A stretch of DNA of 64,000 bases, from the sequence record NC_055708.1; one strand, written 5' to 3'. Under the pieces are notes generated by a model. The model was not told the origin of the DNA. It made no database searches and saw only the letters and a program-made list of their open reading frames with translations. Shown here piece by piece: positions 1 to 64,000 of the stretch (within the stretch, counting starts at the first letter, position 1; every line of letters begins with the position of its first letter). Source of the DNA: Enterobacteria phage ATK47. The position numbers and the translations under genes were made by a program.

Positions 1-70
1 GTGTGGCCTTGAAGCTCTTCGTGAAGTTCGTGATGGGTATCGTCGTGACATCGAAGAAATGTCAAAATAA

Positions 71-108
71 GTGTACAAACTGATAGGACTATGTTATAGT
101 AGTCCTAT
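71..108 (+). promoter_or_regulatory. Early-type promoter (GTGTAC -35, TATAGT -10) inside an inverted repeat (ataggact/agtcctat)
   Basis: Hexamers 17-18 bp apart; inverted repeat read directly; SD GAGGAG and ATG at 129 follow. Confidence 0.5.
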
Positions 109-128
109 TAAAACATGAGGAGAATATT

Positions 129-434
129 ATGAAATTAGGCGAAACCAACCGAATTGGTCTTTTAACAATATTTGTATCACTTTTTTACGCAGCTCTTTCT
201 GTTGCAGTATTACAAAAGGCTTACAGTATGGATGGTGTTCCTGGTTTTGTATTCTTATCGCCGTTTTTGCTATTCGTTGGAGCATTGTTATTATATGCCA
301 CGACTAGTTTCGACCATAACGTCTGGGTCAATTATAAATGTAAATTGTCTGAAGAAGAACACGCAGAAGCTCGTAAAAAAGCTATTGAATCTACCAATCT
401 AGAAAATTTCATTAAAGAATGTCGAGGAAAATAA
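129..434 (+). CDS. Hypothetical small membrane protein
   Basis: ORF with SD; two hydrophobic segments. Confidence 0.5.
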   Translation: MKLGETNRIGLLTIFVSLFYAALSVAVLQKAYSMDGVPGFVFLSPFLLFVGALLLYATTSFDHNVWVNYKCKLSEEEHAEARKKAIESTNLENFIKECRGK

Positions 435-435
435 T

Positions 436-1122
436 ATGAATAGTTCTAAAGTGTTTAATAGTCAAGCTCGTGCAGTAGGTGGTTTTGCTCATGCGATTAA
501 AAATGACCAGATTAAAAACGAGCCTATGTTCTTTAATTGCGATTTGAATTTTGCTTTTGATAACGGCGGTCCAATTACTCGTAGCTTTATCCAAAATCTC
601 CCTGACGATTGGAAAGACTCGGATGTAGTATTTGATTCACGAGTCCATATGCTGATGCCTGGTTGGTATCCTGCTATTCCTGGTTATCACCATGATGACG
701 TACCACGCCCGGATATTCCGGTTGGTCAACATTTTATTACTGCAGGACAACCTGACTATGACAATCCTCGCTATTTGTCTGAACATATTCTTGGTCTTGT
801 TAACGCTGATGTGTGTCCTACTCATTTTGCAACAGGAACTGCAGAGTTCAGTCAGATTCCTGATGGCGAACTTATCTATCGCCAGTGTCACAAAGAAGTC
901 CTCGAAAAAATTGAAAAAGGTGAACTAGAGAAATGGGAAGCTCCAGATCGTACTCTTCTTCAGTTTGATTGGCAAACATGGCACACTGGTTCTCGTGCAA
1001 TTAGTAATGGATGGCGTTGGTTCGGACGTGTATCTCGTAATACAGACCGAGTTAAAAAGATTACCAATGAAATTCGTGTCAATGCTCAAGTTTATCTGGA
1101 ATTCCCTATGGAAGGCTGGTAA
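436..1122 (+). CDS. Hypothetical protein, 228 aa
   Basis: ORF with SD AGGAAAA; His/Asp-rich segment (GYHHDD...PTHF) hints at a metal-binding fold, unverified. Confidence 0.5.
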   Translation: MNSSKVFNSQARAVGGFAHAIKNDQIKNEPMFFNCDLNFAFDNGGPITRSFIQNLPDDWKDSDVVFDSRVHMLMPGWYPAIPGYHHDDVPRPDIPVGQHFITAGQPDYDNPRYLSEHILGLVNADVCPTHFATGTAEFSQIPDGELIYRQCHKEVLEKIEKGELEKWEAPDRTLLQFDWQTWHTGSRAISNGWRWFGRVSRNTDRVKKITNEIRVNAQVYLEFPMEGW

Positions 1123-1613
1123 TGATTAACAAAACATATTGGTCTAATATAGACGATGGCAACGAAGGTATTTCGTACTATTCAGTGGATTGGACAGGAT
1201 GTCCATCCTACTTAGTGAAACGTATTTGCCAAGAATTTAAAATCGACCAGCCAGCAGGTATTATCGTGAACAGATACATTAATGGATATCAACCTATCGA
1301 TGAAGTAATACGAACAACTCAAGCTGAGCTTGAAAAGTTTTTCAATAAGTGCCAATGGATAACAGGATGGATTATATTTGTACCGTCGGTATGGTTTTTC
1401 AGTACTAAGGTGAGTTCTTTCGGATTTGTTGATATTATTGCTATCTTATTAGCATCTAGTATCGTAAGTGTTGTTGGTGGCATCATTGGCGGCGGTACCG
1501 CCGCCATCATTATTAATCTTATTAAAAGTAGTTTACAAGAACATAAAGACAAGATAAAAGCCAAGAATAATGAAGTTGAACGTTTTATTACCGAATGCAG
1601 GAATTTGAGATGA
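1122..1613 (+). CDS. Hypothetical membrane protein with Gly-rich transmembrane segment
   Basis: ATGA start/stop overlap with upstream ORF. Confidence 0.45.
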   Translation: MINKTYWSNIDDGNEGISYYSVDWTGCPSYLVKRICQEFKIDQPAGIIVNRYINGYQPIDEVIRTTQAELEKFFNKCQWITGWIIFVPSVWFFSTKVSSFGFVDIIAILLASSIVSVVGGIIGGGTAAIIINLIKSSLQEHKDKIKAKNNEVERFITECRNLR

Positions 1614-1846
1614 GTATAGCAATTTACATTAAATCAGAATCATGTGATAGTTATCTGTACACATATGATAAAGATGTGTCAGAAGAAAAAATCAAAGACG
1701 ACCTTAATACGGACCTTGATATGTTCTGTCCTATTGCAGATTACAAACTTGCGGTCTCTAATAGTGAAAGTCCATCTAAAGAAACGCGCATTGAAGAATT
1801 TATGTCTGAATTAATGGCCAAATCATGGGACCGAGATGATGAGTAA
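1610..1846 (+). CDS. Hypothetical acidic protein
   Basis: ATGA overlap start at 1610; ORF. Confidence 0.4.
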   Translation: MSIAIYIKSESCDSYLYTYDKDVSEEKIKDDLNTDLDMFCPIADYKLAVSNSESPSKETRIEEFMSELMAKSWDRDDE

Positions 1847-2294
1847 GAAAAATAAAGTGAAAGAGCTATCAGCCGGTATTATTTTCCTTACCGAAGATAA
1901 AGAGTTATTCATGGGGCGTGTAACTGGTTCTCGTCCTAAAGGTGCATTAACTCATCGGTGGGATATTCCTAAAGGCCGTGTCGAACCTGGCGAATCTCCT
2001 ATTGAAGCCGCTATTCGTGAATGCGAAGAAGAAACTGGGTTTACACAATATGACCCTGCCTTCCTGAAAGACCTAGGTGAACATCATTACTCAGACAATA
2101 AGAATATTCATCTGTTCCTATATACCATCCCTGTAGAGCACGAGCAATTCAGAAACAGTGTTTGTAATTCCTATCATACATTCCAAGACGGACGACAGAT
2201 TCCTGAATTTGATGCATTCGCTTTAATTAAACCTTCTCAATGGGAATATGTAATGGGCAAATCGTTATATAAGGTGCTCACTACCCTCCTATAA
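1836..2294 (+). CDS. nudE: Nudix hydrolase NudE (T4 e.1 homolog)
   Basis: Nudix box GESPIEAAIRECEEETGF; sits immediately upstream of e as in T4. Confidence 0.85.
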   Translation: MMSKKNKVKELSAGIIFLTEDKELFMGRVTGSRPKGALTHRWDIPKGRVEPGESPIEAAIRECEEETGFTQYDPAFLKDLGEHHYSDNKNIHLFLYTIPVEHEQFRNSVCNSYHTFQDGRQIPEFDAFALIKPSQWEYVMGKSLYKVLTTLL

Positions 2295-2300
2295 GTAATA

Positions 2301-2328
2301 AATACCTCCTATAAACGTGGGAGGTATT
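2301..2328 (+). promoter_or_regulatory. Hairpin sequestering the lysozyme SD (arms aatacctcc/ggaggtatt) with TATAAA-like late-promoter motif in the loop
   Basis: Perfect 9-bp inverted repeat read from sequence; 3' arm contains GGAGG just upstream of ATG 2329. Confidence 0.6.
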
Positions 2329-2817
2329 ATGAATATATTTGAAATGCTTCGTAATGACGAAGGTCTTAGACTGACTTTATACAAAGACACTGAAGGCTTT
2401 TGGACGATTGGCATAGGCCATTTAGTAACAAAGAACCCGTCTTTAGCCGTAGCTAAAGCTGAACTTGACAGAATGATCGGCCGTAAATGCAACGGTACAA
2501 TTACCCTTGATGAGGCTGAAAAGCTATTTAATGAAGACGTTGATAAAGCTGTCCGCGGAATCTTGGGTAATGCTAAACTTAAACCGGTATATGATTCTTT
2601 AGATGCAGTTCGTCGGTGTGCATTGGTCAATATGGTCTTCCAAATGGGTGTAGCAGGAGTCGCCGGTTTTACTAATTCTCTTCGTATGCTTAAACAGAAA
2701 CGTTGGGATGAAGCGGCAGTAAATCTAGCTCAATCTAAATGGTATCGTCAGACACCTAATCGCGCGAAACGCGTAATCTCAACATTTAAAACAGGAACTT
2801 GGAAAGCGTATATATGA
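2329..2817 (+). CDS. e: Endolysin (T4 lysozyme, gene e)
   Basis: MNIFEMLR...[22 protein letters not shown] closely matches T4 lysozyme as recalled; the six-frame ORF begins 12 nt upstream. Confidence 0.95.
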
Positions 2818-3095
2818 AAACATATAGTGAATTTTTATCAGAATCTATTCTTAACGAAGCTACTGACACATTTGCAACTAAGCTAGGTGCAGCTTTGGTT
2901 GAAGCTGAAAGTCTATTAGCACGTATTTCTGAACTTGCTAGTAAGATAGATACTCGCAAATTTGAACGTACCAGCGATATCGCTAAGCTTGAAGCCTTGT
3001 TGCGTATGTGCGATAAACCAGAAGAAATCGCTAAGAACGGCTCGCTGATGAAACAACGTCTTGAAAAATATATTTCAGGCGCTTCAGAAAAATAG
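2814..3095 (+). CDS. Internal (capsid-injected) protein with N-terminal capsid targeting sequence
   Basis: Starts [10 protein letters not shown], the T4 IP capsid-targeting sequence pattern with an L-x-E prohead-protease site; ATGA overlap with e stop. Confidence 0.65.
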
Positions 3096-3096
3096 T

Positions 3097-3150
3097 GTTT
3101 ACTTCCTCCAAGGGTTTTGATACTATACATTCATCAACTACTTGGAGGAA
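3097..3150 (+). promoter_or_regulatory. Early promoter (GTTTAC, TACTAT) with inverted repeat cttcctccaag/cttggaggaa covering the denV SD
   Basis: Read directly; 18-bp spacer. Confidence 0.5.
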
Positions 3151-3153
3151 ATT

Positions 3154-3567
3154 ATGACTCGTATCAATTTAACACTTGTTTCTGAACTGTCCGACCAACA
3201 TCTTATGGCTGAGTATCGTGAATTACCACGCGTATTTGGTGCAGTCCGTAAACATGTTCAAAACGGTAAACGTGTAAAGGATTTTAAAATCTCTCCAACA
3301 TTTATCTTAGGCACAGGTCACGTAACATTCTTTTACGACAAACTCGAATTTTTACGTTTACGTCAAATCGAGCTAATCGCTGAATGTTTGAAACGTGGTT
3401 TCAAAATCAAGGACACGACAGTCCAGGATATTTCCGACATCCCTGCCGAATTTCGTAATAATTATGTCCCGTCCGAAGCGTCCATTGCGATAAGTCAAGC
3501 ACGCTTAGATGAAAAAATTGCTCAACGTCCGACTTGGTACAAATACTATGGTAAATCAATTTACTAA
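3154..3567 (+). CDS. denV: Endonuclease V, pyrimidine-dimer DNA glycosylase
   Basis: [12 protein letters not shown]...[16 protein letters not shown] matches T4 endonuclease V as recalled. Confidence 0.95.
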
Positions 3568-3574
3568 GGAAAAA

Positions 3575-3904
3575 ATGAAAACATATCAAGAGTTTATCAC
3601 TGAAGTTACATTATCTGCGGAACAGAAAGCTGCTATCGAAGAAAGTAAAAATCCCAAAGTAACATATAAAGTAAATAGTAAAGGCGTTTTTGATGGCTTG
3701 GTTCAAGACCCTGAATTGAAAAAAGCTCTTTCTAAAACTAATGCGTACTTTGCTCCTAAATTTAACACAGCCGGTGTACTTATTGGATTGGATGTATTCA
3801 ACTCTAAAGGTGTTCTATCTAATGCCTTTGGCTATGCCGCTAACAAAATTACCAAAGCCGCATGGGAATCCAATACCAAACAAGCTCAAAAGCCTAGAGT
3901 ATAA
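3575..3904 (+). CDS. Internal protein (IPII/IPIII-like) with capsid targeting sequence
   Basis: Starts MKTYQEFITE (capsid-targeting sequence); start overlaps denV stop. Confidence 0.7.
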   Translation: MKTYQEFITEVTLSAEQKAAIEESKNPKVTYKVNSKGVFDGLVQDPELKKALSKTNAYFAPKFNTAGVLIGLDVFNSKGVLSNAFGYAANKITKAAWESNTKQAQKPRV

Positions 3905-4076
3905 TTCTTGTCTAATAAAGGGAAACGCAACCTCTCCTTATGAACGTCGAGTCCTCTGAGTGATGTACCTTTTCCAACCTGTAATAAGGTCGAGCGCAAT
4001 GCGGTAATGGGTTTACATAGCGAGTCGAAGGACCTAACATGTGCCACGGAATGGCCCAAACCTTAAGAGAAATAAT

Positions 4077-4616
4077 ATGAGAACATTTTTAACTGGACCT
4101 TATCTATCCCTGATGAATGCTTTTACACACCATTCTGATGCTAGAGTAGAAGAAATTTGTAAGAACGGTTATATCCCACCATTTGAAGACGTACTCAAGC
4201 AGTACTGTACACTTCGTTTAGACGGCGGCAGACAATCAGGTAAATCAATTGCTGTGACTAACTTTGCTGCTAATTGGCTGTACGATGGTGGAACAGTTAT
4301 TATTCTTTCTAATACTTCAGCTTATGCTAAAATTTCTGCTGGCAACATTGAAAAAGAATTTTCTCGTTATTCTAGCGACAATATTCGATTCCGTTTATTT
4401 ACTGATTCTGTCCGTAGTTTTATTGGCAATGAAGGTTCTAAATTCCGTGGATTAACGCTTTCTCGTATTCTGTATATAATTGACGAGCCTATTAAAGCTC
4501 CTGATATGGATAAGATTTACAATGTCCATATTAAAACAGTACAGTACTGCTGCAAAAGCAAATATTGCATCGGCGGTAATTCTCGTCCTCAATTTTTTGT
4601 GATTGGAATGCAATGA
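4077..4616 (+). CDS. Hypothetical protein (positional equivalent of the T4 vs.8-vs.3 block)
   Basis: ORF with SD; start taken at internal ATG 4077. Confidence 0.45.
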   Translation: MRTFLTGPYLSLMNAFTHHSDARVEEICKNGYIPPFEDVLKQYCTLRLDGGRQSGKSIAVTNFAANWLYDGGTVIILSNTSAYAKISAGNIEKEFSRYSSDNIRFRLFTDSVRSFIGNEGSKFRGLTLSRILYIIDEPIKAPDMDKIYNVHIKTVQYCCKSKYCIGGNSRPQFFVIGMQ

Positions 4617-4921
4617 TGACCACTATTGAAGTTTTTGAATATTGTTATAACAGCCCAGTATGCAATAAAAGGGCTCTTGTAGAAAATTATGAGATTTACC
4701 ATTTTAAACCTAAACGATATCGTTTGACTAAAGGCCCGTTCGCAGGGCAGCAGGTTCTTTGTACTGCTCCTAATGCACGGTTGATGACTAGTATTCCGCA
4801 TTTCAAAATGGAATTTATTGATGGGCCATTTAAGGGATTAATCACTCAAAGTTTAATGGCGTTTAATTCCGACCCATTTTTGATTAAAGAAAAATCTTGG
4901 ATAAATTTATTTTCTAATTGA
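4613..4921 (+). CDS. Hypothetical protein
   Basis: ATGA overlap; ORF. Confidence 0.45.
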   Translation: MMTTIEVFEYCYNSPVCNKRALVENYEIYHFKPKRYRLTKGPFAGQQVLCTAPNARLMTSIPHFKMEFIDGPFKGLITQSLMAFNSDPFLIKEKSWINLFSN

Positions 4922-4927
4922 GGTTAT

Positions 4928-5290
4928 ATGAAAGCATATCAAATTCTTGAAGGTGAACATAAAGGCACTATTTATTTTGAAGACTGTACTCAAGCCCGGA
5001 TTATTGTCTCTAAGACTTTTAAAGAAGACGCTATTGTAGATCCAGAAATTTTCTACGGTTTGAATGCTCGTGAAATTGAAATTGAACATCAACCTAAAGT
5101 TAAAATTGAAGGTGGTCAACACCTGAACGTTAACGTTCTGCGTCGCGAAACTCTGGAAGATGCAGTTAAGCATCCAGAAAAATATCCGCAGCTGACCATC
5201 CGTGTATCCGGTTATGCAGTTCGCTTTAACTCTCTGACTCCGGAACAGCAGCGCGACGTTATCGCTCGTACCTTTACCGAGAGTCTATAA
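4928..5290 (+). CDS. grcA: Autonomous glycyl-radical cofactor (GrcA/YfiD-like; T4 Y06I-type)
   Basis: C-terminal RVSGYAVRF glycine-radical motif; C-terminal ~60 aa match E. coli GrcA as I recall it. Confidence 0.9.
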
Positions 5291-5514
5291 TGGCTAAATT
5301 GATTATAGAAGGGTCTGAAGATGTTTTAAAATGTTTTGCCGCCTGGTTTAGTTGCTCAGGCGAGCAATCATTCATTGAAGCATTTAGAATGGGTGATATT
5401 ACTGGAAACTATCCGACAACTGATATCACTGTACGTGGATATGGTATTAATGAGCCTATCCAATTGGTCGAATATGACCTTGCCACAGATGAGGAAATTC
5501 CTTATGTCGATTGA
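5290..5514 (+). CDS. Hypothetical protein, 74 aa
   Basis: TAATG overlap start. Confidence 0.4.
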   Translation: MAKLIIEGSEDVLKCFAAWFSCSGEQSFIEAFRMGDITGNYPTTDITVRGYGINEPIQLVEYDLATDEEIPYVD

Positions 5515-5770
5515 AGATATTAAAGGCTACAAGCCACATACCGACGATAAAATCAGTAAAGTGAACGCTATTAAAGATGCAGAAGTCCGTCTTGGATTGA
5601 TGTTTGATGCTCTGATTGAAGAAGCATATATCTTAAAAGAAAATGAAACAGAGCAACAAACCAAAGAAGATATGGATGCAGTGCAGGCTCTTAAGTATGC
5701 TAAGCAACATCTAAAAGAAGCTAGTATGTGGGCTTGTCGTGCGGTATTTCAACCAGAGGAAAAATACTAA
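5504..5770 (+). CDS. Hypothetical helical protein, 88 aa (sits where T4 vs.4 would be)
   Basis: Internal ATG 5504 with SD GAGGAA; position two genes upstream of regB. Confidence 0.4.
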
Positions 5771-6069
5771 TGGCTCAAATCCTATCAGGCTTTGGAACTC
5801 ATTATGAAGCATCTCGACGCATAACTGAAAGCAATCCTTTTGGCCTTGTTCCGAAGCACAAGAAAATTCAAAGCCTTGATGACTTTGAGAATCGCCTATG
5901 GGCCCTCTTTAATGAGTACAAGGCATATCTGAAAGAAGACGCTGACGATTGTCTTGAAGAAGATGAGATTGCGTATTACGAACAACGCCTTGAACAGCTC
6001 AAGAACTTCCACCAGGTTCGTGACGAAGTATCTAAAGCAGTTAAAAAGTTAATTCCTTTCAAAGAGTAG
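5770..6069 (+). CDS. Hypothetical protein, 99 aa
   Basis: ORF, ATG 5770. Confidence 0.45.
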
Positions 6070-6117
6070 TTTACTTCTCCTCTAGTTGTGTTACTATAGA
6101 CCTGTCAACTAGAGGAG
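6069..6117 (+). promoter_or_regulatory. Early promoter-stem-loop element (GTTTAC, TACTAT; inverted repeat ctcctctagttg/caactagaggag)
   Basis: 12-bp perfect inverted repeat; 3' arm carries the regB SD. Confidence 0.6.
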
Positions 6118-6125
6118 AAATCAAA

Positions 6126-6584
6126 ATGACTATCAATTCAGACGTTTTTATCCGCCGCAATAAACTCCGTCGAATCTTTGAAACGGAGTTCCGCAAAATA
6201 AATGCCAGTATAAAAGATGCTGCAAAGTCTCTTGGACTACCAGGCTTTCATATCAAGTATTCTCAACATCTCTTAGATCGTGCCATCCAGAGAGAAATAG
6301 ATGAGAATTACGTTTTTGAATTATTTCGTAAAGTAAAAAATCATGTTAAAGAAGTTGCAGAATTTTTATCAATGCCGGCACGTCCAGATGTTGATGAAGA
6401 TTTTGTCGAAGGTGTAGAATATCGCCCAGGCCGTTTAGAAATAACTGATGGAAATCTTTGGTTAGGACTTACAGTTTGTCGCGAAAATCCGGCATTCAAA
6501 ATGAAGACTCTTCAATGCAGAATGGCTATTATTAACAATAAACGACTACCAGGAAAAGCTTCTAAAGCAGTGATTAAAATCTAG
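6126..6584 (+). CDS. regB: RegB sequence-specific endoribonuclease
   Basis: Strong match to T4 RegB as recalled (MTIN..VFIRRNKLRR..., YSQHLLDRAIQREIDE). Confidence 0.9.
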   Translation: MTINSDVFIRRNKLRRIFETEFRKINASIKDAAKSLGLPGFHIKYSQHLLDRAIQREIDENYVFELFRKVKNHVKEVAEFLSMPARPDVDEDFVEGVEYRPGRLEITDGNLWLGLTVCRENPAFKMKTLQCRMAIINNKRLPGKASKAVIKI

Positions 6585-6592
6585 AGGTAAAC

Positions 6593-7135
6593 ATGAGAAA
6601 AGCACTACTCGCTGGTCTATTTGCTCTTTCATTATCAGCACATAGCTCCGAGCATACTTTTAGTAATGTCCAACTCGATAACTTGAATTATGCTTATCAG
6701 TTTGGGGAACAGTTTTCTAAGGATGGAAAATTTAAAACGCATGAAAATATGCATAAGAAAGGACTTGGATACATAATGGCCGCAATACTATGGCAGGAAT
6801 CATCTGCTGGTATTAATCTTAAAGATAAGAAAGGTCACCATGCGTATGGAATGTTCCAAAATTATCTACCAACAATGAGGGCAAGAATTAACCAGCTTGG
6901 TTATAATATGACTGATGCCCAAATTAAGAAAATGCTATCTAAGCGGTCTAATTCAACCAGATGGGCTTATATCGAATTTTCTTATTGGTTAAATATACAT
7001 AATGGGGATATAAGAAAAGCTATATCCTCATACAATGCGGGATGGAAGACAAGTGCTGGAAGTAAATATGCTTCTGAAGTCCTAGAAAAGGCTAATTACC
7101 TTAAATCAAATAAACTACTGGAAATAAAAGAATGA
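6593..7135 (+). CDS. Secreted lytic-transglycosylase-like protein (SLT domain)
   Basis: Signal peptide; E-S ... GMFQ ... YNAG motifs typical of lytic transglycosylases. Confidence 0.55.
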   Translation: MRKALLAGLFALSLSAHSSEHTFSNVQLDNLNYAYQFGEQFSKDGKFKTHENMHKKGLGYIMAAILWQESSAGINLKDKKGHHAYGMFQNYLPTMRARINQLGYNMTDAQIKKMLSKRSNSTRWAYIEFSYWLNIHNGDIRKAISSYNAGWKTSAGSKYASEVLEKANYLKSNKLLEIKE

Positions 7136-7479
7136 CCAAAATGTTAGCTTTAATAGTTGGCTTGGTTTCATTTAACGCTCTTGCTAATACTACATATACT
7201 GATGTAACGGAGTATACAAACAGAACGGCGTCTGATTATTGTGGTAAAAGTCAAGAGTGTAAAGTAGATTTTTCACAAAAATTGTTATATGCGTATAAAG
7301 ACGGAGAAAAAGATGGGGCGTCTAGTAGGTTCAAGGCGTCTACCTTAATTAAAAGATACTATAAAAAATGGCAAATATTAGAATGCTCGGTGGCGGAACC
7401 TAAAGATAAGGCAGCATGCAATTCTATGGTGGACCGCCTAGTTGACTCTTATACTAGAGGACTTGCAGCAAGTGATTAA
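7132..7479 (+). CDS. Hypothetical secreted protein, 115 aa
   Basis: N-terminal signal-like segment; ATGA overlap. Confidence 0.45.
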   Translation: MTKMLALIVGLVSFNALANTTYTDVTEYTNRTASDYCGKSQECKVDFSQKLLYAYKDGEKDGASSRFKASTLIKRYYKKWQILECSVAEPKDKAACNSMVDRLVDSYTRGLAASD

Positions 7480-7939
7480 AAACTATATCAAGGGCGATAT
7501 TGTCGCCCTGTTTTCTAAAGGTAATAATATTGCTCATGGGTGTAATTGTTTTCATACAATGGGCGCCGGTGTGGCAGGACAATTAGCAAAGGCTTATCCA
7601 AAAATTCTGGAAGCCGATAAACTTCAAACCGAATTCGGAGACGAGTCTAAACTCGGGACTTATTCGGTTTATGAAAAATATTTTAAGACCCATAAAGCTT
7701 ATTGCTTTAATCTTTATACGCAGTTTGAGCCGGGACCTAATTTTGAGTACTCTGCTTTAATGAATTGTATAATAGAATTAAATGAATTTGGAAAGAATAA
7801 GATAACAAAGCCTGTAATTTATATGCCAAGAATTGGTGCAGGTATTGGTGGTGGAAACTGGGATGTCATCGAAGAGATTTTAGATACGTATTCCACTAAA
7901 CTAGAAATTGTGATTGTTGATTGGGAACCGTTATTATGA
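7472..7939 (+). CDS. Macro-domain protein (ADP-ribose binding/hydrolase fold)
   Basis: Motifs HGCNCFHTMGAGVAGQLAKAYP and IGAGIGGGNW resemble macro-domain signature regions; start uncertain (GTG 7472 overlapping the upstream stop, or TTG 7442). Confidence 0.6.
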   Translation: MIKNYIKGDIVALFSKGNNIAHGCNCFHTMGAGVAGQLAKAYPKILEADKLQTEFGDESKLGTYSVYEKYFKTHKAYCFNLYTQFEPGPNFEYSALMNCIIELNEFGKNKITKPVIYMPRIGAGIGGGNWDVIEEILDTYSTKLEIVIVDWEPLL

Positions 7940-8148
7940 ATATACATTATCCACATCCATATGATCCAAAGAATAAGGCAGTAATTATTCGTCAATGGGA
8001 ACGCATTTGTCGTACTAAATGTCCAATTAATAGTCCACATGATGTAGATAAAGACTACATCGGAACATTCGTTGAATATACCTTTATTGATAAGAAAGGC
8101 CGTAAACAACATGTAGAAGAATATTGCTTAAAGGTGACATGGCTATGA
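7921..8148 (+). CDS. Hypothetical protein, 75 aa
   Basis: ORF. Confidence 0.35.
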   Translation: MGTVIMNIHYPHPYDPKNKAVIIRQWERICRTKCPINSPHDVDKDYIGTFVEYTFIDKKGRKQHVEEYCLKVTWL

Positions 8149-8351
8149 GTCAAACAAAAATTCTTACAGGTGCTAAATGCGAAAAATGCGAATGGCCTGT
8201 AGTTTTTGCTTTATGCAATGACGAAATGGCTTGTGATTTTGATTATTGGTGTTACTGTTCGAACAAAGGTTGTAGCAATCATAAAGGTGAAGGGTTTTAC
8301 TCAGGATTTTACCCTTACCCAGATTTCGTTAAAGAAGGTGAACCTAAATGA
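8145..8351 (+). CDS. Cys-rich small protein (possible zinc binding)
   Basis: CEKCEW...CNDEMACDFDYWCYCSNKGC. Confidence 0.4.
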   Translation: MSQTKILTGAKCEKCEWPVVFALCNDEMACDFDYWCYCSNKGCSNHKGEGFYSGFYPYPDFVKEGEPK

Positions 8352-8530
8352 AATTGACTAAAGAAGAGAAAACTAAACTGTTTGAACTTATCCATGACCT
8401 ATTGGATGAGCAAGCAGCCACCAATGCGTATGATGAATATGCTCCTTTGACGGACGAAGAATATCAAGCATTGTTGGAATCATTTGACAGGAAAGAACAA
8501 GAACTCATTGACTACGTGAATTCGTTATGA
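8348..8530 (+). CDS. Hypothetical acidic protein
   Basis: ORF, ATGA overlap. Confidence 0.4.
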   Translation: MKLTKEEKTKLFELIHDLLDEQAATNAYDEYAPLTDEEYQALLESFDRKEQELIDYVNSL

Positions 8531-8712
8531 TTACTCGCCAACAGAAAGAAGAAATAATTTATTTGTCTAATGAAATACGGTTAGCAGAACAAGCTTATGA
8601 ATGGGAACATTCATCGTATTTCTCGTCTAAACTGGCAAAACAACTTGCAACACAAGAATTGGAAGATGCTCAAAAAGCATTGGATGATTATTTAGAACGA
8701 ATTACCGAATAA
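8527..8712 (+). CDS. Hypothetical protein
   Basis: ORF, ATGA overlap. Confidence 0.4.
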   Translation: MITRQQKEEIIYLSNEIRLAEQAYEWEHSSYFSSKLAKQLATQELEDAQKALDDYLERITE

Positions 8713-8720
8713 GGACTCTT

Positions 8721-9302
8721 ATGGCTAGTTTAATTTTTACATATGCCGCTATGAACGCTGGTAAGTCTGCTTCATTACTTACTGCTGCACATAACTATAA
8801 AGAACGTGGCATGGGTGTATTAGTTCTTAAACCGGCTATTGATACTCGTGATTCAAAAGGTGAAATAGTCTCTCGTATTGGTATTCGTCAGGATGCCAAT
8901 ATAATTACAAAAGACATGGATATCTTTGAATTCTATAAATGGGCTGCAGCACAAAAGGATATTCACTGTGTATTTGTTGACGAAGCTCAGTTCTTAACTA
9001 CTGAAAAGGTGTATCAACTTAGTCGTATTGTTGACGTATACAATGTGCCGGTAATGGCATATGGACTACGAACAGATTTTAAAGGTAATCTATTTGAAGG
9101 TTCTCAAGCATTAATGGCTATTGCCGATAAGCTTGTTGAACTTAAAGGTGTCTGTCATTGCGGTAAAAAGGCCACAATGGTAGCTAGAGTCACGGAAGAC
9201 GGACTTCCAATTACAGATGGCAGTCAAATTGAAATTGGTGATACCGATAGATACGTGTCATTATGCCGGAAGCATTGGAATGATTTGACAGGGTTGTTAT
9301 AA
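8721..9302 (+). CDS. tk: Thymidine kinase
   Basis: P-loop NAGKSASLL; strong similarity to T4 Tk as recalled. Confidence 0.95.
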   Translation: MASLIFTYAAMNAGKSASLLTAAHNYKERGMGVLVLKPAIDTRDSKGEIVSRIGIRQDANIITKDMDIFEFYKWAAAQKDIHCVFVDEAQFLTTEKVYQLSRIVDVYNVPVMAYGLRTDFKGNLFEGSQALMAIADKLVELKGVCHCGKKATMVARVTEDGLPITDGSQIEIGDTDRYVSLCRKHWNDLTGLL

Positions 9303-9329
9303 ATACTAATATCTAACCAAGAGGTATAT

Positions 9330-9542
9330 ATGCAGCAATTAAACGAAAGACAACTTCGTAATCTTACTGTAACCCAATTGGATGAAATCCGAAGAGAATT
9401 AGGACATTCTATTTCTCATTTAAACGAGGATATCCGTCAAACTGGTTCTAAAGCTGATTATACACGCAAGCGCAAGCTGGAAAAATACCTCGCAGATGTT
9501 AAGGCCGTCCAAAGGCGAAAAATAAATACTGGCCAAAATTAA
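9330..9542 (+). CDS. Hypothetical basic protein
   Basis: ORF with SD. Confidence 0.4.
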
Positions 9543-9554
9543 CAGGAGGCCTAT

Positions 9555-9857
9555 ATGGCCTTAAGAGCGATAGCTGTCATGGCGATGCTGGGGTTTTTTG
9601 CAGCAACAACTCCTATCGTTGGTACTGCACATATTGACCCATATTTTGATAACTTTATGGAATCAGGGATTAAAAACGTATATACTTTGTTTGAAATTCA
9701 AAATGTCGAGAATTCTGAAAAATTCTATAAGTATATGGCAAAGCATTACAAAAATAGCCCCTGTGATGATGCATTTGAATGTCATGAACAAGGCATAAAA
9801 ACTGCCAGACAATTTGCTGAGTTCATGAAAATAAAATTAGAGCCTACATCTATCTAA
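9555..9857 (+). CDS. rI: RI antiholin (lysis inhibition)
   Basis: Signal-anchor N-terminus; DPYFDNFMESGI...YTLFE similar to T4 RI as recalled. Confidence 0.8.
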   Translation: MALRAIAVMAMLGFFAATTPIVGTAHIDPYFDNFMESGIKNVYTLFEIQNVENSEKFYKYMAKHYKNSPCDDAFECHEQGIKTARQFAEFMKIKLEPTSI

Positions 9858-9863
9858 TTTACT

Positions 9864-9891
9864 AGCCCCTTCCTTATGGTTGGGGCTTTTT
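9864..9891 (+). terminator. Rho-independent terminator
   Basis: agcccc...ggggct stem followed by T-run. Confidence 0.6.
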
Positions 9892-9902
9892 GGCATTTAA
9901 CA

Positions 9903-9953
9903 GTTTACTTCTCCTTGAGATGTGTTATAGTAGTCCTTACTTACTAGAGGAGA
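9903..9953 (+). promoter_or_regulatory. Early promoter (GTTTAC, TATAGT) with TATAGTAGTCCT box
   Basis: 17-bp spacing. Confidence 0.5.
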
Positions 9954-9958
9954 ACGTT

Positions 9959-10138
9959 ATGACACGTAAAGAAAAGATTTCTAAGTTGATGTTTTTGATT
10001 GAAGAGTACGCTAATGCGGTATCTGATTGGGAAAATGCTCATGGTTGCGAAGATGGAGACATCGACATTAACAGAGCTATGAAAAAGATGGCCGACGCTC
10101 ACACCGAATTGCAAATGTATGTTAACGAGATTATGTGA
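9959..10138 (+). CDS. Hypothetical small protein
   Basis: ATG after SD GAGGAG. Confidence 0.35.
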   Translation: MTRKEKISKLMFLIEEYANAVSDWENAHGCEDGDIDINRAMKKMADAHTELQMYVNEIM

Positions 10139-10145
10139 GGATATT

Positions 10146-10352
10146 ATGCTTTACGATTATACTGGAAAATCTGAAGACGGTGTGCTTGAACTTTTACCTG
10201 AAAGCGCTGAAGATGATGATATGGTGGCAATGTTTTGTAAAAATGGTCCTGGGGATAAGGGATGGATTTATCTTCGCCAAGAAAATGACCTAATTGTTTT
10301 AGACCCAAAACAAGTTGAAGAACTTTATCAACATTTAAAACACAATCGGTAG
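10146..10352 (+). CDS. Hypothetical acidic small protein
   Basis: ORF. Confidence 0.35.
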   Translation: MLYDYTGKSEDGVLELLPESAEDDDMVAMFCKNGPGDKGWIYLRQENDLIVLDPKQVEELYQHLKHNR

Positions 10353-10390
10353 TTTACATCTTGGTAGGACTATGTTATAGTAGTCCTACC
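10352..10390 (+). promoter_or_regulatory. Early promoter-stem-loop (GTTTAC; inverted repeat ggtaggactat/atagtagtcctacc)
   Basis: Read directly. Confidence 0.55.
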
Positions 10391-10516
10391 AAAACAAACG
10401 GAGAACAAAATGAAACTTTTGCTTATCGCTTATGTTGTAGTACAATACAATTATCCGATGTTTACTTATAACATGGTAAACGGCATAGTGAATCTTATTG
10501 AAACGAGTATGGTAAA

Positions 10517-10696
10517 ATGACCCGTGAACAAGCTAATAAATTGATGGACCTTATCCGTGACCTACGTGAAGCCGATTCAGATTTGAATGATGTAGCTTAT
10601 CACGCGGTAAATGATAACGGAGACTTTTATGAAAATCAGGTTGATGCGTGCCAGAATGCTTTGGTGAATTTTGTTGAAACTTTAATTGGTGAATAA
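10517..10696 (+). CDS. Hypothetical small acidic protein
   Basis: 59-aa ORF, ATGA overlap with a 36-aa ORF (10410-10520). Confidence 0.3.
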   Translation: MTREQANKLMDLIRDLREADSDLNDVAYHAVNDNGDFYENQVDACQNALVNFVETLIGE

Positions 10697-10697
10697 T

Positions 10698-11228
10698 ATG
10701 AAAATTGTAATTGAAACAACCGAGTTGTTTGGTGATTTATGTATCGAAAAACGTGGTTATGCTTACGTTCTGACACAAGAAGATGATTCTGTTACTATTC
10801 TTCCTATGGAACTGGACAAGATTTTGAAACTCAATCCGCCAGGCCATGCATCTGTAATTAACATCGATGAAGACCTTCAAGTTCGTTTTTATCACGGTCT
10901 TTATAGTGGGGTTAATATCGAAACAGAAGATGAATGCCTTTCTATCAATAATTGGAAAACATTCGTCACTAAGGTGAAAGAATTAATGGAATCTGAAATA
11001 GCCAAAAAGGCCAAACTTCAATGGGCTAAATGCCGTAATGCTTTTATTACAAATCAGGACCGCCCTGACTATACAACGGTCCTAGGCGTTAATCCTTCTT
11101 ATGAAGATGGCGATGTTGTAGTTATTCGTCAAATTGATGACCTTCGTCAACATATCGTTACATTAGACAAAGATGAAGCAGTTGCTCTTAAAGCTTATCT
11201 CGATTCTATTATCCCAACTTTGAAATAA
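10698..11228 (+). CDS. Hypothetical protein, 176 aa
   Basis: ORF. Confidence 0.45.
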   Translation: MKIVIETTELFGDLCIEKRGYAYVLTQEDDSVTILPMELDKILKLNPPGHASVINIDEDLQVRFYHGLYSGVNIETEDECLSINNWKTFVTKVKELMESEIAKKAKLQWAKCRNAFITNQDRPDYTTVLGVNPSYEDGDVVVIRQIDDLRQHIVTLDKDEAVALKAYLDSIIPTLK

Positions 11229-11237
11229 GGAATTATT

Positions 11238-11711
11238 ATGATTATCAATGAAAACTCTTGGCACTTTAAAATTTATGCCGCGTTCAATAGTACATGGAAT
11301 CGTCCGAAAACGTTGTGTGCTTATTTTTGGAAAACGTTAATCCCGGTATTGGCTGTTTCAATTATTGGATTTGCGATTTTAGCAGCAGTCACAATCATTG
11401 GCCAGGAAATTTTAACTAAATTCTTTGTTTTTAGCAGTCTATGGACATTAGTTCCAGCCTCAATTGGTGTAGGCATTTTAATTGTAGCAGTCATGGCTTT
11501 TATTGCTACCGGGTTAGTAATTGGTCCGTCTTGGTTGTTAGACAAATATAACGACAGAAAATATTATAAAGAAATTGAGCTCATTGCGCAAAACCAAGAA
11601 CGAATTAAAAATGGACTTGAGCCTATTGAACGTAAGAAATCATTAATAGGTGAATACCTTAAAGCTCGTAAAGAAAAAGTCTGTCCTACTCTTGAATATA
11701 AGGCTAAATGA
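11238..11711 (+). CDS. Hypothetical integral membrane protein
   Basis: Multiple hydrophobic helices. Confidence 0.45.
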   Translation: MIINENSWHFKIYAAFNSTWNRPKTLCAYFWKTLIPVLAVSIIGFAILAAVTIIGQEILTKFFVFSSLWTLVPASIGVGILIVAVMAFIATGLVIGPSWLLDKYNDRKYYKEIELIAQNQERIKNGLEPIERKKSLIGEYLKARKEKVCPTLEYKAK

Positions 11712-12697
11712 TGAAAACAATTATGAAAGGCTACTTTGGTAGCCACCTTTATGGAACGTCTACTCCTGAATCTGACGTCGATTTTAAAGAAATTTATGTC
11801 CCTCATGCTCGTGATATTTTGACCGGTAACGTTAAAGAACATATGAGCAAGAACACGAATAACACATCTTCTAAGAACACAAAAGACGACGTAGACCATG
11901 AGTTGTATAGTCTAAAATATTTCTTTAAACTAGCTGCGGATGGTGAAACCGTCGCATTAGATATGCTTCATACTCCACCAAGTCTAGTAGTTAAATCTGA
12001 TTTGCCTGATGTATGGAAGTATATTCAAGATAACAGGTCTCGTTTCTATACCACTAACATGAAATCTTATTTAGGGTACGTCCGTAAGCAAGCTTCTAAA
12101 TACGGTGTCAAGGGTTCTCGACTGGCTGTTCTTCGTCAAGCCCTTAAACGTTCTAATGAATGGGGACAATACTTTGATAATGGTGCAGTAATTCGTTTAT
12201 CACATATGAAGAATGTTCTACCTGTAGGTGAATTTGCTTCATGGGTTGAAACCGAAAACGAGAAAACAGGTAAGCAAACATTCTATAGTCTGTTAGACCG
12301 TAAATTCCAAGACACGTTAACCAATAAAGAGTTCAATGCTATCCTGGTTAAACTGGAAGAGAACTATGGTGAACGTGCTCGTAAAGCAGAAGCTAACGAA
12401 GGTATTGACTGGAAAGCATTGAGTCATGCATGTCGTGGTGGACTTCAATTATTGGAAATTTACAAAACCGGCGACCTGGTTTACCCACTTCAGGATGCTC
12501 CATTTATTCTCGATGTTAAGCTTGGTAAACATACGTTTAAAACTGTACAAGAATTCCTAGAAGATATCGTTGACCAAGTTGAACATGCGTCAGAACAAGC
12601 TGCCAAGAATGGTATGCAACAAAAAGTAGATACGAGTTTCTGGGATGATTTCCTTGAGCAAGTCTATCTCGAAAATCATAATTCTTACTATAAATAA
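11708..12697 (+). CDS. Pol-beta-superfamily nucleotidyltransferase-like protein
   Basis: N-terminal G-S-x-x-Y-G-x(6)-S-D-V-D motif (GSHLYGTSTPESDVDF). Confidence 0.5.
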   Translation: MMKTIMKGYFGSHLYGTSTPESDVDFKEIYVPHARDILTGNVKEHMSKNTNNTSSKNTKDDVDHELYSLKYFFKLAADGETVALDMLHTPPSLVVKSDLPDVWKYIQDNRSRFYTTNMKSYLGYVRKQASKYGVKGSRLAVLRQALKRSNEWGQYFDNGAVIRLSHMKNVLPVGEFASWVETENEKTGKQTFYSLLDRKFQDTLTNKEFNAILVKLEENYGERARKAEANEGIDWKALSHACRGGLQLLEIYKTGDLVYPLQDAPFILDVKLGKHTFKTVQEFLEDIVDQVEHASEQAAKNGMQQKVDTSFWDDFLEQVYLENHNSYYK

Positions 12698-12728
12698 GTA
12701 GATAAATAACCCTTAACTTGAGGTAAAT

Positions 12729-12989
12729 ATGAAAAAATTAGCAATTGGTTTATTCGCAGTAATGATGGCATTCTCTGTTGGTGCTACCACAGGAGCTGGT
12801 GGTAACCAGTCTTCTGGGCCTTCCAACGGTTCGGTAAATGCATCACATTCTCAGGGTATTGAGAATATCAAATCGAGCTATATTAATAGCACTGCCGGAC
12901 AAGCAACTGAAGCATGGTCAAAGGGTCGAGTAGTTACACGCTCCGTATTCTGTGATATGCCTAATTATGTTGCTAAGTGCGATAAGTAA
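12729..12989 (+). CDS. Small secreted protein
   Basis: Signal peptide MKKLAIGLFAVMMAFSVGA. Confidence 0.45.
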   Translation: MKKLAIGLFAVMMAFSVGATTGAGGNQSSGPSNGSVNASHSQGIENIKSSYINSTAGQATEAWSKGRVVTRSVFCDMPNYVAKCDK

Positions 12990-12994
12990 ATGTG

Positions 12995-13014
12995 GGGACC
13001 TTCGGGTCCCTTTA
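12995..13014 (+). terminator. Rho-independent terminator (UUCG tetraloop)
   Basis: gggacc-ttcg-ggtccc + TTT. Confidence 0.7.
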
Positions 13015-13040
13015 GGGGGTCAAAATATTTTTAAAAAGTA

Positions 13041-13069
13041 GTGTACATGCTTTTAGGATATGATACTAT
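13041..13069 (+). promoter_or_regulatory. Early promoter (GTGTAC, TACTAT) with TATAGACCTATC box
   Basis: 17-bp spacing. Confidence 0.5.
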
Positions 13070-13086
13070 AGACCTATCGAAACGAA

Positions 13087-14088
13087 ATGAGTAAATTGGA
13101 GAATAAAATGTTCAACGTTCAAATCAAAAAAGGTATCTATCGTAATAACGAAATCTCTGGTTCTTATGTTGCCACAAAGACATGGTTCCCGGCAAAGCTT
13201 AATCCTGAATGTTCCCACTTAGGTGATGGTAAAATTTTCGTTATGATTGATGGTTCTGAACGTGGAGTATGGGTCTTCAAATCAGACATCGTAATGGAAG
13301 GAGTTGAGACGTCACCAGTTGCAGTTGTTGAAAGCACTGAAGATATGAAAACTCGTATCAACAAACGCTTTAAAGTAATGAACATGATGACGAATGGCAT
13401 TATTGATGGCAAAATTCGTTCACTCATTATTTCAGGTGCAGCTGGTATTGGTAAGACGTATTCTCTGGATAAAGCACTTAATAATGCTAATGATAATGGT
13501 TTCATCAAATACAAAAGCATTAATGGTAAAATCTCCGGTATTGGCCTTTACGAACAACTTTGGCTCAACCGTGATGAAGACAGCGTTCTCTTAATCGATG
13601 ACGTTGACGTATTCTCAGATATGGACATCCTGAACCTTCTTAAAGCAGCATTAGATACCGGAGATAAACGCAAAGTTTGTTGGAGCACTGCGTCATCTTA
13701 TCTCGAGGATAAGGGTATTGATAAAGAATTTGAGTTTGAAGGTACTATCGTTTTCATTACAAACGTTGATATCGATAAAGAGTTAGAACGGGGTTCGAAA
13801 CTTGCTCCACACCTTCAAGCTTTAGTATCTCGTTCAGTGTATCTCGACCTTGGAGTACACTCTAATGAAGAGATTATGGTTCGAGTTGAAGATGTAATAT
13901 TATCTACTGATATGATGCAGAAACGTGGCTTGACTGATGCTGAAACGTATAAAGCATTGTCCTGGATGAAGGCTAATGTATCTCGTCTTCGCAATGTATC
14001 ATTACGTACGGCTCTTTATGTAGCAGATTTTATTTCAACCGATAAAGATGGTTGGGAGGAAATCTCCGAAGTAACTTTACTGAAATAA
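13087..14088 (+). CDS. P-loop NTPase (AAA-like ATPase)
   Basis: Walker A GAAGIGKT and Walker B LLIDDVD. Confidence 0.55.
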   Translation: MSKLENKMFNVQIKKGIYRNNEISGSYVATKTWFPAKLNPECSHLGDGKIFVMIDGSERGVWVFKSDIVMEGVETSPVAVVESTEDMKTRINKRFKVMNMMTNGIIDGKIRSLIISGAAGIGKTYSLDKALNNANDNGFIKYKSINGKISGIGLYEQLWLNRDEDSVLLIDDVDVFSDMDILNLLKAALDTGDKRKVCWSTASSYLEDKGIDKEFEFEGTIVFITNVDIDKELERGSKLAPHLQALVSRSVYLDLGVHSNEEIMVRVEDVILSTDMMQKRGLTDAETYKALSWMKANVSRLRNVSLRTALYVADFISTDKDGWEEISEVTLLK

Positions 14089-14225
14089 GCTTATAGGAAG
14101 TTCTGAGGTAACAAAAGCCATAAAGATGAATAATCATATGGCTTACCTCAAAGAAGGACACCAGGAACCTACTGAGGGCATAGAAATATTTAAAATAATG
14201 ATGTACAAATCAAAGAGGATATGTT

Positions 14226-14513
14226 ATGGATTTTATGCAAAAAATTAAAGCCGCAGTCGAACTCTATGCTCATCGTATGGTTAGTTCTACGATGCAATAT
14301 AGCGAGGAGGTTCGCCAGGACTCTTCCTTGAAAGGAAAAACTAAAGCCTTAATTACCTTAGATCGTTTGCAAAAGAATGCCATAGAGATGCTCCAGTACG
14401 ACAAGGGTGTATATAAGAAAGAACAGGAAGAGAAACTTAAATCTGAAAAATTACAAAAAATCCCGAAGTCGGTTTGGTTCAGTGGAAAAAATACCGAAAA
14501 AAGTTTCTTTTAG
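14226..14513 (+). CDS. Hypothetical protein
   Basis: ORF. Confidence 0.4.
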   Translation: MDFMQKIKAAVELYAHRMVSSTMQYSEEVRQDSSLKGKTKALITLDRLQKNAIEMLQYDKGVYKKEQEEKLKSEKLQKIPKSVWFSGKNTEKSFF

Positions 14514-14515
14514 TT

Positions 14516-14549
14516 GTTTACAAGGTCTATGGTTATGTTATTATAGACC
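14516..14549 (+). promoter_or_regulatory. Early promoter-stem-loop (GTTTAC, TATTAT; inverted repeat aggtctat/atagacct)
   Basis: Read directly. Confidence 0.55.
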
Positions 14550-14571
14550 TATCAACTACTGGAGGTAAAAC

Positions 14572-15099
14572 ATGAACGCTAAAGATATTTTCAACCTGGT
14601 AAATTATAACGACGGTAAATTTAAATCTGAAGCACAAAGCAAGTTCTTTAATGACGTTGCTTATGGTAACGAGATTACCGTAGATGGAGGTCAGATTTTC
14701 AAATCTCGCTGGAATTGGATTGTTATCATCGATTCAGTTGGAATTGTGGAAGTCTACAAAAACACTAACAAAAACCGTACATTATTCTGGTCTCGTGAAA
14801 CTAACGAGCAGTACAAAAAGGATAAAGCATCTCGTTTATCCAAAGTAACCCAGGAAGATATCGAGTTTATTAAGAAAGATATCGAGATGTACGAAAATTT
14901 AATCGCTGAAGACCAGGCAGTACTCGATAAGTTTGATGAAATTAAAGCTTCTCGTGAAATCCCTGACTTCATGAAAGAAACAGTAAACGAACGATACGCT
15001 CTCACTTCAGAACGTATTGCAAACTATACAAAACAGAAAGCAGAACGTATTAGTACTCTTCGGAAATTTGAAGAACGTTTAAAGACGGTTCACGCATAA
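14572..15099 (+). CDS. Hypothetical protein, 175 aa
   Basis: ORF with SD. Confidence 0.45.
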   Translation: MNAKDIFNLVNYNDGKFKSEAQSKFFNDVAYGNEITVDGGQIFKSRWNWIVIIDSVGIVEVYKNTNKNRTLFWSRETNEQYKKDKASRLSKVTQEDIEFIKKDIEMYENLIAEDQAVLDKFDEIKASREIPDFMKETVNERYALTSERIANYTKQKAERISTLRKFEERLKTVHA

Positions 15100-15161
15100 A
15101 CGCTTTACCCAAGGACGGGTTATAATGGTTTTGAGTTCCAATTCAATCTGAGGAAATAGTT

Positions 15162-16157
15162 ATGAGCATTACATCTGATGCGATAAAACATGAAATTAAC
15201 GGTTTATGTGCTTCACAGATTAAAGTGTGGTTTAAAGACCATAATGATCGCAGAGCGCTTAATTATGAACGAATTGCTATCCAAGTTCATCAATTACTGG
15301 TTAGTAAATTTGATTTTCATATGCCGTCTGAAATCTATACTAATCTACCGCGAGCGCTTATTAAAGCGTGTAAAGGCTACGGAAAATCAATGGCTGACGG
15401 AATCTTCAGCGCGCTGAATAAACTTAACGTTCTGTCGATGATTAACTCTAACAATATCCTGCGTAATCTAGGACGTACTGATTTGTTCGGTCGTGAACAG
15501 TGTAAAATGCCTTTGAAACGGATTGTTGCTCATCTTAACGAGAACCAAACACGTTTTATGGCCGTAACAGCACGTTTACAAATGGGCCTAGATCGTCAGA
15601 TGAACTTTAAAACTCATCCACGTTATTCAGGTTCAACAGACTTTTATAAATGTGAGCTTCAAAAGGTTGGTGGTAAAACTGTCTTAGTAGTTCGTGTAAC
15701 GTTTGAAGGACGACGTCAAGGATATTTTGACATAATCGGCTCTGGTCTTAAACATTGTGGATTTATCGACGAAGTTGATATCAAGCGAGACGGCATTGGA
15801 TACCGTATTGGGTATGTTTGTACTCTTAAAGAAGAGATTTCAGGACCAGCTCCAGGACTAAAAGACGTTAGATATAAAGACGAGCTCGTTGAAGAAATAA
15901 AAGAAGTTGAATATGATATCAACCAAGAAGATGCTCTTAAAGACCTTATTGATGAACTGAACCAAGATGTTATTCCTGTTCAGAAATTTGAATCAAAACA
16001 TGCTGAGCAAATCAAATACTTTGAAGCTTTGATTAACGAACTTAATGTAACTATTCAACAGACTGACGATGAAATCTCACGATTAGCAGGCTTAAACGGT
16101 AAAAATAAAACAGAACGAGCTAATCTTATTCAAGTAGTAAAACTTCTTAAGGAATGA
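15162..16157 (+). CDS. Hypothetical protein with C-terminal coiled coil
   Basis: ORF; heptad-like C-terminal ~80 aa. Confidence 0.5.
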   Translation: MSITSDAIKHEINGLCASQIKVWFKDHNDRRALNYERIAIQVHQLLVSKFDFHMPSEIYTNLPRALIKACKGYGKSMADGIFSALNKLNVLSMINSNNILRNLGRTDLFGREQCKMPLKRIVAHLNENQTRFMAVTARLQMGLDRQMNFKTHPRYSGSTDFYKCELQKVGGKTVLVVRVTFEGRRQGYFDIIGSGLKHCGFIDEVDIKRDGIGYRIGYVCTLKEEISGPAPGLKDVRYKDELVEEIKEVEYDINQEDALKDLIDELNQDVIPVQKFESKHAEQIKYFEALINELNVTIQQTDDEISRLAGLNGKNKTERANLIQVVKLLKE

Positions 16158-16186
16158 TGTACAACCAAGGATGGTTGGAGTATAAT
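16157..16186 (+). promoter_or_regulatory. Conserved early promoter copy (aTGTACaaccaaggatggttggagTATAAT)
   Basis: Near-identical 30-bp unit also at 17177, 59176, 59733. Confidence 0.6.
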
Positions 16187-16212
16187 AAATTTTTCAACAT
16201 GAGGAATATAAA

Positions 16213-17172
16213 ATGGCTTTTATTACACGTAGAGAACTTATCAAAGAATTTACCTCGAACGCATATACTCCAGGACCTAATCCTATCCGTATGCCTGTAA
16301 AGACTCCTGAAGAGATTGAGGAAATCTGTTCATATTATGGGATTACTTCTCGTATGTTTACCCAATTTGAATGCGTTACTAACACACCCGTTAAAGAGTT
16401 CATTAAAAATGGTGAGTTCAGCCGTTTATTGGCCAAACAGAAACTTCGTAATTTTTGTATTGGCGGTGAAGGTCAATATTTCGCTAAGCAGTTCCGGAAT
16501 AACCTTAACAATCTGATGGCCATTGCTTCTCGTATTCGTCCTCAAGCAATTAACATGAAACATTTGAAATATACTTACGATAAGTTAGAAATCATGGTTA
16601 TCAGTGAGAACGAGTTCACTCTTACGTATAAACCTAAGAATGATAACGTTGCTCGTGTATTCCACCAAGCGTTGGAAGTTTTAGGTGATAATATCCACCA
16701 GATTAAAGCAATTTATTCTCGTGAGCTTAATATTATCGACCCTATCAAGAATAAGGGCCATATCGCTATCCAGGCTCGTGTATCTATTGGTAAAAAGGTT
16801 CCTGCACCATGGTGGCACAAAGACTCTGAATATTATCAAAATCTTAAAAAGGAAAATGCAACATTTGAAGCGTCAATTACTGCAACCCCAATTGGTAATG
16901 CTGAAGTTCTAGGTTCATATTCTACTTCGGGTAAATCAATGTTTAAAGGTTTGCCAAATGTGTGCAAACTGTCTGCAGTAAAACTAAATGTTTCTAATGA
17001 CCTTCTTCCGGTCGAAGATTACCATTACAATCAAATCAAGGCCACTATGGACCAACTGTCTGTTGAACTTGACAAAGCACAAGCTAAGCTTCGTGATGCT
17101 CAAAGTGTTGTAACGAATCTCCAGTTGCAGTACTCTAAACTTTTTAACGCAATGAATGCATTAAAATCATAA
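16213..17172 (+). CDS. Hypothetical protein with C-terminal coiled coil
   Basis: ORF. Confidence 0.5.
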   Translation: MAFITRRELIKEFTSNAYTPGPNPIRMPVKTPEEIEEICSYYGITSRMFTQFECVTNTPVKEFIKNGEFSRLLAKQKLRNFCIGGEGQYFAKQFRNNLNNLMAIASRIRPQAINMKHLKYTYDKLEIMVISENEFTLTYKPKNDNVARVFHQALEVLGDNIHQIKAIYSRELNIIDPIKNKGHIAIQARVSIGKKVPAPWWHKDSEYYQNLKKENATFEASITATPIGNAEVLGSYSTSGKSMFKGLPNVCKLSAVKLNVSNDLLPVEDYHYNQIKATMDQLSVELDKAQAKLRDAQSVVTNLQLQYSKLFNAMNALKS

Positions 17173-17176
17173 AACG

Positions 17177-17206
17177 GTTTACAACCAAGGACGGTTGGAG
17201 TATAAT
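17177..17206 (+). promoter_or_regulatory. Conserved early promoter copy (GTTTACaaccaaggacggttggagTATAAT)
   Basis: Read directly. Confidence 0.6.
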
Positions 17207-17234
17207 GAATCTATCTTAACGAGAGGAAAATATT

Positions 17235-18185
17235 ATGACACGTTCACATTACATTGAATACTTTGCCGGGCTTATCGCTAACGTTCATGCTCAGCGCGCT
17301 ACTGGTGCACTAGGATTTGATGTTCCACACCGAGATGTAGTAAGTGGTATTCTTCGCGATTTTGGTACATACACAGGCCAAGAAAATCATATCTGTAAAG
17401 ATACTCAAAATGCATATTCTCATTCATTAGGGACGCTGCTTCAATGGTTCAAACGTTCTCGTTTATTATCTTCTACTGTAGCTCGCGATAACATTAAAAA
17501 CTTTATGAAGCCGAGCTTTATTAAATCTGTGACATCTAAAACCGATTTGGTTGAATTCACTATTGTTAATGATGTTAAAAAGACTCATTTGGCTGATTGG
17601 TTATCTACCATTCCTGAAACTAAATTTGCTGATAAATTTGCTTGTGAATTCAATAACCAAGTGAATATGCTTTTTAAACATTCTCGTAAATTATTCACGG
17701 GCGGTGATGGTCGTACAAATAAAGTTCATGTTAAAGATTGGGTTACTGCAGTATTCAAACCGACCGGTAATGGTAACGCATCATTATCAATTGATATCCA
17801 GGTTCCTTATTACTACTCACGTAATCTCGGTACCATGAAAGCCGAAGAAATTAATAAGCACAACAAAACCGTTCGTTCATTGTCTTATAAACTTATTACA
17901 TTGTTAGAGACTATGGATGTTGTTGAAACGTTCGACGAATCCGAAGATAACGGTTCAATGTTATACAGTTCTCGTACCAGAATTAAGCTGAAGAACCCTA
18001 ACGAGTATAAACTTAAGACTATTAAAGAACCTAAAGTAGAAAAAGTTGACAACTTGAGCGAAGAACGTGAATACCTCAAATCTCGTCTGAAAGAAGTCGA
18101 AGCCCAGATTAAAGAACAAACTAAATCGTTAAAAGCTCTTAATGCGAAAGCGGATGGTTTACGAAATGCCATTGAGGTTTTATAA
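17235..18185 (+). CDS. Hypothetical protein with C-terminal coiled coil
   Basis: ORF. Confidence 0.5.
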   Translation: MTRSHYIEYFAGLIANVHAQRATGALGFDVPHRDVVSGILRDFGTYTGQENHICKDTQNAYSHSLGTLLQWFKRSRLLSSTVARDNIKNFMKPSFIKSVTSKTDLVEFTIVNDVKKTHLADWLSTIPETKFADKFACEFNNQVNMLFKHSRKLFTGGDGRTNKVHVKDWVTAVFKPTGNGNASLSIDIQVPYYYSRNLGTMKAEEINKHNKTVRSLSYKLITLLETMDVVETFDESEDNGSMLYSSRTRIKLKNPNEYKLKTIKEPKVEKVDNLSEEREYLKSRLKEVEAQIKEQTKSLKALNAKADGLRNAIEVL

Positions 18186-18490
18186 TGAAACTACGTCTTT
18201 TAGAGGATATTGATATGAACACTAATCACAGCTTGGTTAAGTTTATTGACGATAGTTCAAAGATTGAATTTGTTCAGCGAGATAAAATCCACGGTGAAGA
18301 AGAGTTCGTTCCTCCAGCATGGAACGAAATCATGAAAATGGTTGAACGACGTGAAAATGCTGCCAAATCGGCAGCAAAACACCCATGTCCGGAATGTGGA
18401 ACTATCCAAGTCCAACTGGTTAACTGGACCACTGATAACTTGAAATTGAAATGCCGTAAATGCTTCCACAATTTTGAGAGAACATTATAA
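18185..18490 (+). CDS. Zinc-ribbon protein
   Basis: CPECG...CRKC pairs. Confidence 0.45.
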   Translation: MKLRLLEDIDMNTNHSLVKFIDDSSKIEFVQRDKIHGEEEFVPPAWNEIMKMVERRENAAKSAAKHPCPECGTIQVQLVNWTTDNLKLKCRKCFHNFERTL

Positions 18491-18903
18491 TGAGATATAG
18501 CCTTCGTTGTTTTATCGCAGCTTTAGTTTTTGCTATTATTCCATTCATTTGGAACAGCCAGAATACTTACATGGAAACTAAAGTAATTCCTGTGGAGGTA
18601 GTGGAATTAATCTCAGGACAATCTACAGGAAAATATTCTAAATTGGAATTTATTGCAGTCTATAAAGATGAGCAAGGACGAGTTTTTGACAGGCGTGTAT
18701 CGCCATCGTTTTATACGCTTCTGAATAAAGGTGATACGATAGCTATAGAAATTCGTGAGATGGATATCAAACAAACTACTAAAGATAACTTGATTTGGTT
18801 CTTTGGTACAGTGTTGTTGGTTTCTATCTGTATCACAGGTTTTATTACATGTATTGTATTTGGCGTTGCATATTTAATCGATGAAAGGAAAAATAATGTT
18901 TAA
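18490..18903 (+). CDS. Hypothetical membrane protein
   Basis: Hydrophobic N- and C-terminal helices. Confidence 0.4.
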   Translation: MRYSLRCFIAALVFAIIPFIWNSQNTYMETKVIPVEVVELISGQSTGKYSKLEFIAVYKDEQGRVFDRRVSPSFYTLLNKGDTIAIEIREMDIKQTTKDNLIWFFGTVLLVSICITGFITCIVFGVAYLIDERKNNV

Positions 18904-19159
18904 AGTGTACGGGTACGACTCTACTATTCATAAATGCATTTATTGCGATAATGCGAAACGATTGCTGACTGTTAAGAAACAGCCATTCGAATTCATTAAT
19001 GTTATGCCGGAAAAAGGTGTTTTTGATGATGAGAAAATTGCTGAGCTTCTGGCTAAGCTTGGACGTGAAACACATGTTGGATTGACGATGCCTCAGGTGT
19101 TTGCTCCTGACGGAAGTCACATTGGTGGATTTGACCAACTACGAGAATATTTTAAATGA
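18896..19159 (+). CDS. nrdC: Glutaredoxin/thioredoxin NrdC
   Basis: MFKVYGYDS..HKC.YCDNAKRLL matches T4 NrdC as recalled. Confidence 0.95.
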   Translation: MFKVYGYDSTIHKCIYCDNAKRLLTVKKQPFEFINVMPEKGVFDDEKIAELLAKLGRETHVGLTMPQVFAPDGSHIGGFDQLREYFK

Positions 19160-19452
19160 GTATTGATTTAACTTTCCCTGGCCCTTATGACCAGGGTGAA
19201 TTAGAAGCTTTATTATATCAAGAAATGTGCTCTCGTGCCAAGAACGATATTCAGTATGCTATCGATAATCCATGGGGCGAATTTCGAGTAATGATGGGTA
19301 ATCGAATCATCGGTGTCCAATGGCGATTCGTTGGCCTTGAGCCTGAGGACTATGAAGAAAACGAGCACGGTGACTGGATTCCCGTTGGTGAATATCACTG
19401 GGAATACGGTGGTCCTGATTTTGAAGTCTCTTGTTCATGGGTAGAACAATAA
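19156..19452 (+). CDS. Hypothetical protein
   Basis: ORF. Confidence 0.4.
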   Translation: MSIDLTFPGPYDQGELEALLYQEMCSRAKNDIQYAIDNPWGEFRVMMGNRIIGVQWRFVGLEPEDYEENEHGDWIPVGEYHWEYGGPDFEVSCSWVEQ

Positions 19453-19470
19453 CCTGCGAGAAAATTTTAA

Positions 19471-19827
19471 ATGACATATTCATTAAATCTTAAAGATTTC
19501 CAGGATGTATACGAAGTTTGTGCCAATGAACTTGGTCCTGATGCTCCAACTATTATTGAAGTTTTAAATGTGCTACCTTCAACATTAGCTTACGAAGCCA
19601 AATCATGGGGATGGAACGACACTGTCGTTCGTGATGACCTTTACATCCTGATGAACGATATGATTGTTAAAAAGGCAGAACCGGTTGCACCAATGGTTAC
19701 CATTACCGTTGAAGAATATAATCGCCTGCAAGCCATTGAAGAGCTTCTGTGGAACATTGAATGTGACCTGCCGTCAGGGCTAGAATCCTGGATTGATTAT
19801 GAAGAGCTCAATAAACTCCGGGGTTAA
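19471..19827 (+). CDS. Hypothetical protein
   Basis: ORF. Confidence 0.45.
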   Translation: MTYSLNLKDFQDVYEVCANELGPDAPTIIEVLNVLPSTLAYEAKSWGWNDTVVRDDLYILMNDMIVKKAEPVAPMVTITVEEYNRLQAIEELLWNIECDLPSGLESWIDYEELNKLRG

Positions 19828-19955
19828 ACCGTGGTATTCTGCTCGATGGGAGACTGTCGAGCCAGACGTTGAAACGGTTTACAACGACGAAGAACCATGT
19901 TATGATGAACCTTCAATAAATGAATTAATTGATATGGAAATGGGAAGAGATTATT

Positions 19956-20126
19956 ATGCAAGTTAAATTATTGTACCGTTTATTAAAAAACGGCAAACAT
20001 GATTGGTATTTGCTTATTAAAACCGATCCGAATTTTTTCTCTGGACAACCATTTACAGTTCGTCCTACTAAACGTCAGCTTCGCAAAGCTAAACGTTCTC
20101 ATCGTAACTTTTATAGAGAATATTGA
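19956..20126 (+). CDS. Small basic protein, paralog A
   Basis: C-terminal RPTKRQLRKAKRSHRNFYREY; paralogous to 20551-20730. Confidence 0.35.
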   Translation: MQVKLLYRLLKNGKHDWYLLIKTDPNFFSGQPFTVRPTKRQLRKAKRSHRNFYREY

Positions 20127-20127
20127 T

Positions 20128-20541
20128 ATGAATATTTCTGAAACTCGCGGTAAATGGTTCAAGATTGTTAAAGAAGATGAAGAACTACAAGTCAAGTTTC
20201 CTGAATTAAAGAAAGGAACAATCATCAAGGTAATTGGTACTACTACCGAAGATGGTTATGGCGACCATGGCATTATCGAAGTGATGTTGAACACAGGTGA
20301 GAAACTTTGCATCTATGACCGTGATACTTCTCTTTGGTGCTTCTGGGAATCCCATTCAATAGATGAACTCGAAGAAATTGACCAAGTAGTTTGTGATGGT
20401 GGACTTGGCGAATTCGAAGGTGAACGTATTTCTTATGCTTTAGCTAAATTAGCTGGTCAAGAAAATAATGACGGTTATGAAGGTAATCTGATGCAAGCCG
20501 CAGCGGAATACATTGAATACTTAGAAAGACGTTTAAGTTAA
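20128..20541 (+). CDS. Hypothetical acidic protein, 137 aa
   Basis: ORF. Confidence 0.45.
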   Translation: MNISETRGKWFKIVKEDEELQVKFPELKKGTIIKVIGTTTEDGYGDHGIIEVMLNTGEKLCIYDRDTSLWCFWESHSIDELEEIDQVVCDGGLGEFEGERISYALAKLAGQENNDGYEGNLMQAAAEYIEYLERRLS

Positions 20542-20550
20542 AGGTTTATT

Positions 20551-20730
20551 ATGAAAACTGAACTATTTTATGGTGAAAGAAAAAATGGGCAAAAATCCTG
20601 GAAATTTATTATGATTGGGGCCCCAAACAATCCAAATATGAGGACTTCAATTATTTCAGAAACTCGTCCTACTAAAAGAATGATTCGTCAGTATAAGCGT
20701 TTCCATCGAGACTTTTATAACGTTTACTAA
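20551..20730 (+). CDS. Small basic protein, paralog B
   Basis: C-terminal RPTKRMIRQYKRFHRDFYNVY; 59 aa, not in ORF track. Confidence 0.35.
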   Translation: MKTELFYGERKNGQKSWKFIMIGAPNNPNMRTSIISETRPTKRMIRQYKRFHRDFYNVY

Positions 20731-20732
20731 AT

Positions 20733-20764
20733 TATAAATACCCTTATCTATTTAAGGTAAGGGT
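20733..20764 (+). promoter_or_regulatory. Late-promoter consensus TATAAATA followed by hairpin accctta/taagggt upstream of gene 49
   Basis: Exact TATAAATA at 20733-20740. Confidence 0.5.
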
Positions 20765-20769
20765 TTATC

Positions 20770-21243
20770 ATGTTATTATCAGGCGCAAAATATAAAGAAG
20801 AAAAACAAAAATTTTATGATGCACAGAACGGTAAGTGTCCTATTTGCCACCGTGAATTAGACCCTGATGTTCAAGGTAACCATCTTGACCATGACCACGA
20901 ATTAAAAGGGCCAAAAGCCGGTAGAGTTCGTGGTTTACTATGTAACCTGTGCAATGCAGCAGAAGGTCAAATGAAGCATAAGTTCAACCGTTCCGGTTTG
21001 AAAGGTCAAAACGTTGACTACTTAGAATGGCTTGAAGCTCTTCTTGCTTATTTGAAACAAGATTATTCTGATAATAATATCCATCCTAATTTTGTTCCGG
21101 ATAAAACTAAAGAGTTCTCAAGACTAGGTAAAGAGGAAATGATGACCGAGATGCTTCAAAGAGGATTTGAATATAATGAATCTGATACTAAAACACAATT
21201 AATAGCTTCATTCAAAAAGCAGCTTAGAAAGAGTTTAAAATGA
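20770..21243 (+). CDS. 49: Endonuclease VII (Holliday junction resolvase)
   Basis: Near-identical to T4 gp49 as recalled (CPICHRELDPDVQGNHLDHDHEL...). Confidence 0.95.
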   Translation: MLLSGAKYKEEKQKFYDAQNGKCPICHRELDPDVQGNHLDHDHELKGPKAGRVRGLLCNLCNAAEGQMKHKFNRSGLKGQNVDYLEWLEALLAYLKQDYSDNNIHPNFVPDKTKEFSRLGKEEMMTEMLQRGFEYNESDTKTQLIASFKKQLRKSLK

Positions 21244-23057
21244 AAATTGAAAAAGAAATTGAAGGATTAATTTATAAAACTAATAAAGATCTTTTGAACG
21301 AGAATGCTAATAAAGATTCTCGTGTTTTTCCAACTCAACGGGACCTTATGGCTGGTATTGTGTCTAAGCACATTGCCAAAAATATGGTCCCGTCTTTTAT
21401 TATGAATGCGCATGAAAGCGGAATCATTCATATGCATGATATTGATTATTCTCCTGCTCTTCCATTTACTAATTGCTGTTTAGTCGATTTAAAGGGGATG
21501 CTTGAGAATGGATTTAAATTAGGCAATGCTCAAATTGAAACGCCTAAATCGATTGGTGTTGCTACTGCAATTATGGCACAAATTACTGCACAAGTTGCTT
21601 CCCATCAATACGGCGGAACGACTTTTGCTAATGTAGATAAAGTACTTTCTCCTTATGTTAAACGCACCTATGCAAAACATATTGAGGATGCAGAAAAATG
21701 GCAAATCGCTGATGCGTTGAATTATGCTCAATCCAAAACAGAAAAAGATGTCTATGACGCATTCCAAGCTTATGAATATGAAGTAAATACTCTCTTTAGT
21801 TCAAACGGACAAACGCCTTTTGTAACAATTACATTTGGTACTGGAACTGATTGGACCGAACGAATGATTCAGAAGGCAATTCTTAAAAACCGCATTAAAG
21901 GTCTTGGTCGTGATGGAATAACTCCTATTTTCCCTAAACTTGTTATGTTTGTCGAAGAGGGTGTTAATCTTTATAAAGACGATCCGAACTATGATATTAA
22001 GCAACTCGCTCTAGAGTGTGCAAGCAAAAGAATGTATCCTGACATTATTTCTGTTAAGAATAATAAAGCTATTACCGGTTCTTCAGTTCCAGTTTCTCCA
22101 ATGGGTTGCCGTAGTTTCTTGAGCGTATGGAAAGATTCGACCGGTAATGAAATTCTTGATGGACGTAATAATCTCGGTGTTGTAACACTGAATCTTCCTC
22201 GTATCGCATTAGATTCTTATATTGGAACACAGTTCAATGAACAGAAATTTGTTGAATTATTCAACGAACGAATGGATCTGTGCTTTGAAGCTTTGATGTG
22301 TAGAATTAGTTCCTTAAAAGGAGTTAAAGCGACTGTTGCTCCTATTCTTTACCAAGAAGGTGCATTCGGGGTTCGTCTTAAACCTGACGACGATATAATT
22401 GAGTTATTTAAAAACGGTAGAAGTTCAGTGTCTTTAGGATACATTGGTATTCATGAATTGAATATTCTTGTTGGCCGTGATATTGGACAAGAAATTTTAA
22501 CTAAGATGAATGCTCATCTTAAACAGTGGACTGAAAGAACTGGATTTGCTTTTAGCTTGTATTCTACACCTGCTGAAAACCTTTGTTATCGTTTCTGTAA
22601 ACTCGACACAGAAAAATACGGAAGTGTAAAGGATGTCACTGATAAAGGCTGGTACACTAATAGTTTCCATGTTTCAGTAGAAGAAAATATTACTCCGTTT
22701 GAAAAGATTTCTCGTGAAGCGCCATATCATTTCATTGCGACAGGTGGTCACATTTCTTATGTTGAACTTCCAGATATGAAAAACAATTTAAAGGGACTTG
22801 AGGCTGTCTGGGATTATGCTGCACAACATTTAGATTATTTTGGTGTTAATATGCCAGTAGATAAGTGTTTTACATGCGGAAGCACCCATGAAATGACTCC
22901 TACTGAAAACGGATTTGTTTGTTCAGTTTGCGGAGAAACTGATCCTAAAAAGATGAACACTATAAGAAGGACCTGCGGTTATTTGGGAAATCCGAACGAG
23001 CGCGGATTTAATCTAGGCAAAAATAAAGAAATCATGCATAGGGTTAAACACCAATGA
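21240..23057 (+). CDS. nrdD: Anaerobic ribonucleoside-triphosphate reductase NrdD
   Basis: 605 aa; C-terminal glycyl radical motif RRTCGYLG; uninterrupted (no intron). Confidence 0.95.
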   Translation: MKIEKEIEGLIYKTNKDLLNENANKDSRVFPTQRDLMAGIVSKHIAKNMVPSFIMNAHESGIIHMHDIDYSPALPFTNCCLVDLKGMLENGFKLGNAQIETPKSIGVATAIMAQITAQVASHQYGGTTFANVDKVLSPYVKRTYAKHIEDAEKWQIADALNYAQSKTEKDVYDAFQAYEYEVNTLFSSNGQTPFVTITFGTGTDWTERMIQKAILKNRIKGLGRDGITPIFPKLVMFVEEGVNLYKDDPNYDIKQLALECASKRMYPDIISVKNNKAITGSSVPVSPMGCRSFLSVWKDSTGNEILDGRNNLGVVTLNLPRIALDSYIGTQFNEQKFVELFNERMDLCFEALMCRISSLKGVKATVAPILYQEGAFGVRLKPDDDIIELFKNGRSSVSLGYIGIHELNILVGRDIGQEILTKMNAHLKQWTERTGFAFSLYSTPAENLCYRFCKLDTEKYGSVKDVTDKGWYTNSFHVSVEENITPFEKISREAPYHFIATGGHISYVELPDMKNNLKGLEAVWDYAAQHLDYFGVNMPVDKCFTCGSTHEMTPTENGFVCSVCGETDPKKMNTIRRTCGYLGNPNERGFNLGKNKEIMHRVKHQ

Positions 23058-23524
23058 ATTATGATAGATTTTATCCTTGCGATTTTGTGAATGGCCCTGG
23101 TTGTAGGGTCGTTCTTTTCGTTACAGGGTGTTTGCATAAATGCGAAGGGTGTTATAATAAATCAACATGGAATGCTAGAAATGGTGTTCCATTCACTGGT
23201 GAAACACTAGAACAATTAATTGAATGTTTGAATAATGATTATATAGAAGGATTAACTATAACCGGAGGTGACCCTCTCTATCCTGATAACCGAGATGTTA
23301 TTCATTGCATTGTTCAAACAGTAAAAAATCTTTATCCTAATAAAAGCATTTGGTTGTGGACAGGATATACGTTTGAAGATATTAAACAACTAGAAATGCT
23401 TAAATATGTTGATGTTATTATTGATGGGAAGTATGAGAAAAATCTTCCGACCAAAAAACTGTGGCGAGGATCAGATAATCAGCGACTTTGGTCAAATACC
23501 GATGGGGTGTGGAAACATGATTAA
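23054..23524 (+). CDS. nrdG: Anaerobic RNR activating enzyme NrdG (radical SAM)
   Basis: CxxxCxxC-type cluster (CLHKCEGCYN); follows nrdD. Confidence 0.95.
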   Translation: MNYDRFYPCDFVNGPGCRVVLFVTGCLHKCEGCYNKSTWNARNGVPFTGETLEQLIECLNNDYIEGLTITGGDPLYPDNRDVIHCIVQTVKNLYPNKSIWLWTGYTFEDIKQLEMLKYVDVIIDGKYEKNLPTKKLWRGSDNQRLWSNTDGVWKHD

Positions 23525-23635
23525 ATTGAACTACATTATGGATACTATAAATGATATGATTTTTCATTTTGGTCCAGAATTTTATTCGCAATATGGTTTG
23601 CTTATCAACGCTTGGTTAATTAATTAAGGGTAAAT

Positions 23636-23851
23636 ATGTATAAATTTCGTAAAGGTTTAGCTGATTTTCTTACAACTGTAACATTCTTTCTGTTTATGGC
23701 AGTTGGAGCTATTTTTCTTATTCCTTTTACTGGTGTATTTTTCGTGATTAGTTTAATTTCTCCGGAAAAGGGTTTATCCTCCAGCGAATTCAATGAACGT
23801 TTGGATAAAATTACTAACAAACTGAATTCTGTTCTTGATAAAAAGGCTTAA
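23636..23851 (+). CDS. Small membrane protein
   Basis: Two hydrophobic helices. Confidence 0.4.
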   Translation: MYKFRKGLADFLTTVTFFLFMAVGAIFLIPFTGVFFVISLISPEKGLSSSEFNERLDKITNKLNSVLDKKA

Positions 23852-23853
23852 TT

Positions 23854-24165
23854 ATGATTAGTTTTGAGCGGTACGTGGTAGAGAGTTGGAAGGGTTTTGA
23901 CATGTTCGGTAATGACTATTATTTCTATGAATGTAGTCTGAACCCAAGCTTCTGGGCTGGACGTGAACAAGACCTCGAAGAAATCAACGCTCGTGCCGAT
24001 TTGTTAGGTGAACTGCCTACTACTTATTTCACCTTTGATGAATCCGGCTTCGTTATCCAGGTTTATTTCCCTGAAGAAAATTCTGGTGATGATTCTGTTA
24101 ATCCTCCTTATTGGGCTTACCAAGGAATTATTTCTCGTGGAACAAAACTCGAACTTAAAGAATAA
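23854..24165 (+). CDS. Hypothetical acidic protein
   Basis: ORF. Confidence 0.4.
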   Translation: MISFERYVVESWKGFDMFGNDYYFYECSLNPSFWAGREQDLEEINARADLLGELPTTYFTFDESGFVIQVYFPEENSGDDSVNPPYWAYQGIISRGTKLELKE

Positions 24166-24166
24166 G

Positions 24167-24460
24167 ATTGAAGTCTATGGCATCCCTGAAGAAGTTGGAC
24201 GTTGTCCAGGATGTTATACCGTTACAAAACTTTTAAAGGAGCTCAATGCTCCTTATACATTTTATAAAGTCCTCACTAATAATGGTAAGATTGAATATGA
24301 TCGTCCTTTAATCGTATCTCTTGCTAAACGTGCAGGATTCACTTCACTTAATATTCGTTATCCTGTCATATTTTTAAATGATAAGAAACAAAAGAATATT
24401 GCAGAGTTTAAAAAGTCCTTGATTTCATTAGGATACGACTCTGATATCATAGAAGATTGA
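24167..24460 (+). CDS. Glutaredoxin-like redoxin (NrdH-like), start codon unclear
   Basis: CPGC active-site motif in thioredoxin-fold context; no in-frame ATG/GTG/TTG near the N-terminus. Confidence 0.45.
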   Translation: MEVYGIPEEVGRCPGCYTVTKLLKELNAPYTFYKVLTNNGKIEYDRPLIVSLAKRAGFTSLNIRYPVIFLNDKKQKNIAEFKKSLISLGYDSDIIED

Positions 24461-24484
24461 CCAGGTGCCGCCTGGTCTTCTTTA
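24460..24484 (+). terminator. Rho-independent terminator
   Basis: ccagg-tgccg-cctgg + U-rich tail. Confidence 0.55.
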
Positions 24485-24568
24485 TCCTATTTCTAATATA
24501 ATCCATTAGAATCTTCACTTCACTATCTCCTTGTGCCCCTCTCAAATCAAAAATATTTTCATAAAACA

Positions 24569-24617
24569 GTTTACATCCTCAATAGATGTGTTAAGATTAA
24601 ACCATCTGCTATAGAGG
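24569..24617 (+). promoter_or_regulatory. Early promoter (GTTTAC) with partial inverted repeat over the SD
   Basis: Read directly; -10 weak. Confidence 0.4.
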
Positions 24618-24626
24618 AAAACAAAA

Positions 24627-24808
24627 TGAAAATTGAAGATAAAGAAATTAAGGTTGACCAGTATTATTCTGTCAATGGTAATGCAGTACGGATAACCAGA
24701 ATTTCAAGCCTGGATGTTTGGTATCGTTCAATCAAATATCCAGAAATTGGTGAAATGCTTTGTGACCGTAGTATCTTCTGTTCAATTGCGAAGGAAATTA
24801 AGCCATGA
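24627..24808 (+). CDS. Hypothetical small protein
   Basis: ATG after SD. Confidence 0.3.
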
Positions 24809-25053
24809 TTAGTTTGGATTCAAAGAAGGTTGTTCTAACCCTTAAAGTTAATGATGAGCGACCGGTATTCGTTACCATTTCAGATTTGCATGTTGAAATT
24901 GCTAATGGCGTTCGTACTTATCAAACGTCTAAAACTCAATGGGACTATATCCCAATGTTGACGCTTACTCAGCGTTTAGAATCAATCGGTCTTAAAGACC
25001 TTTCAGTAAGTGAAGTGAATTTTATCAAACGCATTGTATCAATCAACCTCTGA
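24805..25053 (+). CDS. Hypothetical protein
   Basis: ATGA overlap. Confidence 0.4.
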   Translation: MISLDSKKVVLTLKVNDERPVFVTISDLHVEIANGVRTYQTSKTQWDYIPMLTLTQRLESIGLKDLSVSEVNFIKRIVSINL

Positions 25054-25060
25054 GGTACTT

Positions 25061-25354
25061 ATGGGTAAAACATATCGTCGTAAAGATTTGAAAGTTCGCG
25101 ATTACGACTATTTTGGTAAGCGTAAAGCTCCTGACGGTGTTAGCCACAAAGACATGGTTGAAAACATCTTCCGCTCAGATAAATGGAAACGTATGAAAGG
25201 TGTTGATTCTGAAGTCAAGAATGAAATGAATCGACAACTCCGCAAAGAGGTTCGTAAGTTGAAAAAAGATGTTTACAGTAAAGAAGAGTATGATTATAAT
25301 ACTTCTCATACTGAAGCCAAACGTAAAGCTAACGAATGTTATCGTTACAGTTGA
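25061..25354 (+). CDS. Hypothetical highly basic protein
   Basis: ORF. Confidence 0.4.
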   Translation: MGKTYRRKDLKVRDYDYFGKRKAPDGVSHKDMVENIFRSDKWKRMKGVDSEVKNEMNRQLRKEVRKLKKDVYSKEEYDYNTSHTEAKRKANECYRYS

Positions 25355-25492
25355 GGAAATTATGAATATTAAACGAATGCTTTTTAAGCAAGGATTATAT
25401 ACTTTAAATGTTAATCCAAAGGGTGATACAACTAAATGGTCTGTAAATGACTGGATTAAGTTCATCGATGAAAATGGGGCGTGGAATACAAA

Positions 25493-25693
25493 ATGAATCC
25501 TGAATCTATGTTATCGCAAAAGCTTCGTGAAGAACGTGCCGAATTCTTTGCCAATATGAAACTCAACGGCGTTGAGGATGAAGACTTCTTACGCTGGTTC
25601 TGGATTTACAAATACAAAGAATGCCAGCACGCTGTACTATTGACTTGTGCAGCTATGTACGAAGGCTGGAAAGGCGCTAAAAAGTTCGGTTAA
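25493..25693 (+). CDS. Hypothetical protein
   Basis: ATGA overlap with a 44-aa ORF (25362-25496). Confidence 0.35.
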   Translation: MNPESMLSQKLREERAEFFANMKLNGVEDEDFLRWFWIYKYKECQHAVLLTCAAMYEGWKGAKKFG

Positions 25694-25695
25694 CA

Positions 25696-25740
25696 ATGTA
25701 CAACGATAGGAAGACATGTTATTATCTTCCTATCGTCTTA
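25696..25740 (+). promoter_or_regulatory. Early promoter-stem-loop (aTGTAC, TATTAT; inverted repeat gataggaaga/tcttcctatc)
   Basis: 10-bp perfect inverted repeat. Confidence 0.55.
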
Positions 25741-25756
25741 AAATGAGGAAAATATC

Positions 25757-25996
25757 ATGGCCCAAGAATTAGATTTTATCAAATTCAAAAAACACCTCGA
25801 CGTTAAAATTGGGGATTCAATTGTTAGGATTGAGTATGACATTTTAACAGATGCTATTACTGTTAGTTGTGATGGAAATAGTTTCAGCTTCGATACAACC
25901 GAAAACAAATACCCAATCTATAAAGGTATCTTTGATATGGGTGTTGATATTACTCCACGTGATACAAATTACTTACTTTTCATGCTTAAAAAATAA
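25757..25996 (+). CDS. Hypothetical protein
   Basis: ORF. Confidence 0.4.
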   Translation: MAQELDFIKFKKHLDVKIGDSIVRIEYDILTDAITVSCDGNSFSFDTTENKYPIYKGIFDMGVDITPRDTNYLLFMLKK

Positions 25997-26062
25997 TATA
26001 CAAACTCTTGAGAGATGAGTATAATTCTCTCATCGGATAATAAAATAACCGAGGAAAATAAT

Positions 26063-26395
26063 ATGTCTACTAAAATCAAAAACGTAGTTAATTCTTTCGC
26101 TTTCGATAAAGTTGTTGCTCTTCTGGAATCCGGCAATATTGTTACTCCTCAAGTTCTTGACGCATGGGAATTCCGTCTTTATGAAATCATGCAAAAACAC
26201 GACCAGAAAATTGGACGTAATTCTATTCGTGAAATTCTAGTGCAATATATTCTTTCTGAATTTGACGTTGCTGCATTTGGTGTTGAATCTAAAGCTTATC
26301 AGAAACATGAAATCTCTGAAAAGACTATCCGTCGTATGAAAAATCAACGTAAGAAAAAATTCGTTGACCTGAAAATTGTTAAGGCGGTAAAATGA
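26063..26395 (+). CDS. Hypothetical protein
   Basis: ORF; start at internal ATG with SD. Confidence 0.4.
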   Translation: MSTKIKNVVNSFAFDKVVALLESGNIVTPQVLDAWEFRLYEIMQKHDQKIGRNSIREILVQYILSEFDVAAFGVESKAYQKHEISEKTIRRMKNQRKKKFVDLKIVKAVK

Positions 26396-26619
26396 GCGTA
26401 TTAACAGAAACTTTGATTAATGACCTGCGTCTAGCTGGTTACGAAGTTGGTACAAATAGTCTAGGTCTTCCTCAGATTGAAGGGCCTGGATTTATCCTAG
26501 AATATGAATTCAAACAATGGTGGTTATATGCTACGGTTGACGATGCGTTGAATATTGATTTCGTTGACCAATTTGATTCGTTGGATGCTGCTCTTGAAGC
26601 AGCAAAGGAACTAGAATGA
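26392..26619 (+). CDS. Hypothetical acidic protein
   Basis: ORF. Confidence 0.4.
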   Translation: MSVLTETLINDLRLAGYEVGTNSLGLPQIEGPGFILEYEFKQWWLYATVDDALNIDFVDQFDSLDAALEAAKELE

Positions 26620-26885
26620 AATTAACTCGAATCAGTATAACTGAAGAAAAGCTGGGCGAATTTTACATCGACAACTTTATGAAAGTCACGTATTTTCCAT
26701 TCGTTAAAGGTGTTGGTTTTTGGGAAACTCATGTATCTCAATTAAACGAAGGCGACTATAACGAAACACATGAGAACTTTTTAGATTTTCTTTATAACGC
26801 CGGTCTTACTGAGCTTTATATCGATATCCATGAGTTCAAACGTTTAATGGAAAAAGTGTTTCAGGCTTATTGTTTGCTCCGATAG
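26616..26885 (+). CDS. Hypothetical protein
   Basis: ORF. Confidence 0.4.
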   Translation: MKLTRISITEEKLGEFYIDNFMKVTYFPFVKGVGFWETHVSQLNEGDYNETHENFLDFLYNAGLTELYIDIHEFKRLMEKVFQAYCLLR

Positions 26886-26899
26886 TATCTCGTGCTTTA

Positions 26900-26935
26900 A
26901 GATAGGTCTCTAAATATTATGATATAATAGACCTA
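26900..26935 (+). promoter_or_regulatory. Promoter-like element with hairpin ataggtct/agacctat around TATAAT
   Basis: -35 hexamer unclear. Confidence 0.4.
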
Positions 26936-26957
26936 TGAATTGAGCCAAGAGGTACTT

Positions 26958-27515
26958 ATGACTGAACAAAAACCTAAAAATAACTATGTGAATAATAAAG
27001 AGCTTCTCGCTGCTATAATCGAGTGGAAAAAGGAGCTCTTAAATAATAAAGACCCAAACAAAATTATTCGTCAGAATGATACCATCGGTTTAGCAATTAT
27101 GCTTATCGCCGAAGGCCTGTCCAAACGTTTCAACTTTTCAGGATATACCCAGTCTTGGAAGCAGGAGATGATTGCAGATGGGATTGAAGCCTCTATTAAG
27201 GGACTTCATAATTTCGACGAAACTAAGTACAATAACCCACATGCATACATAACTCGAGCTTGTTTTAATGCTTTTGTCCAACGTATCAAAAAAGAACGTA
27301 AGGAAGTTGCAAAGAAATATAGTTACTTCGTTCATAACGTCTACGACAGTCATGACGATGATATGGTAGCGTTGGTAGATGAAACGTTTATTCAAGACAT
27401 CTACGATAAAATGACGCATTATGAAGAATCCGCTTATAAAGCTCCTGGGGCTGAAAAGAAGGAAGTTGTTAGCGATTCGCCTAGTTTGGATTTTTTATAT
27501 GAGGATGACAATTGA
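26958..27515 (+). CDS. 55: Late-transcription sigma factor gp55
   Basis: 185 aa; near-identical to T4 gp55 as recalled (NYVNNKELL...[24 protein letters not shown]). Confidence 0.95.
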
Positions 27516-27714
27516 TATCTCTAACTACTTAGAAGAACCTTTTGACGAAGCAATCCCTTATTTGGTAAAACTGTTGGGCCGAGAATTTAAAATTAATTTT
27601 GACATCGACCCTTTGAACCCACATGACGTGTCATTTTCGATAAATGGGACTCCAGTTGAGTACGAGTTCTGTATTGAAGAGGACGGACGTTTTTATTTTA
27701 ATTTAATGAGATAA
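27505..27714 (+). CDS. Hypothetical small protein
   Basis: ORF; start chosen to avoid overlap with gene 55. Confidence 0.3.
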
Positions 27715-27715
27715 T

Positions 27716-28039
27716 ATGACTACCGAGATTATTGAAAATAAAGAAGCAGAAGATGCAGTAGCTAAAATGCTACAAGAAATCCAAAAGAAAAACGAAGCTG
27801 AAGCACGTAAAAAATCCGAAAAGATTCTTAAAAAGAATCGTTTTGAACTAAACCGTCTTTATGCTCATGCTCAAGAAGCAGCAATTCAAAACAACTTCGA
27901 AGCTTACGAATACGCTATTAAGAAATCTCGGGATATTCTACGACAACCATATAATGACAAGTTAATTAAAATCCAGTGGGTTACTACTCGTCAGGCTATT
28001 GAGGACATCATTAATGGCGCTAGTTCAAACAAAGTTTAA
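27716..28039 (+). CDS. Hypothetical helical protein
   Basis: ORF. Confidence 0.4.
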   Translation: MTTEIIENKEAEDAVAKMLQEIQKKNEAEARKKSEKILKKNRFELNRLYAHAQEAAIQNNFEAYEYAIKKSRDILRQPYNDKLIKIQWVTTRQAIEDIINGASSNKV

Positions 28040-28220
28040 ACGTCTGAAGCTGAACGCAGGGTTCACCGTTAAATTGGGTGGTCCTCTTTGTGTTAAAATT
28101 TCTGAAAAGGAATATCACGACGGTTCTATTACAGAAATTTGTCCGCCTATTGTAAAGGCAGACCCAAAACAACTCGTGTGGGTTGATTCATTTCAAGTTA
28201 AGAAATGGTGGAAACGATGA
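28014..28220 (+). CDS. Hypothetical small protein
   Basis: ORF. Confidence 0.3.
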   Translation: MALVQTKFKRLKLNAGFTVKLGGPLCVKISEKEYHDGSITEICPPIVKADPKQLVWVDSFQVKKWWKR

Positions 28221-28432
28221 GAGAAATCGATTTAGGCATTTTCCGAGAGGTGCTTATGCATGATGAACATCCCGACTTCTGAAAATTTCGATAAAATCCG
28301 TAAAGGCAAAGCAGAAAGAATGAGACGTTTTAAAGAGTCTTATGATAAAGCTAAAGCCGAAGGAACTATTACGTACAAGCCCATTCGATTTAAAAGTCCA
28401 AATGAGCCTCTGTACGGTGTACTATGTGGATA

Positions 28433-28457
28433 GGAACTCTTCGGAGTTCCTTTTTTG
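28433..28457 (+). terminator. Rho-independent terminator (UUCG tetraloop)
   Basis: ggaactc-ttcg-gagttcc + TTTTTT. Confidence 0.75.
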
Positions 28458-28502
28458 CTTTATAAACGGATGATAGAATGAATTAACTAATGAGGAAATA
28501 AT

Positions 28503-29522
28503 ATGAAAATTTTGCACTTAGGAGACTTCCATATCGGAGTCAAACAAGATGACCCATGGGTTCAAGATATTCAACGTGATGGTATTCGTCAAGCAATTGA
28601 ATACTCTAAGAAACACGGGATTAAAACTTGGATTCAGTACGGTGATTGGTTCGACGTCCGTAAAGCAATAACACATCGTACAATGGAATTCAATCGTGAA
28701 ATCGTTGATATGATTTCTAAAGCAGGCATTCACGTTCATGTCACGATAGGAAACCATGACATGGCGTTTAAGAATACAATAACACCTAACACTGTTTCTG
28801 AATTGTTAACTCAATTTGAAAACTTTACTATTTACGAACATCCAACTACTGTAGATTTTGATGGATGTCTGATTGATATCGTTCCATGGATGTGTGAAGA
28901 AAATACAGGTGAAATCTTAGAGCATATCAAGACTTCTTCTGCTGCGTATTGTGTTGGGCACTGGGAACTGAATGGCTTTTATTTCTATAAAGGAATGAAG
29001 TCTCATGGGCTTGAACCTGATTTCTTAAAGACCTATAAACAAGTCTGGTCCGGCCACTTCCACACAATCTCTGAAGCTGCTAACGTCAAATATATTGGGA
29101 CACCATGGACCCTTACTGCAGGTGACGAGAACGACCCACGTGGATTCTGGGTATTTGACACTGATGTTGAACGTATGGAATTTATTCCTAATGAAACGAC
29201 ATGGCATCGACGAATCACTTATCCATTTAAAGGCAAAATCAATTATTCTGATTATACTAATCTAGCCGTACGTGTTATAGTATCAGAAATTGATTCAGAG
29301 TTGACTAAGTTTGAATCTGAACTTGAAAAAGTAGTTCACTCTCTTCGTATGGTTTCTAAAGTTGATAACAGTGTTGAATCTGATGACGACCAGGAAATCG
29401 AGATTAAATCACTTCAAGATATCATTAAAGAATATATTGACGCGATTCCAGATATCTCAGACGAAGACAGAGAAGCGCTGGTCAAATATTCCAACGAACT
29501 TTATATTGAGGCAACACAATGA
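28503..29522 (+). CDS. 47: Recombination nuclease subunit gp47 (Mre11-like)
   Basis: Phosphoesterase motifs (LHLGDFH, GNHD); T4 gp47-like. Confidence 0.95.
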   Translation: MKILHLGDFHIGVKQDDPWVQDIQRDGIRQAIEYSKKHGIKTWIQYGDWFDVRKAITHRTMEFNREIVDMISKAGIHVHVTIGNHDMAFKNTITPNTVSELLTQFENFTIYEHPTTVDFDGCLIDIVPWMCEENTGEILEHIKTSSAAYCVGHWELNGFYFYKGMKSHGLEPDFLKTYKQVWSGHFHTISEAANVKYIGTPWTLTAGDENDPRGFWVFDTDVERMEFIPNETTWHRRITYPFKGKINYSDYTNLAVRVIVSEIDSELTKFESELEKVVHSLRMVSKVDNSVESDDDQEIEIKSLQDIIKEYIDAIPDISDEDREALVKYSNELYIEATQ

Positions 29523-29776
29523 CTTTAGATGAATTTAACAATGCTGGGCTTGGGCTTGAAGTTGAAATAGACGTTAAAGATGATGATGGATTCGAGAACA
29601 CTATCAAGTATTGGATTGAGCCATTACGCGTTGAAGGCAATGAAGTTAAAGCCGTTCATGTCTGTACCGACTGGGCTATTGAATTTAGCTTTAATATAAT
29701 GGACAACGATACTCCTGGCTCTATTCTTAAAATGGCTGAAGCGTGTATTGAGGATGCGTATAATGACGAAGACTGA
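29519..29776 (+). CDS. Hypothetical protein
   Basis: ATGA overlap. Confidence 0.4.
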   Translation: MTLDEFNNAGLGLEVEIDVKDDDGFENTIKYWIEPLRVEGNEVKAVHVCTDWAIEFSFNIMDNDTPGSILKMAEACIEDAYNDED

Positions 29777-30002
29777 CTATGAAATCCATCGTCACGAATT
29801 TAGTATTGGTGACGGTTATATTGGTATCGTTGAATGGACTGAGAATTACGAGGAATCAACTCCTCGTTTCTTTGGAACAATGTATGTTACCTGTGAGTAC
29901 GCACCAGGTGTTGTTATGTATGCAGAACTAGATGAATATTTTGCTGATAGGGATGACATGTTAAAATATGTAGAGGACTTCATTCGAAGAGAATACATAT
30001 GA
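29763..30002 (+). CDS. Hypothetical protein
   Basis: ORF. Confidence 0.4.
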   Translation: MTKTDYEIHRHEFSIGDGYIGIVEWTENYEESTPRFFGTMYVTCEYAPGVVMYAELDEYFADRDDMLKYVEDFIRREYI

Positions 30003-31687
30003 AATCATTTAAATTAAATCGTGTTCGTTATCAAAACATCATGTCGGTAGGTGGGAATCCTATTGATATCCAATTAGATAAAGTCCAAAAGACATTAATC
30101 ACTGGTAAAAATGGTGGTGGTAAATCTACGATGTTAGAAGCCATTACTTTCGGACTTTTCGGTAAACCATTTCGTGATGTTAAGAAAGGACAAATCATTA
30201 ATAGCACGAACAAGAAAGAGCTCTTAGTTGAGCTTTGGATGGAATTCGATGATAAAAAATACTTCATTAAACGAGGCCAAAAGCCCAATATTTTCGAAAT
30301 CTCCGTTGACGGTGTTCGTCTTGATGAATCTGCCAGCAGTCGTGACTTCCAAGAAGAATTTGAACGTAGCATCGGAATGTCATACGCGTCTTTTAAACAG
30401 ATCGTTGTGCTTGGGACGGCAGGGTATACCCCTTTCATGGCTCTTAGCACCCCTGCTCGCAGAAAGCTTGTTGAAGACTTATTAGAAGTTGGAACACTAG
30501 CTGAAATGGATAAAATCAATAAGTCTCAAGTTCGAGAACTTAATTCCCAGGGACAAGTTCTCGATGCCAAGAAAGATGGTATTATCCAACAAATTAAGAT
30601 TTATAACGAGAATATCGAACGTCAAAAGAAATTATCTGGCGATAATGTAGCGCGTCTACAGAATATGTATGACGACCTAGCCAAAGAAGCTCGTTCATTA
30701 AAAGCAGAAATTGAAGAAGCTAACGAGCGTCTACTTAATATCGTTCTTGACGAAGACCCTACTGAGGCATTCAACAAGATCGGACAAGAAGCATTCTTGA
30801 TTAAATCTAAAATTGACTCATATAACAAAGTTATTAAGATGTATCATGATGGCGGTACATGTCCTACTTGCGCATCACAGTTGCACCAGGGTGACCCTAT
30901 TGTCTCTAAGATTACCGATAAGCTTCATGAATGTAATCACTCATTCGAGCAACTTACCTGCCACAGAGATAATCTGAGTGTCCTAGTGGACGAATATCGA
31001 GCTAATGTTAAGACTAAACAGGACCTTGCATCCGATATCCGTACCAAGAAACAAGCAATGATTGCCACTATTGATAAAGCTAAGAAAGTTAAAGCTGCAA
31101 TAGAGCAAGCCTCGGCGGAATTTATCGACCATGCCGATGAGATAGCTTTGCTTCAAAAAGAACTTGATAAAATCATTAAAACAAAATCAGATATCGTTCT
31201 TGAAAAATACCATCGTGGTATTATCACAGATATGTTAAAAGATTCTGGTATTAAAGGTGCTATCATTAAAAAATATGTGCCTCTGTTCAACAAGCAGATT
31301 AACCATTATCTTAAAATCATGGAAGCCGATTACGTGTTTTCTATTGATGAAGAATTCAATGAATCTATAAAATCACGTGGTCGTGAAGATTTTAGTTATG
31401 CTTCATTTAGTCAAGGTGAAAAGGCACGTATCGATATCGCATTGTTGTTTACATGGCGAGATATTGCTGAAAAGGTCTCTGGTGTTAGAATCAATACATT
31501 AATTATGGACGAAGTCATGGATTCCGCGACTGATTCTGAAGGTATTAAAGCTATTTCAACAATTCTTAACTCTCTAACCGATGCAAACGTGTTTATAATT
31601 AGTCACAGAGACCATGACCCACAAGCTTATGGACAACATCTTCAGATGAGTAAAGTTGGACGATTTACTGTAATGTCTGTTTCATAA
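29999..31687 (+). CDS. 46: Recombination ATPase gp46 (Rad50/SbcC-like)
   Basis: Walker A GKNGGGKST, coiled coil, CxxC hook, signature/Walker B region. Confidence 0.95.
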   Translation: MKSFKLNRVRYQNIMSVGGNPIDIQLDKVQKTLITGKNGGGKSTMLEAITFGLFGKPFRDVKKGQIINSTNKKELLVELWMEFDDKKYFIKRGQKPNIFEISVDGVRLDESASSRDFQEEFERSIGMSYASFKQIVVLGTAGYTPFMALSTPARRKLVEDLLEVGTLAEMDKINKSQVRELNSQGQVLDAKKDGIIQQIKIYNENIERQKKLSGDNVARLQNMYDDLAKEARSLKAEIEEANERLLNIVLDEDPTEAFNKIGQEAFLIKSKIDSYNKVIKMYHDGGTCPTCASQLHQGDPIVSKITDKLHECNHSFEQLTCHRDNLSVLVDEYRANVKTKQDLASDIRTKKQAMIATIDKAKKVKAAIEQASAEFIDHADEIALLQKELDKIIKTKSDIVLEKYHRGIITDMLKDSGIKGAIIKKYVPLFNKQINHYLKIMEADYVFSIDEEFNESIKSRGREDFSYASFSQGEKARIDIALLFTWRDIAEKVSGVRINTLIMDEVMDSATDSEGIKAISTILNSLTDANVFIISHRDHDPQAYGQHLQMSKVGRFTVMSVS

Positions 31688-31690
31688 ACG

Positions 31691-31722
31691 CTTTAACACG
31701 ATGTGGTTATAATGACCACATC
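31691..31722 (+). promoter_or_regulatory. Promoter with hairpin gatgtggt/accacatc flanking TATAAT
   Basis: Read directly. Confidence 0.45.
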
Positions 31723-31741
31723 AAATTAAATGGAGAACAAC

Positions 31742-31930
31742 ATGGAGTATTCAACCGGTCAACATCTTCTCGTTGTCCCTGAAATTAAAAAATATGTTTT
31801 GACCAATACGTTTTCAGGTGAAGAACATATTGTTACTGAACAAATGCTCAAATCTGCTTTTAAAGATGAGTATAATAAAATAATGTCTAATCGCAATTCC
31901 GCATGGACAGTTACTGACTTCTACGAATAA
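31742..31930 (+). CDS. Hypothetical small protein
   Basis: ORF with SD GGAGA. Confidence 0.35.
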   Translation: MEYSTGQHLLVVPEIKKYVLTNTFSGEEHIVTEQMLKSAFKDEYNKIMSNRNSAWTVTDFYE

Positions 31931-31942
31931 GAGAGAAATAAT

Positions 31943-32359
31943 ATGTTTACTACTGCTAAAGGTTTCACTGCTGCTGATCTGAAAGTTACTTCTATCCGTA
32001 CTGACGCTAACCCACATAACCATAATCGTGTTCGTAAAGCATGGGTCCTGCATTGTGATGACGCAAGTGCTAAAAAGCTTCAATCTTTGCCACAAGAAAC
32101 TCGTTTTATGATTTATGGTTTTATTGATAACGATGTATCTGATATGTGGATTCATCTGATGCGTAAGCACTATAAAGATTCTATTGAAGCTGGTGGAAAA
32201 ATCGTTCTTGATAAAGATGGTTCTGAGCGTCTGGAAGATTTCTACTGTGTTGATGCCGACGAACAATTAATTGCAGCCGGCGAAATTGTTGCTTCTAAAA
32301 TTCCAGAATATATTGAATCGCTGCCTGAAGCTATTAAAAAGCAGATGGTTGCTGCGTAA
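31943..32359 (+). CDS. Hypothetical protein (sits where T4 rpbA/45.2 would be)
   Basis: Position between 46 and 45 only. Confidence 0.4.
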   Translation: MFTTAKGFTAADLKVTSIRTDANPHNHNRVRKAWVLHCDDASAKKLQSLPQETRFMIYGFIDNDVSDMWIHLMRKHYKDSIEAGGKIVLDKDGSERLEDFYCVDADEQLIAAGEIVASKIPEYIESLPEAIKKQMVAA

Positions 32360-32399
32360 TAAATTTGTTATACTTTGAATTGTCTTGAAAGGAAATAAA

Positions 32400-33086
32400 A
32401 TGAAACTGTCTAAAGATACTATCGCTATTCTGAAAAACTTTGCCTCTATTAACTCCGGTATTCTGCTGAGTCAAGGTAAATTTATTATGACCCGTGCAGT
32501 TAATGGCACCACTTATGCGGAAGCAAATATCTCTGATGAAATTGATTTTGACGTAGCACTTTATGATTTGAATAGCTTCTTAAGCATTTTGAGTCTAGTG
32601 TCTGATGATGCTGAAATTTCAATGCACACTGATGGCAATATTAAAATTGCAGATACACGTTCCACAGTTTATTGGCCTGCTGCCGACAAGAGCACCATTG
32701 TTTTTCCTAATAAGCCAATTCAATTCCCAGTGGCTTCTGTGATTACTGAAATTAAAGCTGAAGACCTTCAACAATTGCTTCGAGTTTCACGTGGTCTCCA
32801 GATTGATACAATTGCTATTACAAATAAAGATGGTAAAATTGTTATCAATGGTTACAATAAAGTTGAAGATTCTGGCTTGACTCGTCCTAAGTATTCTTTG
32901 ACTCTTACCGATTATGATGGTTCTAACAACTTTAACTTCGTAATCAATATGGCTAATATGAAAATCCAGCCAGGTAACTATAAAGTAATGTTGTGGGGAG
33001 CTGGTGATAAAGTTGCAGCCAAGTTTGAAAGCTCTCAAGTAAGTTATGTTATTGCAATGGAAGCCGATTCTACTCACGACTTCTAA
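32400..33086 (+). CDS. 45: Sliding clamp gp45
   Basis: 228 aa; near-identical to T4 gp45 as recalled. Confidence 0.97.
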   Translation: MKLSKDTIAILKNFASINSGILLSQGKFIMTRAVNGTTYAEANISDEIDFDVALYDLNSFLSILSLVSDDAEISMHTDGNIKIADTRSTVYWPAADKSTIVFPNKPIQFPVASVITEIKAEDLQQLLRVSRGLQIDTIAITNKDGKIVINGYNKVEDSGLTRPKYSLTLTDYDGSNNFNFVINMANMKIQPGNYKVMLWGAGDKVAAKFESSQVSYVIAMEADSTHDF

Positions 33087-33119
33087 GTCAAAGCTTTACG
33101 TTTAATGTAGTACGATTAT

Positions 33120-33135
33120 GGAGGAGAAATCCTCC
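33120..33135 (+). promoter_or_regulatory. Stable hairpin ggagga-GAAA-tcctcc upstream of gene 44
   Basis: Perfect 6-bp stem with GNRA loop, no T-run. Confidence 0.4.
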
Positions 33136-33161
33136 AGATTAATGATAATGAGGAAAATTAC

Positions 33162-34124
33162 ATGATTACTATCAATTCCAAAGAACACATTCTAGAACAG
33201 AAATATCGTCCTTCTTCCATCGACGAATGTATTCTGCCTGCGTATGACCATGAAACATTCAAGTCTTTAGTATCTAAAGGAAAACTTCCTCATATTATTT
33301 TGCACTCTCCTTCTCCTGGTACAGGTAAAACAACCGTAGCAAAAGCATTATGTAATGATATCAATGCCGAAATGATGTTCGTCAACGGTTCTGATTGTAA
33401 GATTGATTTTGTGCGTGGTCCGTTAACTGCATTCGCTCGTTCAGTCTCAATGGAAGGCAAGCCTAAAGTTATTGTTATTGATGAATTTGACCGTAGTGGC
33501 CTCGCCGAATCACAACGTCACCTTCGTACGTTTATGGAAGAATTCTCTAGTAACTGCTCTATTATTATCACTGCTAACAATATTGATGGAATTATTGAAC
33601 CATTACGTAGTCGTTGTCGAGTTATCGAATTCGGTCGTCCGACTGAAGAAGATAAAATCTCGATGATGAAGAAAATGATTCATCGTATGGTTGAAATCTG
33701 TAAGAACGAAAATATCGAAATCGCTGATATGAAAGTTGTTGCAGCTCTGGTTAAAAAGAACTTCCCAGACTTTCGTCGTACAATTGGCCAATTAGACCAG
33801 TACTCGTCTAAAGGTGTTCTTGATGCAGGTATTCTGTCTATCGTAACTAATGACCGTGGCACAGTCTCTGATGTTATCGAAGCAATGAAGAACAAAGATA
33901 TCAAACAACTTCGTGCATTAGCTCCAAAATATGCTGCAGATTATTCATGGTTCATCGATAAATTAGTTTCAGAATGTTACGACCAAGTTGCACCTGGTAA
34001 AAGTATTATTTCGCTTTACGAAATTGCAGGCGAAAATAATAAGTTTCATGGACTAGCAAGTAATATTGAATTACATGTTATGTATATGCTTCTTCAACTG
34101 ACCTGTGAACTGACTTGGAAATAA
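33162..34124 (+). CDS. 44: Clamp loader large subunit gp44
   Basis: Walker [11 protein letters not shown]; T4 gp44-like. Confidence 0.95.
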
Positions 34125-34125
34125 T

Positions 34126-34689
34126 ATGAACTTATTCGATGATGACGTCCAGCTTAACGAGCACCAAATTGCATGGAAGTCTAATGACGCTGATGCGATT
34201 CAAAAATGTGCTGATATGTTTAAAGAAAAACCTGAGAATGAATTCTTTAAAATCATTAATGCTATTAATGAAAAGAAATCTATGTCAATTGCTCAGGTCG
34301 ACTACTCAAAATTTATGGTTGAGAACTCATTATCCCAGTTCCCAGAATGTATGCCAGCCGTTTACATGATGAACTTAGTCGGTTCTGAATTAAGTGATGA
34401 AGCGCACTTCAACTATATGATGGCGGCAATTCCACGTGGTCGTCGATTCTCTAAATGGGCTAAACTAGTCGAAGACACTTCAGAGTTACTAGTTATCAAA
34501 CTGTTGATGAAACATTACACAATCAACATGAACGATGCTACCGAGTATAAGCGGCTCCTTGAAAAAAATAACAAGTTGCCAATAGTCCTTAAAGAACTGA
34601 AGGCCATGGTCACTGATGAATTTCTCAAAGAAGTTACTAAAAACGTAAAAGAACAAAAACAATTTAAAAAATTAGCATTGGAATGGTAA
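34126..34689 (+). CDS. 62: Clamp loader small subunit gp62
   Basis: 187 aa; position and similarity to T4 gp62. Confidence 0.9.
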
Positions 34690-34691
34690 AA

Positions 34692-35060
34692 ATGATTGAA
34701 ATTAAATTGAAGAACCCTGAAGATTTTCTTAAAGTCAAAGAGACTTTGACCCGTATGGGCATCGCTAATAACAAAGATAAAGTCCTTTACCAGTCTTGTC
34801 ATATCCTCCAAAAGCAAGGTAAGTACTATATTGTCCACTTTAAAGAAATGTTGCGTATGGACGGACGTCAGGTTGATATTGATGGTGAAGACTATCAGCG
34901 ACGTGATTCGATTGCTCAGTTGCTTGAAGACTGGGGATTGATTGTTATTGAAGACTCTGCTCGTGAAGATCTGTTTGGCCTGACTAATAACTTCCGTGTT
35001 ATCTCTTTTAAACAGAAAGATGACTGGACTTTGAAAGCAAAATATACAATTGGTAATTAA
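34692..35060 (+). CDS. regA: Translational repressor RegA
   Basis: 122 aa; near-identical to T4 RegA as recalled. Confidence 0.95.
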   Translation: MIEIKLKNPEDFLKVKETLTRMGIANNKDKVLYQSCHILQKQGKYYIVHFKEMLRMDGRQVDIDGEDYQRRDSIAQLLEDWGLIVIEDSAREDLFGLTNNFRVISFKQKDDWTLKAKYTIGN

Positions 35061-35065
35061 AGCAA

Positions 35066-35094
35066 TGGGACTTCGGTCCCATTTGGAGTATAAT
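35066..35094 (+). terminator. Terminator hairpin (tgggac-ttcg-gtccca + TTT) immediately followed by a TATAAT -10 element
   Basis: Read directly; -10 at 35089-35094. Confidence 0.6.
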
Positions 35095-35141
35095 AAGTTC
35101 ATCAACAAACAAAAGACAATAACTCGTCTAAAGGAAATTAA

Positions 35142-37853
35142 ATGAAAGAATTTTACTTAACGGTTGAACAGATTGGTGATTCAATTTTTGAACGTTACAT
35201 CGATTCTAATGGCCGTGAACGTACTCGTGAAGTAGAATATAAACCATCACTGTTTGCTCATTGTCCAGAAAGTCAGGCTACTAAATATTTCGATATCTAC
35301 GGTAAACCTTGTACTCGTAAGTTGTTCGCTAATATGCGTGATGCCTCCCAATGGATTAAACGCATGGAAGATATCGGACTTGAAGCACTTGGCATGGACG
35401 ATTTCAAATTGGCGTATTTGTCTGACACTTATAACTATGAAATCAAATATGACCATACAAAAATTCGTGTGGCTAACTTCGACATCGAAGTAACATCCCC
35501 GGATGGGTTCCCTGAGCCGTCACAAGCAAAACATCCGATTGATGCTATCACCCATTATGACTCAATTGACGACAGGTTCTACGTATTTGATCTATTGAAT
35601 TCTCCATATGGCAATGTAGAAGAATGGTCTATCGAAATTGCGGCTAAGCTTCAAGAACAAGGTGGTGATGAAGTTCCATCTGAAATTATCGATAAAATCA
35701 TTTATATGCCGTTTGATAATGAAAAAGAATTATTGATGGAATATCTCAACTTCTGGCAACAGAAAACTCCTGTCATTTTGACTGGATGGAACGTTGAGTC
35801 ATTTGATATTCCATATGTGTATAATCGAATCAAGAATATTTTTGGTGAATCCACAGCAAAACGGTTGTCGCCACATCGTAAAACTCGTGTTAAAGTTATC
35901 GAAAACATGTATGGTTCTCGTGAAATCATTACATTGTTCGGTATCTCTGTTCTTGATTACATTGACCTTTACAAAAAATTCTCTTTCACAAACCAACCGT
36001 CGTATTCTCTGGATTACATTTCAGAATTTGAATTGAACGTTGGTAAACTGAAATATGACGGCCCTATTTCTAAGCTTCGTGAAAGCAATCACCAACGATA
36101 TATTTCTTATAACATTATCGACGTATATCGTGTATTGCAAATTGATGCTAAACGCCAGTTCATTAACTTGAGCTTGGACATGGGTTATTATGCTAAGATA
36201 CAGATTCAATCTGTGTTTAGCCCAATTAAAACATGGGATGCTATTATTTTTAATAGCCTTAAAGAGCAGAACAAGGTGATTCCACAAGGTCGTTCTCACC
36301 CGGTTCAACCTTATCCTGGCGCTTTTGTTAAGGAACCTATTCCAAATCGATACAAATATGTAATGAGTTTCGACCTTACATCTCTGTATCCAAGTATTAT
36401 TCGCCAAGTGAATATTAGCCCAGAAACAATAGCAGGAACGTTTAAAGTAGCTCCATTGCATGATTATATTAACGCAATCGCTGAACGTCCTTCAGATGTG
36501 TACAGTTGCTCTCCTAACGGCATGATGTATTATAAAGACCGTGACGGTGTAGTTCCAACTGAAATCACTAAGGTCTTTAATCAACGTAAAGAACATAAAG
36601 GTTATATGCTTGCGGCTCAACGTAATGGTGAAATAATTAAAGAGGCGTTGCATAATCCTAATCTTTCTGTTGACGAACCATTAGATGTTGATTATCGTTT
36701 CGACTTCACTGACGAGATTAAAGAAAAGATTAAAAAGTTGTCTGCTAAATCTCTTAATGAAATGTTGTTTAGAGCTCAACGTACTGAAGTTGCAGGTATG
36801 ACTGCACAAATTAACCGTAAATTGCTTATCAACTCGCTTTATGGTGCACTTGGTAACGTATGGTTCCGTTATTACGATTTGCGTAATGCTACTGCAATCA
36901 CAACATTCGGGCAAATGGCTTTACAGTGGATTGAACGTAAAGTTAATGAATATCTGAATGAAGTTTGTGGTACAGAAGGTGAAGCTTTCGTTCTTTATGG
37001 TGATACAGACTCTATTTACGTATCTGCTGATAAAATTATCGATAAGGTTGGTGAATCTAAATTCCGTGATACCAACCATTGGGTAGACTTCTTAGATAAG
37101 TTTGCACGTGAACGTATGGAACCAGCTATTGATAAAGGTTTCCGTGAAATGTGTGAATACATGAACAATAAACAACACTTAATGTTCATGGACCGAGAAG
37201 CTATCGCTGGTCCTCCGCTCGGTTCTAAAGGTATTGGTGGATTCTGGACCGGTAAGAAACGTTATGCATTAAACGTGTGGGATATGGAAGGAACTAGATA
37301 CGCTGAGCCTAAACTCAAAATCATGGGTCTCGAAACACAGAAATCTTCGACCCCTAAAGCAGTACAGAAAGCTCTTAAAGAATGTATTCGTCGTATGCTT
37401 CAAGAAGGTGAAGAATCATTACAAGAATATTTTAAAGAGTTTGAAAAAGAATTCCGTCAATTGAATTATATTAGCATCGCGTCAGTATCTTCTGCGAATA
37501 ACATTGCTAAATATGACGTTGGTGGATTCCCTGGTCCTAAATGCCCGTTCCATATTCGTGGAATTCTGACATATAACAGAGCTATCAAAGGTAATATTGA
37601 TGCTCCACAAGTTGTAGAAGGTGAAAAAGTATATGTTCTGCCTTTACGTGAAGGAAACCCATTCGGTGATAAATGTATCGCATGGCCTTCTGGTACTGAA
37701 ATCACAGATTTAATTAAAGACGACGTACTTCATTGGATGGACTACACTGTTCTCCTTGAGAAGACATTTATTAAACCACTTGAAGGATTCACATCAGCAG
37801 CGAAACTCGATTACGAGAAGAAAGCATCTCTGTTCGATATGTTCGATTTTTGA
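35142..37853 (+). CDS. 43: DNA polymerase gp43
   Basis: 903 aa; N-terminus matches RB69 gp43 as recalled; exo and pol motifs (FDIE, YGDTDS). Confidence 0.98.
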   Translation: MKEFYLTVEQIGDSIFERYIDSNGRERTREVEYKPSLFAHCPESQATKYFDIYGKPCTRKLFANMRDASQWIKRMEDIGLEALGMDDFKLAYLSDTYNYEIKYDHTKIRVANFDIEVTSPDGFPEPSQAKHPIDAITHYDSIDDRFYVFDLLNSPYGNVEEWSIEIAAKLQEQGGDEVPSEIIDKIIYMPFDNEKELLMEYLNFWQQKTPVILTGWNVESFDIPYVYNRIKNIFGESTAKRLSPHRKTRVKVIENMYGSREIITLFGISVLDYIDLYKKFSFTNQPSYSLDYISEFELNVGKLKYDGPISKLRESNHQRYISYNIIDVYRVLQIDAKRQFINLSLDMGYYAKIQIQSVFSPIKTWDAIIFNSLKEQNKVIPQGRSHPVQPYPGAFVKEPIPNRYKYVMSFDLTSLYPSIIRQVNISPETIAGTFKVAPLHDYINAIAERPSDVYSCSPNGMMYYKDRDGVVPTEITKVFNQRKEHKGYMLAAQRNGEIIKEALHNPNLSVDEPLDVDYRFDFTDEIKEKIKKLSAKSLNEMLFRAQRTEVAGMTAQINRKLLINSLYGALGNVWFRYYDLRNATAITTFGQMALQWIERKVNEYLNEVCGTEGEAFVLYGDTDSIYVSADKIIDKVGESKFRDTNHWVDFLDKFARERMEPAIDKGFREMCEYMNNKQHLMFMDREAIAGPPLGSKGIGGFWTGKKRYALNVWDMEGTRYAEPKLKIMGLETQKSSTPKAVQKALKECIRRMLQEGEESLQEYFKEFEKEFRQLNYISIASVSSANNIAKYDVGGFPGPKCPFHIRGILTYNRAIKGNIDAPQVVEGEKVYVLPLREGNPFGDKCIAWPSGTEITDLIKDDVLHWMDYTVLLEKTFIKPLEGFTSAAKLDYEKKASLFDMFDF

Positions 37854-37893
37854 TATAATGCCATGGACGGTAAACTAATTAAATGAGAGAAAT

Positions 37894-38529
37894 ATGAAAA
37901 CTACACCAATCACTATCGCTATTGACGCAATCGTAAAACAAGCTTCTTCTTTGGCTACTATGGCCAAAGTAATTAGTCAAAACCCTGCTCGTTATAATGC
38001 TATTCTAGAAACTCTTCGACGCCCAGGACTTAGTAATTATGAAAGCCGAGTAATTATTACAGGTGTTGGTAAGAATGCTAATATTGCAACTAAAGCTTCT
38101 GAGACATTTGCTTCACTCGGTATCCCAAGTATGTACTTGAACACCGGGCATTATTCTCACGGTGATGCAGGATTCATTGCGCCTAATGATGTGTTGATTC
38201 ATATTAGTCGTTCTGGTAAGACTGAAGAAATGATAGGTGTTGCTAAACATCTTCGTATGATTCGTCCTCAGGTTAAACAGATTCTGTTACATTGTAACCC
38301 TGACATTCCACAAGAATACGAAGCTCTTTTTGATTATACGTTCTGTACCGGTATCGCGGTAGAAGTTGACGAGAACTCTTTAGCTCCGACAATGTCCACT
38401 ACATTGTTGTTAGCGCTTATCGATACGTTCGCTATCAACCTTTCGTCTGAACGCGGATTTACCTCTAATGACTTCCTTAAGTTCCACCCTGGTGGTGCAC
38501 TAGGTGCCATGTTACGAGGCGAGCAATGA
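37894..38529 (+). CDS. SIS-domain sugar-phosphate isomerase (KdsD/GutQ-like arabinose-5-phosphate isomerase candidate)
   Basis: VIITGVGKNANIATKASETF...HISRSGKTEE SIS-type phosphosugar-binding motifs. Confidence 0.65.
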   Translation: MKTTPITIAIDAIVKQASSLATMAKVISQNPARYNAILETLRRPGLSNYESRVIITGVGKNANIATKASETFASLGIPSMYLNTGHYSHGDAGFIAPNDVLIHISRSGKTEEMIGVAKHLRMIRPQVKQILLHCNPDIPQEYEALFDYTFCTGIAVEVDENSLAPTMSTTLLLALIDTFAINLSSERGFTSNDFLKFHPGGALGAMLRGEQ

Positions 38530-38669
38530 AAGCAATAACAATAGGACTTTTACTATTGATGCTTGTCATGACTATCTACTGGAGCTTAACGGCTCCAGTA
38601 ATGATTCCGACTCTTATAATCGGATGGATTATGATTGGACTACAAGCAAAGTATGAATGCTTTAACTAG
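38526..38669 (+). CDS. Small hydrophobic protein, 47 aa
   Basis: ATGA overlap; single transmembrane-like segment; not in ORF track. Confidence 0.3.
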   Translation: MKAITIGLLLLMLVMTIYWSLTAPVMIPTLIIGWIMIGLQAKYECFN

Positions 38670-38710
38670 AATAGTGTACAATACACCTACTTACCAATGA
38701 GGACCACAAC

Positions 38711-40396
38711 ATGAAAAAAGCTGTTATTCTTGGTGCTGGACTGGCAACTCGTTTGTATCCAATAACGCATCATATTCCTAAGGTGCTTGTTAACTATAAA
38801 CAAGACACTATTCTGAGCAATTTGTATACAATTTATTCTGACCTTGGCGCAGATGAAATTATTGTAGTAGTTCATTCAAAATTTGCTGAAACTGTTCGAG
38901 CTTATTGCGAGCAAGAAGGGTTCAATGCGACTATTCGTACAGTTGATGAAGCGTATGGTTCTGCTTATGCTCTTGCTAAATTATACAAAGATTTAGATGG
39001 CCATAATGTAATTGTTAACTGGTGTGATATTATTCCTGATTTTGGTTCATGGTCTTGGAATGTTAACGCAATCTATGTTAAGGGTGATGAATGTCGATAT
39101 AATTTCGATGGTGAAAATATCACTAACGTAGGTTCAACAGGCGGTAATGTTGTAGGAATTTATCAGTTCAAAGACTGGGAATTCTACATGGGTTCTACTG
39201 ATGAGGAAATTCACGAATACTGCAAAGGACGTGATTTCGTAGAATTCCTTTACGGCAGTGCATTCAATAAATCAGAGCTTATGAATCTAATTGATTTAGG
39301 TGATATGCCTAAACTTGAAAAAGCTCATGAAGTTCGTGAACTTAATCGTAGTTTTAATGCAGTTGAAATTGGCGAAGAAACTGTAACTAAATTCGCGTTA
39401 ACCGAACAAGGTCGAGCTCTTCAGAAAGATGAGATTTCATGGTATTTGAAAGTGAAATCAGATTCAGTCCCTCAGTTAGTTTCTGTTAATGAAAATAACT
39501 TTGAAATGGAACGTATTAAAGGTAAGCCGGCATTTGAATATATTAAATCCAAATCAAGTCTTGCTCGTCCACAAATTGTTGATGCAATTTTAGATGCACT
39601 GAAATTCAGCACAGACACTTATTTTGTAAGTCCTGAAACTGTTCGCCGTGATTTCACTAAAGAGTTCTATACGAAAGTTATTGATCGTTGTGAAAGCATT
39701 CAGCCATTGATTGATTCATTTGGTAAAATCACACACGTGAACTACACTAAGATTGGACGTCTGAAGCCAATGTTGAAACAAGCTTTAGAACATCTTATTC
39801 GTTATCATAACCGTTCTCAGGGACAGTACTCTGTTATTCACGGTGATCCGAACTTCAGTAATACTATGATTACTGATAACGGCGAAGTCAAGTTTATCGA
39901 CCCTCGTGGATATTTTGGTGAAACCAAGATTTACGGACCAAAATTGTATGATGAAGCTAAAGTGCTTTATGCTGTTTCAGGTTATGATGAATTCAACGCT
40001 AATCCGACCTGGGGCCAGTTTATTATTGATGAAACAACTTGTAATGTGACTATTAACATCAATCCATTAGTTTACAAATATGGAAAGATGAGTTCGTTTA
40101 ACGAGTATCATCATTTGGCAGTAGCAATTATCTGGATTGCATTAGGTGGTTATTTCAAGAATAATCCACTTAAAGCGGTAGCCGCATATTATAAAGGTAT
40201 GGAACTTCTGACTAAGCAATTACGTAACATGGGCCGTGTACTTCAAGATGGCTCTATTAGTTATGACGTAGCAGAACCTGTAACGGCTACTCTGATTACA
40301 AAAAATCCTGGTAAATGGGTACTAACTGATAAAGAAACTGGTGTTTCCTATCGTCCAATCGGTGGCGATATCACTCATCAATGGGAACGAATCTAA
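38711..40396 (+). CDS. Bifunctional sugar-1-phosphate nucleotidyltransferase / APH-fold sugar kinase
   Basis: N-terminal ILGAGLATRLYPIT (RmlA/GlmU-type motif); C-terminal HGDPNFSNTMI...IDPRG (Brenner-type kinase motif). Confidence 0.65.
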   Translation: MKKAVILGAGLATRLYPITHHIPKVLVNYKQDTILSNLYTIYSDLGADEIIVVVHSKFAETVRAYCEQEGFNATIRTVDEAYGSAYALAKLYKDLDGHNVIVNWCDIIPDFGSWSWNVNAIYVKGDECRYNFDGENITNVGSTGGNVVGIYQFKDWEFYMGSTDEEIHEYCKGRDFVEFLYGSAFNKSELMNLIDLGDMPKLEKAHEVRELNRSFNAVEIGEETVTKFALTEQGRALQKDEISWYLKVKSDSVPQLVSVNENNFEMERIKGKPAFEYIKSKSSLARPQIVDAILDALKFSTDTYFVSPETVRRDFTKEFYTKVIDRCESIQPLIDSFGKITHVNYTKIGRLKPMLKQALEHLIRYHNRSQGQYSVIHGDPNFSNTMITDNGEVKFIDPRGYFGETKIYGPKLYDEAKVLYAVSGYDEFNANPTWGQFIIDETTCNVTININPLVYKYGKMSSFNEYHHLAVAIIWIALGGYFKNNPLKAVAAYYKGMELLTKQLRNMGRVLQDGSISYDVAEPVTATLITKNPGKWVLTDKETGVSYRPIGGDITHQWERI

Positions 40397-40782
40397 TGCA
40401 CCGTGTAGAAAACATGCTTAATCTTTGTTTTGATGTCGATGATTGTATAACAGAGTGGAATAACAATCGTGATTATGTGAACTTCAAACCAGACGTCGAA
40501 ATGGTGACCGCCATTAATGCCCTGTATGATGCAGGGCATACCATAACGCTTTACACTGCTCGTGGTATGAAGTCGGTAGGTCCTGGTCGTATAGCAATTG
40601 ACATTCTCCCAAGTCTGATTCAGAACTTGGAAAACATTGGTTTGAAGTACCATAATTTGCTAACACATAAACCAGTATATGATTGGATTATCGACGACAA
40701 AGCTATGCGTCCTGACGAATTCAAAGCTCTTATGAATAAAGGCGAATTCGAAACATTTAAATCGTATAAACCGAATCTATAA
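40396..40782 (+). CDS. HAD-like phosphatase candidate
   Basis: N-terminal FDVDDCIT (DxD motif); TAATG overlap with upstream gene. Confidence 0.45.
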   Translation: MHRVENMLNLCFDVDDCITEWNNNRDYVNFKPDVEMVTAINALYDAGHTITLYTARGMKSVGPGRIAIDILPSLIQNLENIGLKYHNLLTHKPVYDWIIDDKAMRPDEFKALMNKGEFETFKSYKPNL

Positions 40783-40833
40783 TAATTTAAGTAAGACCTG
40801 CAAAAAAAAACCCATCGCATCAATTAACGCGAG

Positions 40834-42003
40834 ATGCAAAAAATGAATACTTTTAAAATCGGAACGAATTTTGATTTAGCTCTTCTTGATAAAATCGTAG
40901 AGCTCAATAAAACTTATCCTAATAGCTTGATAAATGAAGTATACGGCTCTACAAGAGAAATGGCTTTTGTAGCAGCCAGACCTGATTTTAGGCTTCCTGA
41001 CGTTGACAAAAAGATGTTAGAAGACTACGTTAAACGTTGTAACGAATTAGGTATTTGCTTTAACTATACACTCAACACGATAAATCCTGGTTCAAAAAGA
41101 GAACTAGTTGAGTGGAAGAAGAAAGCTATTCAGGATTATGTTCAGTATCTTTGGTCAATAGGCGTATGGCGTATTACTATCGCTAACCCTGTTGTTATGG
41201 AAATTGTTCGTGAAGTCAATAAAGACATTGAGATTGAAGTTTCAACAATTCTACATGTTGATGCTGTAACTCAAATCAAATACTTGCACGACCAATATAA
41301 CATCAAAAAAGTCTGTTGCGGAATTCATAAGAACCGTTCAGTTTCTTTCCTGAAGCGTGCAGCAGAGTTTTGCAATAAGAACAATATAATATTTGAAGTT
41401 CTTGTAAATGAGTTCTGTTCTAATGCTGGTAAAGGGTATACAACACATTGTAGCTATCGTGACTCTTGCTATATTTTCCATAGTACTGATGTTACCGCTG
41501 ATGATGCTAAATCCTTAAATGGATATCCTATGCAGCACTGTATTAAAGCTCGTGATACAGACCCATTTAACTGGCTGAGAACTCGTTTTGTTCGTCCTCA
41601 AGATTTGAAACTTTATAATGATATTGGTATCACTCAATTCAAAGTTTCAGGACGTACAGGTAGCACAGACTACATTTTGAAAGTTCTTGAAGCATACGCT
41701 TCTGAAAAGTTTGAAGGTAATTTGTTAGAACTGTGGAAGCCTTTAGAGACTATTTTCACTCTTGAAAATGAGACTGAGTTTTCACATACAGTAAATATTG
41801 AAACCTCATTGTTAGACGGTTTTTTAGAAAAAAGGTGGTTCAGACATCCAGATTTCGATTGTGCTAATGAAATCTGCGGGACGACGTGTACATATTGTGA
41901 AAGATATTATAAACGTCAGTTATCTAAAAATGGGTTATCAGAAAACTCTATATCTATTATTGATATAACTAACTCTGATGACGCTTTGAGGTACCCGGAA
42001 TGA
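40834..42003 (+). CDS. U32-family (collagenase-like) protein, possible Fe-S enzyme
   Basis: Block similarity to U32 proteins (ANPVVMEIVREV..IEIEVS; FEVLVNEFCSNAGKGYTTHCSY); Cys cluster. Confidence 0.45.
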   Translation: MQKMNTFKIGTNFDLALLDKIVELNKTYPNSLINEVYGSTREMAFVAARPDFRLPDVDKKMLEDYVKRCNELGICFNYTLNTINPGSKRELVEWKKKAIQDYVQYLWSIGVWRITIANPVVMEIVREVNKDIEIEVSTILHVDAVTQIKYLHDQYNIKKVCCGIHKNRSVSFLKRAAEFCNKNNIIFEVLVNEFCSNAGKGYTTHCSYRDSCYIFHSTDVTADDAKSLNGYPMQHCIKARDTDPFNWLRTRFVRPQDLKLYNDIGITQFKVSGRTGSTDYILKVLEAYASEKFEGNLLELWKPLETIFTLENETEFSHTVNIETSLLDGFLEKRWFRHPDFDCANEICGTTCTYCERYYKRQLSKNGLSENSISIIDITNSDDALRYPE

Positions 42004-42239
42004 TTTCTAGAAAAACTTTTAACCACCAACTTAATGAAGAGATTTTGACTATAAAACTGAACACTAACGAACAAATTCTTAAAAAGGCCCTTATGGGCCT
42101 GTTTGAAACCAAAGCGGCTAAAGTGATTAAAGAACCTGTTCAATTGGAATACTACACTGATGCATTCCTTCATAGTGTTCTTGGAAGTATAGATTCTGAA
42201 GCTTTACGTTATATCAACATTGCCAAGAAATTCAAATAA
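42000..42239 (+). CDS. Hypothetical protein
   Basis: ATGA overlap. Confidence 0.35.
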   Translation: MISRKTFNHQLNEEILTIKLNTNEQILKKALMGLFETKAAKVIKEPVQLEYYTDAFLHSVLGSIDSEALRYINIAKKFK

Positions 42240-42281
42240 GCTTTACGAATTGAGTATATAATAAATTGTATTGAGGTAAAC

Positions 42282-42998
42282 ATGGGAAAACATAACACAA
42301 TGAAATATATCAAAGCCGCAGATTTTCAAGCCGCATTTAAAGCAGTCAATCGTGAAATTTTAGAAAATCCTGAATTCGTAACTGATTCTCGTATTGGACG
42401 TTGTAATGAAATCGGGTCCATGACAGTAGTTGTTGACAATCCATCATCATTCAAAATGACCGACCCACGTATTAACCGCATCTCTTATGAATATGCCGAA
42501 GACTTCTGGAAGTTTATGATTTCTGGTGGTACTGATGCAGAAGAAGCGTTTAAGGCATATCCTAATGTCGCTAAATTTATTTCTAAACCTAAATCAGACG
42601 CTTTGCCGGCGAACTTCAACACTTTCTATGGTCCTCGCATTGCGGCCCAATTACCAGCTCTTCTAAAAGAACTTAAAGAGAAACCTAACTCTCGAAGAGT
42701 TGTGTTCCAAATTCTAGAAAGTTCTGATCAGGCTTTGCTTGATTCGGACGAAACACTTGAATATCCATGTACTGACTCAGTGACTTATTATATTCGCGAT
42801 GGTAAGCTTTATACCCACTGTCATATGCGTTCTCAGAACTGTGCTGTTGTTATGCAGTTGGATTTTTATCTCCAAGGAAAATTACTTCATTATATCGCTA
42901 ACGAATGCGGCGTAGAAGTTGGTGATTATACTCATACCATGGTAAGTGCCCATGTGTTTGAACGTGATTTTGATTATGTTAAAGGATTCCTTGACTAA
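42282..42998 (+). CDS. 42: Thymidylate-synthase-fold pyrimidine hydroxymethylase (gp42-like dCMP hydroxymethylase, divergent)
   Basis: YPCTDSVTYYIRDGKLYTHCHMRSQNCAVVMQLDF resembles the catalytic Cys region of the TS/dCMP-hydroxymethylase family; position between 43 and uvsX. Confidence 0.6.
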   Translation: MGKHNTMKYIKAADFQAAFKAVNREILENPEFVTDSRIGRCNEIGSMTVVVDNPSSFKMTDPRINRISYEYAEDFWKFMISGGTDAEEAFKAYPNVAKFISKPKSDALPANFNTFYGPRIAAQLPALLKELKEKPNSRRVVFQILESSDQALLDSDETLEYPCTDSVTYYIRDGKLYTHCHMRSQNCAVVMQLDFYLQGKLLHYIANECGVEVGDYTHTMVSAHVFERDFDYVKGFLD

Positions 42999-43897
42999 TG
43001 GCTATTTTCCGCGTACCAATCTTGAGTATGCGGTCTTATGAAACTGGACAGTATGCTATCCTTAAGGATGGCAACTTCCAACTTCATTTGCACCGTGCTA
43101 ATCCAGGTGATGTGATTACATATCCACGTAATGCATCTGATATTAAAGAATGTGAACGTCTTTTCCCGGAATTTAAGTTTGTTCCATTATGGTATAAAGA
43201 TAACGCGTATAACACTCGTAAATATTTCTGGTCTGAAAATGAATTTGTGGTTGATTCATTAATTGCTTATTATGATTGTGATTTTCTAATAACAGATATC
43301 ACTGGATATGACGGCGCTTTTGATGTAGAATTCAATTTCAATATCACTGCAGACCCTAATAAACCACGTTTTTATATTGATGAATTCTTAAAAACCGATA
43401 TGTTGTCGGTTAATCGTTCACTTCAAACTACTGTGTTGAATGAACGTCAAAAAGAAGTGCTGGTTAACGCCGGTGCAGATGGTAATAAGATTATCGTAAC
43501 GCAGAAAGTTATACGTCCTTCCATCATGCAGCGTCTTGTAGGTGATTTGGCTCCTATTCATGTAGATGGTATTTTTCATCCATTTCGAATTAGTGATCCG
43601 TGTTATCATTTTGAACAAGTGGTTGAATGTGCAATTCAATTAGGTCAACCGCTTTATATAACTGATCCAAATAATAGCTTTGACAGAAATAAGTATCCTG
43701 AAGAAGCGCTGATTCGAATTTTTAAACCAACTAAAACTGAGTACTATCAAATTCTTAAAGGACGTCCGAAGATTCAATATTTCGAAAATCCTGAAGAAGT
43801 ATTCCATCCAGGTCTTGGTGAGTTCATCTACTTTAATGCTTTAATTTCTTCGCCGTATAATATACCTAAATACGAAGATGTCGTAATCGAGGAATAA
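42998..43897 (+). CDS. Hypothetical protein, 299 aa (occupies the T4 beta-gt position)
   Basis: ATGA overlap with the gp42-like gene; no recognisable motif. Confidence 0.4.
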   Translation: MAIFRVPILSMRSYETGQYAILKDGNFQLHLHRANPGDVITYPRNASDIKECERLFPEFKFVPLWYKDNAYNTRKYFWSENEFVVDSLIAYYDCDFLITDITGYDGAFDVEFNFNITADPNKPRFYIDEFLKTDMLSVNRSLQTTVLNERQKEVLVNAGADGNKIIVTQKVIRPSIMQRLVGDLAPIHVDGIFHPFRISDPCYHFEQVVECAIQLGQPLYITDPNNSFDRNKYPEEALIRIFKPTKTEYYQILKGRPKIQYFENPEEVFHPGLGEFIYFNALISSPYNIPKYEDVVIEE

Positions 43898-43898
43898 A

Positions 43899-44447
43899 AT
43901 GGCTAAAATTATTTTAGTAGATGGCCCAGATAATGCTGGTAAAACAACTTTCATTAATGACATAATGGAAATTAGTGAAAGATATGTAAAGATTGATTTC
44001 CCTAAACGAACAGTTGATGGACGTTTCGATGTTAAGTCTCGAAATGAAGTTGGCTGTTTCGAAACGATGTTGAATTATTTAGACCCTACTAAGATTTATC
44101 TGTTAGACCGTGGATATATTAGTAACTGGGTTTATGGACGTATTCGACAAGATGCGGACTCGGTTCTTGACGTTTATGAACAGGACTATGTTCGTCTTTG
44201 CCAAAACCATGATGTGTTCACAATTATTTTAACACGTAACGAAATGACTGAAAGTTTTGAAGACGACCTTATTACTTTGTCTTCATTCGGTTTTAATACA
44301 GTCATTTCACATTTTGAAGAGTTTGCAATTCATAACAAAATCCAAACGTATCAATTACTTAATCATGATGGTGCTAACAAAGTTATAGGATTTAATGCAA
44401 GCGAACGTAATTATTTGATTACAGAAATTATCAAATGGGCTCGTTAA
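43899..44447 (+). CDS. P-loop nucleotide/nucleoside kinase-like protein
   Basis: Walker A GPDNAGKTT; DRGY motif. Confidence 0.5.
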   Translation: MAKIILVDGPDNAGKTTFINDIMEISERYVKIDFPKRTVDGRFDVKSRNEVGCFETMLNYLDPTKIYLLDRGYISNWVYGRIRQDADSVLDVYEQDYVRLCQNHDVFTIILTRNEMTESFEDDLITLSSFGFNTVISHFEEFAIHNKIQTYQLLNHDGANKVIGFNASERNYLITEIIKWAR

Positions 44448-44545
44448 GAGCCATTTAAAGTTTTAAATGCTGTATAACCATTAGTATATAATTGTCTTAT
44501 CTTTTAAACATGAGTAAAATATAATGATGCCTATGGAAAAATACA

Positions 44546-45718
44546 ATGTCTGATTTAAAATCTCGTCTGATTAAAGCTTCTACTTCTAAAATGACTGCCG
44601 ACTTGACCAAGTCTAAGCTCTTTAATAATCGTGATGAAGTCCCTACTCGTATTCCGATGTTGAATATTGCACTAGGTGGTGCTCTGAATGCAGGATTGCA
44701 ATCAGGCTTGACTATTTTTGCTGCACCTTCTAAACACTTTAAAACATTGTTTGGGCTGACTATGGTTGCAGCGTATATGAAGAAATATAAAGATGCAATC
44801 TGTTTGTTTTATGACTCGGAATTTGGTGCTTCAGAATCTTATTTTCGTTCAATGGGTGTTGATTTAGACCGTGTAGTTCACACACCAATTCAGTCCGTCG
44901 AACAACTTAAAGTTGATATGACTAATCAGCTTGACGCTATTGAACGCGGTGATAAAGTTATTATCTTTATCGATTCAATCGGTAATACTGCATCTAAGAA
45001 AGAAACCGAAGATGCATTGAACGAGAAAGTTGTAGGTGATATGTCTCGTGCTAAGGCACTTAAATCTCTGTTCCGTATTGTGACTCCTTATCTGACTATT
45101 AAAGATATTCCGTGTGTTGCAATCAACCATACAGCAATGGAAATCGGCGGACTATATCCTAAAGAGATTATGGGCGGTGGTACAGGTATTCTTTACTCTG
45201 CTAACACTGTATTCTTTATCTCTAAACGTCAGGTTAAAGAAGGTACAGAATTGACAGGTTATGACTTCACGTTGAAAGCAGAAAAATCTCGTACTGTTAA
45301 AGAAAAATCTACTTTCCCGATCACGGTTAATTTTGATGGCGGTATTGATCCATTCAGTGGCTTGTTAGAAATGGCAACTGAAATTGGATTTGTTGTTAAG
45401 CCTAAAGCTGGTTGGTATGCTCGTGAATTCCTTGACGAAGAAACAGGCGAAATGATTCGTGAAGAAAAATCATGGCGTGCTAAAGCTACTGATTGTGTAG
45501 AATTCTGGGGGCCGTTGTTTAAACACAAACCTTTCCGAGATGCAATTGAAACTAAATATAAACTAGGTGCTATCTCTTCTATTAAAGAAGTTGATGACGC
45601 TGTTAACGACCTTATTAATTGCAAAGCAACAACTAAAGTTCCGGTTAAAGCTTCTGATGCTCCGTCTGCAGCAGATATAGAAAACGACCTTGACGAAATG
45701 GAAGATTTCGATGAATAA
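44546..45718 (+). CDS. uvsX: Recombinase UvsX (RecA-like)
   Basis: 390 aa; near-identical to T4 UvsX as recalled. Confidence 0.97.
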   Translation: MSDLKSRLIKASTSKMTADLTKSKLFNNRDEVPTRIPMLNIALGGALNAGLQSGLTIFAAPSKHFKTLFGLTMVAAYMKKYKDAICLFYDSEFGASESYFRSMGVDLDRVVHTPIQSVEQLKVDMTNQLDAIERGDKVIIFIDSIGNTASKKETEDALNEKVVGDMSRAKALKSLFRIVTPYLTIKDIPCVAINHTAMEIGGLYPKEIMGGGTGILYSANTVFFISKRQVKEGTELTGYDFTLKAEKSRTVKEKSTFPITVNFDGGIDPFSGLLEMATEIGFVVKPKAGWYAREFLDEETGEMIREEKSWRAKATDCVEFWGPLFKHKPFRDAIETKYKLGAISSIKEVDDAVNDLINCKATTKVPVKASDAPSAADIENDLDEMEDFDE

Positions 45719-46052
45719 TCTTGATGATTTAAATCTAGAAATCGTTGATGAATCCCCTTCTTCGGAAGGGGAAGACATTCGCAAAGAACGAGTGTTTAAT
45801 GAATCTCTTAAAATTATCCGTTCAGCAATGGAAAATGTCATTCAAGAGATTCTGATTACACTTGAAGACGGTTCTCATCATATAGTCTATATTACAAAAC
45901 TAGACTGGGTTGATGGTAAAATCGTAATGGACTTTGCAGTTCTTGACCAGGACAGAAAAGCAGAACTTGCACCGCATGTTGAAAAATGTGTTACAATGCA
46001 GGTACAACAAGCTTTTAATGAACGAACCAAGAAAAAATTTAAATTCTTTTAA
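45711..46052 (+). CDS. 40: gp40-like protein (positional)
   Basis: 113 aa ORF between uvsX and 41. Confidence 0.55.
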   Translation: MNNLDDLNLEIVDESPSSEGEDIRKERVFNESLKIIRSAMENVIQEILITLEDGSHHIVYITKLDWVDGKIVMDFAVLDQDRKAELAPHVEKCVTMQVQQAFNERTKKKFKFF

Positions 46053-46061
46053 GGAGTTATC

Positions 46062-47504
46062 GTGGTAGAAATTATTTTGTCTCATCTAGTATATGACCAG
46101 GCTTATTTTTCTAAGGTCTGGCCTTATATGGATTCTGAGTATTTTGAGCGTGGACCGGCAAAAAACGTCTTTAAAATTATAAAGAACCACGTTAACGAAT
46201 ATAATGCAATGCCATCTATCAATGCATTAAAGGTGGCTTTAGATAACAGTTCTTTAACTGAAGCCGAATATAAAGGAACTTCAGACCTAATTGAAAAATT
46301 GGCTGACACTCCTGAAGACCACGAATGGTTGGTTAAAGAAACTGAGAAATATGTCCAGCAAAAAGCGATGTATAATGCTACGTCCAAAATCATTGAGATT
46401 CAGACTAATGCTGAACTACCTCCAGAACAACGTAACAAGAAAATGCCTGACGTAGGAGCTATTCCTGATATTATGCGTCAAGCACTTTCAATTTCGTTTG
46501 ATAGTTATGTTGGTCATGACTGGATGGAAGACTATGAAGCACGCTGGCTTTCTTATCTAAATAAAGCACGTAAGGTCCCGTTCAAATTAAACATTCTGAA
46601 TAAAATCACCAAAGGTGGTGCAGAAACAGGTACACTGAACGTTTTAATGGCCGGTGTTAACGTTGGTAAATCTTTAGGCCTTTGTTCACTTGCTGCAGAT
46701 TATCTTCAAACAGGACATAATGTTCTTTATATTTCCATGGAAATGGCTGAAGAAGTTTGTGCTAAGCGTATAGACGCAAACATGCTTGACGTATCACTCG
46801 ATGATATCGACGATGGTAACGTATCTTATGCTGAATATAAAGCCAAGATGGAAAAATGGCGTTCAAAAACAACATTAGGACGTTTAGTAGTTAAACAGTA
46901 TCCTACTGGTGGAGCTAATGCTAATACATTTCGTGCATTGCTTAATGAGTTAAAACTTAAGAAGAACTTTGTGCCATCTGTAATCATGGTTGATTACTTA
47001 GGTATTTGTGGGTCTTGTCGTATCAGAGTTTACACTGAAAATAGCTACACATTAGTTAAAGCTATCGCAGAAGAACTTCGTGCATTAGCAGTAGAATCTG
47101 AAACAGTTCTATGGACTGCAGCTCAAGTAGGACGTGCAGCCTGGGATGCTTCAGACATGAACATGAGTGATATCGCAGAATCAGCAGGTTTACCAGCAAC
47201 AGCAGATTTCATGTTGGCCGTAATTGAAACCGAAGAACTTGCACAAGCTGAACAACAACTTATCAAACAAATCAAATCACGATACGGTGATAAGAATAAG
47301 TGGAATAAATTCCTGATGGGTGTACGTAAAGGCAATCAGAAATGGGTTGAGATTGAGCAAGAAGGCATGAACACACCTAACACAGTAAATGAAAACGCAG
47401 GTGCTCAGATGCGTCAGGCAGAGGTGAATCGCACGGAACGCGTAGGTAAAGCCAAAGCAACACGTGCTGACCTAGATAGCTTAGCCAATGAGTTAAAATT
47501 TTAA
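46062..47504 (+). CDS. 41: Replicative DNA helicase gp41
   Basis: 480 aa; near-identical to T4 gp41 as recalled; GTG start. Confidence 0.97.
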   Translation: MVEIILSHLVYDQAYFSKVWPYMDSEYFERGPAKNVFKIIKNHVNEYNAMPSINALKVALDNSSLTEAEYKGTSDLIEKLADTPEDHEWLVKETEKYVQQKAMYNATSKIIEIQTNAELPPEQRNKKMPDVGAIPDIMRQALSISFDSYVGHDWMEDYEARWLSYLNKARKVPFKLNILNKITKGGAETGTLNVLMAGVNVGKSLGLCSLAADYLQTGHNVLYISMEMAEEVCAKRIDANMLDVSLDDIDDGNVSYAEYKAKMEKWRSKTTLGRLVVKQYPTGGANANTFRALLNELKLKKNFVPSVIMVDYLGICGSCRIRVYTENSYTLVKAIAEELRALAVESETVLWTAAQVGRAAWDASDMNMSDIAESAGLPATADFMLAVIETEELAQAEQQLIKQIKSRYGDKNKWNKFLMGVRKGNQKWVEIEQEGMNTPNTVNENAGAQMRQAEVNRTERVGKAKATRADLDSLANELKF

Positions 47505-47511
47505 TAAAAAA

Positions 47512-47531
47512 GGAGACTTCGGTCTCCTTTC
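47512..47531 (+). terminator. Rho-independent terminator (UUCG tetraloop)
   Basis: ggagac-ttcg-gtctcc + TTT. Confidence 0.75.
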
Positions 47532-47534
47532 GGG

Positions 47535-47564
47535 GTTTACATCTTCCTCTAGGCATGATATGAT
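47535..47564 (+). promoter_or_regulatory. Early promoter (GTTTAC, TATGAT)
   Basis: 18-bp spacing. Confidence 0.45.
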
Positions 47565-47593
47565 GTACTTACACCAACCAAGAGGAAAACATT

Positions 47594-47968
47594 ATGAATA
47601 TGTCTCAAGCAATTTTTACTGCAATCACCGAAAACACAACTGTTGAAGTAGTTTCTCCGCTGGCAACCTACGTTATTCTTGCTCCTAAATCTATTGTATC
47701 TCGTATGGAAAACATGGGCAAACGTATCGTACAAATCGTTGGAGCCGGAAATCAAAAACTTGATTATCTGCGAACCATCAAAGCTTATGAACATTTCCAA
47801 CTCGAAAAAGGTTCTCCTATCCAGGTAGAACTCGTAAATGGTGATATCGTTCGAGCAATGTTCCATCATTTCTATGCATTGAATGACCCATCTAAAGCGG
47901 TTCGTTTAATTGCATACGACGCAAACCAAAACGAAATCAACGCAGATATATCTAAATTACGTTTTTAA
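47594..47968 (+). CDS. Hypothetical protein
   Basis: ORF with SD. Confidence 0.45.
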   Translation: MNMSQAIFTAITENTTVEVVSPLATYVILAPKSIVSRMENMGKRIVQIVGAGNQKLDYLRTIKAYEHFQLEKGSPIQVELVNGDIVRAMFHHFYALNDPSKAVRLIAYDANQNEINADISKLRF

Positions 47969-48017
47969 GTTTACTTCTCCAGTAGTTGTGTTATTATAGA
48001 CCTATCAACTACTGGAG
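47969..48017 (+). promoter_or_regulatory. Early promoter-stem-loop (GTTTAC, TATTAT; inverted repeat ctccagtagttg/caactactggag)
   Basis: 12-bp perfect inverted repeat; 3' arm includes SD. Confidence 0.6.
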
Positions 48018-48023
48018 AACAAA

Positions 48024-48341
48024 ATGAAAACCATCGATTGTAAAGCAGAATTTAAGATTTTTTATCACGGTTCAAGTAGTTCAGCTAACATCGAAAACAT
48101 GCTTTGTCCTCCTGAAGAAACAGGAGTTCTGTCTGAAACTGGACGTAAGAAAAACTTGAATCGTGTATTCTTTACTGAAGATATCGGTTTAGCAAAGATT
48201 TATGCAGGACGAGCAGCACGCTCTTATGGAGGTGAACCACGTCTCTATCGAGTAATTTCTCCGGTAGACGTAGTTCAAATGAATAATACTAAAGGTGCTA
48301 CAGTTTATCACGCTGAATGGGCATTTTGCGAGGAAATATGA
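48024..48341 (+). CDS. Hypothetical protein
   Basis: ORF. Confidence 0.4.
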   Translation: MKTIDCKAEFKIFYHGSSSSANIENMLCPPEETGVLSETGRKKNLNRVFFTEDIGLAKIYAGRAARSYGGEPRLYRVISPVDVVQMNNTKGATVYHAEWAFCEEI

Positions 48342-48526
48342 GCAAATTAACTAAAGTTACTTTTATCGGTTGGTTTAAAAGCGGCGAGATGTTCACTAAA
48401 GATATCATGCTATCAGGTGATCGCGAAGAAATCGAGTGGGTTACGGTACAACTTGCTGAAGTGAACAATGCATTAGTTAAAGCATTTATTAATGACGAGA
48501 AAGTTTTCGAAGCAGATTTTCGATAA
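48338..48526 (+). CDS. Hypothetical small protein
   Basis: ATGA overlap. Confidence 0.35.
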   Translation: MSKLTKVTFIGWFKSGEMFTKDIMLSGDREEIEWVTVQLAEVNNALVKAFINDEKVFEADFR

Positions 48527-48539
48527 TTTTAAAATAACT

Positions 48540-48569
48540 GTTTACAAGCACCACATACTGTGTTACTAT
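48540..48569 (+). promoter_or_regulatory. Early promoter (GTTTAC, TACTAT)
   Basis: 18-bp spacing. Confidence 0.5.
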
Positions 48570-48597
48570 CTTTCTATCAACTACAGAGGAAATTGAA

Positions 48598-48966
48598 ATG
48601 AAAAAATTAATCGCTTTAGCAATGGTATTTGGATTAACCGGATGTGGTGCCCATGGCTTTATCCCTAATAACGTCGGCCAATTGATTTACAATCCGAATG
48701 TTAAACAGTACGACCAACCTAAAGTTGAAGTGGAAGACCCGGTTACTGTAGGTAATCGAATGATTCAAGCTGATGCCCATGCTCAACGTTATCGTGATTC
48801 TGATACTGTAGCATTGTCAAAAGAACAACGCGTTAAAGAACATTGCTTACAGGCTACTGAAATCGCATTCATTCGCTATGTTGAAACAACTGGTAAAGAG
48901 CCTTCCCAGAAACAAATCGCGAATAACTACGTCCAGTGTATTGAACGTTTAAACAAATTTAATTAA
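48598..48966 (+). CDS. Lipoprotein
   Basis: Lipobox LTGC after signal peptide. Confidence 0.5.
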   Translation: MKKLIALAMVFGLTGCGAHGFIPNNVGQLIYNPNVKQYDQPKVEVEDPVTVGNRMIQADAHAQRYRDSDTVALSKEQRVKEHCLQATEIAFIRYVETTGKEPSQKQIANNYVQCIERLNKFN

Positions 48967-48969
48967 TTG

Positions 48970-48999
48970 GTTTACACCAAAGTTAAAATAAGATACTAT
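48970..48999 (+). promoter_or_regulatory. Early promoter (GTTTAC, TACTAT)
   Basis: 18-bp spacing. Confidence 0.5.
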
Positions 49000-49027
49000 A
49001 AACATAACAAATCAAGAGGAAATTAAC

Positions 49028-49276
49028 ATGGAATTATTCGTAGCTAGTTCAGTAGCAGTTTTAATCGCAGGTATTGGTTCAATCATCATTTACATGTTGC
49101 CTTGGGTAATCGCACTTATTCGTGGCACAAAAAGCACAACAGCAATCTTCTTTGTATCTTTGCTCTTTAACTGGACGATGGTTGGTTGGATTGGAACTTT
49201 AATTTGGTCTATCGTTGCCGAAAAGAAATCTGCTCAGCAGCCTCAACAAGTAATTATTATTCGCGAAAAAGAATAA
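49028..49276 (+). CDS. Small two-helix membrane protein
   Basis: Two transmembrane segments. Confidence 0.45.
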   Translation: MELFVASSVAVLIAGIGSIIIYMLPWVIALIRGTKSTTAIFFVSLLFNWTMVGWIGTLIWSIVAEKKSAQQPQQVIIIREKE

Positions 49277-49280
49277 ACTT

Positions 49281-49318
49281 GTTTACATTATAGATGGACT
49301 ATAGTATAGTAGTCCTAT
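49281..49318 (+). promoter_or_regulatory. Early promoter-stem-loop (GTTTAC, TATAGT doubled; TATAGTAGTCCTATC box)
   Basis: Read directly. Confidence 0.5.
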
Positions 49319-49339
49319 CAAATCAACTAAGGAGTTAAA

Positions 49340-49633
49340 ATGAAAAAGTTATCATTGGCAGCAATCTTACTCGCAGTATCATGTGCACCAGCTCCAGTTA
49401 CAGCAGGTTATGATAAAGACCTCTGTGAGTGGTCAATGACTGCAAATCAAGAAGATGTTGAACATCAAATCTTCGCTGATATCATGAACATTACTAAACG
49501 AGACCGTCCTAATATGGTTAATAAAGTTGTTGAACAACTTAAGTCTGGCGGTATCATGCAGTACAACTATGTTTTGTATTGTGACCCTAATTTCGATAAC
49601 AAAGATATCGTAACCGAAATCACAGGTGAATAA
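49340..49633 (+). CDS. sp: Spackle (Sp) periplasmic protein
   Basis: 97 aa; signal peptide; GYDKDLCEWSMTA...IMQYNYVLYCD matches T4 Sp as recalled. Confidence 0.85.
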   Translation: MKKLSLAAILLAVSCAPAPVTAGYDKDLCEWSMTANQEDVEHQIFADIMNITKRDRPNMVNKVVEQLKSGGIMQYNYVLYCDPNFDNKDIVTEITGE

Positions 49634-50285
49634 TATGATTTATTACATGCACAAAAACGCGCCATTTAAATATGGTAAATTTCCTAATGCACAATGTTAT
49701 AATATAACGCCGAATGAAAATAATAATGGATACCATATTGGTGTAATTTTTGTAATTGTTAAAGATAACGAAATCGTTGCATGGGCAGATTTTAAAGGTA
49801 CAACGTATGACGTTAATCCAGTTCCGTTCACATATTATAATTTAATGGATTTAGCATACGACTATAATTGGTTTACTCATGATACTCTAGCACATGTTGA
49901 AGGCGTAGGATTTGACATCTCTTATTCTAGTTATTCATTATGTCCTATGAGCCGAGCTCACGGTAAAGATGTATCATATCTTTCAATTCGGAAACGTGTA
50001 AACTTTAAACGTAGTACAGAGTATGTTGGTGGACTCTTTGTTAAAGATAATAAAATAACTCGTATTAGTTATCCTTTAAGTGTAGGTCAAAAAGATGTTG
50101 ATGTTGATTTAGACTTAACTGAAAGTAACATTAATCGTATTGCTTCTGTATATTTTGATATCGATGAAAAAATTGTAGTGTGTGGATACGAATTACCACC
50201 TGAAGAAAAGGCTGAAACAATTGAAGTCGAATTAGAAATTTCTGTTGATGACCAAATATTTAATGCATTTATGAATCGAGGTTAA
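49626..50285 (+). CDS. Hypothetical protein, 219 aa (61.x region)
   Basis: ORF. Confidence 0.45.
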   Translation: MNNMIYYMHKNAPFKYGKFPNAQCYNITPNENNNGYHIGVIFVIVKDNEIVAWADFKGTTYDVNPVPFTYYNLMDLAYDYNWFTHDTLAHVEGVGFDISYSSYSLCPMSRAHGKDVSYLSIRKRVNFKRSTEYVGGLFVKDNKITRISYPLSVGQKDVDVDLDLTESNINRIASVYFDIDEKIVVCGYELPPEEKAETIEVELEISVDDQIFNAFMNRG

Positions 50286-50286
50286 A

Positions 50287-50484
50287 ATGACTACTGCAAT
50301 TTGCACTGGTTCTAAAATTAGTGTTTTTACAAGTTTTGAAGATTATGAAGTTGTTTCAAAACACCAATGCCATATTAGCGTAAAAGCTAATGATGGCGTA
50401 ATTTGGAATATTCCACACTATGAAGACACTACATATGAAGTCACAGATGCGAACGGTGATAAAGCGATCTTTGTGATTGATTAA
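50287..50484 (+). CDS. Hypothetical small protein
   Basis: ORF. Confidence 0.35.
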   Translation: MTTAICTGSKISVFTSFEDYEVVSKHQCHISVKANDGVIWNIPHYEDTTYEVTDANGDKAIFVID

Positions 50485-50503
50485 ATATACTCAGGAGGTA
50501 CCT

Positions 50504-50971
50504 ATGGGTATTATTAACACTGCAATAGATTCAGTTTATGCATATAAGTTTATTCGACTAATGCAAAAACCTTTTACCGAATGGAAAGCGTACGAAGCCA
50601 AAATCATCGACGAACGTGGAAGTGTTCTTAAACGTCCTTCCACTCCTGAAGAGAAAGCGGCTTATACACCTTTTCATGCTTCAGTTCGTTCAATGAAGCG
50701 AATGATGAGCACTGTTCCGGGTCTTAATGGAATGGCCTCAATGATGTCTGCCTGGAGTGCTGTAGCATCCCGCTATAACATTACAGAAGAACAACAGAAA
50801 GAAATATTTAAAGAACTCCCTTTATTTGAGGATATGGTTGCTGGTGATTCAGGTGGCAGCCCTCAAGCTATTGCATCAGGAACAACTACAGGTGCAGTCG
50901 TAAATAAAGGTCCAGAACAAATTCCTTCCAAGAAAAGAAAGCGAATTAAAGTAAATATTAATAAGTTGTGA
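50504..50971 (+). CDS. Hypothetical protein
   Basis: ATG after SD AGGAGG. Confidence 0.4.
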   Translation: MGIINTAIDSVYAYKFIRLMQKPFTEWKAYEAKIIDERGSVLKRPSTPEEKAAYTPFHASVRSMKRMMSTVPGLNGMASMMSAWSAVASRYNITEEQQKEIFKELPLFEDMVAGDSGGSPQAIASGTTTGAVVNKGPEQIPSKKRKRIKVNINKL

Positions 50972-51010
50972 TATGATGGCCTTATTAATTTAAGGCCTCT
51001 GGAGAATACT

Positions 51011-52033
51011 ATGGCTGAATGGATAGATAATGAATTTGCTTATCGTGCGTTTTCTCACCTCCCTCGTTTTAGACAAATCAATAATTCAAGCACATTTAAA
51101 TTAACGTTTCGTTGTCCAGTTTGTGGCGACTCTCAGACAGATGCAATGAAAGCCCGCGGATGGTATTATGGTGGTACTCCAGGTAATGTGCATTGCTATA
51201 ACTGTCAGTATCATAATACAATTTCCGGATACTTAAAAGAGTATGATGAAGAGCTTTATCGCGAGTATCTAATGGAAGTTCGTAAAGAAAAAGTTAGAAT
51301 GGAACCAAAGATTGAAAAGGTTCCTGAACATAAACCAGAACCGGAGAAAAAGACTATAAATTCTTTGCCGTCTTGTTCTCGTCTGGACAAGCTGCCTGAA
51401 GAGCATCCTATTGTGAAATATGTTAAGTCTCGGTGTATTCCTAAAGAATCGTGGAACAGATTATGGTTCACATTAGAATGGCCTAAATTGGTCAACAAGA
51501 TTCAACCTGGTACGTATAAGAAAGAGATTCCCGAGCCACGTTTAGTGATTCCTATTTTTAATAAAGATGGGAAGGCCGAGTCATTCCAAGGACGTGCACT
51601 TCGTAAAGATGCTCCTCAGAAATATATCACTATTAAAGCGTTTGAGTCTGCAACAAAAATTTATGGTGTTGAACGTGTTAAGGAAGGAGACGTCTGGGTA
51701 ATGGAAGGCCCTATTGATAGTTTATTCATACCCAATGCAATCGCTATTACAGGCGGCTCAATAGATTTAGATGTGGTACCATTTAAAGAACGTCGGGTAT
51801 GGGTAATGGATAATGAACCTAGGCATCCAGATACTATAGCTCGCATGAAGCGATTAGTTGATGCAGGCGAACGTGTCATGTTCTGGGACCGAGCTCCGTG
51901 GAGTTCAAAGGATGTGAATGATATGGTAATGAAAGAAAATGCAACACCACAAGAAATTTTAGAATATATGAAACAGAATATTTCAAGTGGGTTGCATGCT
52001 AAAATGAGATTATCTCGTTATTCGAAGATTTAA
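51011..52033 (+). CDS. 61: DNA primase gp61
   Basis: Zinc ribbon CPVCGDS...CYNC; strong similarity to T4 gp61 as recalled. Confidence 0.95.
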   Translation: MAEWIDNEFAYRAFSHLPRFRQINNSSTFKLTFRCPVCGDSQTDAMKARGWYYGGTPGNVHCYNCQYHNTISGYLKEYDEELYREYLMEVRKEKVRMEPKIEKVPEHKPEPEKKTINSLPSCSRLDKLPEEHPIVKYVKSRCIPKESWNRLWFTLEWPKLVNKIQPGTYKKEIPEPRLVIPIFNKDGKAESFQGRALRKDAPQKYITIKAFESATKIYGVERVKEGDVWVMEGPIDSLFIPNAIAITGGSIDLDVVPFKERRVWVMDNEPRHPDTIARMKRLVDAGERVMFWDRAPWSSKDVNDMVMKENATPQEILEYMKQNISSGLHAKMRLSRYSKI

Positions 52034-52227
52034 ACAAGCCCTATAATAGCAAAGGCCAAATCAACTACAGTATCCAACGGAACAGAAGGAACTATAATAC
52101 CATGGGCAACTAACAACGGTGCAATCCCGAAGTTCCATGAAATAATGCCACCTACAACTATTGCGGCGATAGCAGTTTTCTTTTTATTGCCTTTAATAGC
52201 GTTGATTAACGATGGAAGTTTAAACAT
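52030..52227 (-). CDS. Small membrane protein on the minus strand
   Basis: Minus-strand ORF preceded by AAGGAG 7 nt before its ATG; hydrophobic; convergent with gene 61. Confidence 0.4.
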   Translation of the reverse strand: MFKLPSLINAIKGNKKKTAIAAIVVGGIISWNFGIAPLLVAHGIIVPSVPLDTVVDLAFAIIGLV

Positions 52228-52315
52228 AATATCTCCTTGGTTACCTATTATTTATTACGCTTTATAAAATTAATGTTAGAATTAACTCTCTTATACTGAA
52301 TTGAAAGGAAAAATA

Positions 52316-52837
52316 ATGGCACACTTTAATGAATGTTCACAACTTATTTCTGGTGTTGATAAAGCAGAAGAAGCTTATTTTAATGCTCTGATTCACGAAG
52401 ATAAAGACCCACTGCAGGTAATGCTTGATATGCAGAAATCTTTACAGGTTCGTCTGGCAAATGACAAGCCTGAACATAACAAACATCCTGATGAATTGGC
52501 CACTGCTGGTGATGTTGTTGATTGGCTGCGTAATCAGAAAGATTATATTGATGATGAATTCCGTGAACTGTTGACTTCACTTGGTGGTATGAGCAATGGT
52601 GAAAAAGCCGCCAGCAGTGTATGGAAGCCATGGAAAGCACAACATGCTGAATATCGAAATCGTCGTATCGATGAACTGTCTCCTGAAGACCAGCTTGAAA
52701 TTAAATTTGAAATGATTGATATTCTGCATTTCGTTCTAAATATGTTCCAAGGTCTAGGTCTTTCGGCTGAAGAAATCTTTAAACTTTACTACTTGAAAAA
52801 CCAACACAACTTTGAACGTCAGGATAATGGTTACTAA
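52316..52837 (+). CDS. 56: dCTPase-dUTPase gp56 (MazG-like)
   Basis: MAHFNEC...DPLQVMLDMQ...ETAGDVV.WLR matches T4 gp56 as recalled. Confidence 0.95.
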   Translation: MAHFNECSQLISGVDKAEEAYFNALIHEDKDPLQVMLDMQKSLQVRLANDKPEHNKHPDELATAGDVVDWLRNQKDYIDDEFRELLTSLGGMSNGEKAASSVWKPWKAQHAEYRNRRIDELSPEDQLEIKFEMIDILHFVLNMFQGLGLSAEEIFKLYYLKNQHNFERQDNGY

Positions 52838-52843
52838 TTAAGT

Positions 52844-52851
52844 TATAAATA
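52844..52851 (+). promoter_or_regulatory. Late promoter TATAAATA upstream of soc
   Basis: Exact consensus octamer about 30 nt upstream of the soc ATG. Confidence 0.6.
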
Positions 52852-52882
52852 CACCTGTAATTAAACAACAAAGGAGTTAATT

Positions 52883-53119
52883 ATGGGTGGTTATGTAAAC
52901 ATCAAAACCTTTACGCATCCTGCTGGTGAAGGCAAAGAAGTTAAAGGTATGGAAGTTTCTGTTCCGTTTGAGATTTATTCAAACGAACATCGGATTGCAG
53001 ATTCTCATTACCAAATCTTTCCATCAGAAAAGGCAGCTTATTCTGATGTCGTTTCTGATGCAGCAACTTGGAAAACTAAGAACGCTGCAATGTTTACCCC
53101 TACGCCAGTAAGTGGTTAA
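52883..53119 (+). CDS. soc: Small outer capsid protein Soc
   Basis: YVNIKTF...HYQIFPSEKAAYS matches T4 Soc as recalled. Confidence 0.9.
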   Translation: MGGYVNIKTFTHPAGEGKEVKGMEVSVPFEIYSNEHRIADSHYQIFPSEKAAYSDVVSDAATWKTKNAAMFTPTPVSG

Positions 53120-53128
53120 ATAATTTAA

Positions 53129-53152
53129 GGAATCCTTCGGGATTCCTTTTTT
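53129..53152 (+). terminator. Rho-independent terminator (UUCG tetraloop)
   Basis: ggaatcc-ttcg-ggattcc + TTTTTT. Confidence 0.8.
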
Positions 53153-53162
53153 CGTTTCTAGA

Positions 53163-53192
53163 GTTTACATCCACTAAAAACTATGTTAAGAT
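53163..53192 (+). promoter_or_regulatory. Early promoter (GTTTAC, TAAGAT)
   Basis: Read directly. Confidence 0.4.
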
Positions 53193-53220
53193 ATTCTTAC
53201 TTACTCAAGAGGAGAACAAT

Positions 53221-53448
53221 ATGTTAAATCGTTGGATTAAACCTAATAACACATTAGGTGCTTTGATTGCTCAAGAAGTTTCGTTGAAATACGGTCTTGG
53301 ATATTACGATGATGTAGTCGTACACTCATTCATGATGGATGGTGAAGACGTCAAATTTAATGCCGAAATCCGCTGGGATGATGGTGGCGTTCGTTTTGTT
53401 CGAGGAACAATTAATGCTTACGATGCTAAAGAAGTTATTTGCTGTTAA
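53221..53448 (+). CDS. Hypothetical protein
   Basis: ORF with SD. Confidence 0.4.
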   Translation: MLNRWIKPNNTLGALIAQEVSLKYGLGYYDDVVVHSFMMDGEDVKFNAEIRWDDGGVRFVRGTINAYDAKEVICC

Positions 53449-53658
53449 ACCAGGCGAAGGTATGATGCCTATTCCTGATACACACGAAAAAAGTTGGGAA
53501 TATATCGGTGACGGAATGATGGAAGAAGTTGTTCGTCCAAAAACAAAACAGGTTAATGCTTCAAGCTCTTCAAGTTATAATCATTCATACGTATCGTCTT
53601 GGCCTGGTGATTCCGGGTCAAGTTATTCTGATTGTGGTTCAAGCTCAGGGAGCTGCGA

Positions 53659-53838
53659 ATGAACAAGATAGTTAAATGGTTTAAAAGCTGGGACGATGGT
53701 GTCGGTCCAGAAGATTGGCTGGATGTTCTTGAAGAGAATATGGCTAAAGAATTCCAGAAACATGAAGAAAAGCTCGTCGAAGATGAAGGCGAACGTATTG
53801 TAAAACTTTATATGGGTGAACCATCGAGGAAATTATAA
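53659..53838 (+). CDS. Hypothetical small protein
   Basis: ORF. Confidence 0.3.
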   Translation: MNKIVKWFKSWDDGVGPEDWLDVLEENMAKEFQKHEEKLVEDEGERIVKLYMGEPSRKL

Positions 53839-54302
53839 TGGATGCTATGTTATTTAAAATGTATTTGCTTGAAGCCAAGTCATTTAAACATATACCAGTA
53901 GAAGATAAGACTCCACTAGAAATAGCTATTCTCATTAACAAAAGTCTAAATAATCCGCAATATATCGTAGAAGAATTCTGTAAATTGCAGATTCCTAAAG
54001 GTTACAAAATTCGTGTAGAACGAGTTGGAGCTATTACTCATTCTAAAAATTCTCCGTTTAGTCTTGAAGAAGGCATAAAGGATTTAGGGTACGAATCTAC
54101 AGAAAATGCTGTTTATTTGAATCCTGAAAAGCGTTTAGACTTGTTTGAAAAGCGAGACCATACGTATTTTGCCAAAAAATACTTTATTACATCATTAGCA
54201 GATTTAATCCATTTGCAACGAGCTATTTGGAAATTTTTTAAGACAAAAGGTGTAGCACTAGAAACATTTTCTGAACCGGCTAGTTTTTATCTCGGTGAAT
54301 AA
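53838..54302 (+). CDS. Hypothetical protein, 154 aa
   Basis: ORF. Confidence 0.4.
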   Translation: MDAMLFKMYLLEAKSFKHIPVEDKTPLEIAILINKSLNNPQYIVEEFCKLQIPKGYKIRVERVGAITHSKNSPFSLEEGIKDLGYESTENAVYLNPEKRLDLFEKRDHTYFAKKYFITSLADLIHLQRAIWKFFKTKGVALETFSEPASFYLGE

Positions 54303-54303
54303 T

Positions 54304-54483
54304 ATGGACTTGATGAGTATGTTTGATGAGCCTGAAGTTGAGGCTCCTAAAGTTCATCGTAGTGAACTTGTTGATGAACTAGATAGTATTATACAACGAC
54401 ACGGCTTTAGTTTACCTGTCGAAGCCCTGAAAGACCTTGCCTCTTATTATGACGACCCACCACCATGGAGTCCTTGGAAATGA
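54304..54483 (+). CDS. Hypothetical small acidic protein
   Basis: ORF. Confidence 0.3.
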   Translation: MDLMSMFDEPEVEAPKVHRSELVDELDSIIQRHGFSLPVEALKDLASYYDDPPPWSPWK

Positions 54484-54656
54484 AAGAGAAATTTAAAGAG
54501 AAATTCTTACTAGAAATCAAGGAAAAAGACTTTGAGACATGGTATCGAATGGTGAAAGGGTTGACATTGCTTTTTAAAGCGTCCTTATTCATGTTAGGAC
54601 AACCTGGCCCAGATGGTCCTTTAGTAGGAAAGCTTAAAAATAGTTTACAAAAGTAG
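54480..54656 (+). CDS. Hypothetical small protein
   Basis: ORF. Confidence 0.3.
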   Translation: MKEKFKEKFLLEIKEKDFETWYRMVKGLTLLFKASLFMLGQPGPDGPLVGKLKNSLQK

Positions 54657-54684
54657 TTTACATTCCCTCCTCTCGTGTTATGAT
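54656..54684 (+). promoter_or_regulatory. Early promoter (tandem GTTTAC hexamers, TATGAT)
   Basis: Two GTTTAC copies 12 bp apart. Confidence 0.45.
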
Positions 54685-54711
54685 AGGCTTATCTTTAAAT
54701 GGAGGTCTATC

Positions 54712-55293
54712 ATGACATGTCAATCTGAACTTCAAGAACGCGAATACCTAACAAATCTGATTGATAGCAAATTCACCCGCCAAGAACAAAACATTCTCTG
54801 GGCTTGCACCGATTCTAAGGAAGACCCAGATTTCCACTATGAATTAGACCGTCTTGTTCGTAAGCATATGACTTCTACAGTACCAGTAGAACTCTACCGT
54901 GGTGTAACTCCAGAAGAAGTAGAACGTCTTTCCCTTCTTTCTGTTGGATGCCATTGGTCTCCTGGACGAGTAACATCGTTCACAACTGATTTCGGTACAG
55001 CTCGTCAATTCTCTGGGAGATGGGAATATCAGACGTACACTATTCTTAGTCTCAGGAATGCTCCATTCATTTTTGATTACTACCAAAACATGGTTAACAT
55101 TGTACTTGCCGGAAAGAATCCTAAGCATGTTATGGAAGAAACGCGTGTTGACGTCCTAGATATGATTGAATCTGAACAAGAATACATGGTCTCAGGTATC
55201 TCTAGATTTGAGATTGTGGAAATTGAAGACTTAGAATATGACCCTTTATCTCGACTATACAAAATCATTCATTTAAAAATGTTGAATTTTTAG
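54712..55293 (+). CDS. modB: ADP-ribosyltransferase, ModB-like
   Basis: YRG (Arg), S-x-T region and E-Q-E motif; paralog of next gene; position soc-side of dda. Confidence 0.65.
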   Translation: MTCQSELQEREYLTNLIDSKFTRQEQNILWACTDSKEDPDFHYELDRLVRKHMTSTVPVELYRGVTPEEVERLSLLSVGCHWSPGRVTSFTTDFGTARQFSGRWEYQTYTILSLRNAPFIFDYYQNMVNIVLAGKNPKHVMEETRVDVLDMIESEQEYMVSGISRFEIVEIEDLEYDPLSRLYKIIHLKMLNF

Positions 55294-55322
55294 TGTACAA
55301 ACTCTACCGACGATGATACTAT
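55294..55322 (+). promoter_or_regulatory. Early promoter (GTGTAC, TACTAT)
   Basis: 17-bp spacing. Confidence 0.5.
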
Positions 55323-55350
55323 ACCTTTATCAACCACAGGAGAAACCTAA

Positions 55351-55959
55351 ATGTTTATGCCGTATAATGAATGTGAAATTGAGGAAATGGTTCGCCGTGC
55401 CCAATGCCCTGAATATCAAGATGAATTGCAGTACGAAATTGATAGTCAATTCAACGATAATGAACAAAGCATCCTTTGGCAGTGTATGGAAAACAAGCCA
55501 GACTGTATTCAACAGGAGTTAAGTTCAATCGTTCGTAGAAATTGGACGTCTTCAGTTCCTGAGACAATGTATCGTGGAATCTCTAAGAAAACTATGGCCA
55601 CACTCGATGATAAAGGCATTGGTAGTATTATTAAATTTGACAGAGTAATGAGCTTTAGTCCGGTGTTTGGTGTAGCACGTAACTTCGCTTCATATAATTT
55701 TTATGGAACATTTAATATGTTCTGCATCAAAGATGCACCATTTGCTTTCAACTTCCGTGAACATATGCTTAACATGATTCTGGCTGCGCCATCTTGTGAG
55801 TTCAATGGAGCTTTCCCTGAAGCGACAAGACGGTCTAATGCTAGACTTATATCTGACGAATGTGAATTTATGCTCCCTATAGGGACTACACTGCGTGTAG
55901 ATTCTATTATTCAAGATGGACGTTATACAATCTGGAATCTGTCTATTGTCGGTTACTGA
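55351..55959 (+). CDS. modA: ADP-ribosyltransferase, ModA-like
   Basis: YRG, MSFSP, E-C-E motifs; paralog of upstream gene. Confidence 0.65.
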   Translation: MFMPYNECEIEEMVRRAQCPEYQDELQYEIDSQFNDNEQSILWQCMENKPDCIQQELSSIVRRNWTSSVPETMYRGISKKTMATLDDKGIGSIIKFDRVMSFSPVFGVARNFASYNFYGTFNMFCIKDAPFAFNFREHMLNMILAAPSCEFNGAFPEATRRSNARLISDECEFMLPIGTTLRVDSIIQDGRYTIWNLSIVGY

Positions 55960-56033
55960 CTGGATTGGAATAACCAGATGGAACTCAGAACCATTATAAC
56001 ACATAAAAAATTAAAGCATTTTATGAAAAAAGA

Positions 56034-56062
56034 GTGTACACTACCTGAGGGCATGATATTAT
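56034..56062 (+). promoter_or_regulatory. Early promoter (GTGTAC, TATTAT)
   Basis: 17-bp spacing. Confidence 0.5.
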
Positions 56063-56112
56063 AAGCTTATCAGCTAAATGACCTTAACGTCCGTAAGACA
56101 GAGGAAAATATT

Positions 56113-56859
56113 ATGTTATCAAATAATAAAATTAACAAAATCAATCGTCGTCTTGACCACACTAGAGCTTCTGCGAAGAGACGCTCTAAGGATTTTAACT
56201 TAGACTTTAATTACCTTAAAAACGTTCTTGATCAAAAGGTCTGCGCTTACTCAGGTGAATCTTTCAATAACTCTGTTGAAGGTGAGAAATTATCCTTAGA
56301 ACGTTTTAATAACGATATAGGCTACATTAAAGGTAATGTTATCCCAGTTAAGAAAAAATATAACACGGCTCGTTCTGATTTAACATTAGAAGAACTTATT
56401 GAGAAACGTGATGCCATTGCAAGACGTATCGCTAATCCTTCTGTCCGTAAAGTAGAGAAACTTAATCTCGACGAGAAGAAATGGGCCCAAATCAAAAAGG
56501 TTTATGATACTATTTTAAAAATCCGAGCAAAACGTGAAAATCGTGTTAAGCATATGGCGAACATGATGAAAAATCAACCTTTATCTAACGAATCTAAACT
56601 TAGAATTGTTGCTTTGAAAGCACGCATTAATGGCTCACACCAAGCAGAAGGCCATGAACTTACTAAACTCAACGTTCTTCTTAAAGGCTCTGACTGGAAA
56701 ACTAAAACTAAATTAACTGATGCTGAATCGCTTTTCGATACATATGATAAAGTTATCCAAGGTCTGCGACGTTTTGAAAAGATTGGTTTCATTGGTAAAT
56801 TAAAATTGAAACGTGGCCTACCACTTAGCGCATCATTATTCCAACTGATTAAAGGTTAA
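56113..56859 (+). CDS. Hypothetical basic protein (sits where T4 srd would be)
   Basis: 248 aa ORF between modA-like and dda.1-like. Confidence 0.4.
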   Translation: MLSNNKINKINRRLDHTRASAKRRSKDFNLDFNYLKNVLDQKVCAYSGESFNNSVEGEKLSLERFNNDIGYIKGNVIPVKKKYNTARSDLTLEELIEKRDAIARRIANPSVRKVEKLNLDEKKWAQIKKVYDTILKIRAKRENRVKHMANMMKNQPLSNESKLRIVALKARINGSHQAEGHELTKLNVLLKGSDWKTKTKLTDAESLFDTYDKVIQGLRRFEKIGFIGKLKLKRGLPLSASLFQLIKG

Positions 56860-56861
56860 TT

Positions 56862-57173
56862 ATGGTTTATGTATATGCAATAGTTTATCGAGATATGGAA
56901 GGATTTACTGTCCCGGTTCCACTTGATGAGCATCGTCCTGCAGTATTTTTTAGAAAGGATATTGCAGATAAAGTTTTCGATACTTTGAAAACACAGTATA
57001 AAACAGATTTAAAAATGGGAGTTCTAAGAATGGTCGAAACTCCGCGTAAGTTCTGGTTTAATAAGCTTGAAATGAAACACGTTAAACTAGATGCGGAGAC
57101 GCAAAGATTGTATCAACGAATTCTGGACACAGGCCGTATTGTTAGTATTCCAATTGCAGGGACTTTACGATGA
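56862..57173 (+). CDS. Hypothetical protein (Dda.1 position)
   Basis: ORF overlapping dda start. Confidence 0.4.
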   Translation: MVYVYAIVYRDMEGFTVPVPLDEHRPAVFFRKDIADKVFDTLKTQYKTDLKMGVLRMVETPRKFWFNKLEMKHVKLDAETQRLYQRILDTGRIVSIPIAGTLR

Positions 57174-58483
57174 CATTTGATGATTTGACTGAAGGCCAGA
57201 AAAACGCCTTCAACGTTGTTATGAAAGCTATTAAAGAAAAGAAACATCACGTAACTATTAATGGGCCTGCTGGTACAGGTAAAACAACCCTTACTAGATT
57301 CATCGTTGAAGCCCTTATTTCTTCTGGAGAATCAGGTATTATTTTAGCAGCCCCTACACATGCTGCTAAAAAGGTTCTAAGCAAACTTGCAGGTCAAGAA
57401 GCATCGACTATTCATAGCATTCTTAAAATCAACCCAACTACATACGAAGAAAACGTATTGTTTGAACAGAAAAAGGTTCCCGACTTAGCCTTGTGTCGTG
57501 TACTGTTATTTGATGAAGCATCAATGTGCGACCGTTCTCTGTTTAAAATAATGTTAGCTAGTATCCCTAAATGGTGTACAGTAATTGGAATTGGTGACCG
57601 ATGTCAGATTCGACCTGTAGACCCAGGCGAATCCACTGCGTATCTAAGTCCTTTCTTCACTCATAAAGACTTCGTGCAATGCAACCTTACAGAAGTTAAA
57701 CGTAGCAATGCACCAATTATTGATGTTGCGACTGATATTCGTAATGGCAAATGGATTTATGATAAAGTAGTTGATGGGCACGGTGTTCATGGATATACAG
57801 ACCTTAAATCATATATGATGAACTATTTTAATGTCGTTAAAACTCCTGAAGACCTTTTCGAAAATCGAATGATGGCATTCACAAATAAGTCGGTGGACAA
57901 GTTAAATTCAATTATTCGCCGAAAACTTCTCGAAACAGAAAAGCCATTTATTAAAGACGAGGTCATTGTTCTACAAGAGCCGTTTACCAAGACGTATAAG
58001 CTAGATGGCAAAAATATGTCTGAAATGCTTTTCAATAACGGGCAATTCGTTCGTATTCGAGATGCCGTAGAAACGTCTACATTTGTTAAAGCACGTGGTG
58101 TTTCAGGCGAATATATGATACGATACTGGAATCTTACAGTAGAAACATATGGCGATGATGAAGAATACGTCCGCGAAGATATAAAGGTTATTTCTTCTGA
58201 AGAAGAGCTTTATAAATTCAATTTGTTTTTGGCTAAGACTGCAGAAACATACAAATTCTGGAATAAAGGTGGTAAAGCTCCATGGAGCGAATTCTGGGAT
58301 GCTAAACGCATGTTCACTAAGGTGAAGGCACTACCAGTATCAACCTTCCATAAGGCCCAGGGCATGTCTGTTGACACAGCCTTTGTTTATACACCGTGTA
58401 TCCATTATGCCGATTCAGAATTAGCTAAACAGTTATTGTATGTCGGCACGACTCGTGGTCGGTTTGACGTCCATTTTATTTGA
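57170..58483 (+). CDS. dda: Dda DNA helicase (SF1)
   Basis: Near-identical N-terminus to T4 Dda as recalled; Walker A GPAGTGKTT. Confidence 0.97.
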   Translation: MTFDDLTEGQKNAFNVVMKAIKEKKHHVTINGPAGTGKTTLTRFIVEALISSGESGIILAAPTHAAKKVLSKLAGQEASTIHSILKINPTTYEENVLFEQKKVPDLALCRVLLFDEASMCDRSLFKIMLASIPKWCTVIGIGDRCQIRPVDPGESTAYLSPFFTHKDFVQCNLTEVKRSNAPIIDVATDIRNGKWIYDKVVDGHGVHGYTDLKSYMMNYFNVVKTPEDLFENRMMAFTNKSVDKLNSIIRRKLLETEKPFIKDEVIVLQEPFTKTYKLDGKNMSEMLFNNGQFVRIRDAVETSTFVKARGVSGEYMIRYWNLTVETYGDDEEYVREDIKVISSEEELYKFNLFLAKTAETYKFWNKGGKAPWSEFWDAKRMFTKVKALPVSTFHKAQGMSVDTAFVYTPCIHYADSELAKQLLYVGTTRGRFDVHFI

Positions 58484-58492
58484 GAGAAAATT

Positions 58493-59170
58493 ATGAGCAC
58501 TGATGTTATTATAGATTTTGAAACATTCGGCAATACGTCAAAAGCTGCTGTTATTGACCTTGCGGTTATTGCATATAATTCGGACCCTGATGTTGTTGAA
58601 ACATTTGAAGAACTTGTTCAACGAGGTAAGCGAATTAAATTTAATTTAGCTTCTCAAAAAGGGAAGCGAGTTTTCGCTAAATCCACTATGAAATGGTGGA
58701 AAGAACAATCAGCAGAAGCACGTAAAAACCTGGCCCCGTCTGAAGACGATGTCACTACGCTTGAAGGCATTAAAATCTTTTTAGATTATTGTCGAGCTAA
58801 TAAAGTTGACCAATGGAAATCACAGATGTGGTGCCGTGGTATGAGCTTTGACTTCCCTATCTTGGTCGATTTGATTCGTGACCTCTATCGTGATGAAGGT
58901 GTTCTTGAACCAGATATTGATACCGATAAATTAGAACCTGTTAAATTCTGGGCTCAACGTGATATTCGTACGGCAATCGAAGCTTACTCGTTGACACGAG
59001 GATTAAGTATGTGTCCATTACCGATGGGTACGCTAAAAGGATTCGTTGCCCATGATAGTATTCACGATTGTGCTAAAGATATTTTGATGTTAAAATATGC
59101 TCAGCGTTATGCGCTTGGCCTTGAAGATGTCCCTGAGAATCCTGACCCGTTAAGTGTAAAACAGCGATAA
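58493..59170 (+). CDS. dexA: Exonuclease A (DnaQ-like 3'-5' exonuclease)
   Basis: IIDFETFGN exo I motif; position next to dda. Confidence 0.85.
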   Translation: MSTDVIIDFETFGNTSKAAVIDLAVIAYNSDPDVVETFEELVQRGKRIKFNLASQKGKRVFAKSTMKWWKEQSAEARKNLAPSEDDVTTLEGIKIFLDYCRANKVDQWKSQMWCRGMSFDFPILVDLIRDLYRDEGVLEPDIDTDKLEPVKFWAQRDIRTAIEAYSLTRGLSMCPLPMGTLKGFVAHDSIHDCAKDILMLKYAQRYALGLEDVPENPDPLSVKQR

Positions 59171-59175
59171 AACCA

Positions 59176-59205
59176 GTTTACAACCAAGGATGGTTGGAGT
59201 ATAAT
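59176..59205 (+). promoter_or_regulatory. Conserved early promoter copy (GTTTACaaccaaggatggttggagTATAAT)
   Basis: Identical to the 16157 copy. Confidence 0.6.
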
Positions 59206-59235
59206 CTTTCTATCTTAACCAAACAGGAAAACATT

Positions 59236-59730
59236 ATGAATATCAATACCACGGCTACTTACATCCTGAAAGATGAAAAACAAATCAACTGGTACGGTGC
59301 TTCAGTGCGAGCTTATGAAAAGTTTTGTGAAATTTTAGGTGCCACTCAAGGTAATAGTTTCACTATTGTTAACTTCATCAAACAAGTTGAAGGCCCTTGG
59401 TTATTCTTAGAAATTAAAAATTCATATGGTACAATTTCTACTACCGCCCTTCCAAGCACCGACTTTGAACTGTTGATTGAAGAAGTAGAACCTGTTAAAG
59501 ACATCTGTATTGATATGGATATCGCTTGTATGTATGGTACTCTGATTAAGCCTATTGAGCCTACTGATTTGTTGTGTAAATATGTTTCAATTCGACGACC
59601 ATTCGCTGGTCCAGTAAATGGATGGGTAACTGATCAGTGGATTGAAGACGGTGTTGAACTTCTGAACGTTGTTCATGCAGGTGATTTTAGTGTAGTTCCA
59701 CGTAGTGCTGTGGTTAATATCCTTAATTAA
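59236..59730 (+). CDS. Paralog family member 1
   Basis: Shares C-terminal W(V/I)EDG..L.N.V..G.F.VV with the next two genes. Confidence 0.45.
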   Translation: MNINTTATYILKDEKQINWYGASVRAYEKFCEILGATQGNSFTIVNFIKQVEGPWLFLEIKNSYGTISTTALPSTDFELLIEEVEPVKDICIDMDIACMYGTLIKPIEPTDLLCKYVSIRRPFAGPVNGWVTDQWIEDGVELLNVVHAGDFSVVPRSAVVNILN

Positions 59731-59732
59731 TG

Positions 59733-59762
59733 TTGTACATCCAAGGACGGATGGAGTATAAT
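59733..59762 (+). promoter_or_regulatory. Conserved early promoter copy (TTGTACatccaaggacggatggagTATAAT)
   Basis: Variant of the 30-bp unit. Confidence 0.55.
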
Positions 59763-59792
59763 GAATTCAACTTAAACAAAGAGAGAGAAATT

Positions 59793-60248
59793 ATGATTAC
59801 TATTGGTGAAATTAAGCGTGTATCGTCTGCATCTCGTTCTAAAGCTGCAGGTCGTCTAGTTGAAGTGGTAGGACTTCGTACTAATGGTACTGGTCGTGTT
59901 AAAGAAGTTAAAGTTCGAATCATTCCTAGTTCTGGAAAAACTGAAACTCAGTACGCTTACGTAAGTCCTAAATTCTTGGAAACTCATGTGAGCGCTCATT
60001 TTGCTTCTACTGAACCCAATGTACAGTTCAAATGGGCCCTTTGCAAAGGTGTTGAATTCCAGACTGATAAAGAATTTGACTTCATCGATGAATACGGTTA
60101 TCCAAACAAAACTGATATTATGTGTGGCTTCATTAGTGACCAATGGGTTGAAGATGGTGAAAAGTTATACAATATCGTATTCTTAGGTGACTTCCGAGTT
60201 GTTAAAGAATCTGAAATCACTCGCTATGTATCTCCTCGTAAAGCTTAA
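59793..60248 (+). CDS. Paralog family member 2
   Basis: SASRSKAAGRLVEV...FISDQWVEDGEKLYNIVFLGDF. Confidence 0.45.
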   Translation: MITIGEIKRVSSASRSKAAGRLVEVVGLRTNGTGRVKEVKVRIIPSSGKTETQYAYVSPKFLETHVSAHFASTEPNVQFKWALCKGVEFQTDKEFDFIDEYGYPNKTDIMCGFISDQWVEDGEKLYNIVFLGDFRVVKESEITRYVSPRKA

Positions 60249-60257
60249 GGAATTATT

Positions 60258-60677
60258 ATGAATATTGTAAATCTCTCTATTGGTGATTACGTACACGTAT
60301 CGGATGCTTCTCGCTCTAAAGTTGCTGGTAAGTTGGTTGAAGTTCTTTATGTAAGTGATCCTGCTTTTGGTCGCAATGAAGTTAAAGTTCGTGATGCTGA
60401 TGGCAACATTGGTTACGTTAAAAGCCAATTCATTGAACCAGAAGAAAAAGCGTTCAAATGGAAACTATGCAGGTCTGTTTTAGTTGTAAAAGACCATGAA
60501 TTTACTATTGATGCTGCAACTGATGGAACGCCATGGAAAACTAAGCAAATAGCCGGATTTATTAGCGACCGTTGGGTAGAAGATGGTGTTAAGCTTTATA
60601 ACATCGTTTTCGCTGGACAGTTCATGGTAGTTCCTGAGTTCCAAATCAAAAAATATTGTCCAGCATCTTTTGCATAA
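60258..60677 (+). CDS. Paralog family member 3
   Basis: ASRSKVAGKLVEV...FISDRWVEDGVKLYNIVFAGQF. Confidence 0.45.
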   Translation: MNIVNLSIGDYVHVSDASRSKVAGKLVEVLYVSDPAFGRNEVKVRDADGNIGYVKSQFIEPEEKAFKWKLCRSVLVVKDHEFTIDAATDGTPWKTKQIAGFISDRWVEDGVKLYNIVFAGQFMVVPEFQIKKYCPASFA

Positions 60678-60681
60678 AGTT

Positions 60682-60730
60682 GTTTACTTCTCCTCTGTTT
60701 TTGATATTATAACCATATCAACCAGAGGAG
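60682..60730 (+). promoter_or_regulatory. Early promoter-stem-loop (GTTTAC, TATTAT; inverted repeat ctcctctg/cagaggag)
   Basis: 3' arm carries the SD. Confidence 0.55.
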
Positions 60731-60736
60731 AATAAT

Positions 60737-61261
60737 ATGTTAGTTTACCGCGTAGAACGTAGTTTTTGCACTCAACGTGAATCTTTACCAGGAGTTGCTA
60801 TCGAAGATGGTAAAGCCGTCAGAATTTGGGAAACCTCTTGGAATAAAGAACCTCGTTCGCCATACGGTTGGTCGGGCACCGACAACTCTGAAGAAACATG
60901 GGAGTTCCTTGATAAGCATGGAATACTCTCAGGTAACTTCTACCATCACGGCGACAACTATAATGTCCCTAATCGTCCTACAGTAAATGAAGACAAACTC
61001 CTTGAACAAAATATCTTAAGATACTATAGAATTGAGCACACATTTGAATTGAACGAAGATTGGGCTCAAGGGTTCTATTTTGGATTTGAAAGTGTTGACG
61101 CGGTTTATGCATGGTTTGATGACCAGGTAGATGTTGAACTCTTGAAAGCTAAAGGATACTACATCGCGGTCTATGAAGCACCTGATTTCATCCTCGGAAG
61201 TTGTCAATTAATGTTCAGACGTTCATTGGCAGAACAAGTTGATTTTATTTTGCTAAAATGA
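60737..61261 (+). CDS. Hypothetical protein, 174 aa
   Basis: ORF. Confidence 0.4.
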   Translation: MLVYRVERSFCTQRESLPGVAIEDGKAVRIWETSWNKEPRSPYGWSGTDNSEETWEFLDKHGILSGNFYHHGDNYNVPNRPTVNEDKLLEQNILRYYRIEHTFELNEDWAQGFYFGFESVDAVYAWFDDQVDVELLKAKGYYIAVYEAPDFILGSCQLMFRRSLAEQVDFILLK

Positions 61262-61290
61262 TGTACAACAACTATGGGCTATGATACTAT
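61261..61290 (+). promoter_or_regulatory. Early promoter (aTGTAC, TACTAT) with TATAGACCTATC box
   Basis: 18-bp spacing. Confidence 0.5.
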
Positions 61291-61318
61291 AGACCTATCA
61301 AAACAAGAGGAGAATATT

Positions 61319-61546
61319 ATGAAACGTCAAATCATTAAAAACGTAACTACTGATTCAAACATCGACGAGTTTGAAGATGTTCTGTTTAATCCTGATTTAG
61401 TTGTTGTACAGAAAAACTGGACCGGATTTTTATGCTACACCGAAGTGGTTTACGTTTACGAAAAACTCGGTGATGAAATGCCTATCTACGGTATCTTCCG
61501 TGAAATCACTGAAAACGGTACAACTTATTGGAAGGAAACTTACTAA
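61319..61546 (+). CDS. Hypothetical small protein
   Basis: ATG after SD GAGGAG. Confidence 0.35.
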
Positions 61547-61956
61547 TGGCTAATAAATTCCGCGTTAACTCATGGTACCAATTTAAAGATAAACGTGCCC
61601 AAGAAGAGTTTATTAAAGACCATACTGATAATGGGATTTATGCACGACGTCTTGGCATGGAACCATTTAAAGTATTAGATGTTGACCATCTTGGACGTCC
61701 TACTAAAATTGTGACATCTACTGGCATGGTTGGATACGCGACAGGTGGTGATATCCTTGATGAAAACTTTATCTGGCTCTCCACGAATGAAGCAGAGTTC
61801 TTTGACGAAGTTGGAAATCCGTATCAAGAGTCTGAAGAGCAAGATTCTAGTGAACTTGACGAATTGTCTGAATTTCCGGTGATGACGATTACTATCAAAA
61901 ATAACGACCAGGCGTGGTCTTTGTATCAAATGTTGAAAGCACATTTTAAGGAATAA
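61546..61956 (+). CDS. Hypothetical acidic protein
   Basis: ORF. Confidence 0.4.
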
Positions 61957-61958
61957 TA

Positions 61959-62138
61959 ATGCCGTTATACGACTATAAATGTCAATCTGAAGATTGTGGT
62001 CATGAATATGAAAAAATTAAAAGGATTTCTGAACGAGAAAACGATGTTTGCCCTGAATGTCATCGTCTGTCTACTCGTCGGGTTTCTGCTCCTAAACATG
62101 TGAATGGTGGTTTTTACGACTTACTTAAGAAGGGATAA
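61959..62138 (+). CDS. Zinc-ribbon small protein
   Basis: CQSEDCGH...CPECH; 59 aa, not in ORF track. Confidence 0.4.
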   Translation: MPLYDYKCQSEDCGHEYEKIKRISERENDVCPECHRLSTRRVSAPKHVNGGFYDLLKKG

Positions 62139-62140
62139 TT

Positions 62141-62563
62141 ATGGCTTTTAAAGGTTTTGAAGTTGGTAAGAAATATCGTATTATCAAAGGTCAAGAAGAT
62201 AATTTCTTGAGAATTCTTAATACAACTGGTAAACGTCTTAACACTACTCTGCATACAGTTTTATTATCAAGAGATTTTATTGTAGAAGAGATGATTGGCT
62301 ACGGTGTTTCAATGATTGCCGCTGAAACCGATGGACCTGGACGTACAATCATTAGTATGCAAGGTGATATTCTGCTTTATGGTGCAGAATTTAAATTCTT
62401 TGAAGAAGTTCAGGAACCAGATACAGCTGTCGATTTCAAAAAAGGCTCTATAGAATTTGTTGATGGTTCGGTGATCGTATCAGGCGATGTGGTCATTACA
62501 GTTAAAAGTGAACAAGGGCGTTTGGCTGCAATTGATGCACTTCAGAAAATTAAATTTAAATAA
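62141..62563 (+). CDS. Hypothetical protein, 140 aa
   Basis: ORF followed by terminator. Confidence 0.45.
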   Translation: MAFKGFEVGKKYRIIKGQEDNFLRILNTTGKRLNTTLHTVLLSRDFIVEEMIGYGVSMIAAETDGPGRTIISMQGDILLYGAEFKFFEEVQEPDTAVDFKKGSIEFVDGSVIVSGDVVITVKSEQGRLAAIDALQKIKFK

Positions 62564-62581
62564 GGGCTTCGGCCCTTTTTG
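62564..62581 (+). terminator. Rho-independent terminator (UUCG tetraloop)
   Basis: gggc-ttcg-gccc + TTTTT. Confidence 0.75.
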
Positions 62582-62626
62582 CTTTAGATTTCGGATGATA
62601 GAATACCTTCATAACGAGGAGACAAC

Positions 62627-64000
62627 ATGATTAAAAATGAAATTAAGGTATTGTCAGATGTAGAACATATTAAGAAACGTAGTGGCATGTATATTGGTTC
62701 TTCTGCTAAAGAAGCCCACGAGCGTTTTTTGTTTGGTAAATATCAACAAGTTGAATATGTTCCTGGTCTGGTTAAATTAATCGATGAGATTATTGACAAC
62801 TCGGTTGATGAAGCTATTCGTACATCATTTAAGTTTGCAAATAAAATTGATGTGCAAATTAAAAATAATCAAGTTTCGGTGGAAGATAACGGACGTGGTA
62901 TTCCTCAAGGTTTAGTTACCGACCAAACGGGTGAACAAATTCCTGGTCCTGTAGCAGCCTGGACTATTCCAAAGGCCGGTGGTAACTTTGGTGATGATTC
63001 TGAACGCAAGACTGGTGGTATGAACGGCGTCGGGAGTAGTTTAACTAATATCTTCTCTACGTTGTTTACAGGCATCACGTCAGATGGCGAAAATGAAATC
63101 ACTGTTAACTGTTCAAACGGAATGGAAAACAAATCATGGTCTTCTAAGAAATCTAAAGGTAAAGGCACTAAAGTAATCTTCACTCCTGATTTCTCTTCAT
63201 TTGAAGAGCATAATTTATCTCAAATTTATTTAGATATTACTTTAGACCGACTTCAAACATTGGCAGTCGTTTATCCTGATATCAAGTTCACATTTAATGG
63301 TAAAAAGGTCGATGGTAATTTTAAACGATTTGCTAAACAATTTGGTGAAGATAACATCATTCAAGAAAATGATAAAGTCTCTATAGCATTCACAACATCA
63401 CCAGATGGCTTCCGTCATTTAACTTATGTGAATAACATCCATACTAAAAATGGTGGTCATCATGTTGAATGTGTAATGGATGATATCTGCGAACATCTTT
63501 TGCCGGGTATTAAAAAGAAATATAAGGGTATTGAAGTCACTAAAGCTCGTGTTAAAGAATGCCTCACAATGTTGATGTTTATTAGAGACATGAGCAACAT
63601 GCGTTTTGATTCTCAGACTAAAGAACGTTTAACGTCAACATATGGTGATATTCGTAATCATATCCAATTAGATGCTAAGAAAATTGCTCAAGCACTTCTT
63701 AAAAACGAAGCCTTGATTATGCCTATTGTTGAAGCAGCATTAGCTCGTAAATTGGCAGCAGAAAAGGCTGCAGAAACTAAAGCAGCTAAAAAGGCAACTA
63801 AAGCTAAGGTTCATAAGCATATTAAAGCTAACCAATGTGGTAAAGATGCAGATACGACATTGTTCTTAACAGAAGGTGATTCGGCAATTGGATATCTCAT
63901 TGATGTTCGTGACCGTGAACTACATGGTGGATTCCCATTACGTGGTAAGGTAATGAATAGCTGGGGTATGTCATATGCCGATATGATGAAGAACAAAGAG
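62627..64000 (+). CDS. 39: DNA topoisomerase II large subunit gp39 (partial, continues beyond the window)
   Basis: MIKNEIKVLSDVEHIKKRSGMYIGS... matches T4 gp39 N-terminus as recalled; GHKL ATPase motifs; no stop in window. Confidence 0.95.
   Translation, partial: MIKNEIKVLSDVEHIKKRSGMYIGSSAKEAHERFLFGKYQQVEYVPGLVKLIDEIIDNSVDEAIRTSFKFANKIDVQIKNNQVSVEDNGRGIPQGLVTDQTGEQIPGPVAAWTIPKAGGNFGDDSERKTGGMNGVGSSLTNIFSTLFTGITSDGENEITVNCSNGMENKSWSSKKSKGKGTKVIFTPDFSSFEEHNLSQIYLDITLDRLQTLAVVYPDIKFTFNGKKVDGNFKRFAKQFGEDNIIQENDKVSIAFTTSPDGFRHLTYVNNIHTKNGGHHVECVMDDICEHLLPGIKKKYKGIEVTKARVKECLTMLMFIRDMSNMRFDSQTKERLTSTYGDIRNHIQLDAKKIAQALLKNEALIMPIVEAALARKLAAEKAAETKAAKKATKAKVHKHIKANQCGKDADTTLFLTEGDSAIGYLIDVRDRELHGGFPLRGKVMNSWGMSYADMMKNKE

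Follow-up and report, generated by a model that had tools for sequence, protein, structure and literature searches.

Two reading frames for putative precursors of internal head proteins, IPa and IPb, are located in the window, that is, in the whole stretch of 64,000 nucleotides that was analysed. The genes of this region are arranged in the order nudE (1836-2294), e (lysozyme; 2329-2817), IPa (2814-3095, plus strand), denV (3154-3567, plus strand), IPb (3575-3904, plus strand), and, after a spacer of approximately 170 nt, vs.8 (4077-4616). IPa comes directly after e and encodes a precursor of 93 amino acids, corresponding to RB69ORF127c; the precursor encoded by IPb has 109 amino acids and corresponds to RB69ORF123c. 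The product of denV, a pyrimidine-dimer glycosylase, matches PF03013 (Pyr_excise, E 4.8e-14) and phrog_1183 (E 3e-62). Its gene separates two internal-protein slots: one before it, occupied by IPa, and one after it, occupied by IPb. Positions 1800-4700 of the window are 100% identical to phage ATK48 (KT184310.1), a Mosigvirus of the T4 family that resembles RB69. The identity of the same segment to RB69 is 97.9%, apart from a length difference of 664 bp. In T4-type phages there are two variable loci for internal proteins, e-denV-vs.8 and 57B-tRNA. IPa and IPb are in the former, the same locus that holds ipIII and ipII in T4.

The start codon of IPa overlaps the stop codon of e (ATGA), and IPa is predicted to be translationally coupled to e. 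IPb starts 7 nt past the stop codon of denV, with an AAGGA ribosome-binding site ahead of it. Between IPa and denV, a promoter-stem-loop occupies positions 3099-3150 on the plus strand. It consists of GTTTAC (-35), the 5' arm TTCCTCCAAG, TACTAT (-10) in the loop, and the 3' arm CTTGGAGGAA, which contains the Shine-Dalgarno sequence of denV; its minimum free energy is -19.8 kcal/mol (z -3.1). T4 and WG01 show the same layout with another stem sequence (TCTCCTGTAG/CTACAGGAGA). A hairpin upstream of e (ATACCTCC...GGGAGGTAT) covers the Shine-Dalgarno sequence of that gene, and the one-mismatch late-promoter-like sequences TATAAGTA, AATAAATA, and TATAAACG are in this hairpin or adjoin it. The same arrangement, a hairpin over the Shine-Dalgarno sequence together with late-promoter sequences, is known for e of T4. 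An exact T4 late promoter (TATAAATA) was not found in 1700-4200, a scan for MotA boxes found none, and a generic scan for sigma-70 promoters and terminators gave nothing above shuffle expectation. Neither a terminator between e and IPb nor a promoter belonging to IPb itself was found here; late synthesis of IPb by read-through from the late-promoter-like sequences upstream of e is plausible.

The spacer between IPb and vs.8 contains a further element. Just downstream of IPb, the segment 3917-4057 has a G+C content of 45%, compared with 37% for the window, and by blastn it is present in 986 phage records from at least nine Tevenvirinae genera. A core of 39 nt is also found in Vequintavirinae, beside tRNA genes. 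In the annotation of T4, vs.8 is extended at its N-terminus to include the equivalent stretch, but the frame is not a conserved one. The core can be written as N4-ACCUGURAHAAGGU-CGAGC-N5-6-GCGGUAA-N4, with 24 of 44 columns invariant among 35 distinct sequences; all 35 retain the closing pair, for which four pair types are used. For the "long" form of 140 nt, a five-helix model was set by hand on 14 sequences, and 95.4% of cells are paired in these 14 sequences, the same ones from which the structure was derived. The covariation score, which refers to the same derivation, is 0.142, compared with 0.058 in shuffles (0 of 500 reach the observed value) and at most 0.046 in slid controls. The search of Rfam gave no family at E<=1 for this element, and no tRNA was found in it. 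These features suggest a structured RNA or an mRNA leader, not described before, that borders the internal-protein array on its right-hand side.

Leader sequences and candidate cleavage sites

Both precursors start with a sequence of the internal-protein type, M-K-T-Y/F-x-E-F, in which residues 4 and 7 are aromatic. The capsid targeting sequence of IPa (2814-2843, plus strand) begins with MKTYSEF and ends with LSE at codons 8-10 (2835-2843); it is followed by a second L-x-E site, LNE, at codons 13-15 (2850-2858, plus strand). The leader of IPb, MKTYQEFITE (3575-3604, plus strand), has ITE at residues 8-10. This means that Tyr4, Phe7, Leu or Ile at position 8, and Glu10 are present in both, as is the gp21 motif L/I-x-E. 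Tyr4 and Phe7 are the residues for capsid targeting, and Leu/Ile8 and Glu10 those for processing (Mullaney and Black 1996, as cited in PMC9026906). A degenerate DNA pattern for the leader, applied to both strands of the 64 kb, matched exactly two sites, the starts of IPa and IPb, at a chance expectation of 0.00 (100 shuffles). A six-frame protein scan of the 64 kb returned the same two leaders and no others. The initial annotation, in which a capsid targeting sequence had been assigned to both reading frames, is borne out by these scans.

The position of the processing site had been given there as an L/I-x-E at about residue 10. This description applies to IPb, and IPa does have LSE at residues 8-10; the family-conserved site of IPa, a candidate for cleavage by gp21, is however at residues 13-15. 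In an alignment of seven members of the Ip5 family, [LI]-x-E is present at 13-15 in all seven, with Glu15 invariant. At 8-10, L/I-x-E occurs only in some Mosigviruses: RB69, T2, and P0006 are without it, and PP01 and MLF4 have A-T-E at these residues. Since the site at 13-15 is conserved across the family, the propeptide of IPa probably consists of 15 residues, or else is cut twice. Cleavage after Glu15 would probably generate a mature N-terminus of ATDTF, and the LSE at 8-10 in the window represents an additional or alternative candidate site.

In IPb of RB69, I-A-A is found in place of I-x-E, which indicates that the cleavage motif is not universally kept. The leader of IPb in the window was also considered as a chimera of RB69 ORF125c and ORF123c. 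This was rejected: the identical ITE leader is present on IPb of APCEc01 and NHEP11, so that the I-A-A of RB69 is the derived state.

IPa and IPb resemble IPI, IPII, and IPIII of T4 in the capsid targeting sequence, the L/I-x-E site for gp21, the small size, and the e-denV-vs.8 locus. The leader of IPb shares 9 of 10 residues with that of T4 IPII and IPIII (MKTYQEFIAE). The mature domains of IPa and IPb show no similarity to IPII or IPIII beyond residues 1-15, and BLASTP detected no similarity of either protein to Ip2 or Ip3 beyond the leader. Apart from the homology between IPa and Ip5, the BLASTP similarity of the two proteins to other internal proteins is confined to residues 1-13. The mature parts are also unrelated to each other, as had been proposed: an all-against-all BLASTP gave no match between IPa and IPb at E<=0.01.

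Relatives of the mature domains

IPa matches phrog_3499, "internal head protein", over residues 1-87 of 93 (E 2e-46). Its identity to Ip5 of T2 is 47.6% over 84 amino acids (E 1e-21), and values of 48-52%, over the whole length as well as over the mature part, are obtained with Ip5 of T2, PP01, and many other Tequatroviruses. From these comparisons, IPa is a homolog of T2-type Ip5 and a member of the Ip5 family (phrog_3499); IPb lies outside this family. IPa and Ip5 of T2 and PP01 also have in common the [LI]-x-E at 13-15, whereas the LSE at 8-10 of IPa in the window is extra. Another difference is the location. In T2-type phages, ip5 is in the other locus, in the order 57B-ip5-ip7-tRNA, whereas IPa adjoins e and is directly coupled to it in every Mosigvirus locus inspected. 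This means that the cassette family has moved between the two loci.

At an identity of 80% or more, IPa is found in 237 phage records, which is essentially every Mosigvirus. The mature domains had been regarded as candidates for lineage-specific anti-defence functions. The anti-defence part of this proposal fits the literature described below, but IPa, being a homolog of Ip5, is not lineage-specific. No report on the function of Ip5 was found in the literature.

Nearly all database records label IPb "hypothetical protein"; a few others are evidently misannotated. Its sole PHROG match is phrog_3966, a family of unknown function (E 3e-32). IPb is present at 95% identity or more in 75 records, about a third of the Mosigviruses or of the records with IPa, and 13 more records contain a protein with approximately 35% identity. 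Dhakavirus WG01 belongs to the latter set, and its IPb homolog is likewise placed directly after denV. When the mature domain of IPb was compared with 1.84 billion representatives by exhaustive HMMER, only its own cluster (P0001) and the Dhakavirus homolog (P0011) were credible; the other nine matches were weak and mostly to long repetitive proteins. A word-indexed protein search returned near-identical proteins only.

Two domain assignments for IPb were rejected. The match to MBG_2 (PF18676) arose from a phmmer hit (E 1.8e-9) to a protein with 13 repeats, the score of which is the sum of repeats of approximately 4 bits each; hhalign gave a probability of 14%, and Pfam has no MBG match on IPb. 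A Pfam match to NUMOD1 was below threshold (E 0.15) and was discarded. By its sequence, IPb is to be regarded as an unannotated yet canonical member of the known internal-protein class.

Structure prediction, which had been suggested for both mature domains, was informative for one of them. The AlphaFold2 (AF2) single-sequence model of IPa consists of three helices (pLDDT 71.6), whereas the AF2 model of IPb is unreliable and could not be used (pLDDT 50). In a Foldseek comparison with BFVD and the PDB, the IPa model gave nothing at E<=1 (best E 2.1 and 2.7). Sequence searches of the PDB gave no match for IPa at E<=0.1 and none for IPb below E 0.15, and IPa has no match in Pfam.

Cassette exchange on the two sides of denV

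IPa and IPb had been described as bracketing denV rather than lying together. The gene order is indeed of this kind, but it is no peculiarity of the window: RB69, APCEc01, and Dhakavirus WG01 show it as well. The e-to-vs.8 interval of ten phages was scanned for leader-bearing ORFs. The e-denV slot contains IPa in ATK48 (this window), NHEP11, RB69, APCEc01, UGJNEcP2, JK45, ZQ3, PhAPEC2, and OLB35. The denV-vs.8 slot contains IPb in ATK48; a 125c-type gene and IPb in NHEP11; 125c-type and 124c-type genes and IPb in RB69 and APCEc01; a 38-aa internally deleted 125c-type ORF, a 124c-type gene, and IPb in UGJNEcP2; a 125c-type gene in JK45; an Ip2 homolog in ZQ3; the 38-aa internally deleted 125c-type ORF and an Ip3 homolog in PhAPEC2; and a 22-codon frameshifted stub of IPb with an Ip2 homolog in OLB35. 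Homologs of T4 Ip2 and Ip3 are thus situated in the IPb slot of sister Mosigviruses. Across the genus, the slot of IPa is fixed, whereas that occupied by IPb here is variable. In T4, ipIII and ipII are both between e and denV, with none after denV, whereas the ATK48 window has one gene on each side; WG01 has two leader-bearing ORFs in each slot. As the slots on both sides of denV hold leader-bearing ORFs in other phages, bracketing of denV is the normal layout outside T4.

The stub in OLB35 and the 38-aa ORF in UGJNEcP2 and PhAPEC2 indicate that decay occurs at this locus, and the IPa leader of RB69 is scrambled by a compensated double frameshift. One or both of the ORFs in the window might likewise be decaying or non-functional leftovers of shuffling that retain a relic leader. 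We consider this very improbable. More than 230 records contain an intact IPa with 97-100% identity, and, besides 48-52% identity to Tequatrovirus Ip5, the protein has 32 columns invariant with Ip5 of T2, PP01, and MLF4. IPb is intact in 75 records; between it and its positional counterpart in Dhakavirus, a homolog with 35% identity, 31 columns are invariant.

The alignment of the window with RB69 consists of two pieces, which overlap at 3567-3605 (plus strand). This overlap is a module comprising the ribosome-binding site, the ATG, and the leader, and it matches the start of ORF125c as well as that of ORF123c. On the 5' side of the ATG the sequence is the denV-proximal module, as found before the 125c-type gene in APCEc01 and NHEP11, whereas from codon 3 onward it is of the IPb type. 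This combination points to a deletion within the repeated module: compared with the RB69/APCEc01-type arrays, the single-cassette layout of the window is the product of recombination inside the RBS-ATG-leader repeat. A second 5' module, identical among phages (tggtataat...caaggaaacaaaaATG + leader; ...tggtataattactctatcaaaacaaacaaggaaacaaaaATG + leader), precedes four mature domains in different phages: the 124c-type, IPb, Ip2, and Ip3.

A probe of 241 nt spanning the 3' end of denV and the 5' end of IPb was compared with phage records by megablast, and 192 records matched. The probe was contiguous, or contained a short insertion, in 23 of them and was split over two places in 53. In most of the others, the homology ended at probe position 136, which corresponds to window position 3605 at the last leader codon, and past this position a different mature domain was substituted.

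Such exchange agrees with the promoter/stem-loop-mediated shuffling reported for hyperplastic regions of T4-type phages (PMC2839356) and with the elements at both internal-protein loci attributed to Repoila et al. 1994 in the same article. As far as these elements and the PeSL elements are described in PMC2839356, they share with the present locus conserved 5' modules, variable small genes, and recombination that deletes or swaps cassettes. Unlike in PeSL elements, the repeat here reaches into the coding sequence, since the homology includes the 30 nt of the leader, and the junction lies between the ribosome-binding site and the leader. Recombination in T4 works on short homologies (PMC2839356, PMC8262927).

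Proposed packaging and function

IPa and IPb probably both belong, as cassettes, to the T4-type internal protein system, and would act in the following way. Both would be made as precursors and docked into the scaffolding core of the prohead by the leader M-K-T-Y-x-E-F-L/I-x-E. The gp21 protease would then remove the leader after the Glu of L/I-x-E: after E10 in IPb, and after E15, possibly also after E10, in IPa. The mature proteins (about 8.6-9.2 kDa for IPa and 10.7 kDa for IPb) would remain in the head with the DNA, be co-injected with it, and act ahead of any phage gene expression. Most likely, they would serve as stoichiometric inhibitors of those modification-dependent nucleases (type IV, GmrSD/BrxU-like) by which the arabinosylated DNA of the genus is attacked. 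Homologous recombination within the conserved module of promoter, RBS, and leader would account for exchange, duplication, and deletion of the slot contents.

The record of ATK48 annotates the gp21 protease and the scaffold-core proteins gp22, gp67, and gp68 at 164.9-167.1 kb, outside the window, and it also contains gp20 and inh. As these are encoded by ATK48, the cognate machinery for assembly and processing is present. Further leader-bearing ORFs, at least three in number, are present in the other internal-protein locus of ATK48, also outside the window; they include an Ip1 homolog and two ORFs that lack annotation, of which one is Ip7-like and the other 154 aa long. A literature search found no virion proteomics or N-terminal data for IPa and IPb of Mosigvirus, nor for RB69ORF127c and RB69ORF123c.

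An anti-restriction action of some internal proteins had been put forward in the initial annotation, and this is in accordance with T4, in which Ip1, Ip2, and Ip3 each inhibit a distinct GmrSD type IV enzyme and do not protect against the enzymes of the others (PMC12373910). On ECOR17, Ip3 is needed, and leaderless Ip3 supplied in the host also works (PMC9391042). The authors of PMC12373910 suggested that all cassettes of both loci target variants of the GmrSD family and that the loci represent an inhibitor hotspot. As Ip1-3 of T4 are all GmrSD inhibitors, and as the IPb slot has Ip2 and Ip3 homologs among its alleles, our best guess is an anti-restriction role for IPb, and probably for IPa, as injected inhibitors of modification-dependent nucleases.

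A correction concerns the hosts proposed for plating, those with restriction systems specific for hmC. The DNA of Mosigviruses contains arabinosylated 5-hydroxycytosine, not glucosyl-hmC (PMC13390438, PMC13326640), so that the enzymes to be considered are the ones able to act on DNA modified in this way, not strictly hmC-specific ones. Mosigviruses are restricted by BrxU, which cuts their DNA (PMC13390438, PMC13326640), and RB69 is restricted by GmrSD enzymes (PMC6024577). It is conceivable, as a tentative proposal, that IPb and/or IPa inhibit an undescribed subtype of modification-dependent nuclease that recognises DNA with arabinosylated 5-hydroxycytosine.

No link to a known nuclease inhibitor was found, either in sequence (PDB, both proteins) or in fold (Foldseek, IPa model). 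This missing similarity makes it less probable that the two proteins are homologs of Ip1-3; it does not make it less probable that they work like Ip1-3. It could be argued that, with mature domains unrelated to Ip1-3 and to any solved structure, the injected proteins counteract defences other than type IV enzymes, such as other nucleases of the first response, sensors of abortive infection, or the superinfection exclusion that competing phages exert. The known targets, moreover, are those of only 3 of more than 30 internal-protein variants (PMC2839356, PMC12373910). This alternative seems rather unlikely to us: a single enzyme family is the target of all three cassettes characterised at these loci, the place of IPb is taken by Ip2 and Ip3 homologs in other phages, and it has been argued that the two loci are a hotspot at which inhibitors of one immune family are gathered (PMC12373910).

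The charge of the mature proteins bears on another explanation, in which the packaged proteins have a structural role as DNA counter-ions or core components aiding condensation or ejection, with no specific target in the host. Mature IPb (99 aa) is basic, with a pI of 9.7 and 15 Lys and Arg residues against 8 Asp and Glu residues, and a T4 head contains approximately 1000 molecules of internal protein, which lie within the packaged DNA (PMC3012670). Mature IPa, however, is near neutral (pI 6.3-8.1), and all three internal proteins of T4 have specific nuclease targets (PMC12373910). In addition, IPb is missing in about two-thirds of otherwise near-identical Mosigviruses, which have unrelated cassettes instead. 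Such loss and replacement are more readily explained by an arms race than by a structural requirement, and we regard a purely structural role as improbable.

A comparable mode of action, as injected inhibitors of restriction, is known from phage P1, in which DarA, DarB, and Hdf are located inside the head, are co-injected with the DNA, and act against restriction (PMC12810830). The likeness is limited to the mode of action: the Dar proteins are unrelated in sequence to IPa and IPb, are larger, are directed against type I restriction-modification, and are incorporated by another pathway.

The locus, the leader, and the shuffling have been described before, and the concept of the internal protein system is therefore unchanged by the present analysis. 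The placement of IPb among the injected-protein cassettes matters because database records label it "hypothetical". Internal proteins are at work before the phage expresses its first gene, and in T4 each of the three disables a type IV restriction enzyme of its own. Such systems partly determine the host range of RB69-group phages on wild E. coli, and these phages are components of therapy cocktails. The map of the cassettes that follow denV in each phage provides a short list of candidates for pairing with variants of GmrSD and BrxU. If IPb or IPa does inhibit a nuclease subtype directed at arabinosylated 5-hydroxycytosine, the pairing of Ip1-3 with GmrSD enzymes would be extended to another DNA hypermodification, and a new inhibitor fold would be added.

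A conserved non-coding element ahead of vs.8

The spacer between IPb, one of the two predicted internal head protein genes on either side of denV, and vs.8 contains a non-coding element (3917-4057, core 3977-4007), which is G+C-rich (45% versus 37% for the window). The element is present in 986 phage records across the Tevenvirinae, and its 39-nt core is shared with the Vequintavirinae and with metagenomic phage contigs. Conservation does not extend to the reading frame. The helices covary: 95% of the positions were paired, and the covariation was 0.142 versus 0.058 in shuffled alignments, as scored with a model set by hand on the same 14 sequences. No match to the element was found in Rfam at E≤1. 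A GCCA/UGGC hairpin and an AUG are present in its 3' part, along with a GGA that resembles an SD sequence. In addition, a short ORF of 13 codons (MCHGMAQTLREII, 4039-4080) overlaps the vs.8 start through the ATGA at its end. The element is considered to be a candidate for a new structured RNA or leader.

In T4, vs.8 (219 aa) is annotated with 40 additional codons ahead of the conserved start, MRTFLTG, and this extension (2291-2413 of the T4 locus) runs into the element. Its counterpart in the window (3905-4076) contains stops and is split over two frames. Because the equivalent region is broken in this way, the T4 extension is probably an annotation artefact, or is real in the last 15 codons only.

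Hairpins over Shine-Dalgarno sequences

The Shine-Dalgarno sequence of the lysozyme gene e lies under a hairpin at 2291-2328 (ATACCTCC TATAAACGT GGGAGGTAT), which is a terminator in the ATK48 annotation. Octamers resembling late promoters, with one mismatch each (TATAAGTA, AATAAATA, TATAAACG), are located within and ahead of this hairpin.

Upstream of denV, a 10-bp hairpin is combined with a promoter (3099-3150). Of the early-promoter-like elements, GTTTAC (-35) lies just before the hairpin and TACTAT (-10) in its loop, and the 3' arm contains the Shine-Dalgarno sequence of denV. The Shine-Dalgarno sequence would be masked in transcripts coming from upstream and free in those begun inside the hairpin. 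The same architecture is seen before denV in T4 and WG01, with a different stem sequence.

Variation among internal protein genes

When RB69 IPa (ORF127c, 2515-2560 of its locus) is compared with the window (2814-2860), a compensated -1/+1 double frameshift is observed over codons 5-12, yielding MKTYMNFYQNLSLNE. As a result, the candidate cleavage site at 8-10 is lost; Tyr4, Phe7, and the LNE at 13-15 are retained. RB69 IPb has I-A-A at the position of I-T-E in the window. These leader differences are either true changes in the laboratory strain or errors in the 2003 sequence.

Cassettes in decay were found at the internal-protein locus of three other phages. OLB35 has a frameshifted IPb stub of 22 codons (L012 2305-2373) ahead of an Ip2 homolog, and UGJNEcP2 and PhAPEC2 have an internally deleted 125c-type ORF of 38 aa (L008 1905-2021 and L009 2305-2421, respectively).

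Two further leader-bearing ORFs, both lacking annotation in the ATK48 record, lie outside the window in the other internal-protein region of that phage (L088). One is Ip7-like (102 aa; L088 4126-4434, ATK48 about 26125-26433) and adjoins an Ip1 homolog; the other (MKSYAEFLTE..., 154 aa; L088 6841-7305, ATK48 about 28840-29304) is between rnaC and frd.3. ATK48 therefore has at least five candidate internal proteins.

Follow-up and report, generated by a model that had tools for sequence, protein, structure and literature searches.

Between the vs and tk genes of a T-even phage, a short open reading frame carrying two glycine-rich motifs raises the question of whether the phage encodes a macro domain and, if so, which ADP-ribose modification such a protein would act upon. 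The DNA analyzed here, referred to as the window, is 64 kb in length and is identical, with zero mismatches, to the segment 34525-98524 of KT184310.1, the record of Enterobacteria phage ATK48. This RB69-like T-even phage is placed in Mosigvirus. An earlier note on the window had proposed that the reading frame encodes a macro-domain protein, that it is an extra gene relative to T4, and that it could reverse ADP-ribosylation or counter ADP-ribosylating or NAD-derived defence signalling of the host.

The vs-tk macrodomain gene and its counterpart in T4

In the list of open reading frames, the coding sequence spans 7472..7939 on the plus strand, from a GTG start to a TGA stop (7937-7939), and encodes a protein of 155 aa. 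Both motifs described previously were found in this frame. With numbering from GTG 7472, the first glycine-rich (substrate-binding) loop, HGCNCFHTMGAGVAGQLAKAYP, comprises residues 22-43 (7535..7600, plus strand), including H22 and N25, and the second glycine-rich (phosphate-binding) loop, IGAGIGGGNW, comprises residues 121-130 (7832..7861, plus strand). The earlier note had also given the start codon as non-ATG, either GTG 7472 or TTG 7442, and the comparisons favour the former. GTG 7472 falls in the same alignment column as the ATG of T4 tk.4, base for base, an identical GTG is the RefSeq start in the close relative O157 typing phage 3, and a Shine-Dalgarno-like GAGGA can be read from the sequence 10 nt upstream (7457..7461, plus strand), within the 3' end of vs. 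GAGGA also precedes the tk.4 ATG of T4, T6, and teqdroes. The TTG at 7442 was rejected as a start, as it lies within vs and its 10 added residues were present in no homolog. As a practical point, the gene is missing from the ATK48 GenBank record, which annotates nothing between vs and tk.3; it was probably missed there because of its GTG start. Hundreds of relatives label the same ORF 'macro domain protein' or 'phosphatase'.

That this is a real gene encoding a macrodomain is supported by several independent results, far above chance level. The Pfam Macro profile (PF01661) matched residues 22-136 at profile positions 2-117 of 118 with a score of 28.3 bits, above the gathering cut-off of 22 (E 1.9e-6), while PHROG 335 matched the product with an E-value of 4.7e-67. 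DarG models matched the macro part (NCBIfam E 8e-8, PADLOC E 9e-9), and sequence matches in the PDB comprised BT1257, Poa1p, SCO6735, DarG, and TARG1. Furthermore, an AlphaFold2 model built with 64 homologs as input (mean pLDDT 96, pTM 0.91) predicted a three-layer alpha/beta macro fold, with the two glycine-rich loops lining the ADP-ribose cleft. The closest structural neighbours belonged to the ALC1-like macrodomain class (TARG1, DarG, SCO6735, Poa1p), clearly above other macro classes. The macro-domain call made previously thus holds both by sequence and by predicted fold, and the product, 155 aa long, belongs to the ALC1-like class as a stand-alone macrodomain.

The position of the gene among small early genes between vs and tk was as the earlier note had described. 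The macro gene lies directly 3' of vs, the gene for the valyl-tRNA synthetase modifier (7132..7479, plus strand; PHROG 1256, E 5e-35; 67% identical to T4 Vs), and 5' of tk (8721..9302; 81% identical to T4 Tk). The last 8 nt of vs overlap the start of the macro gene (GTGATTAA), and the ATG of tk.3 (7936..8148, plus strand; Pfam DUF7202, E 1.6e-38; 100% amino acid identity to T4 Tk.3) overlaps its stop codon as ATGA, which together point to one translationally coupled, same-strand early operon. A scan for sigma-70 consensus promoters across 5400-9600 yielded 12 sites versus 14 +/- 3.9 expected from shuffled sequence, representing no excess.

The corresponding slot in T4 has the same order of vs, tk.4, and tk.3. 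T4 Tk.4 (NP_049723.1, 'phosphatase; contains A1pp phosphatase motif') is also 155 aa in length and aligned with 85% identity over 155/155 residues with no gaps; between the two genes dS was about 1.2 and dN 0.09 (dN/dS 0.07). The macro gene is the ortholog of T4 tk.4, also named adfM, with which it has in common its length, its position between vs and tk.3, and its conserved residues. Differences include the start codon (ATG in T4, GTG here), the overlap with vs (4 nt in T4, 8 nt here), and loop 2 (K127 in T4, G127 here), and the host phage is an RB69-like Mosigvirus here and a Tequatrovirus in the case of T4. The observation is correct yet not new, since the gene is the known T4 tk.4/adfM: T4 and hundreds of T-even relatives already carry an annotation for it, and its part in countering DarTG2 was described for T4 in a 2025 preprint.

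The suggestion that the macro gene is extra relative to T4 was wrong, as tk.4 occupies the same slot there. Four genes lie between vs and tk in T4 (tk.4, tk.3, tk.2, and tk.1) and five in the window. When the ORFs from regB to rI.1 were paired with their T4 counterparts, the sole unmatched window ORF was 8145-8351 (plus strand), which encodes a 68-aa Cys-rich product (CEKCEW...CYCSNKGCSNH; PHROG 2306), lies between tk.3 and a tk.2-like gene, and is unannotated in ATK48. This ORF, which T4 lacks, occurs in T2, RB14, and about 740 other phage records, and it explains the earlier gene count of one above T4.

Beyond the window, vs and the macro gene are also adjacent in T4, T6, teqdroes, and Kanagawavirus KLB31, with one gene between them in Karamvirus VIPECLOM01, and Tequatrovirus, Mosigvirus, Kanagawavirus, and Karamvirus all retain the order of vs, the macro gene, and then tk. 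Homologs at E <= 1e-5 were present in 2,798 of 50,697 phage records (about 5%), from phages of many host genera.

Active-site residues and related macrodomains

Residue conservation was examined across 64 homologs, down to 38% identity. The protein was compared with other macrodomains by profile alignment to TARG1 and by MAFFT alignments with DarG, TARG1, SCO6735, BT1257, and PhiKZ gp104. DarG sequences were drawn from Meiothermus and Mycobacterium plasmids carrying DarT-DarG loci, and the chains of T. aquaticus and M. tuberculosis DarG, TARG1, SCO6735, and BT1257 from PDB alignments. For loop 1, C26, G33, and A35 were invariant among the 64 homologs and H22, G23, C24, N25, M30, and G31 nearly so. 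The column of H22 holds SCO6735 His24 and Poa1p H23, and that of N25 holds SCO6735 Asn27, DarG Asn22, and PhiKZ AdfM N23. For loop 2, P119, I121, G122, and G124 were invariant in the same set; G124 shares its column with SCO6735 Gly128, and G126 is found at the position of TARG1 Asp125.

The catalytic position is occupied by Gln84 (codon CAG, 7721..7723, plus strand), in the column that holds the catalytic lysines K80 of DarG and K84 of TARG1 as well as SCO6735 Gln85. Specifically, NLYTQ84 aligned with FPTK80 in DarG, LITK84 in TARG1, FPTK in PhiKZ gp104, and MIGQ85 in SCO6735 and BT1257. Gln84 was invariant in the 64 homologs, and Gln was also present at this column in six homologs from distant genera (Ounavirinae, Pakpunavirus, Asteriusvirus, Polybotosvirus, Ackermannviridae, and Schizotequatrovirus). 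In SCO6735, the Q85A substitution abolished removal of thymidine-linked ADP-ribose from DNA, Asn27 was proposed to lock Gln85, and a water-mediated, backbone-assisted mechanism was proposed (PMC9411070). The alignments indicate that the macro protein carries SCO6735-type catalytic residues, with Q84, H22, N25, and G124 corresponding to Gln85, His24, Asn27, and Gly128. The invariant use of Gln at the catalytic position in the T-even lineage, unlike DarG, TARG1, and PhiKZ AdfM, is the only new point here.

SCO6735 (Streptomyces coelicolor, PDB 5E3B) and BT1257 (Bacteroides, 2FG1/2AFC), both of cellular origin, are only 22-30% identical to the phage protein. The hallmark of the SCO6735/BT1257 subclass is a mobile loop that is five residues longer and contains Lys89 (PMC9411070), whereas the phage proteins show a gap of 5-6 columns there and no lysine. 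Full membership in the subclass was accordingly rejected, since the protein shares its catalytic residues and not its long Lys89 loop. Assignment to DarG proper was also rejected: against NCBIfam NF048014 the protein scored 31.9 bits versus a cut-off of 250, over profile positions 4-146 of 338 only, while true DarG proteins scored 392-466 bits. Lys80 of DarG (T. aquaticus numbering; PDB 5M31, 5M3I, 7OMU) is replaced by Gln84, and the Lys84/Asp125 dyad of human TARG1/OARD1 (PDB 4J5R/4J5S) corresponds to Gln84/Gly126. Furthermore, no DarT (DUF4433) gene lies beside the macro gene, whose neighbours are vs and tk.3, unlike the Meiothermus and Mycobacterium plasmids, on which a DUF4433 gene is directly upstream of DarG.

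Two other phage proteins are informative for comparison. PhiKZ gp104/AdfM (Cell Rep 2026, PMC13309987) is likewise a stand-alone phage macrodomain countering DarTG2, and an Asn is present in loop 1 of both proteins (N23 there, N25 here). It is, however, about 20% identical to the T-even protein, is of the DarG-like Lys type (FPTK), and is imported into the phage nucleus, and its activity has been demonstrated in vitro, whereas that of the T-even protein is predicted. T4 AdfN (gene 30.3, NADAR) follows the same logic of an orphan antitoxin-like ADP-ribosylglycohydrolase deployed by T-even phages against a DarTG system, but has an unrelated NADAR fold, acts on DarT1 guanosine adducts, and has no effect against DarTG2 (PMC11825919). 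On the alignment evidence, the macro protein is best described as neither DarG nor a full SCO6735-type protein, and as belonging to a lineage distinct from PhiKZ AdfM. Two macrodomain lineages thus go by the name AdfM, and they differ at the catalytic position, where T-even phages have Gln and PhiKZ has Lys. It follows that catalytic-dead controls for the T-even proteins should mutate Gln84 or Asn25, there being no lysine to target.

Proposed role against DarTG2 and competing explanations

Published genetics of T4 bear directly on function. In transposon sequencing of T4 on a DarTG2-expressing host, tk.4 was the single significant hit, and a clean tk.4 deletion sensitised T4 to DarTG2, with the gene being renamed adfM (anti-DarT factor, macrodomain); enzymatic removal of ADP-ribose by T4 AdfM was put no more strongly than 'seems likely' (bioRxiv 10.1101/2025.11.20.689424). 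T4 without adfA and adfN had been found to be still DarTG2-resistant, and a further factor was predicted (PMC11825919). PhiKZ gp104, which was independently named AdfM, removes DarT2-made thymidine ADP-ribose in vitro, and its N23A variant is impaired (PMC13309987). No enzymatic assay of any T-even Tk.4-type protein was found in the papers searched. Of the functions suggested in the earlier note, countering a DarTG-type host defence agrees with the deletion genetics of the T4 ortholog, while neither reversal of the ADP-ribosylation carried out by ModA and ModB of the phage nor an effect on NAD-derived signals found support here.

The present analysis establishes the identity of the gene, its orthology, its fold class, and the conservation of its active-site residues. 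The product is most likely an early-expressed, orphan antitoxin-like ADP-ribosylglycohydrolase that strips DarT2-made ADP-ribose from the thymidines of phage ssDNA via Gln84. According to this proposal, the macro gene would be expressed as part of the early vs-tk operon, the host DarT2 toxin would ADP-ribosylate thymidines of single-stranded phage DNA, and the macro protein would strip off those ADP-ribose groups, such that phage replication could go on in DarTG2-carrying hosts. The protein would serve as an orphan antitoxin, lacking the C-terminal domain with which DarG binds DarT, and catalysis would depend on the invariant Gln84, presumably held by Asn25 in an SCO6735-like manner, and not on a lysine as in DarG, TARG1, and PhiKZ AdfM. 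The requirement for growth on a DarTG2 host was demonstrated by others, in a preprint, for the T4 ortholog and not for ATK48. We infer that protection would be enzymatic and that catalysis would proceed via Gln84. Points against a hydrolase are that both the catalytic lysine of DarG/TARG1 and the aspartate of TARG1 are missing, as is the 5-residue mobile-loop insertion with Lys89, which aids the action of SCO6735 on DNA.

The missing canonical lysine is also in keeping with protection mainly by binding or blocking of DarT2, or by shielding of the modified DNA, rather than by hydrolysis. The catalytically dead variants SCO6735 Q85A, DarG K80A, and TARG1 K84A retain the ability to inhibit DarT in vitro, SCO6735 most strongly (PMC9411070), and AdfA and AdfB, two anti-DarT factors, seem to work through toxin interaction (PMC11825919). 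However, the ADP-ribose pocket is strongly constrained, with Q84 and the glycine loops invariant and H22/N25 nearly so, down to 38% identity and across distant phage genera, which fits a conserved small substrate better than the binding of diverse toxins. Furthermore, at 155 aa versus about 350, the protein has no DarG-type C-terminal DarT-binding domain, and binding or shielding as the principal mode of protection is considered improbable. Somewhat less probable still is a main role in the processing of small ADP-ribose derivatives (ADP-ribose-1''-phosphate, O-acetyl-ADP-ribose, and NAD-derived immune signals or toxins), with DarTG2 protection as a side activity. The annotation of T4 tk.4 as an A1pp/macro 'phosphatase' is about twenty years old, but the tRNA-repair route of T4 (Pnk/Rnl1 chemistry) generates, to our knowledge, no Appr>p, and DarTG2 is the only phenotype for tk.4 so far. 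A small-derivative role was proposed by that old 'A1pp phosphatase' annotation and by the Iyer/Aravind survey of viral macro domains (PMC9503650).

The earlier note had further pointed to two ADP-ribosyltransferases (modB/modA-like) in the window, and both are indeed there, modB at 54712-55293 and modA at 55351-55959 (annotation of the identical record; PHROG 832, E about 1e-37). Pfam gave no match for ModA, ModB, or Vs, which were matched by PHROGs instead. The presence of modB and modA in the same window, with all of these being early genes, would suit a write-and-erase cycle in which Alt, ModA, and ModB of the phage ADP-ribosylate or RNAylate host proteins and the macro protein removes these marks. 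Such a cycle is nevertheless highly improbable, since modA and modB lie 47 kb from the macro gene and are unlinked to it, and the closest structures to the macro protein are base- or acidic-residue-specific enzymes. The residue modified by Alt and ModA is arginine, and we know of no macrodomain that cleaves the arginine-ADP-ribose linkage. In addition, despite bearing tk.4, T4 remains subject to strong restriction by the mRNA ADP-ribosyltransferase CmdT (PMC11618068), arguing against a broad reversal of RNA ADP-ribosylation.

Removal of thymidine-linked ADP-ribose made by DarT2 thus remains the preferred function, although the spread of homologs over 2,798 phage records and many host genera counts against it in that it may be wider than DarTG2 alone explains. 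A more speculative extension, possible but doubtful, is that the T-even Tk.4 family represents a third catalytic variety of thymidine-ADP-ribose hydrolase, in which an SCO6735 Gln site is set on a short-loop DarG/TARG1 scaffold and substrates include, besides DarT2 lesions, further base-linked ADP-ribose marks on phage DNA or RNA. If true, this wider range of base-linked substrates would account for homologs in about 5% of phage records.

Additional features of the region

Within codons 7-13 of the macro gene (7491-7509, plus strand), a strong hairpin composed of AGGGCGAT-ATT-GTCGCCCT is followed by GTTTTCT. As RNA, it has a predicted energy of -13 kcal/mol (z -3.5 versus shuffles), and it was scored as terminator-like in a scan. 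T4, T6, and teqdroes share exactly this sequence, though synonymous sites are otherwise near saturation, and the hairpin is absent from the Kanagawavirus and Karamvirus orthologs. It could be a vs/tk.4 attenuator or a by-product of the KGDIVAL codons. In the mutant T4 clone T4_7t1 (OL964745.1, 2501-2948), three 2-nt deletions relative to reference T4 split tk.4 into two short 'macro domain-containing' ORFs, which fits dispensability on laboratory hosts or may reflect assembly errors.

Tk.3 is 100% identical to the T4 protein, compared with 35-85% for the products of the flanking genes, suggesting a recent recombination patch. Downstream, two tandem paralogs of PHROG 653 (8348-8530 and 8527-8712, plus strand) correspond to T4 tk.2 (48% identity) and tk.1 (35%), respectively. 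The second of these (8527-8712) has no equivalent in O157 typing phage 3, which probably explains the 5% of the query 6000-9400 left uncovered by relatives of 99% identity.

At least four conserved ORFs within 3 kb are unannotated in the ATK48 record, namely 5770-6069, 7472-7939, 8145-8351, and 8527-8712 (plus strand), which belong to PHROGs 2037, 335, 2306, and 653, respectively. Many product names in the same record also look wrong: the nrdC.x run is named 'thioredoxin', ModA.2 is listed as a molybdenum ABC transporter protein, and a RegB note is attached to rI.1. A 120-aa protein at 4928-5290 (plus strand), annotated as 'pyruvate formate-lyase; Vs.6', has a C-terminal glycyl-radical motif and resembles the YfiD/GrcA type of stand-alone glycyl-radical spare-part domain. 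Lastly, nudE (T4 e.1; 1836-2294, plus strand) encodes a Nudix hydrolase that is ADP-ribose-active according to the record, and could dispose of free ADP-ribose released by the macrodomain.

Follow-up and report, generated by a model that had tools for sequence, protein, structure and literature searches.

Short promoter-like units of near-identical sequence recur in the early-transcribed parts of the genome of ATK48, a Mosigvirus (RB69-like phage), and each precedes a different gene. This raises the question of why unrelated neighbouring genes should share one promoter sequence and whether the repeats serve a purpose beyond starting transcription. T4-type phages offer a precedent in the promoter-early stem-loop (PeSL) cassettes of RB49 and phi1 (Arbiol et al. 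2010, PMC2839356). Here, we describe the units in a window of 64,000 nucleotides of ATK48, compare their junctions among relatives and weigh the possible roles of the hairpin in their spacer. In our assessment, the units are probably early promoter cassettes of the PeSL type.

The repeat family and its genes

The unit is found in five copies in the window (15103, 16157, 17177, 59176 and 59733) and in two more elsewhere in the genome. A 30-mer search allowing up to three mismatches gave exact matches at 17177-17206 and 59176-59205 and a match with two mismatches at 16157-16186, where ATGTAC replaces GTTTAC; 100 shuffles gave no match, with a chance expectation of 0. A search with the 22-mer core added 59741-59762 (one mismatch; chance expectation 0). 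The corresponding unit, 59733-59762, differs from the full unit at four positions; two of these are the partners of one stem pair, which has changed from A-T to T-A and still pairs. These searches bear out the four near-identical repeats listed in the initial annotation. The shortened variant that it placed at 15103 is also real (15103-15126, + strand, between gene C, the nrdC.8 homologue, and gene D) and consists of CTTTAC, a stem ACCC (15107-15110), the loop AAGGAC (15111-15116), the stem GGGT (15117-15120) and TATAAT (15121-15126). The CTTTAC is separated from TATAAT by only 12 nt, too few for a -35 element in the proper place, and the variant may therefore be a -10-only or degraded unit; it is absent from the RB69 early-promoter list (Nolan 2006). 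A partial copy had also been proposed at 35081, in the regA/43 intergenic region. This site shares only TTGGAGTATAAT with the family and carries a different, unrelated hairpin (ATGGGAC-TTCG-GTCCCAT), and was therefore dropped as a member.

The copies outside the window lie at record positions 141158 and 131342, the latter a variant with a 7-nt loop upstream of rnlA. All seven ATK48 copies are intergenic and on the + strand, which is early-transcribed. Equal frequency in conserved core regions had been named as an observation that would speak against a cassette role; all seven copies sit in variable regions (nrdC.x, motB, 30.x and denA/rnlA) and the core late-gene blocks have none. Genome-wide, AAGGAY with a flanking stem of at least 4 bp occurs six times, versus about 0.9 expected.

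The T4 homologues of genes D, E and F are nrdC.6, nrdC.5 and nrdC.3, respectively, and G and H are MotB-family members. Gene E (16213-17172, + strand) encodes a 319-aa DUF7235 protein weakly homologous to T4 nrdC.5 and, like gene G (59236-59730, + strand; 164 aa, MotB-family, motB.1-like), lies between two units. Gene F, the nrdC.3 homologue, occupies 17235-18185 and gene H, the MotB homologue, 59793-60248. The downstream genes had been described as different, lineage-specific reading frames. They are indeed mutually unrelated by BLASTP, but they are not lineage-specific, having homologues in T4 nrdC.x and MotB. Tandem paralogy of D, E and F, considered as a source of their common promoters, was rejected, as the three have no BLASTP similarity and their Pfam assignments differ or are absent.

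Promoter anatomy

Each full unit reads, in order, stop codon, T(T/G)TACA, a 17-nt spacer, TATAAT, a ribosome-binding site and ATG. The -35 and -10 hexamers match 10-11 of 12 consensus positions at 17-nt spacing and point to the downstream gene. The upstream stop codon lies 0-12 nt before the -35 element, an AT-rich stretch marks the 5' end, and the Shine-Dalgarno sequence and ATG follow 23-30 nt past the -10 element. The D/E unit (16157-16186, + strand), predicted to drive E, has its -35 element TGTACA at 16158-16163 and its -10 element TATAAT at 16181-16186; between them are a stem CAACC (16162-16166), the loop AAGGAT (16167-16172) and the stem GGTTG (16173-16177), followed by GAG. The D stop codon TGA (16155-16157) overlaps its -35 region, and a transcript start is expected near 16193. 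The E/F unit (17177-17206, + strand), predicted to drive F, has TTTACA at 17178-17183, TATAAT at 17201-17206 and the same stem, CAACC/GGTTG, around the loop AAGGAC (17187-17192), again followed by GAG. In the second locus, the dexA/G unit (59176-59205, + strand), predicted to drive G, consists of TTTACA (59177-59182), the loop AAGGAT (59186-59191) and TATAAT (59200-59205). The G/H unit (59733-59762, + strand), predicted to drive H, has TGTACA at 59734-59739, TATAAT at 59757-59762 and a compensated stem variant, CATCC/GGATG, around AAGGAC (59743-59748).

By sequence and gene junction, the four full copies are the RB69 early promoters that were predicted with an HMM in 2006 and listed as Pe:52042 (D/E), Pe:51019 (E/F), Pe:8947 (dexA/G) and Pe:8387 (G/H). 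For these, Additional file 3 of that work (Nolan et al. 2006, PMC1524935) gives just coordinates and a general logo. The main text of that paper does not mention a hairpin, palindrome or spacer, and we saw in it no repeated sub-family and no tie to gene loss. T4-type early promoters have GTTTAC at -36 to -31, an A-rich UP-like region and a TGn extended -10 element (PMC2988021, PMC1524935). GTTTAC is found in the copies at 17177, 59176 and record position 141158, and ATGTAC or TTGTAC in those at 16157 and 59733. The TGn motif is absent from the ATK48 units, in which GAG precedes the -10 element instead, whereas the T4 copies have TGG-TATAAT. GAG before TATAAT is a general feature of ATK48 promoters (14 on the + strand versus 1 on the - strand), middle-type promoters included. 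From the consensus match, the position and the earlier HMM prediction, we infer that the units are active as promoters and fire early. An indirect hint of strong promoter activity is that the nrdC.4 RNA of T4 was picked as an NAD-capped transcript (bioRxiv 10.1101/2024.04.04.588121).

In the model we favour, a full unit would act as a strong host-type (sigma-70) promoter that directly follows the preceding gene's stop codon. The next accessory gene would be transcribed early from a promoter of its own, with a short leader that holds a ribosome-binding site and measures 26-30 nt from the -10 element to ATG. The hairpin sits ahead of the start site of its unit, so that only RNA reading through from upstream can contain it. 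As the role of the hairpin, a cassette-boundary signal on this read-through RNA seems likeliest, in the form of an attenuator, a 3'-end structure or a processing structure.

Cassette loss and hybrid junctions

The copies have about 26-50 bp of identity in common and are thus also direct repeats. The phage recombination system could use such repeats to delete, or in principle insert, the gene between two copies, and a deletion would leave a single hybrid promoter from which the next gene is still expressed. Junctions of this kind are found in relatives. Gene E is absent from 21 phage records, in which D and F meet at a single chimeric unit, and is kept in 131 Mosigvirus-level records (87-100% identical), plus five weak matches. 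In the E-less phages p000v, WFL6982 and AV114, the crossover in the chimeric junction lies inside the common 26-bp core. Gene G is absent from JM17 and S143_2, again with one chimeric unit at each junction. A chimeric unit takes its left half from the upstream copy and its right half from the downstream one. The two losses are independent of each other (JM10, F27, S143_2 and JM17). A Dhakavirus gene in the position of E matches it weakly (about 22% identity), which suggests that phages without E arose by deletion. Both E (DUF7235) and G (MotB-like) are shown to be dispensable accessory cassettes. The early suggestion that the units might act in recombination is supported by these single chimeric units in relatives without E or G, and the junction sequences support a role of the units as points of cassette loss. 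We infer that the deletions arose by recombination and not by slippage.

An unbiased view comes from comparing ATK48 with JM17 over the whole window. Of 16 indel or replacement sites, four are cassette indels bounded by repeated promoter units; two of these four involve AAGGAY-hairpin units, the rest other repeated promoter units, and overlaps of 53 and 64 bp fall exactly at the E and G sites. Most of the sites, 12 of the 16, are not promoter-bounded. The deletion of G needs only 11 bp of identity in the present-day copies (TGGAGTATAAT), and as judged from these sequences its junction is one of microhomology rather than classical homologous recombination. The 30.x copy was considered as a further clean breakpoint and rejected: the replacement in p000v and AV118 begins about 200 bp downstream of the motif.

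Comparison with known cassettes

A resemblance to PeSL cassettes had been noted at the outset, and the layout of the units does match that published for RB49 and phi1 (PMC2839356). Both are repeated intergenic units in hyperplastic regions, built from a stop codon, an AT-rich stretch, sigma-70-type -35 and -10 elements with a stem-loop between them, a Shine-Dalgarno sequence and ATG. Both flank single dispensable genes, and close relatives that have lost the gene keep one hybrid unit. The ATK48 units differ in that they come from another phage genus and have another sequence; their stem is short, of mixed sequence, weak and not terminator-like, with no polyG/polyC run, and their loop sequence is kept unchanged from genus to genus. 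For RB49/phi1, the promoter, terminator and mini-circle activities are measured ones, and the promoter activity of the ATK48 units is a predicted one. The PeSLs of the pairs T4/PST and KVP40/nt-1 (Comeau et al. 2014, PMC4122927) likewise belong to T-even relatives, have TTTACW-N17-TAYWAT promoters and are associated with indels between close pairs. Their stem-loops, in contrast, lie just upstream of the promoter and are of the AGNA-loop-TCNT type in PST/T4; no AAGGAY spacer hairpin was described in that study, whereas four such sites were found here in T4. Lambdoid morons (promoter-gene-terminator units) are also single accessory genes with their own promoter, but lack a conserved bounding repeat that serves as an exchange point (discussed in PMC2839356).

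The spacer hairpin

In each full unit the 17-nt spacer holds a hairpin of 4-5 bp with the loop AAGGAY, and a stem of 4-6 bp is present in every copy. The same hairpin is found in T4 (four sites), Dhakavirus and Gaprivervirus, a recurrence not described in the literature searched, in which the literal unit sequences were not mentioned either. In T4 its loops are at 2444, 50959, 53345 and 49902 on the - strand. Downstream of nrdC.5, the stem is CAACC/GGTTG in Mosigvirus, CATCC/GGATG in Dhakavirus, CTTCC/GGAGG (with one G.U pair) in Gaprivervirus VR20 and CCAC/GTGG in T4; all four genera keep the AAGGAY loop in diverged flanks. Downstream of nrdC.8, the positional homologues of the 15103 variant in T4 and Dhakavirus VR5 read TATACC-AAGGAT-GGTATA. 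The loop is constant at every cross-genus site found, including those located by gene order. In the pair count, 94.5% of cells are paired, with double changes at four of five pairs, a level reached in 0 of 500 shuffles; as the set was partly collected by requiring a stem, this count is partly circular, and the unbiased comparisons are the gene-order-based ones only. The aligned sequences show covariation of the predicted stem across genera. No Rfam RNA family matched at the gathering score anywhere in the window. Scans of IMG/VR gave four loci with a protein-based search and ten stretches with the exact-core pattern; a loose pattern returned mostly chance matches, of which only three Gaprivervirus loci were new.

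Could the hairpin have no function at all? On this account, ordinary early promoters spread by duplication and gene conversion, the palindrome was kept by mutational bias, through template switching within quasi-palindromes, and the similarity of the copies reflects concerted evolution rather than selection. A classical description of such template switching comes from T4 rII. The predicted hairpin energy, -6.4 to -9.6 kcal/mol, is indeed ordinary and cannot be told from that of shuffled sequence (z -0.02 to -1.9), the sixth loop base switches between C and T among orthologous copies, and in AV114 and RB69 the downstream part of the E/F allele (CTTTCTATCTTAAC) is that of the dexA/G copy, compatible with exchange between copies. 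Templated correction would, however, account for the symmetry of the arms and not for the constant loop. AAGGAY is unchanged at the gene-order-located sites of four genera despite diverged intergenic surroundings, and pairing survives in each of at least six different stems, in one of them by way of a G.U pair. We therefore regard a functionless hairpin as rather unlikely.

An equally tentative proposal makes the hairpin a signal that is recognised by its sequence on read-through RNA. The unpaired GGA, or the Shine-Dalgarno-like AAGGA, of the loop, followed by GGAG-UAUAAU, would be presented to RegB/S1 or the 30S subunit, and cutting of the RNA, or the capture of a ribosome, at a cassette border would uncouple the neighbouring cassettes post-transcriptionally. 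The strong-site consensus of RegB is GG*AGRAYARAA; RegB by itself recognises GGA when unpaired, and GGAU is another of its cleavage targets (PMC3014915). ATK48 has regB, GGAGUAUAAU fits about 8 of the 11 positions of this consensus, and the constant loop together with a stem tolerating G.U points to the sense RNA strand. The copies at 15103 and 141158 and those of the T4 type, on the other hand, lack GGAG, which is present in four of six copies with its first G inside the stem, and four of the six loops read GGAC, not a documented RegB target. Since GAG-TATAAT is a general feature of ATK48 promoters, the case for GGAG as a dedicated RegB signal is also weakened.

That the inverted repeat is an operator, at which a dimeric DNA-binding regulator would switch off a subset of early promoters, seems very improbable. 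It does lie between the -35 and -10 elements, where a bound protein would block polymerase, and the mechanism of T4 early promoter shut-off is still unknown (PMC2988021). A base-reading protein would, however, fix the arms, which covary freely among at least six sequences, while the constant part is only the non-palindromic centre AAGGAY and only 4-7 of roughly 50-60 early promoters carry the hairpin. An intrinsic terminator of the upstream gene is just as hard to credit, although the hairpin-bearing unit begins 0-12 nt after the stop codon and one RB49 stem-loop is a strong terminator in a reporter (PMC2839356): the stem has just 4-6 bp (-6 to -9.6 kcal/mol), GAGUAUAAU follows it in place of a U-tract and the terminator scan did not call it, so that on computed criteria this reading was rejected and the terminator half of the PeSL concept is unsupported in the ATK48 units.

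Implications

The ATK48 units probably add a new case to the PeSL shuffling cassettes already known in T4-type phages. They extend the PeSL model to the RB69 group as portable promoter units that double as exchange points for accessory genes, with junction-level evidence from two loci and about 150 sequenced relatives. More speculatively, and with little confidence, the spacer hairpin may be a distinct functional nucleic-acid element in a subset of early promoters of four T-even genera or more, among them those at the T4 gene 60/rIIA.1 and nrdC.x junctions. RegB/S1, the ribosome or an unknown phage factor would recognise it in the sense RNA when transcripts read through. If so, the promoter spacer would itself contain an RNA signal, and a single 30-bp unit would start the transcript of the next cassette and mark or cut that of the previous one. 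The presence of the hairpin in T4 as well, the phage system studied best, provides a concrete, mutable target for asking why some early promoters have a structured spacer. For phage engineering, the units mark natural sites at which genes can be exchanged with the expression of their neighbours left undisturbed.

The predicted promoter unit and the genes that follow it

The window matches the record of Enterobacteria phage ATK48, an RB69-like Mosigvirus of the Straboviridae (KT184310.1), at 100% identity; subtracting 34524 from an ATK48 record position gives the window position. Copies outside the window were sought in the whole ATK48 genome (169,729 bp). The repeat that the initial annotation proposed as an early promoter is confirmed: exact copies of the 30-mer lie at 17177 and 59176 and one with two mismatches at 16157, a search with its 22-mer core adds a copy at 59741, and shuffled sequence gave zero 30-mer matches. 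A structure-based scan, for AAGGAY between complementary arms, returns 15111, 16167, 17187, 59186 and 59743 in the window, all five on the plus strand and followed by TATAAT. The rest of the genome has a sixth copy at record position 141158, with a 30.6-like gene on one side and a 65-aa ORF on the other, and a seventh, with a 7-nt loop, at record 131342 between denA and rnlA; by chance, about 0.9 hairpins of this kind with stems of 4 bp or more would be expected per genome. The site at 35081, previously listed as a partial copy, is ruled out as a member, having only TTGGAGTATAAT in common and an unrelated hairpin. In this regA-43 intergenic region (35065-35094), ATGGGAC-TTCG-GTCCCAT forms a hairpin of 7 bp around a TTCG loop; TTTGGAG and TATAAT come next, and the whole looks like a terminator-type hairpin joined to the DNA polymerase gene's promoter.

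In full units, the stop codon of the upstream gene, which overlaps the -35 or precedes it by 0-12 nt, is followed by T(T/G)TACA, a 17-nt spacer, TATAAT, 26-30 nt with a Shine-Dalgarno sequence, and ATG. The spacer folds as CAACC-AAGGAY-GGTTG, with stems of CATCC/GGATG in the 59733 copy, ATCC/GGAT at record 141158 and ACCC/GGGT in the short copy at 15103, which may be a degraded or -10-only unit because its CTTTAC sits only 12 nt from TATAAT. Genome-wide, the early (+) strand has 14 occurrences of GAGTATAAT (GAG-TATAAT) and the opposite strand one, and from this bias GAG at -15 to -13 seems to be a general promoter feature of ATK48, in place of the TGn or GT-rich element of T4.

The units had been described as preceding unrelated, lineage-specific ORFs. 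The first part stands, since D, E and F, successive genes of the nrdC region, have no mutual BLASTP similarity; the second falls, since comparison with T4 and RB69 relates D to nrdC.6 (about 29% identity), E (16213-17172) to nrdC.5 (about 26%; Pfam DUF7235), identifies F (17235-18185) as nrdC.3 (56%) and places G (59236-59730) and H (59793-60248) in the MotB family. The ATK48 GenBank record calls the whole nrdC.10-nrdC.2 series 'thioredoxin' (window 12000-19200; record 47632-53683), which looks like a name carried over from nrdC, because D and F are without a Pfam match and E is DUF7235. RB69 nrdC.5 (RB69 51014-51972) aligns with the ATK48 E protein in three tblastn pieces and is annotated as shorter (903 bp vs 957 bp), which may come from a frameshift or from a sequencing error in the reference.

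Conservation of the hairpin across genera

Intergenic regions were picked by gene order, ignoring the motif. Downstream of nrdC.5, the hairpin reads CAACC-AAGGAY-GGTTG in Mosigvirus, CATCC-AAGGAY-GGATG in Dhakavirus (VR5, JS98), CTTCC-AAGGAT-GGAGG, with one G.U pair, in Gaprivervirus VR20, and CCAC-AAGGAT-GTGG in T4; downstream of nrdC.8, the stem is ACCC/GGGT in Mosigvirus and TATACC/GGTATA in T4 and VR5. T4 has four AAGGAY hairpin sites, all on the early strand, and its gene 60-rIIA.1 site differs from its nrdC.5-nrdC.4 copy at 1 of 30 positions, so that T4 has the same repeated-unit phenomenon. In a set of 11 distinct hairpins, pairing holds in 94.5% of cells and double changes occur in four of the five pairs; none of 500 shuffles scored as high and slid registers collapse. 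This count is partly circular, as several of the hairpins entered the set through a stem requirement, and the gene-order comparisons are its unbiased counterpart. Both the RB69 G-H unit (RB69 8339-8387) and the T4 nrdC.4-nrdC.3 unit (T4 49902) carry GGAGTATAAAT in place of GGAGTATAAT, a one-base change whose product, TATAAAT, equals the T4 late-promoter motif TATAAATA over its first seven bases.

Gene-sized deletions between copies

With a 71-bp query around 17177, one class of Mosigvirus genomes has homology that begins inside the -35. In p000v, WFL6982 and AV114, F directly follows D, gene E is missing, and the single D-F unit is a chimera, identical on its left side to the ATK48 D-E copy (16157), ATGTAC included, and on its right side to the E-F copy (17177), leader and start of F included; this puts the crossover inside the core ACAACCAAGGAYGGTTGGAGTATAAT that both copies share. 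The D-F junction is found in 21 records, on two E-F allele backgrounds (GAATCT... and CTTTCT...), and E is present in 131 records at 87-100% identity, with 5 more weak matches. E is matched only weakly (about 22% identity) by the Dhakavirus gene in its position, which suggests that the E-less state arose by deletion. Gene G, flanked by the units at 59176 (dexA-G) and 59733 (G-H), is missing from JM17 and S143_2, and the one unit in its place joins the left half of the dexA-G copy (stem CAACC/GGTTG) to the right half of the G-H copy, which places the crossover within TGGAGTATAAT. The losses of E and G are independent of each other: JM10 and F27 lack only E, S143_2 only G, and JM17 both.

Older rearrangements appear to follow the same pattern. 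T4 nrdC.4 has a hairpin unit on either side and is missing from Mosigvirus, where a single unit joins nrdC.5 to nrdC.3; directly after the hairpin unit downstream of nrdC.8, T4 has nrdC.7, and Mosigvirus and Dhakavirus have nrdC.6.

The module of G, H and a third MotB-like gene, I (59226-60682), has 87% identity to Tequatrovirus KRT47 and 82% to RB51 and may have been exchanged between genera. Its homology with KRT47 begins about 20 nt past the -10 of the 59176 unit and stops at the stop codon of I; KRT47 has ordinary T4-type promoters in place of the AAGGAY unit.

Breakpoints across the window and other promoter families

In an unbiased comparison, the full window and JM17 differ at 16 indel or replacement sites, four of them cassette indels bounded by repeated promoter units: the E indel (53-bp overlap), the G indel (64-bp overlap), a 292-bp cassette (25704-25995) found in ATK48 and not in JM17, and an extra 270-bp ORF in JM17 near 13048-13112, with a 65-bp repeat of a third unit on its flanks. 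The 292-bp cassette lies between a promoter with a GGAAGA/TCTTCC hairpin (TGTACA...TATTAT) on the left and a promoter of a second family on the right; JM17 keeps one promoter, with the crossover in the -35 (TACAA). The other 12 sites comprise 2 homing-endonuclease insertions, 1 more large insertion, 1 paralogue fusion, 2 small-overlap gene-start deletions, 3 more deletions and 3 replacements. The earlier suggestion that copies could act as recombination hot spots is supported by the chimeric junctions at E and G and by the whole-window comparison, although not every rearrangement fits: the replacement at the 30.x copy (record 141158) starts about 200 bp from the motif. Pairs of copies appear, on direct comparative evidence, to bound gene-sized deletions.

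The second family, T(T/A/G)TACAAACTCTTGAGAG(C/A)(A/T)GAGTATAAT(G/T)CTCTCAT, has four near-identical copies genome-wide (window 25997-26031, record 60521; record 30218, 105196 and 133920), with a 6-7 bp hairpin (GAGAGC...GCTCTC) whose loop contains the -10 box, as in the promoter-early stem-loop (PeSL) sub-type whose stem-loop overlaps the -10. The third unit (13040-13112), with a -10 of TACTAT or TATTAT and then AGACCTATC in the leader, is also present in RB69 Pe:6863 and Dhakavirus VR5.

JM17 lacks 548 bp at 20116-20663, where a 56-bp overlap (…TCGTCCTACTAAA…CATCG…ACTTTTATA) falls in the C-terminal coding parts of two small paralogues; this looks like gene fusion by paralogue, not promoter, recombination. 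Two further gene-sized JM17 deletions (3163-3459 and 7930-8339) remove whole genes and leave the next start site intact; one junction, with a 13-bp overlap (ATTATGAC...), falls at the deleted gene's ATG, and the other, with a 5-bp overlap (GAACC), about 5 nt ahead of the start codon. JM17 also has three insertions, one of 866 bp at 21245-21298, one of 916 bp at 32363-32425 and one of 720 bp at 40401-40420, two of which are annotated as homing endonucleases.

Possible roles of the hairpin

With energies of -6.4 to -9.6 kcal/mol and z between -0.02 and -1.9, the hairpin is weak; it has no T-run, is not called by a terminator scan and matches no Rfam family. As it lies upstream of the unit's own predicted start, it would exist as RNA only in read-through transcripts. 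The symmetry of the arms may be of mutational origin, which leaves the constant loop unexplained. There is a partial match between the RegB consensus GGAGRAYARAA and the GGAG that precedes the -10, but a RegB signal fits poorly with the absence of GGAG from several copies and with GAG-TATAAT being general in ATK48 promoters. A dimeric DNA-binding protein reading the bases of the arms is argued against by their free covariation.

Relation to known promoter cassettes

The four full copies in the window correspond exactly to RB69 early promoters Pe:52042, Pe:51019, Pe:8947 and Pe:8387, predicted by HMM (Nolan et al. 2006, PMC1524935, Additional file 3), and searching the main text of that paper turned up no hairpin, palindrome or spacer. 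[quoted passage not shown] PeSLs were extended to T4/PST and KVP40/nt-1 by Comeau 2014 (PMC4122927), with stem-loops upstream of the promoter, whereas the ATK48 hairpin is in the spacer. A literature search for the unit sequences as literal strings found nothing. The promoters, as RB69 predictions, and the PeSL concept were therefore already known; new relative to the literature searched is that some T-even early promoters, in T4 too, hold in their spacer a hairpin whose AAGGAY loop is constant and which is conserved with covariation. The copies form a Mosigvirus family of predicted early promoter cassettes of the PeSL type.

Follow-up and report, generated by a model that had tools for sequence, protein, structure and literature searches.

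Sequence comparison identifies the three consecutive genes described here (A, B, and C) as the Mosigvirus (RB69-group) counterparts of nrdC.6, nrdC.5, and nrdC.3, early genes of T-even phages. Most likely, they are paralogs that arose by old tandem duplication of a whole gene and have since diverged. The overall explanation that we favor, with moderate confidence, is that these ancient tandem duplicates encode proteins acting as binders of host immune proteins. Since the gene families have already been catalogued and the antidefense role of one member is published, the array is not a new kind of system.

Family assignment and C-terminal tails

The DNA analyzed (the window) is a 64,000-nucleotide stretch of Enterobacteria phage ATK47 (NC_055708.1), a T4-like Mosigvirus of the RB69 group, and matches phage ATK48 with 100% identity. 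The original prediction of three open reading frames of similar length starting at 15162, 16213, and 17235 was borne out, all on the plus strand, and a GAGG Shine-Dalgarno sequence lies 7 to 10 nt ahead of the ATG in each. The features of the region are collected in Table 1.

Table 1. Genes, promoter cassettes, and heptad segments of the array region
Feature	Position	Strand	Description
nrdC.8 and separate early promoter	14517..15099	+	Gene upstream of A; promoter TTTACA-16-TATTAT, with TG
Shortened promoter/hairpin cassette	15102..15126	+	Downstream of nrdC.8, upstream of A; GCTTTACCCAAGGACGGGTTATAAT
Gene A	15162..16157	+	331 aa; Mosigvirus-type NrdC.6 homolog (phrog_2257; precomputed Pfam PF26899)
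Heptad-periodic segment of A	16002..16091	+	Residues 281-310; z 3.6
Cassette before B	16157..16186	+	-35 TGTACA; 17-nt spacer with palindrome CAACC-AAGGAT-GGTTG; GGAG; -10 TATAAT
Gene B	16213..17172	+	319 aa; NrdC.5/DUF7235 (PF23882) member
Heptad-periodic C-terminal helix of B	17017..17169	+	Residues 269-319; z 3.7
Cassette before C	17177..17206	+	-35 TTTACA; 17-nt spacer with palindrome CAACC-AAGGAC-GGTTG; GGAG; -10 TATAAT
Gene C	17235..18185	+	316 aa; NrdC.3 homolog (phrog_1435; precomputed Pfam PF26897), paralog of NrdC.4
Heptad-periodic C-terminal helix of C	18033..18182	+	Residues 267-316; z 5.8
True thioredoxin NrdC	18896-19159		87 aa

Protein A was 29% identical to T4 NrdC.6 by BLASTP (E 5e-19) and matched phrog_2257 over its full length (residues 1 to 331; E 3e-126), and its cluster relatives carry PF26899. 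A tblastn search with A gave 92 to 100% query coverage on Tequatrovirus nrdC.6 genes and A-like sequences in 740 phage records, all of them T-even-like. The similarity to T4-group NrdC.6 is thus full length, as for a member of that family; A differs from the T4-group proteins by an additional acidic insert of ~35 residues ahead of the tail. Protein B matched Pfam PF23882 (DUF7235) with 405.5 bits (E 2e-121; residues 15 to 318 on model positions 1 to 307), a full-length match above the gathering score of 30 bits that places it in the NrdC.5/DUF7235 family. T4 NrdC.5 (420.6 bits; E 5e-126) and Dhakavirus VR5 gp086 (395.9 bits) also matched this model over their full length. By BLASTP, B is 26% identical to T4 NrdC.5 over 308 aa (E 1e-11), with 26 to 31% across comparisons. 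T4 NrdC.5 occupies the same array position as B, between NrdC.6-type and NrdC.4/3-type genes, and its C-terminal helix has the same ending (KL.NA.NAL). However, the N-terminal 30 residues of B are its own, and B lacks insertions of ~20 and 19 residues that are present in Tequatrovirus NrdC.5. Protein C showed full-length similarity to T4 NrdC.3 (56% identity over 316 aa; E 1e-118), matched phrog_1435 (E 6e-102), and also matched T4 NrdC.4 (BLASTP; E 5e-5), which assigns it to the NrdC.3/NrdC.4 family.

Each of the three proteins falls into its own PHROG and has its own Pfam accession. No enzyme domain was found in any of them in Pfam or NCBIfam, and no matches to related solved structures or PDB sequences, NCBIfam, or Rfam were found. 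Identity between genera ranges from 21 to 32% for NrdC.5 and NrdC.6 and from 44 to 56% for NrdC.3 and NrdC.4.

The region of A, B, and C is present in 634 T-even-like records, with the array order 6-5-3 in Mosigvirus, 6-5-4-3 in Tequatrovirus, and 6-5-4 in Dhakavirus. The T4 genes nrdC.6, nrdC.5, nrdC.4, and nrdC.3 follow the same genome order as the Mosigvirus array, except that NrdC.4 is absent from Mosigvirus and nrdC.7 has moved across to the opposite flank. Upstream, NrdC.8 of the window is 84% identical to T4 NrdC.8 (BLASTP). The neighborhood holds the nucleotide-metabolism genes nrdC, nrdD, nrdG, and nrdH, and pin, encoding a Lon inhibitor, is adjacent. A, B, and C are early accessory genes, probably dispensable, of a hyperplastic region; the array region is missing from viable evolved T4 clones (PMC9391042).

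C-terminal coiled coils of 70 to 90 aa had been predicted in all three proteins. These were evaluated with our own register-aware 28-residue heptad scoring (not COILS or MARCOIL) against 300 whole-protein shuffles, and heptad segments were called where residues scored beyond the 99th percentile of the maxima from the shuffles. Heptad tails were present in each protein, but they span 30 to 50 aa (4 to 7 heptads), so the length had been overestimated. The tails are real, because their periodicity exceeds that of the shuffled controls and the same scan gave no heptad segment in four neighboring proteins (NrdC.8, NrdC.9, NrdC.10, and NrdC.2). In B and C, the tail residues listed in Table 1 form an uninterrupted helix of at least four heptads free of Pro and Gly, and in B the 3-4 spacing is unbroken (I275, M279, L282, L286, A289, L293, A296, V300, L303, Y307, L310, M314, and L317). 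In A, the heptads are limited to residues 281 to 310; a break that contains Gly comes next, and then an amphipathic helix at the terminus. A second above-threshold segment was observed in C at residues 204 to 231. AlphaFold2 (AF2) modeled the C tail as one helix at 275 to 315 (block-mean pLDDT, 69 to 81) and the A tail as broken helices at 273 to 294, 302 to 308, and 316 to 330. In each family, the C-terminal 45 residues are conserved better between genera than any other segment, B versus Dhakavirus gp086 being the one exception. They are 53 to 58% identical between A and Tequatrovirus and Dhakavirus NrdC.6 (versus 29 to 32% overall), 47% between B and T4 NrdC.5 (versus 28% overall), and 71% between C and T4 NrdC.3 (versus 56% overall).

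Possible roles in counterdefense

The original prediction guessed at an antidefense or host-takeover function, and for the family of B this guess agrees with published work. T4 nrdC.5, described as an early gene, restores plating of the deletion mutant when supplied on a plasmid in MG1655 with dsr1 from ECOR17, Dsr1 being a SIR2 defense (PMC9391042). In the same study, T4 mutants without the region grew normally on laboratory strains and failed only on the Dsr1-carrying host (PMC9391042). In addition, Gp49.2, an inhibitor of OLD, is encoded in an adjacent locus (PMC13096335), which in T-even phages is found ~1 kb downstream of this array. Since one of the three proteins belongs to a family whose T4 member overcomes Dsr1, all three are candidate anti-immunity proteins, and the array is a plausible counterdefense array. 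Anti-Dsr1 activity may be conserved in B, although its identity to T4 NrdC.5 is only 26%, and A and C may likewise have antidefense roles.

In the mechanism that we propose, sigma-70-type promoter cassettes would drive early transcription of the genes, and the gene products would neutralize host immune proteins by stoichiometric, presumably direct, binding. The fast-diverging body of each protein would recognize the target, and the conserved tail might serve for oligomerization. The NrdC.5/DUF7235 family, with B, would act on the SIR2-type NADase defense Dsr1, and A and C on other systems or variants. A broader reading, which we put forward only tentatively, is that nrdC.3 to nrdC.6 form a diversifying family of immune antagonists. 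In such a family, an ancestral coiled-coil-tailed binder would have been duplicated and its copies each retargeted to a different host defense (Dsr1 for NrdC.5), with the cassettes providing both independent early expression and recombination points; recombination at the cassettes would lead to gain, loss, and exchange of copies between T-even phages.

It is unlikely, in our estimation, that the proteins are instead paralogous host-takeover proteins directed against housekeeping machinery (transcription, nucleotide metabolism, or proteolysis), the anti-Dsr1 effect of T4 NrdC.5 being indirect. The location among nrdC, nrdD, nrdG, and nrdH and beside pin is consistent with such targets, and many T4 early proteins act on core functions of the host. 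Nevertheless, the families occur only in a narrow set of enterobacterial T-even phages, their copy number varies, and NrdC.5 and NrdC.6 have diverged to 21 to 32% identity between genera, a pattern more typical of arms-race genes than of factors directed at conserved machinery of the host. The failure of T4 without the region only on the Dsr1-carrying host (PMC9391042) also speaks against such targets.

The proposed binding of immune proteins has a parallel, as a functional analogy only, in DSAD1, a small phage protein that blocks the SIR2-domain NADase defense DSR2 by binding (PMC10973363 and PMC10981675). DSAD1 comes from another phage group and targets DSR2 rather than Dsr1, and its binding is shown, whereas for NrdC.5 we infer it. 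The T4 "anti-TA island" (dmd, tifA, and adfA; PMC9391042) and the Gp49.2 locus (PMC13096335) likewise hold small early accessory genes, each against a different defense. Those genes are not reported to be mutual paralogs, whereas NrdC.3 to NrdC.6 appear to be. If both the paralogy and the counterdefense role hold, each T-even phage would carry three to four related candidate immune antagonists, with the target known only for T4 NrdC.5. This would provide a short gene list for screening against E. coli defense systems, a natural series on the retargeting of one fold, and a role of the conserved tail that can be tested.

Relationship among the three families

The N-terminal domains had been described as not obviously alike, and at the BLAST level this holds, no pair among A, B, and C being better than E 0.3; profile comparisons, however, indicate remote homology. 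Family profiles were built from 19 phage loci; a search of viral contigs for related loci gave only 7, and the diversity was supplied by 10 GenBank phage regions. With hhalign, the NrdC.3 and NrdC.4 profiles matched at 97.5% probability (E 6.5e-12; 208 columns), and in an exhaustive HMMER search of 1.84 billion proteins the NrdC.3 profile found an NrdC.4 (P0062) at E 5e-6. By these comparisons, NrdC.3 and NrdC.4 are clear paralogs. NrdC.5 probably belongs with their superfamily, as it matched the merged NrdC.3+4 profile at E 1.9e-4 to 3.7e-4 over 72 to 101 collinear columns (reversed templates, 0.46 to 0.58). The membership of NrdC.6 in the same superfamily is borderline, with E 1.5e-3 against the merged NrdC.3+4+5 profile (reversed, 0.38) and pairwise values against the other families of E 0.015 to 0.17 by hhalign and 0.018 to 7 by profile-sequence hmmsearch. 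Merged NrdC.5+6 matched NrdC.3+4 at 96% probability (E 2.3e-9; 225 columns; controls, 0.02 to 0.9), whereas control merges of NrdC.5 with the unrelated NrdC.10 or NrdC.11 reached only E ~1e-4 against NrdC.3+4. The unrelated neighbors NrdC.8, NrdC.10, and NrdC.11 gave E 0.025 to 0.8. Profile alignment, which had been proposed as a check, points to remote homology where BLAST gives no similarity, with a weak link for NrdC.6.

Without the tails, the merged-profile comparison dropped to E 0.005, so part of the strong merged signal may be due to coiled-coil composition. Comparisons of the tails only gave E 1.7e-4 to 0.3 between families, and 0.035 for NrdC.3 versus NrdC.4. When the family HMMs were run with hmmsearch against 526 background open reading frames, no cross-family match was significant, and with shallow alignments (Neff ~1.6; 4 to 34 close relatives per query) hhalign showed only a weak match between the B and C tails. 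The order of secondary-structure elements was the same in AF2 models of A and C made from separate alignments; however, confidence is low in both (mean pLDDT, 54 and 48.5), precisely in the alpha/beta core on which the comparison depends. Fold searches of BFVD and the PDB gave no convincing cross-link between families, A and C included. In BFVD, orthologs were found together with uncharacterized proteins of ~300 to 370 aa from the T4-like phages Serratia PS2, Enterobacter IME523, Pectobacterium PM2, and Acinetobacter Acj61. At the DNA level, there was no repeat between the three genes apart from the promoter cassette, and none between the tail-coding segments.

Several candidate matches were set aside. 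A T4-type NrdC.5 found at E 3.8e-9 in the NrdC.3-profile search was rejected as an artifact, because the NrdC.3 alignment contained P0056, a natural fusion of NrdC.5 (146 to 274) with NrdC.3 (134 to 308). P0063, an 800-aa repetitive protein found in that search at E 3e-4, was judged spurious. A 29-nt DNA match between B and C (16446 and 17684), not collinear with the protein alignment, was treated as chance. PDB fold matches to H-NOX (E ~0.01; rmsd, ~19 Å) and weak YbjN-like matches were not used, and NrdC.8 was rejected as a short family member (hhalign E 0.04 to 0.5 against the three).

The layout that the families would have in common begins with an N-terminal helical region, followed by a conserved helix pair (SRLL..(L)xNF ... 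F..F(R/N).N...L...A.R(L/I)). A small alpha/beta core (strands, helix, and hairpin) and a variable linker would come next, and a C-terminal amphipathic heptad helix finishing L..A...L(K) would form the end. We consider it improbable that the three genes have no common origin and encode unrelated early proteins with unrelated functions, each with an independent C-terminal amphipathic helix, a frequent trait of small phage proteins. Such an origin would agree with the lack of pairwise BLAST similarity, the restriction of the shallow-profile matches to tails, the nonsignificant cross-family hmmsearch, the separate PHROGs and Pfam accessions, and the weakening of the best profile match on tail removal. 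Yet the matches between families run collinearly, coincide on one motif pair, and become stronger as profiles are merged, while reversed and unrelated controls stay at 0.02 to 0.9. Moreover, NrdC.3 and NrdC.4 are demonstrable paralogs, A, B, and C share their length and tandem positions, and A and C share their predicted element order.

The profile-profile results, set against their controls, thus argue for diverged whole-gene paralogs and not for unrelated heads on a scaffold. The original proposal of variable heads on a shared coiled-coil scaffold was not upheld, since the parts ahead of the tails align collinearly and the element order is the same in A and C. As a model in which unrelated heads were recombined onto one coiled-coil module, with cassettes and tails as junctions, we regard it as very unlikely. 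It would account for the tails being best conserved within families and for the conserved cassettes that flank the genes, like the published PeSL shuffling elements (PMC4122927). It could also draw on natural fusions, namely, P0056 and phage ACG-C40, which carries remnants of NrdC.5 and NrdC.3; natural deletions also occur in the array. However, the fusions resemble deletion products (one starts at an internal Met) and not functional swaps, tails are no more alike than heads between families, and the tail-coding DNA is without similarity. Finally, that A, B, and C are thioredoxins, as ATK48 and many other GenBank and UniProt records label all nrdC.x genes, is refuted by the lack of a thioredoxin-fold match in Pfam and NCBIfam and of CxxC in the three translations; the label derives from the locus name nrdC.N, and the real thioredoxin is the 87-aa NrdC. 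A widespread misannotation is thereby corrected.

Promoter cassettes

A copy of a conserved promoter had been predicted ahead of each gene. Near-identical 30-bp units do precede B and C, but the copy of A is a truncated derivative. The 30-bp cassette occurred three times in the window when up to three mismatches were allowed, versus none in 100 shuffles, and the C cassette matched the query unit exactly. A 43-nt direct repeat relates the B-cassette copy to a copy at 17173 to 17215 with 84% identity. In a sigma-70 scan, the hexamer matches were 10/12 for the B cassette and 11/12 for the C cassette, whereas the short cassette of A, with TTTACC and TATAAT 11 nt apart, was not scored as a promoter. 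Cassette hairpins had energies of -6.2 to -6.6 kcal/mol, the CAACC-AAGGAC-GGTTG form before C folding at -6.2 kcal/mol (z -2.2); the hairpin of the short cassette (ACCC/GGGU) was not significant (-4.9 kcal/mol; z -1.25). The short form is also found after nrdC.8 in T4 and VR5, there as TGGTATAAT, an extended -10. A may be cotranscribed from the promoter ahead of nrdC.8. T4 nrdC.5, unlike B, has no promoter cassette of its own, its start lying 10 nt beyond the end of nrdC.6 (with the frameshift restored).

The cassettes resemble the PeSL (promoter-early stem-loop) cassettes of T4-like phages, for which the T4-group consensus is TTTACW-N17-TAYWAT (PMC4122927). The putative promoter of C fits this consensus, that of B does so less exactly (TGTACA, one position off), and the short cassette of A does not. 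PeSL cassettes are likewise conserved early-promoter units with a short hairpin, repeated before accessory open reading frames in hyperplastic regions. In PeSL cassettes the stem-loop is separate, whereas here the palindrome lies inside the spacer between -35 and -10. We also observed that the cassette stems sit in different registers in different variants.

Identity and annotation of the three early proteins

The early genes A, B and C belong to the nrdC.x block, which precedes the thioredoxin gene nrdC. Positions 14500 to 18600 of the window match Enterobacteria phage ATK48 (Mosigvirus, Straboviridae) at 100% identity and many RB69-like phages at 97 to 99%, with 634 phage records matched in total; GC content in the window is 35 to 39%, and nearly every gene is on the + strand. 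The three open reading frames (331, 319 and 316 aa) are as originally predicted. Each is preceded by a GAGG ribosome-binding site, and on the strand opposite them only short frames were found, none of 100 aa or more. The DUF7235 model that matches B also matches T4 NrdC.5 and Dhakavirus gp086, and C also matches T4 NrdC.4 (E = 5e-5). The NrdC.6, NrdC.5 and NrdC.3 families (159 to 740 records each) occur only in enterobacterial T-even phages (Tequatrovirus, Mosigvirus, Dhakavirus and close kin), and when the NrdC.3 profile was run exhaustively with HMMER against 1.84 billion representatives, only 7 proteins were recovered.

Coordinates, strand and assignment of the array genes and promoter cassettes
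Feature	Coordinates	Strand	Remarks
A	15162-16157	+	NrdC.6 homolog (T4 NrdC.6, 29% identity, E 5e-19); phrog_2257; precomputed Pfam PF26899
B	16213-17172	+	NrdC.5 homolog (T4 NrdC.5, 26% identity, E 1e-11); full-length Pfam DUF7235, E 2e-121
C	17235-18185	+	NrdC.3 homolog (T4 NrdC.3, 56% identity); phrog_1435; PF26897
Shortened cassette derivative before A	15102-15126	+	TTTACC to TATAAT gap 11 nt; not scored by promoter scan
Full cassette before B	16157-16186	+	
Full cassette before C	17177-17206	+	
Further cassette copies	59176-59205 and 59733-59762		

In databases, these families are named only "hypothetical," "DUF7235" or "thioredoxin." A thioredoxin identity was rejected, as the proteins have neither a thioredoxin domain nor a CxxC motif; judged by sequence, the label is artefactual and derives from the locus name. 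A conserved catalytic-type motif and an enzyme-family match were both sought in A, B and C, and neither was found. Across the nrdC.1-nrdC.11 block of GenBank/UniProt records (e.g., KT184310), "thioredoxin" is given to seven consecutive unrelated genes, a naming evidently propagated from the locus name. The ATK48 record also carries odd misc_features, among them "IS2" (a 10-nt match) and a "StbAB binding site" within gene A; these appear to have matched by chance.

Probable relatedness of the NrdC.3, NrdC.4, NrdC.5 and NrdC.6 families

By profile alignment, the proposal that the three proteins form one family is probable for NrdC.5 and NrdC.3/4 and borderline for NrdC.6; neither BLAST nor shallow profiles detected similarity among A, B and C. 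Family alignments built from 19 loci of three genera were compared by hhalign. At the sequence level, paralogy of NrdC.3 and NrdC.4 is clear (97.5% probability, E = 6.5e-12, 208 columns), as confirmed by the library-wide recovery of NrdC.4 with the NrdC.3 profile (E = 5e-6). The other family pairs gave weak (E = 0.005 to 0.07) yet consistently collinear matches, all on one motif pair, h..h K...h S.hh....L.NF followed by F...F(R/N).N...hh..A.(R/K)L, compared with E = 0.1 to 0.8 for the unrelated NrdC.10 and NrdC.11 families and 0.04 to 0.5 for NrdC.8, an early protein also with a helical C terminus. Against merged NrdC.3+4, NrdC.5 reached E = 1.9e-4 to 3.7e-4 (reversed-template null, about 0.5), and NrdC.6 against merged NrdC.3+4+5 reached 1.5e-3 (null, 0.38). 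Merging NrdC.5 with NrdC.6 against NrdC.3+4 yielded 96% probability and E = 2.3e-9 over 225 columns extending into the tail; since merging NrdC.5 with NrdC.10 or NrdC.11 instead left E at about 1e-4, NrdC.6 adds concordant signal of about five orders of magnitude. Trimming off the last 60 residues weakened this match to E = 0.005 (null, 0.15). Cross-family hmmsearch did not reach significance. A match of T4-type NrdC.5 to the NrdC.3 profile (E = 3.8e-9) was rejected because the query alignment included the database protein P0056, a natural NrdC.5::NrdC.3 fusion.

The two AlphaFold2 models came from separate family alignments and are poor in the middle (mean pLDDT, 54 and 48.5), but the elements of A and C follow one another in the same order. 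Four or five N-terminal helices are followed by a motif helix near residue 130, a beta-hairpin or sheet, a helix, a hairpin, a linker and the tail helices. B and C are very probably homologous, and A is likely to be homologous to both as well. The gene families are already catalogued, NrdC.5 with a published function; what appears to be new is that NrdC.3,.4,.5 and.6 probably descend from one ancestor and that conservation of the tail is family-specific. The A and C models also matched BFVD entries E5EYP0 (E = 7.7e-5) and E5EYP1 (E = 2e-3), respectively; their UniProt accessions are consecutive, and the two probably come from adjacent genes in another T4-like phage, a hint of a similar tandem array outside the T-even group.

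C-terminal tails, array plasticity and proposed function

Heptad periodicity was scored with our own register-aware 28-residue window, each protein against 300 shuffles of itself. Segments above the 99th percentile of shuffled maxima were found in A (281 to 310, z = 3.6), B (269 to 319, z = 3.7) and C (267 to 316, z = 5.8), and none in NrdC.8,.9,.10 or.2. In B and C, the 3-4 hydrophobic spacing runs unbroken across six heptads; in A, it ends at a conserved Gly-rich turn followed by a short terminal amphipathic helix. The AlphaFold2 models place one tail helix in C (275 to 315) and three in A (273 to 294, 302 to 308 and 316 to 330). C-terminal coiled coils are therefore supported by both approaches, although at about half of the 70 to 90 residues estimated.

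The shared scaffold of the original prediction, read as a module swapped among the proteins, does not fit: the tails of different families can hardly be aligned, and no nucleotide similarity was found between their coding segments. Within families, the last 45 residues are the most conserved segment in five of six between-genera comparisons (47 to 71% versus 28 to 56% overall identity), the exception being B versus Dhakavirus gp086, and conservation is lowest in the first 60 residues and in the post-core linker. The pattern fits old duplicates with tails under family-specific constraint.

Array content is 6-5-3 in Mosigvirus, 6-5-4-3 in Tequatrovirus and 6-5-4 in Dhakavirus; most of nrdC.5, nrdC.4 and nrdC.3 is missing from ACG-C40, and nrdC.6 from Pinarejo. 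The remnants are a 71-aa NrdC.5 start plus the last 72 NrdC.3 codons in ACG-C40 (L017, 6805 to 7213) and only the last 45 NrdC.6 codons in Pinarejo (L018, 7001 to 7135). P0056 joins NrdC.5 residues 146 to 274 to NrdC.3 residues 134 to 308 at a common N(K/Q)VN microhomology. The T4 reference nrdC.6 (275 aa; 3' end at NC_000866 ~51996-52150) has an unrelated ending, NNMMMKFSDYLD, and the conserved tail, FRLSGLSSKAKSEREKLIKIVDLLKS, is still encoded, out of frame, in the 70-nt "intergenic" stretch that precedes nrdC.5, so T4 nrdC.6 is frameshifted relative to its 295-aa relatives.

T4 clones lacking the array region are viable but no longer plate on ECOR17, and disrupting dsr1 in that host restores plating (PMC9391042). 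The literature searched reports no mechanism for NrdC.5 and no function for NrdC.3,.4 or.6. About 1 kb downstream of the array, the product of T6 gene 49.2 inhibits OLD defence (PMC13096335); Pin is an inhibitor of Lon. Beyond the published T4 genetics, we infer that A, B and C would be early-expressed, non-enzymatic binding proteins, whose quickly evolving body may recognise a host defence protein and whose heptad tail may form a dimer or higher oligomer; the B family would be directed at Dsr1, by analogy with DSAD1, which is reported to bind DSR2.

Promoter cassettes and neighbouring features

The cassette is a 30-bp early-promoter unit with a -35 element, a 17-nt spacer that contains a palindrome and a -10 TATAAT. 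Cassettes of this kind, with an early promoter and in repeated copies, have been described as the PeSL elements of hyperplastic regions in T4-like phages (PMC4122927). Searching the window with at most three mismatches gave 3 matches, against 0 in 100 shuffles, and the B and C copies are the sole substantial DNA repeat of the array region. Of the promoter copies proposed for each gene, those of B and C are complete; A has only the shortened derivative and may be transcribed from the nrdC.8 promoter (14517 to 14544) instead.

In the window and in T4 and VR5 intergenic copies, the spacer palindrome surrounds a constant AAGGA(C/T) core, and its stem changes on both sides (CAACC/GGTTG, CATCC/GGATG, AGCC/GGCT, CCACA/TGTGG and ACCC/GGGT). 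The full-length variants each fold into hairpins of -6.2 to -8.2 kcal/mol (z about -2), and the short form upstream of A into one of -4.9 kcal/mol (z = -1.25). In read-through RNA, GGAG followed by UAUAAU in three full-length variants resembles the RegB consensus GGAGRAYARAA (PMC1702504); this site is absent from the T4 nrdC.4 copy and the short form.

The last codons of C (GLRNAIEVL-stop; 18158 to 18187) scanned as promoter-like (TTTACG-17-TATAAT, 10/12 hexamer matches), and the C stop overlaps the nrdC.2 ATG (TAATG), suggesting translational coupling. NrdC.10 (13087 to 14088, 333 aa), which in most phages has a promoter to itself, matched P-loop/AAA and STAND-type NTPase models weakly (E = 3e-4 to 1e-2, under Pfam cut-offs) and may carry a C-terminal HTH. 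Just past dexA, a second tandem array (59194 to 60677) lies behind the two further cassette copies; its three successive ORFs of about 140 to 170 aa also look like paralogs, given their common C-terminal motif, GF(I/V)(S/T)DQWVEDG..LYN(I/V)VF.GDF.VV.
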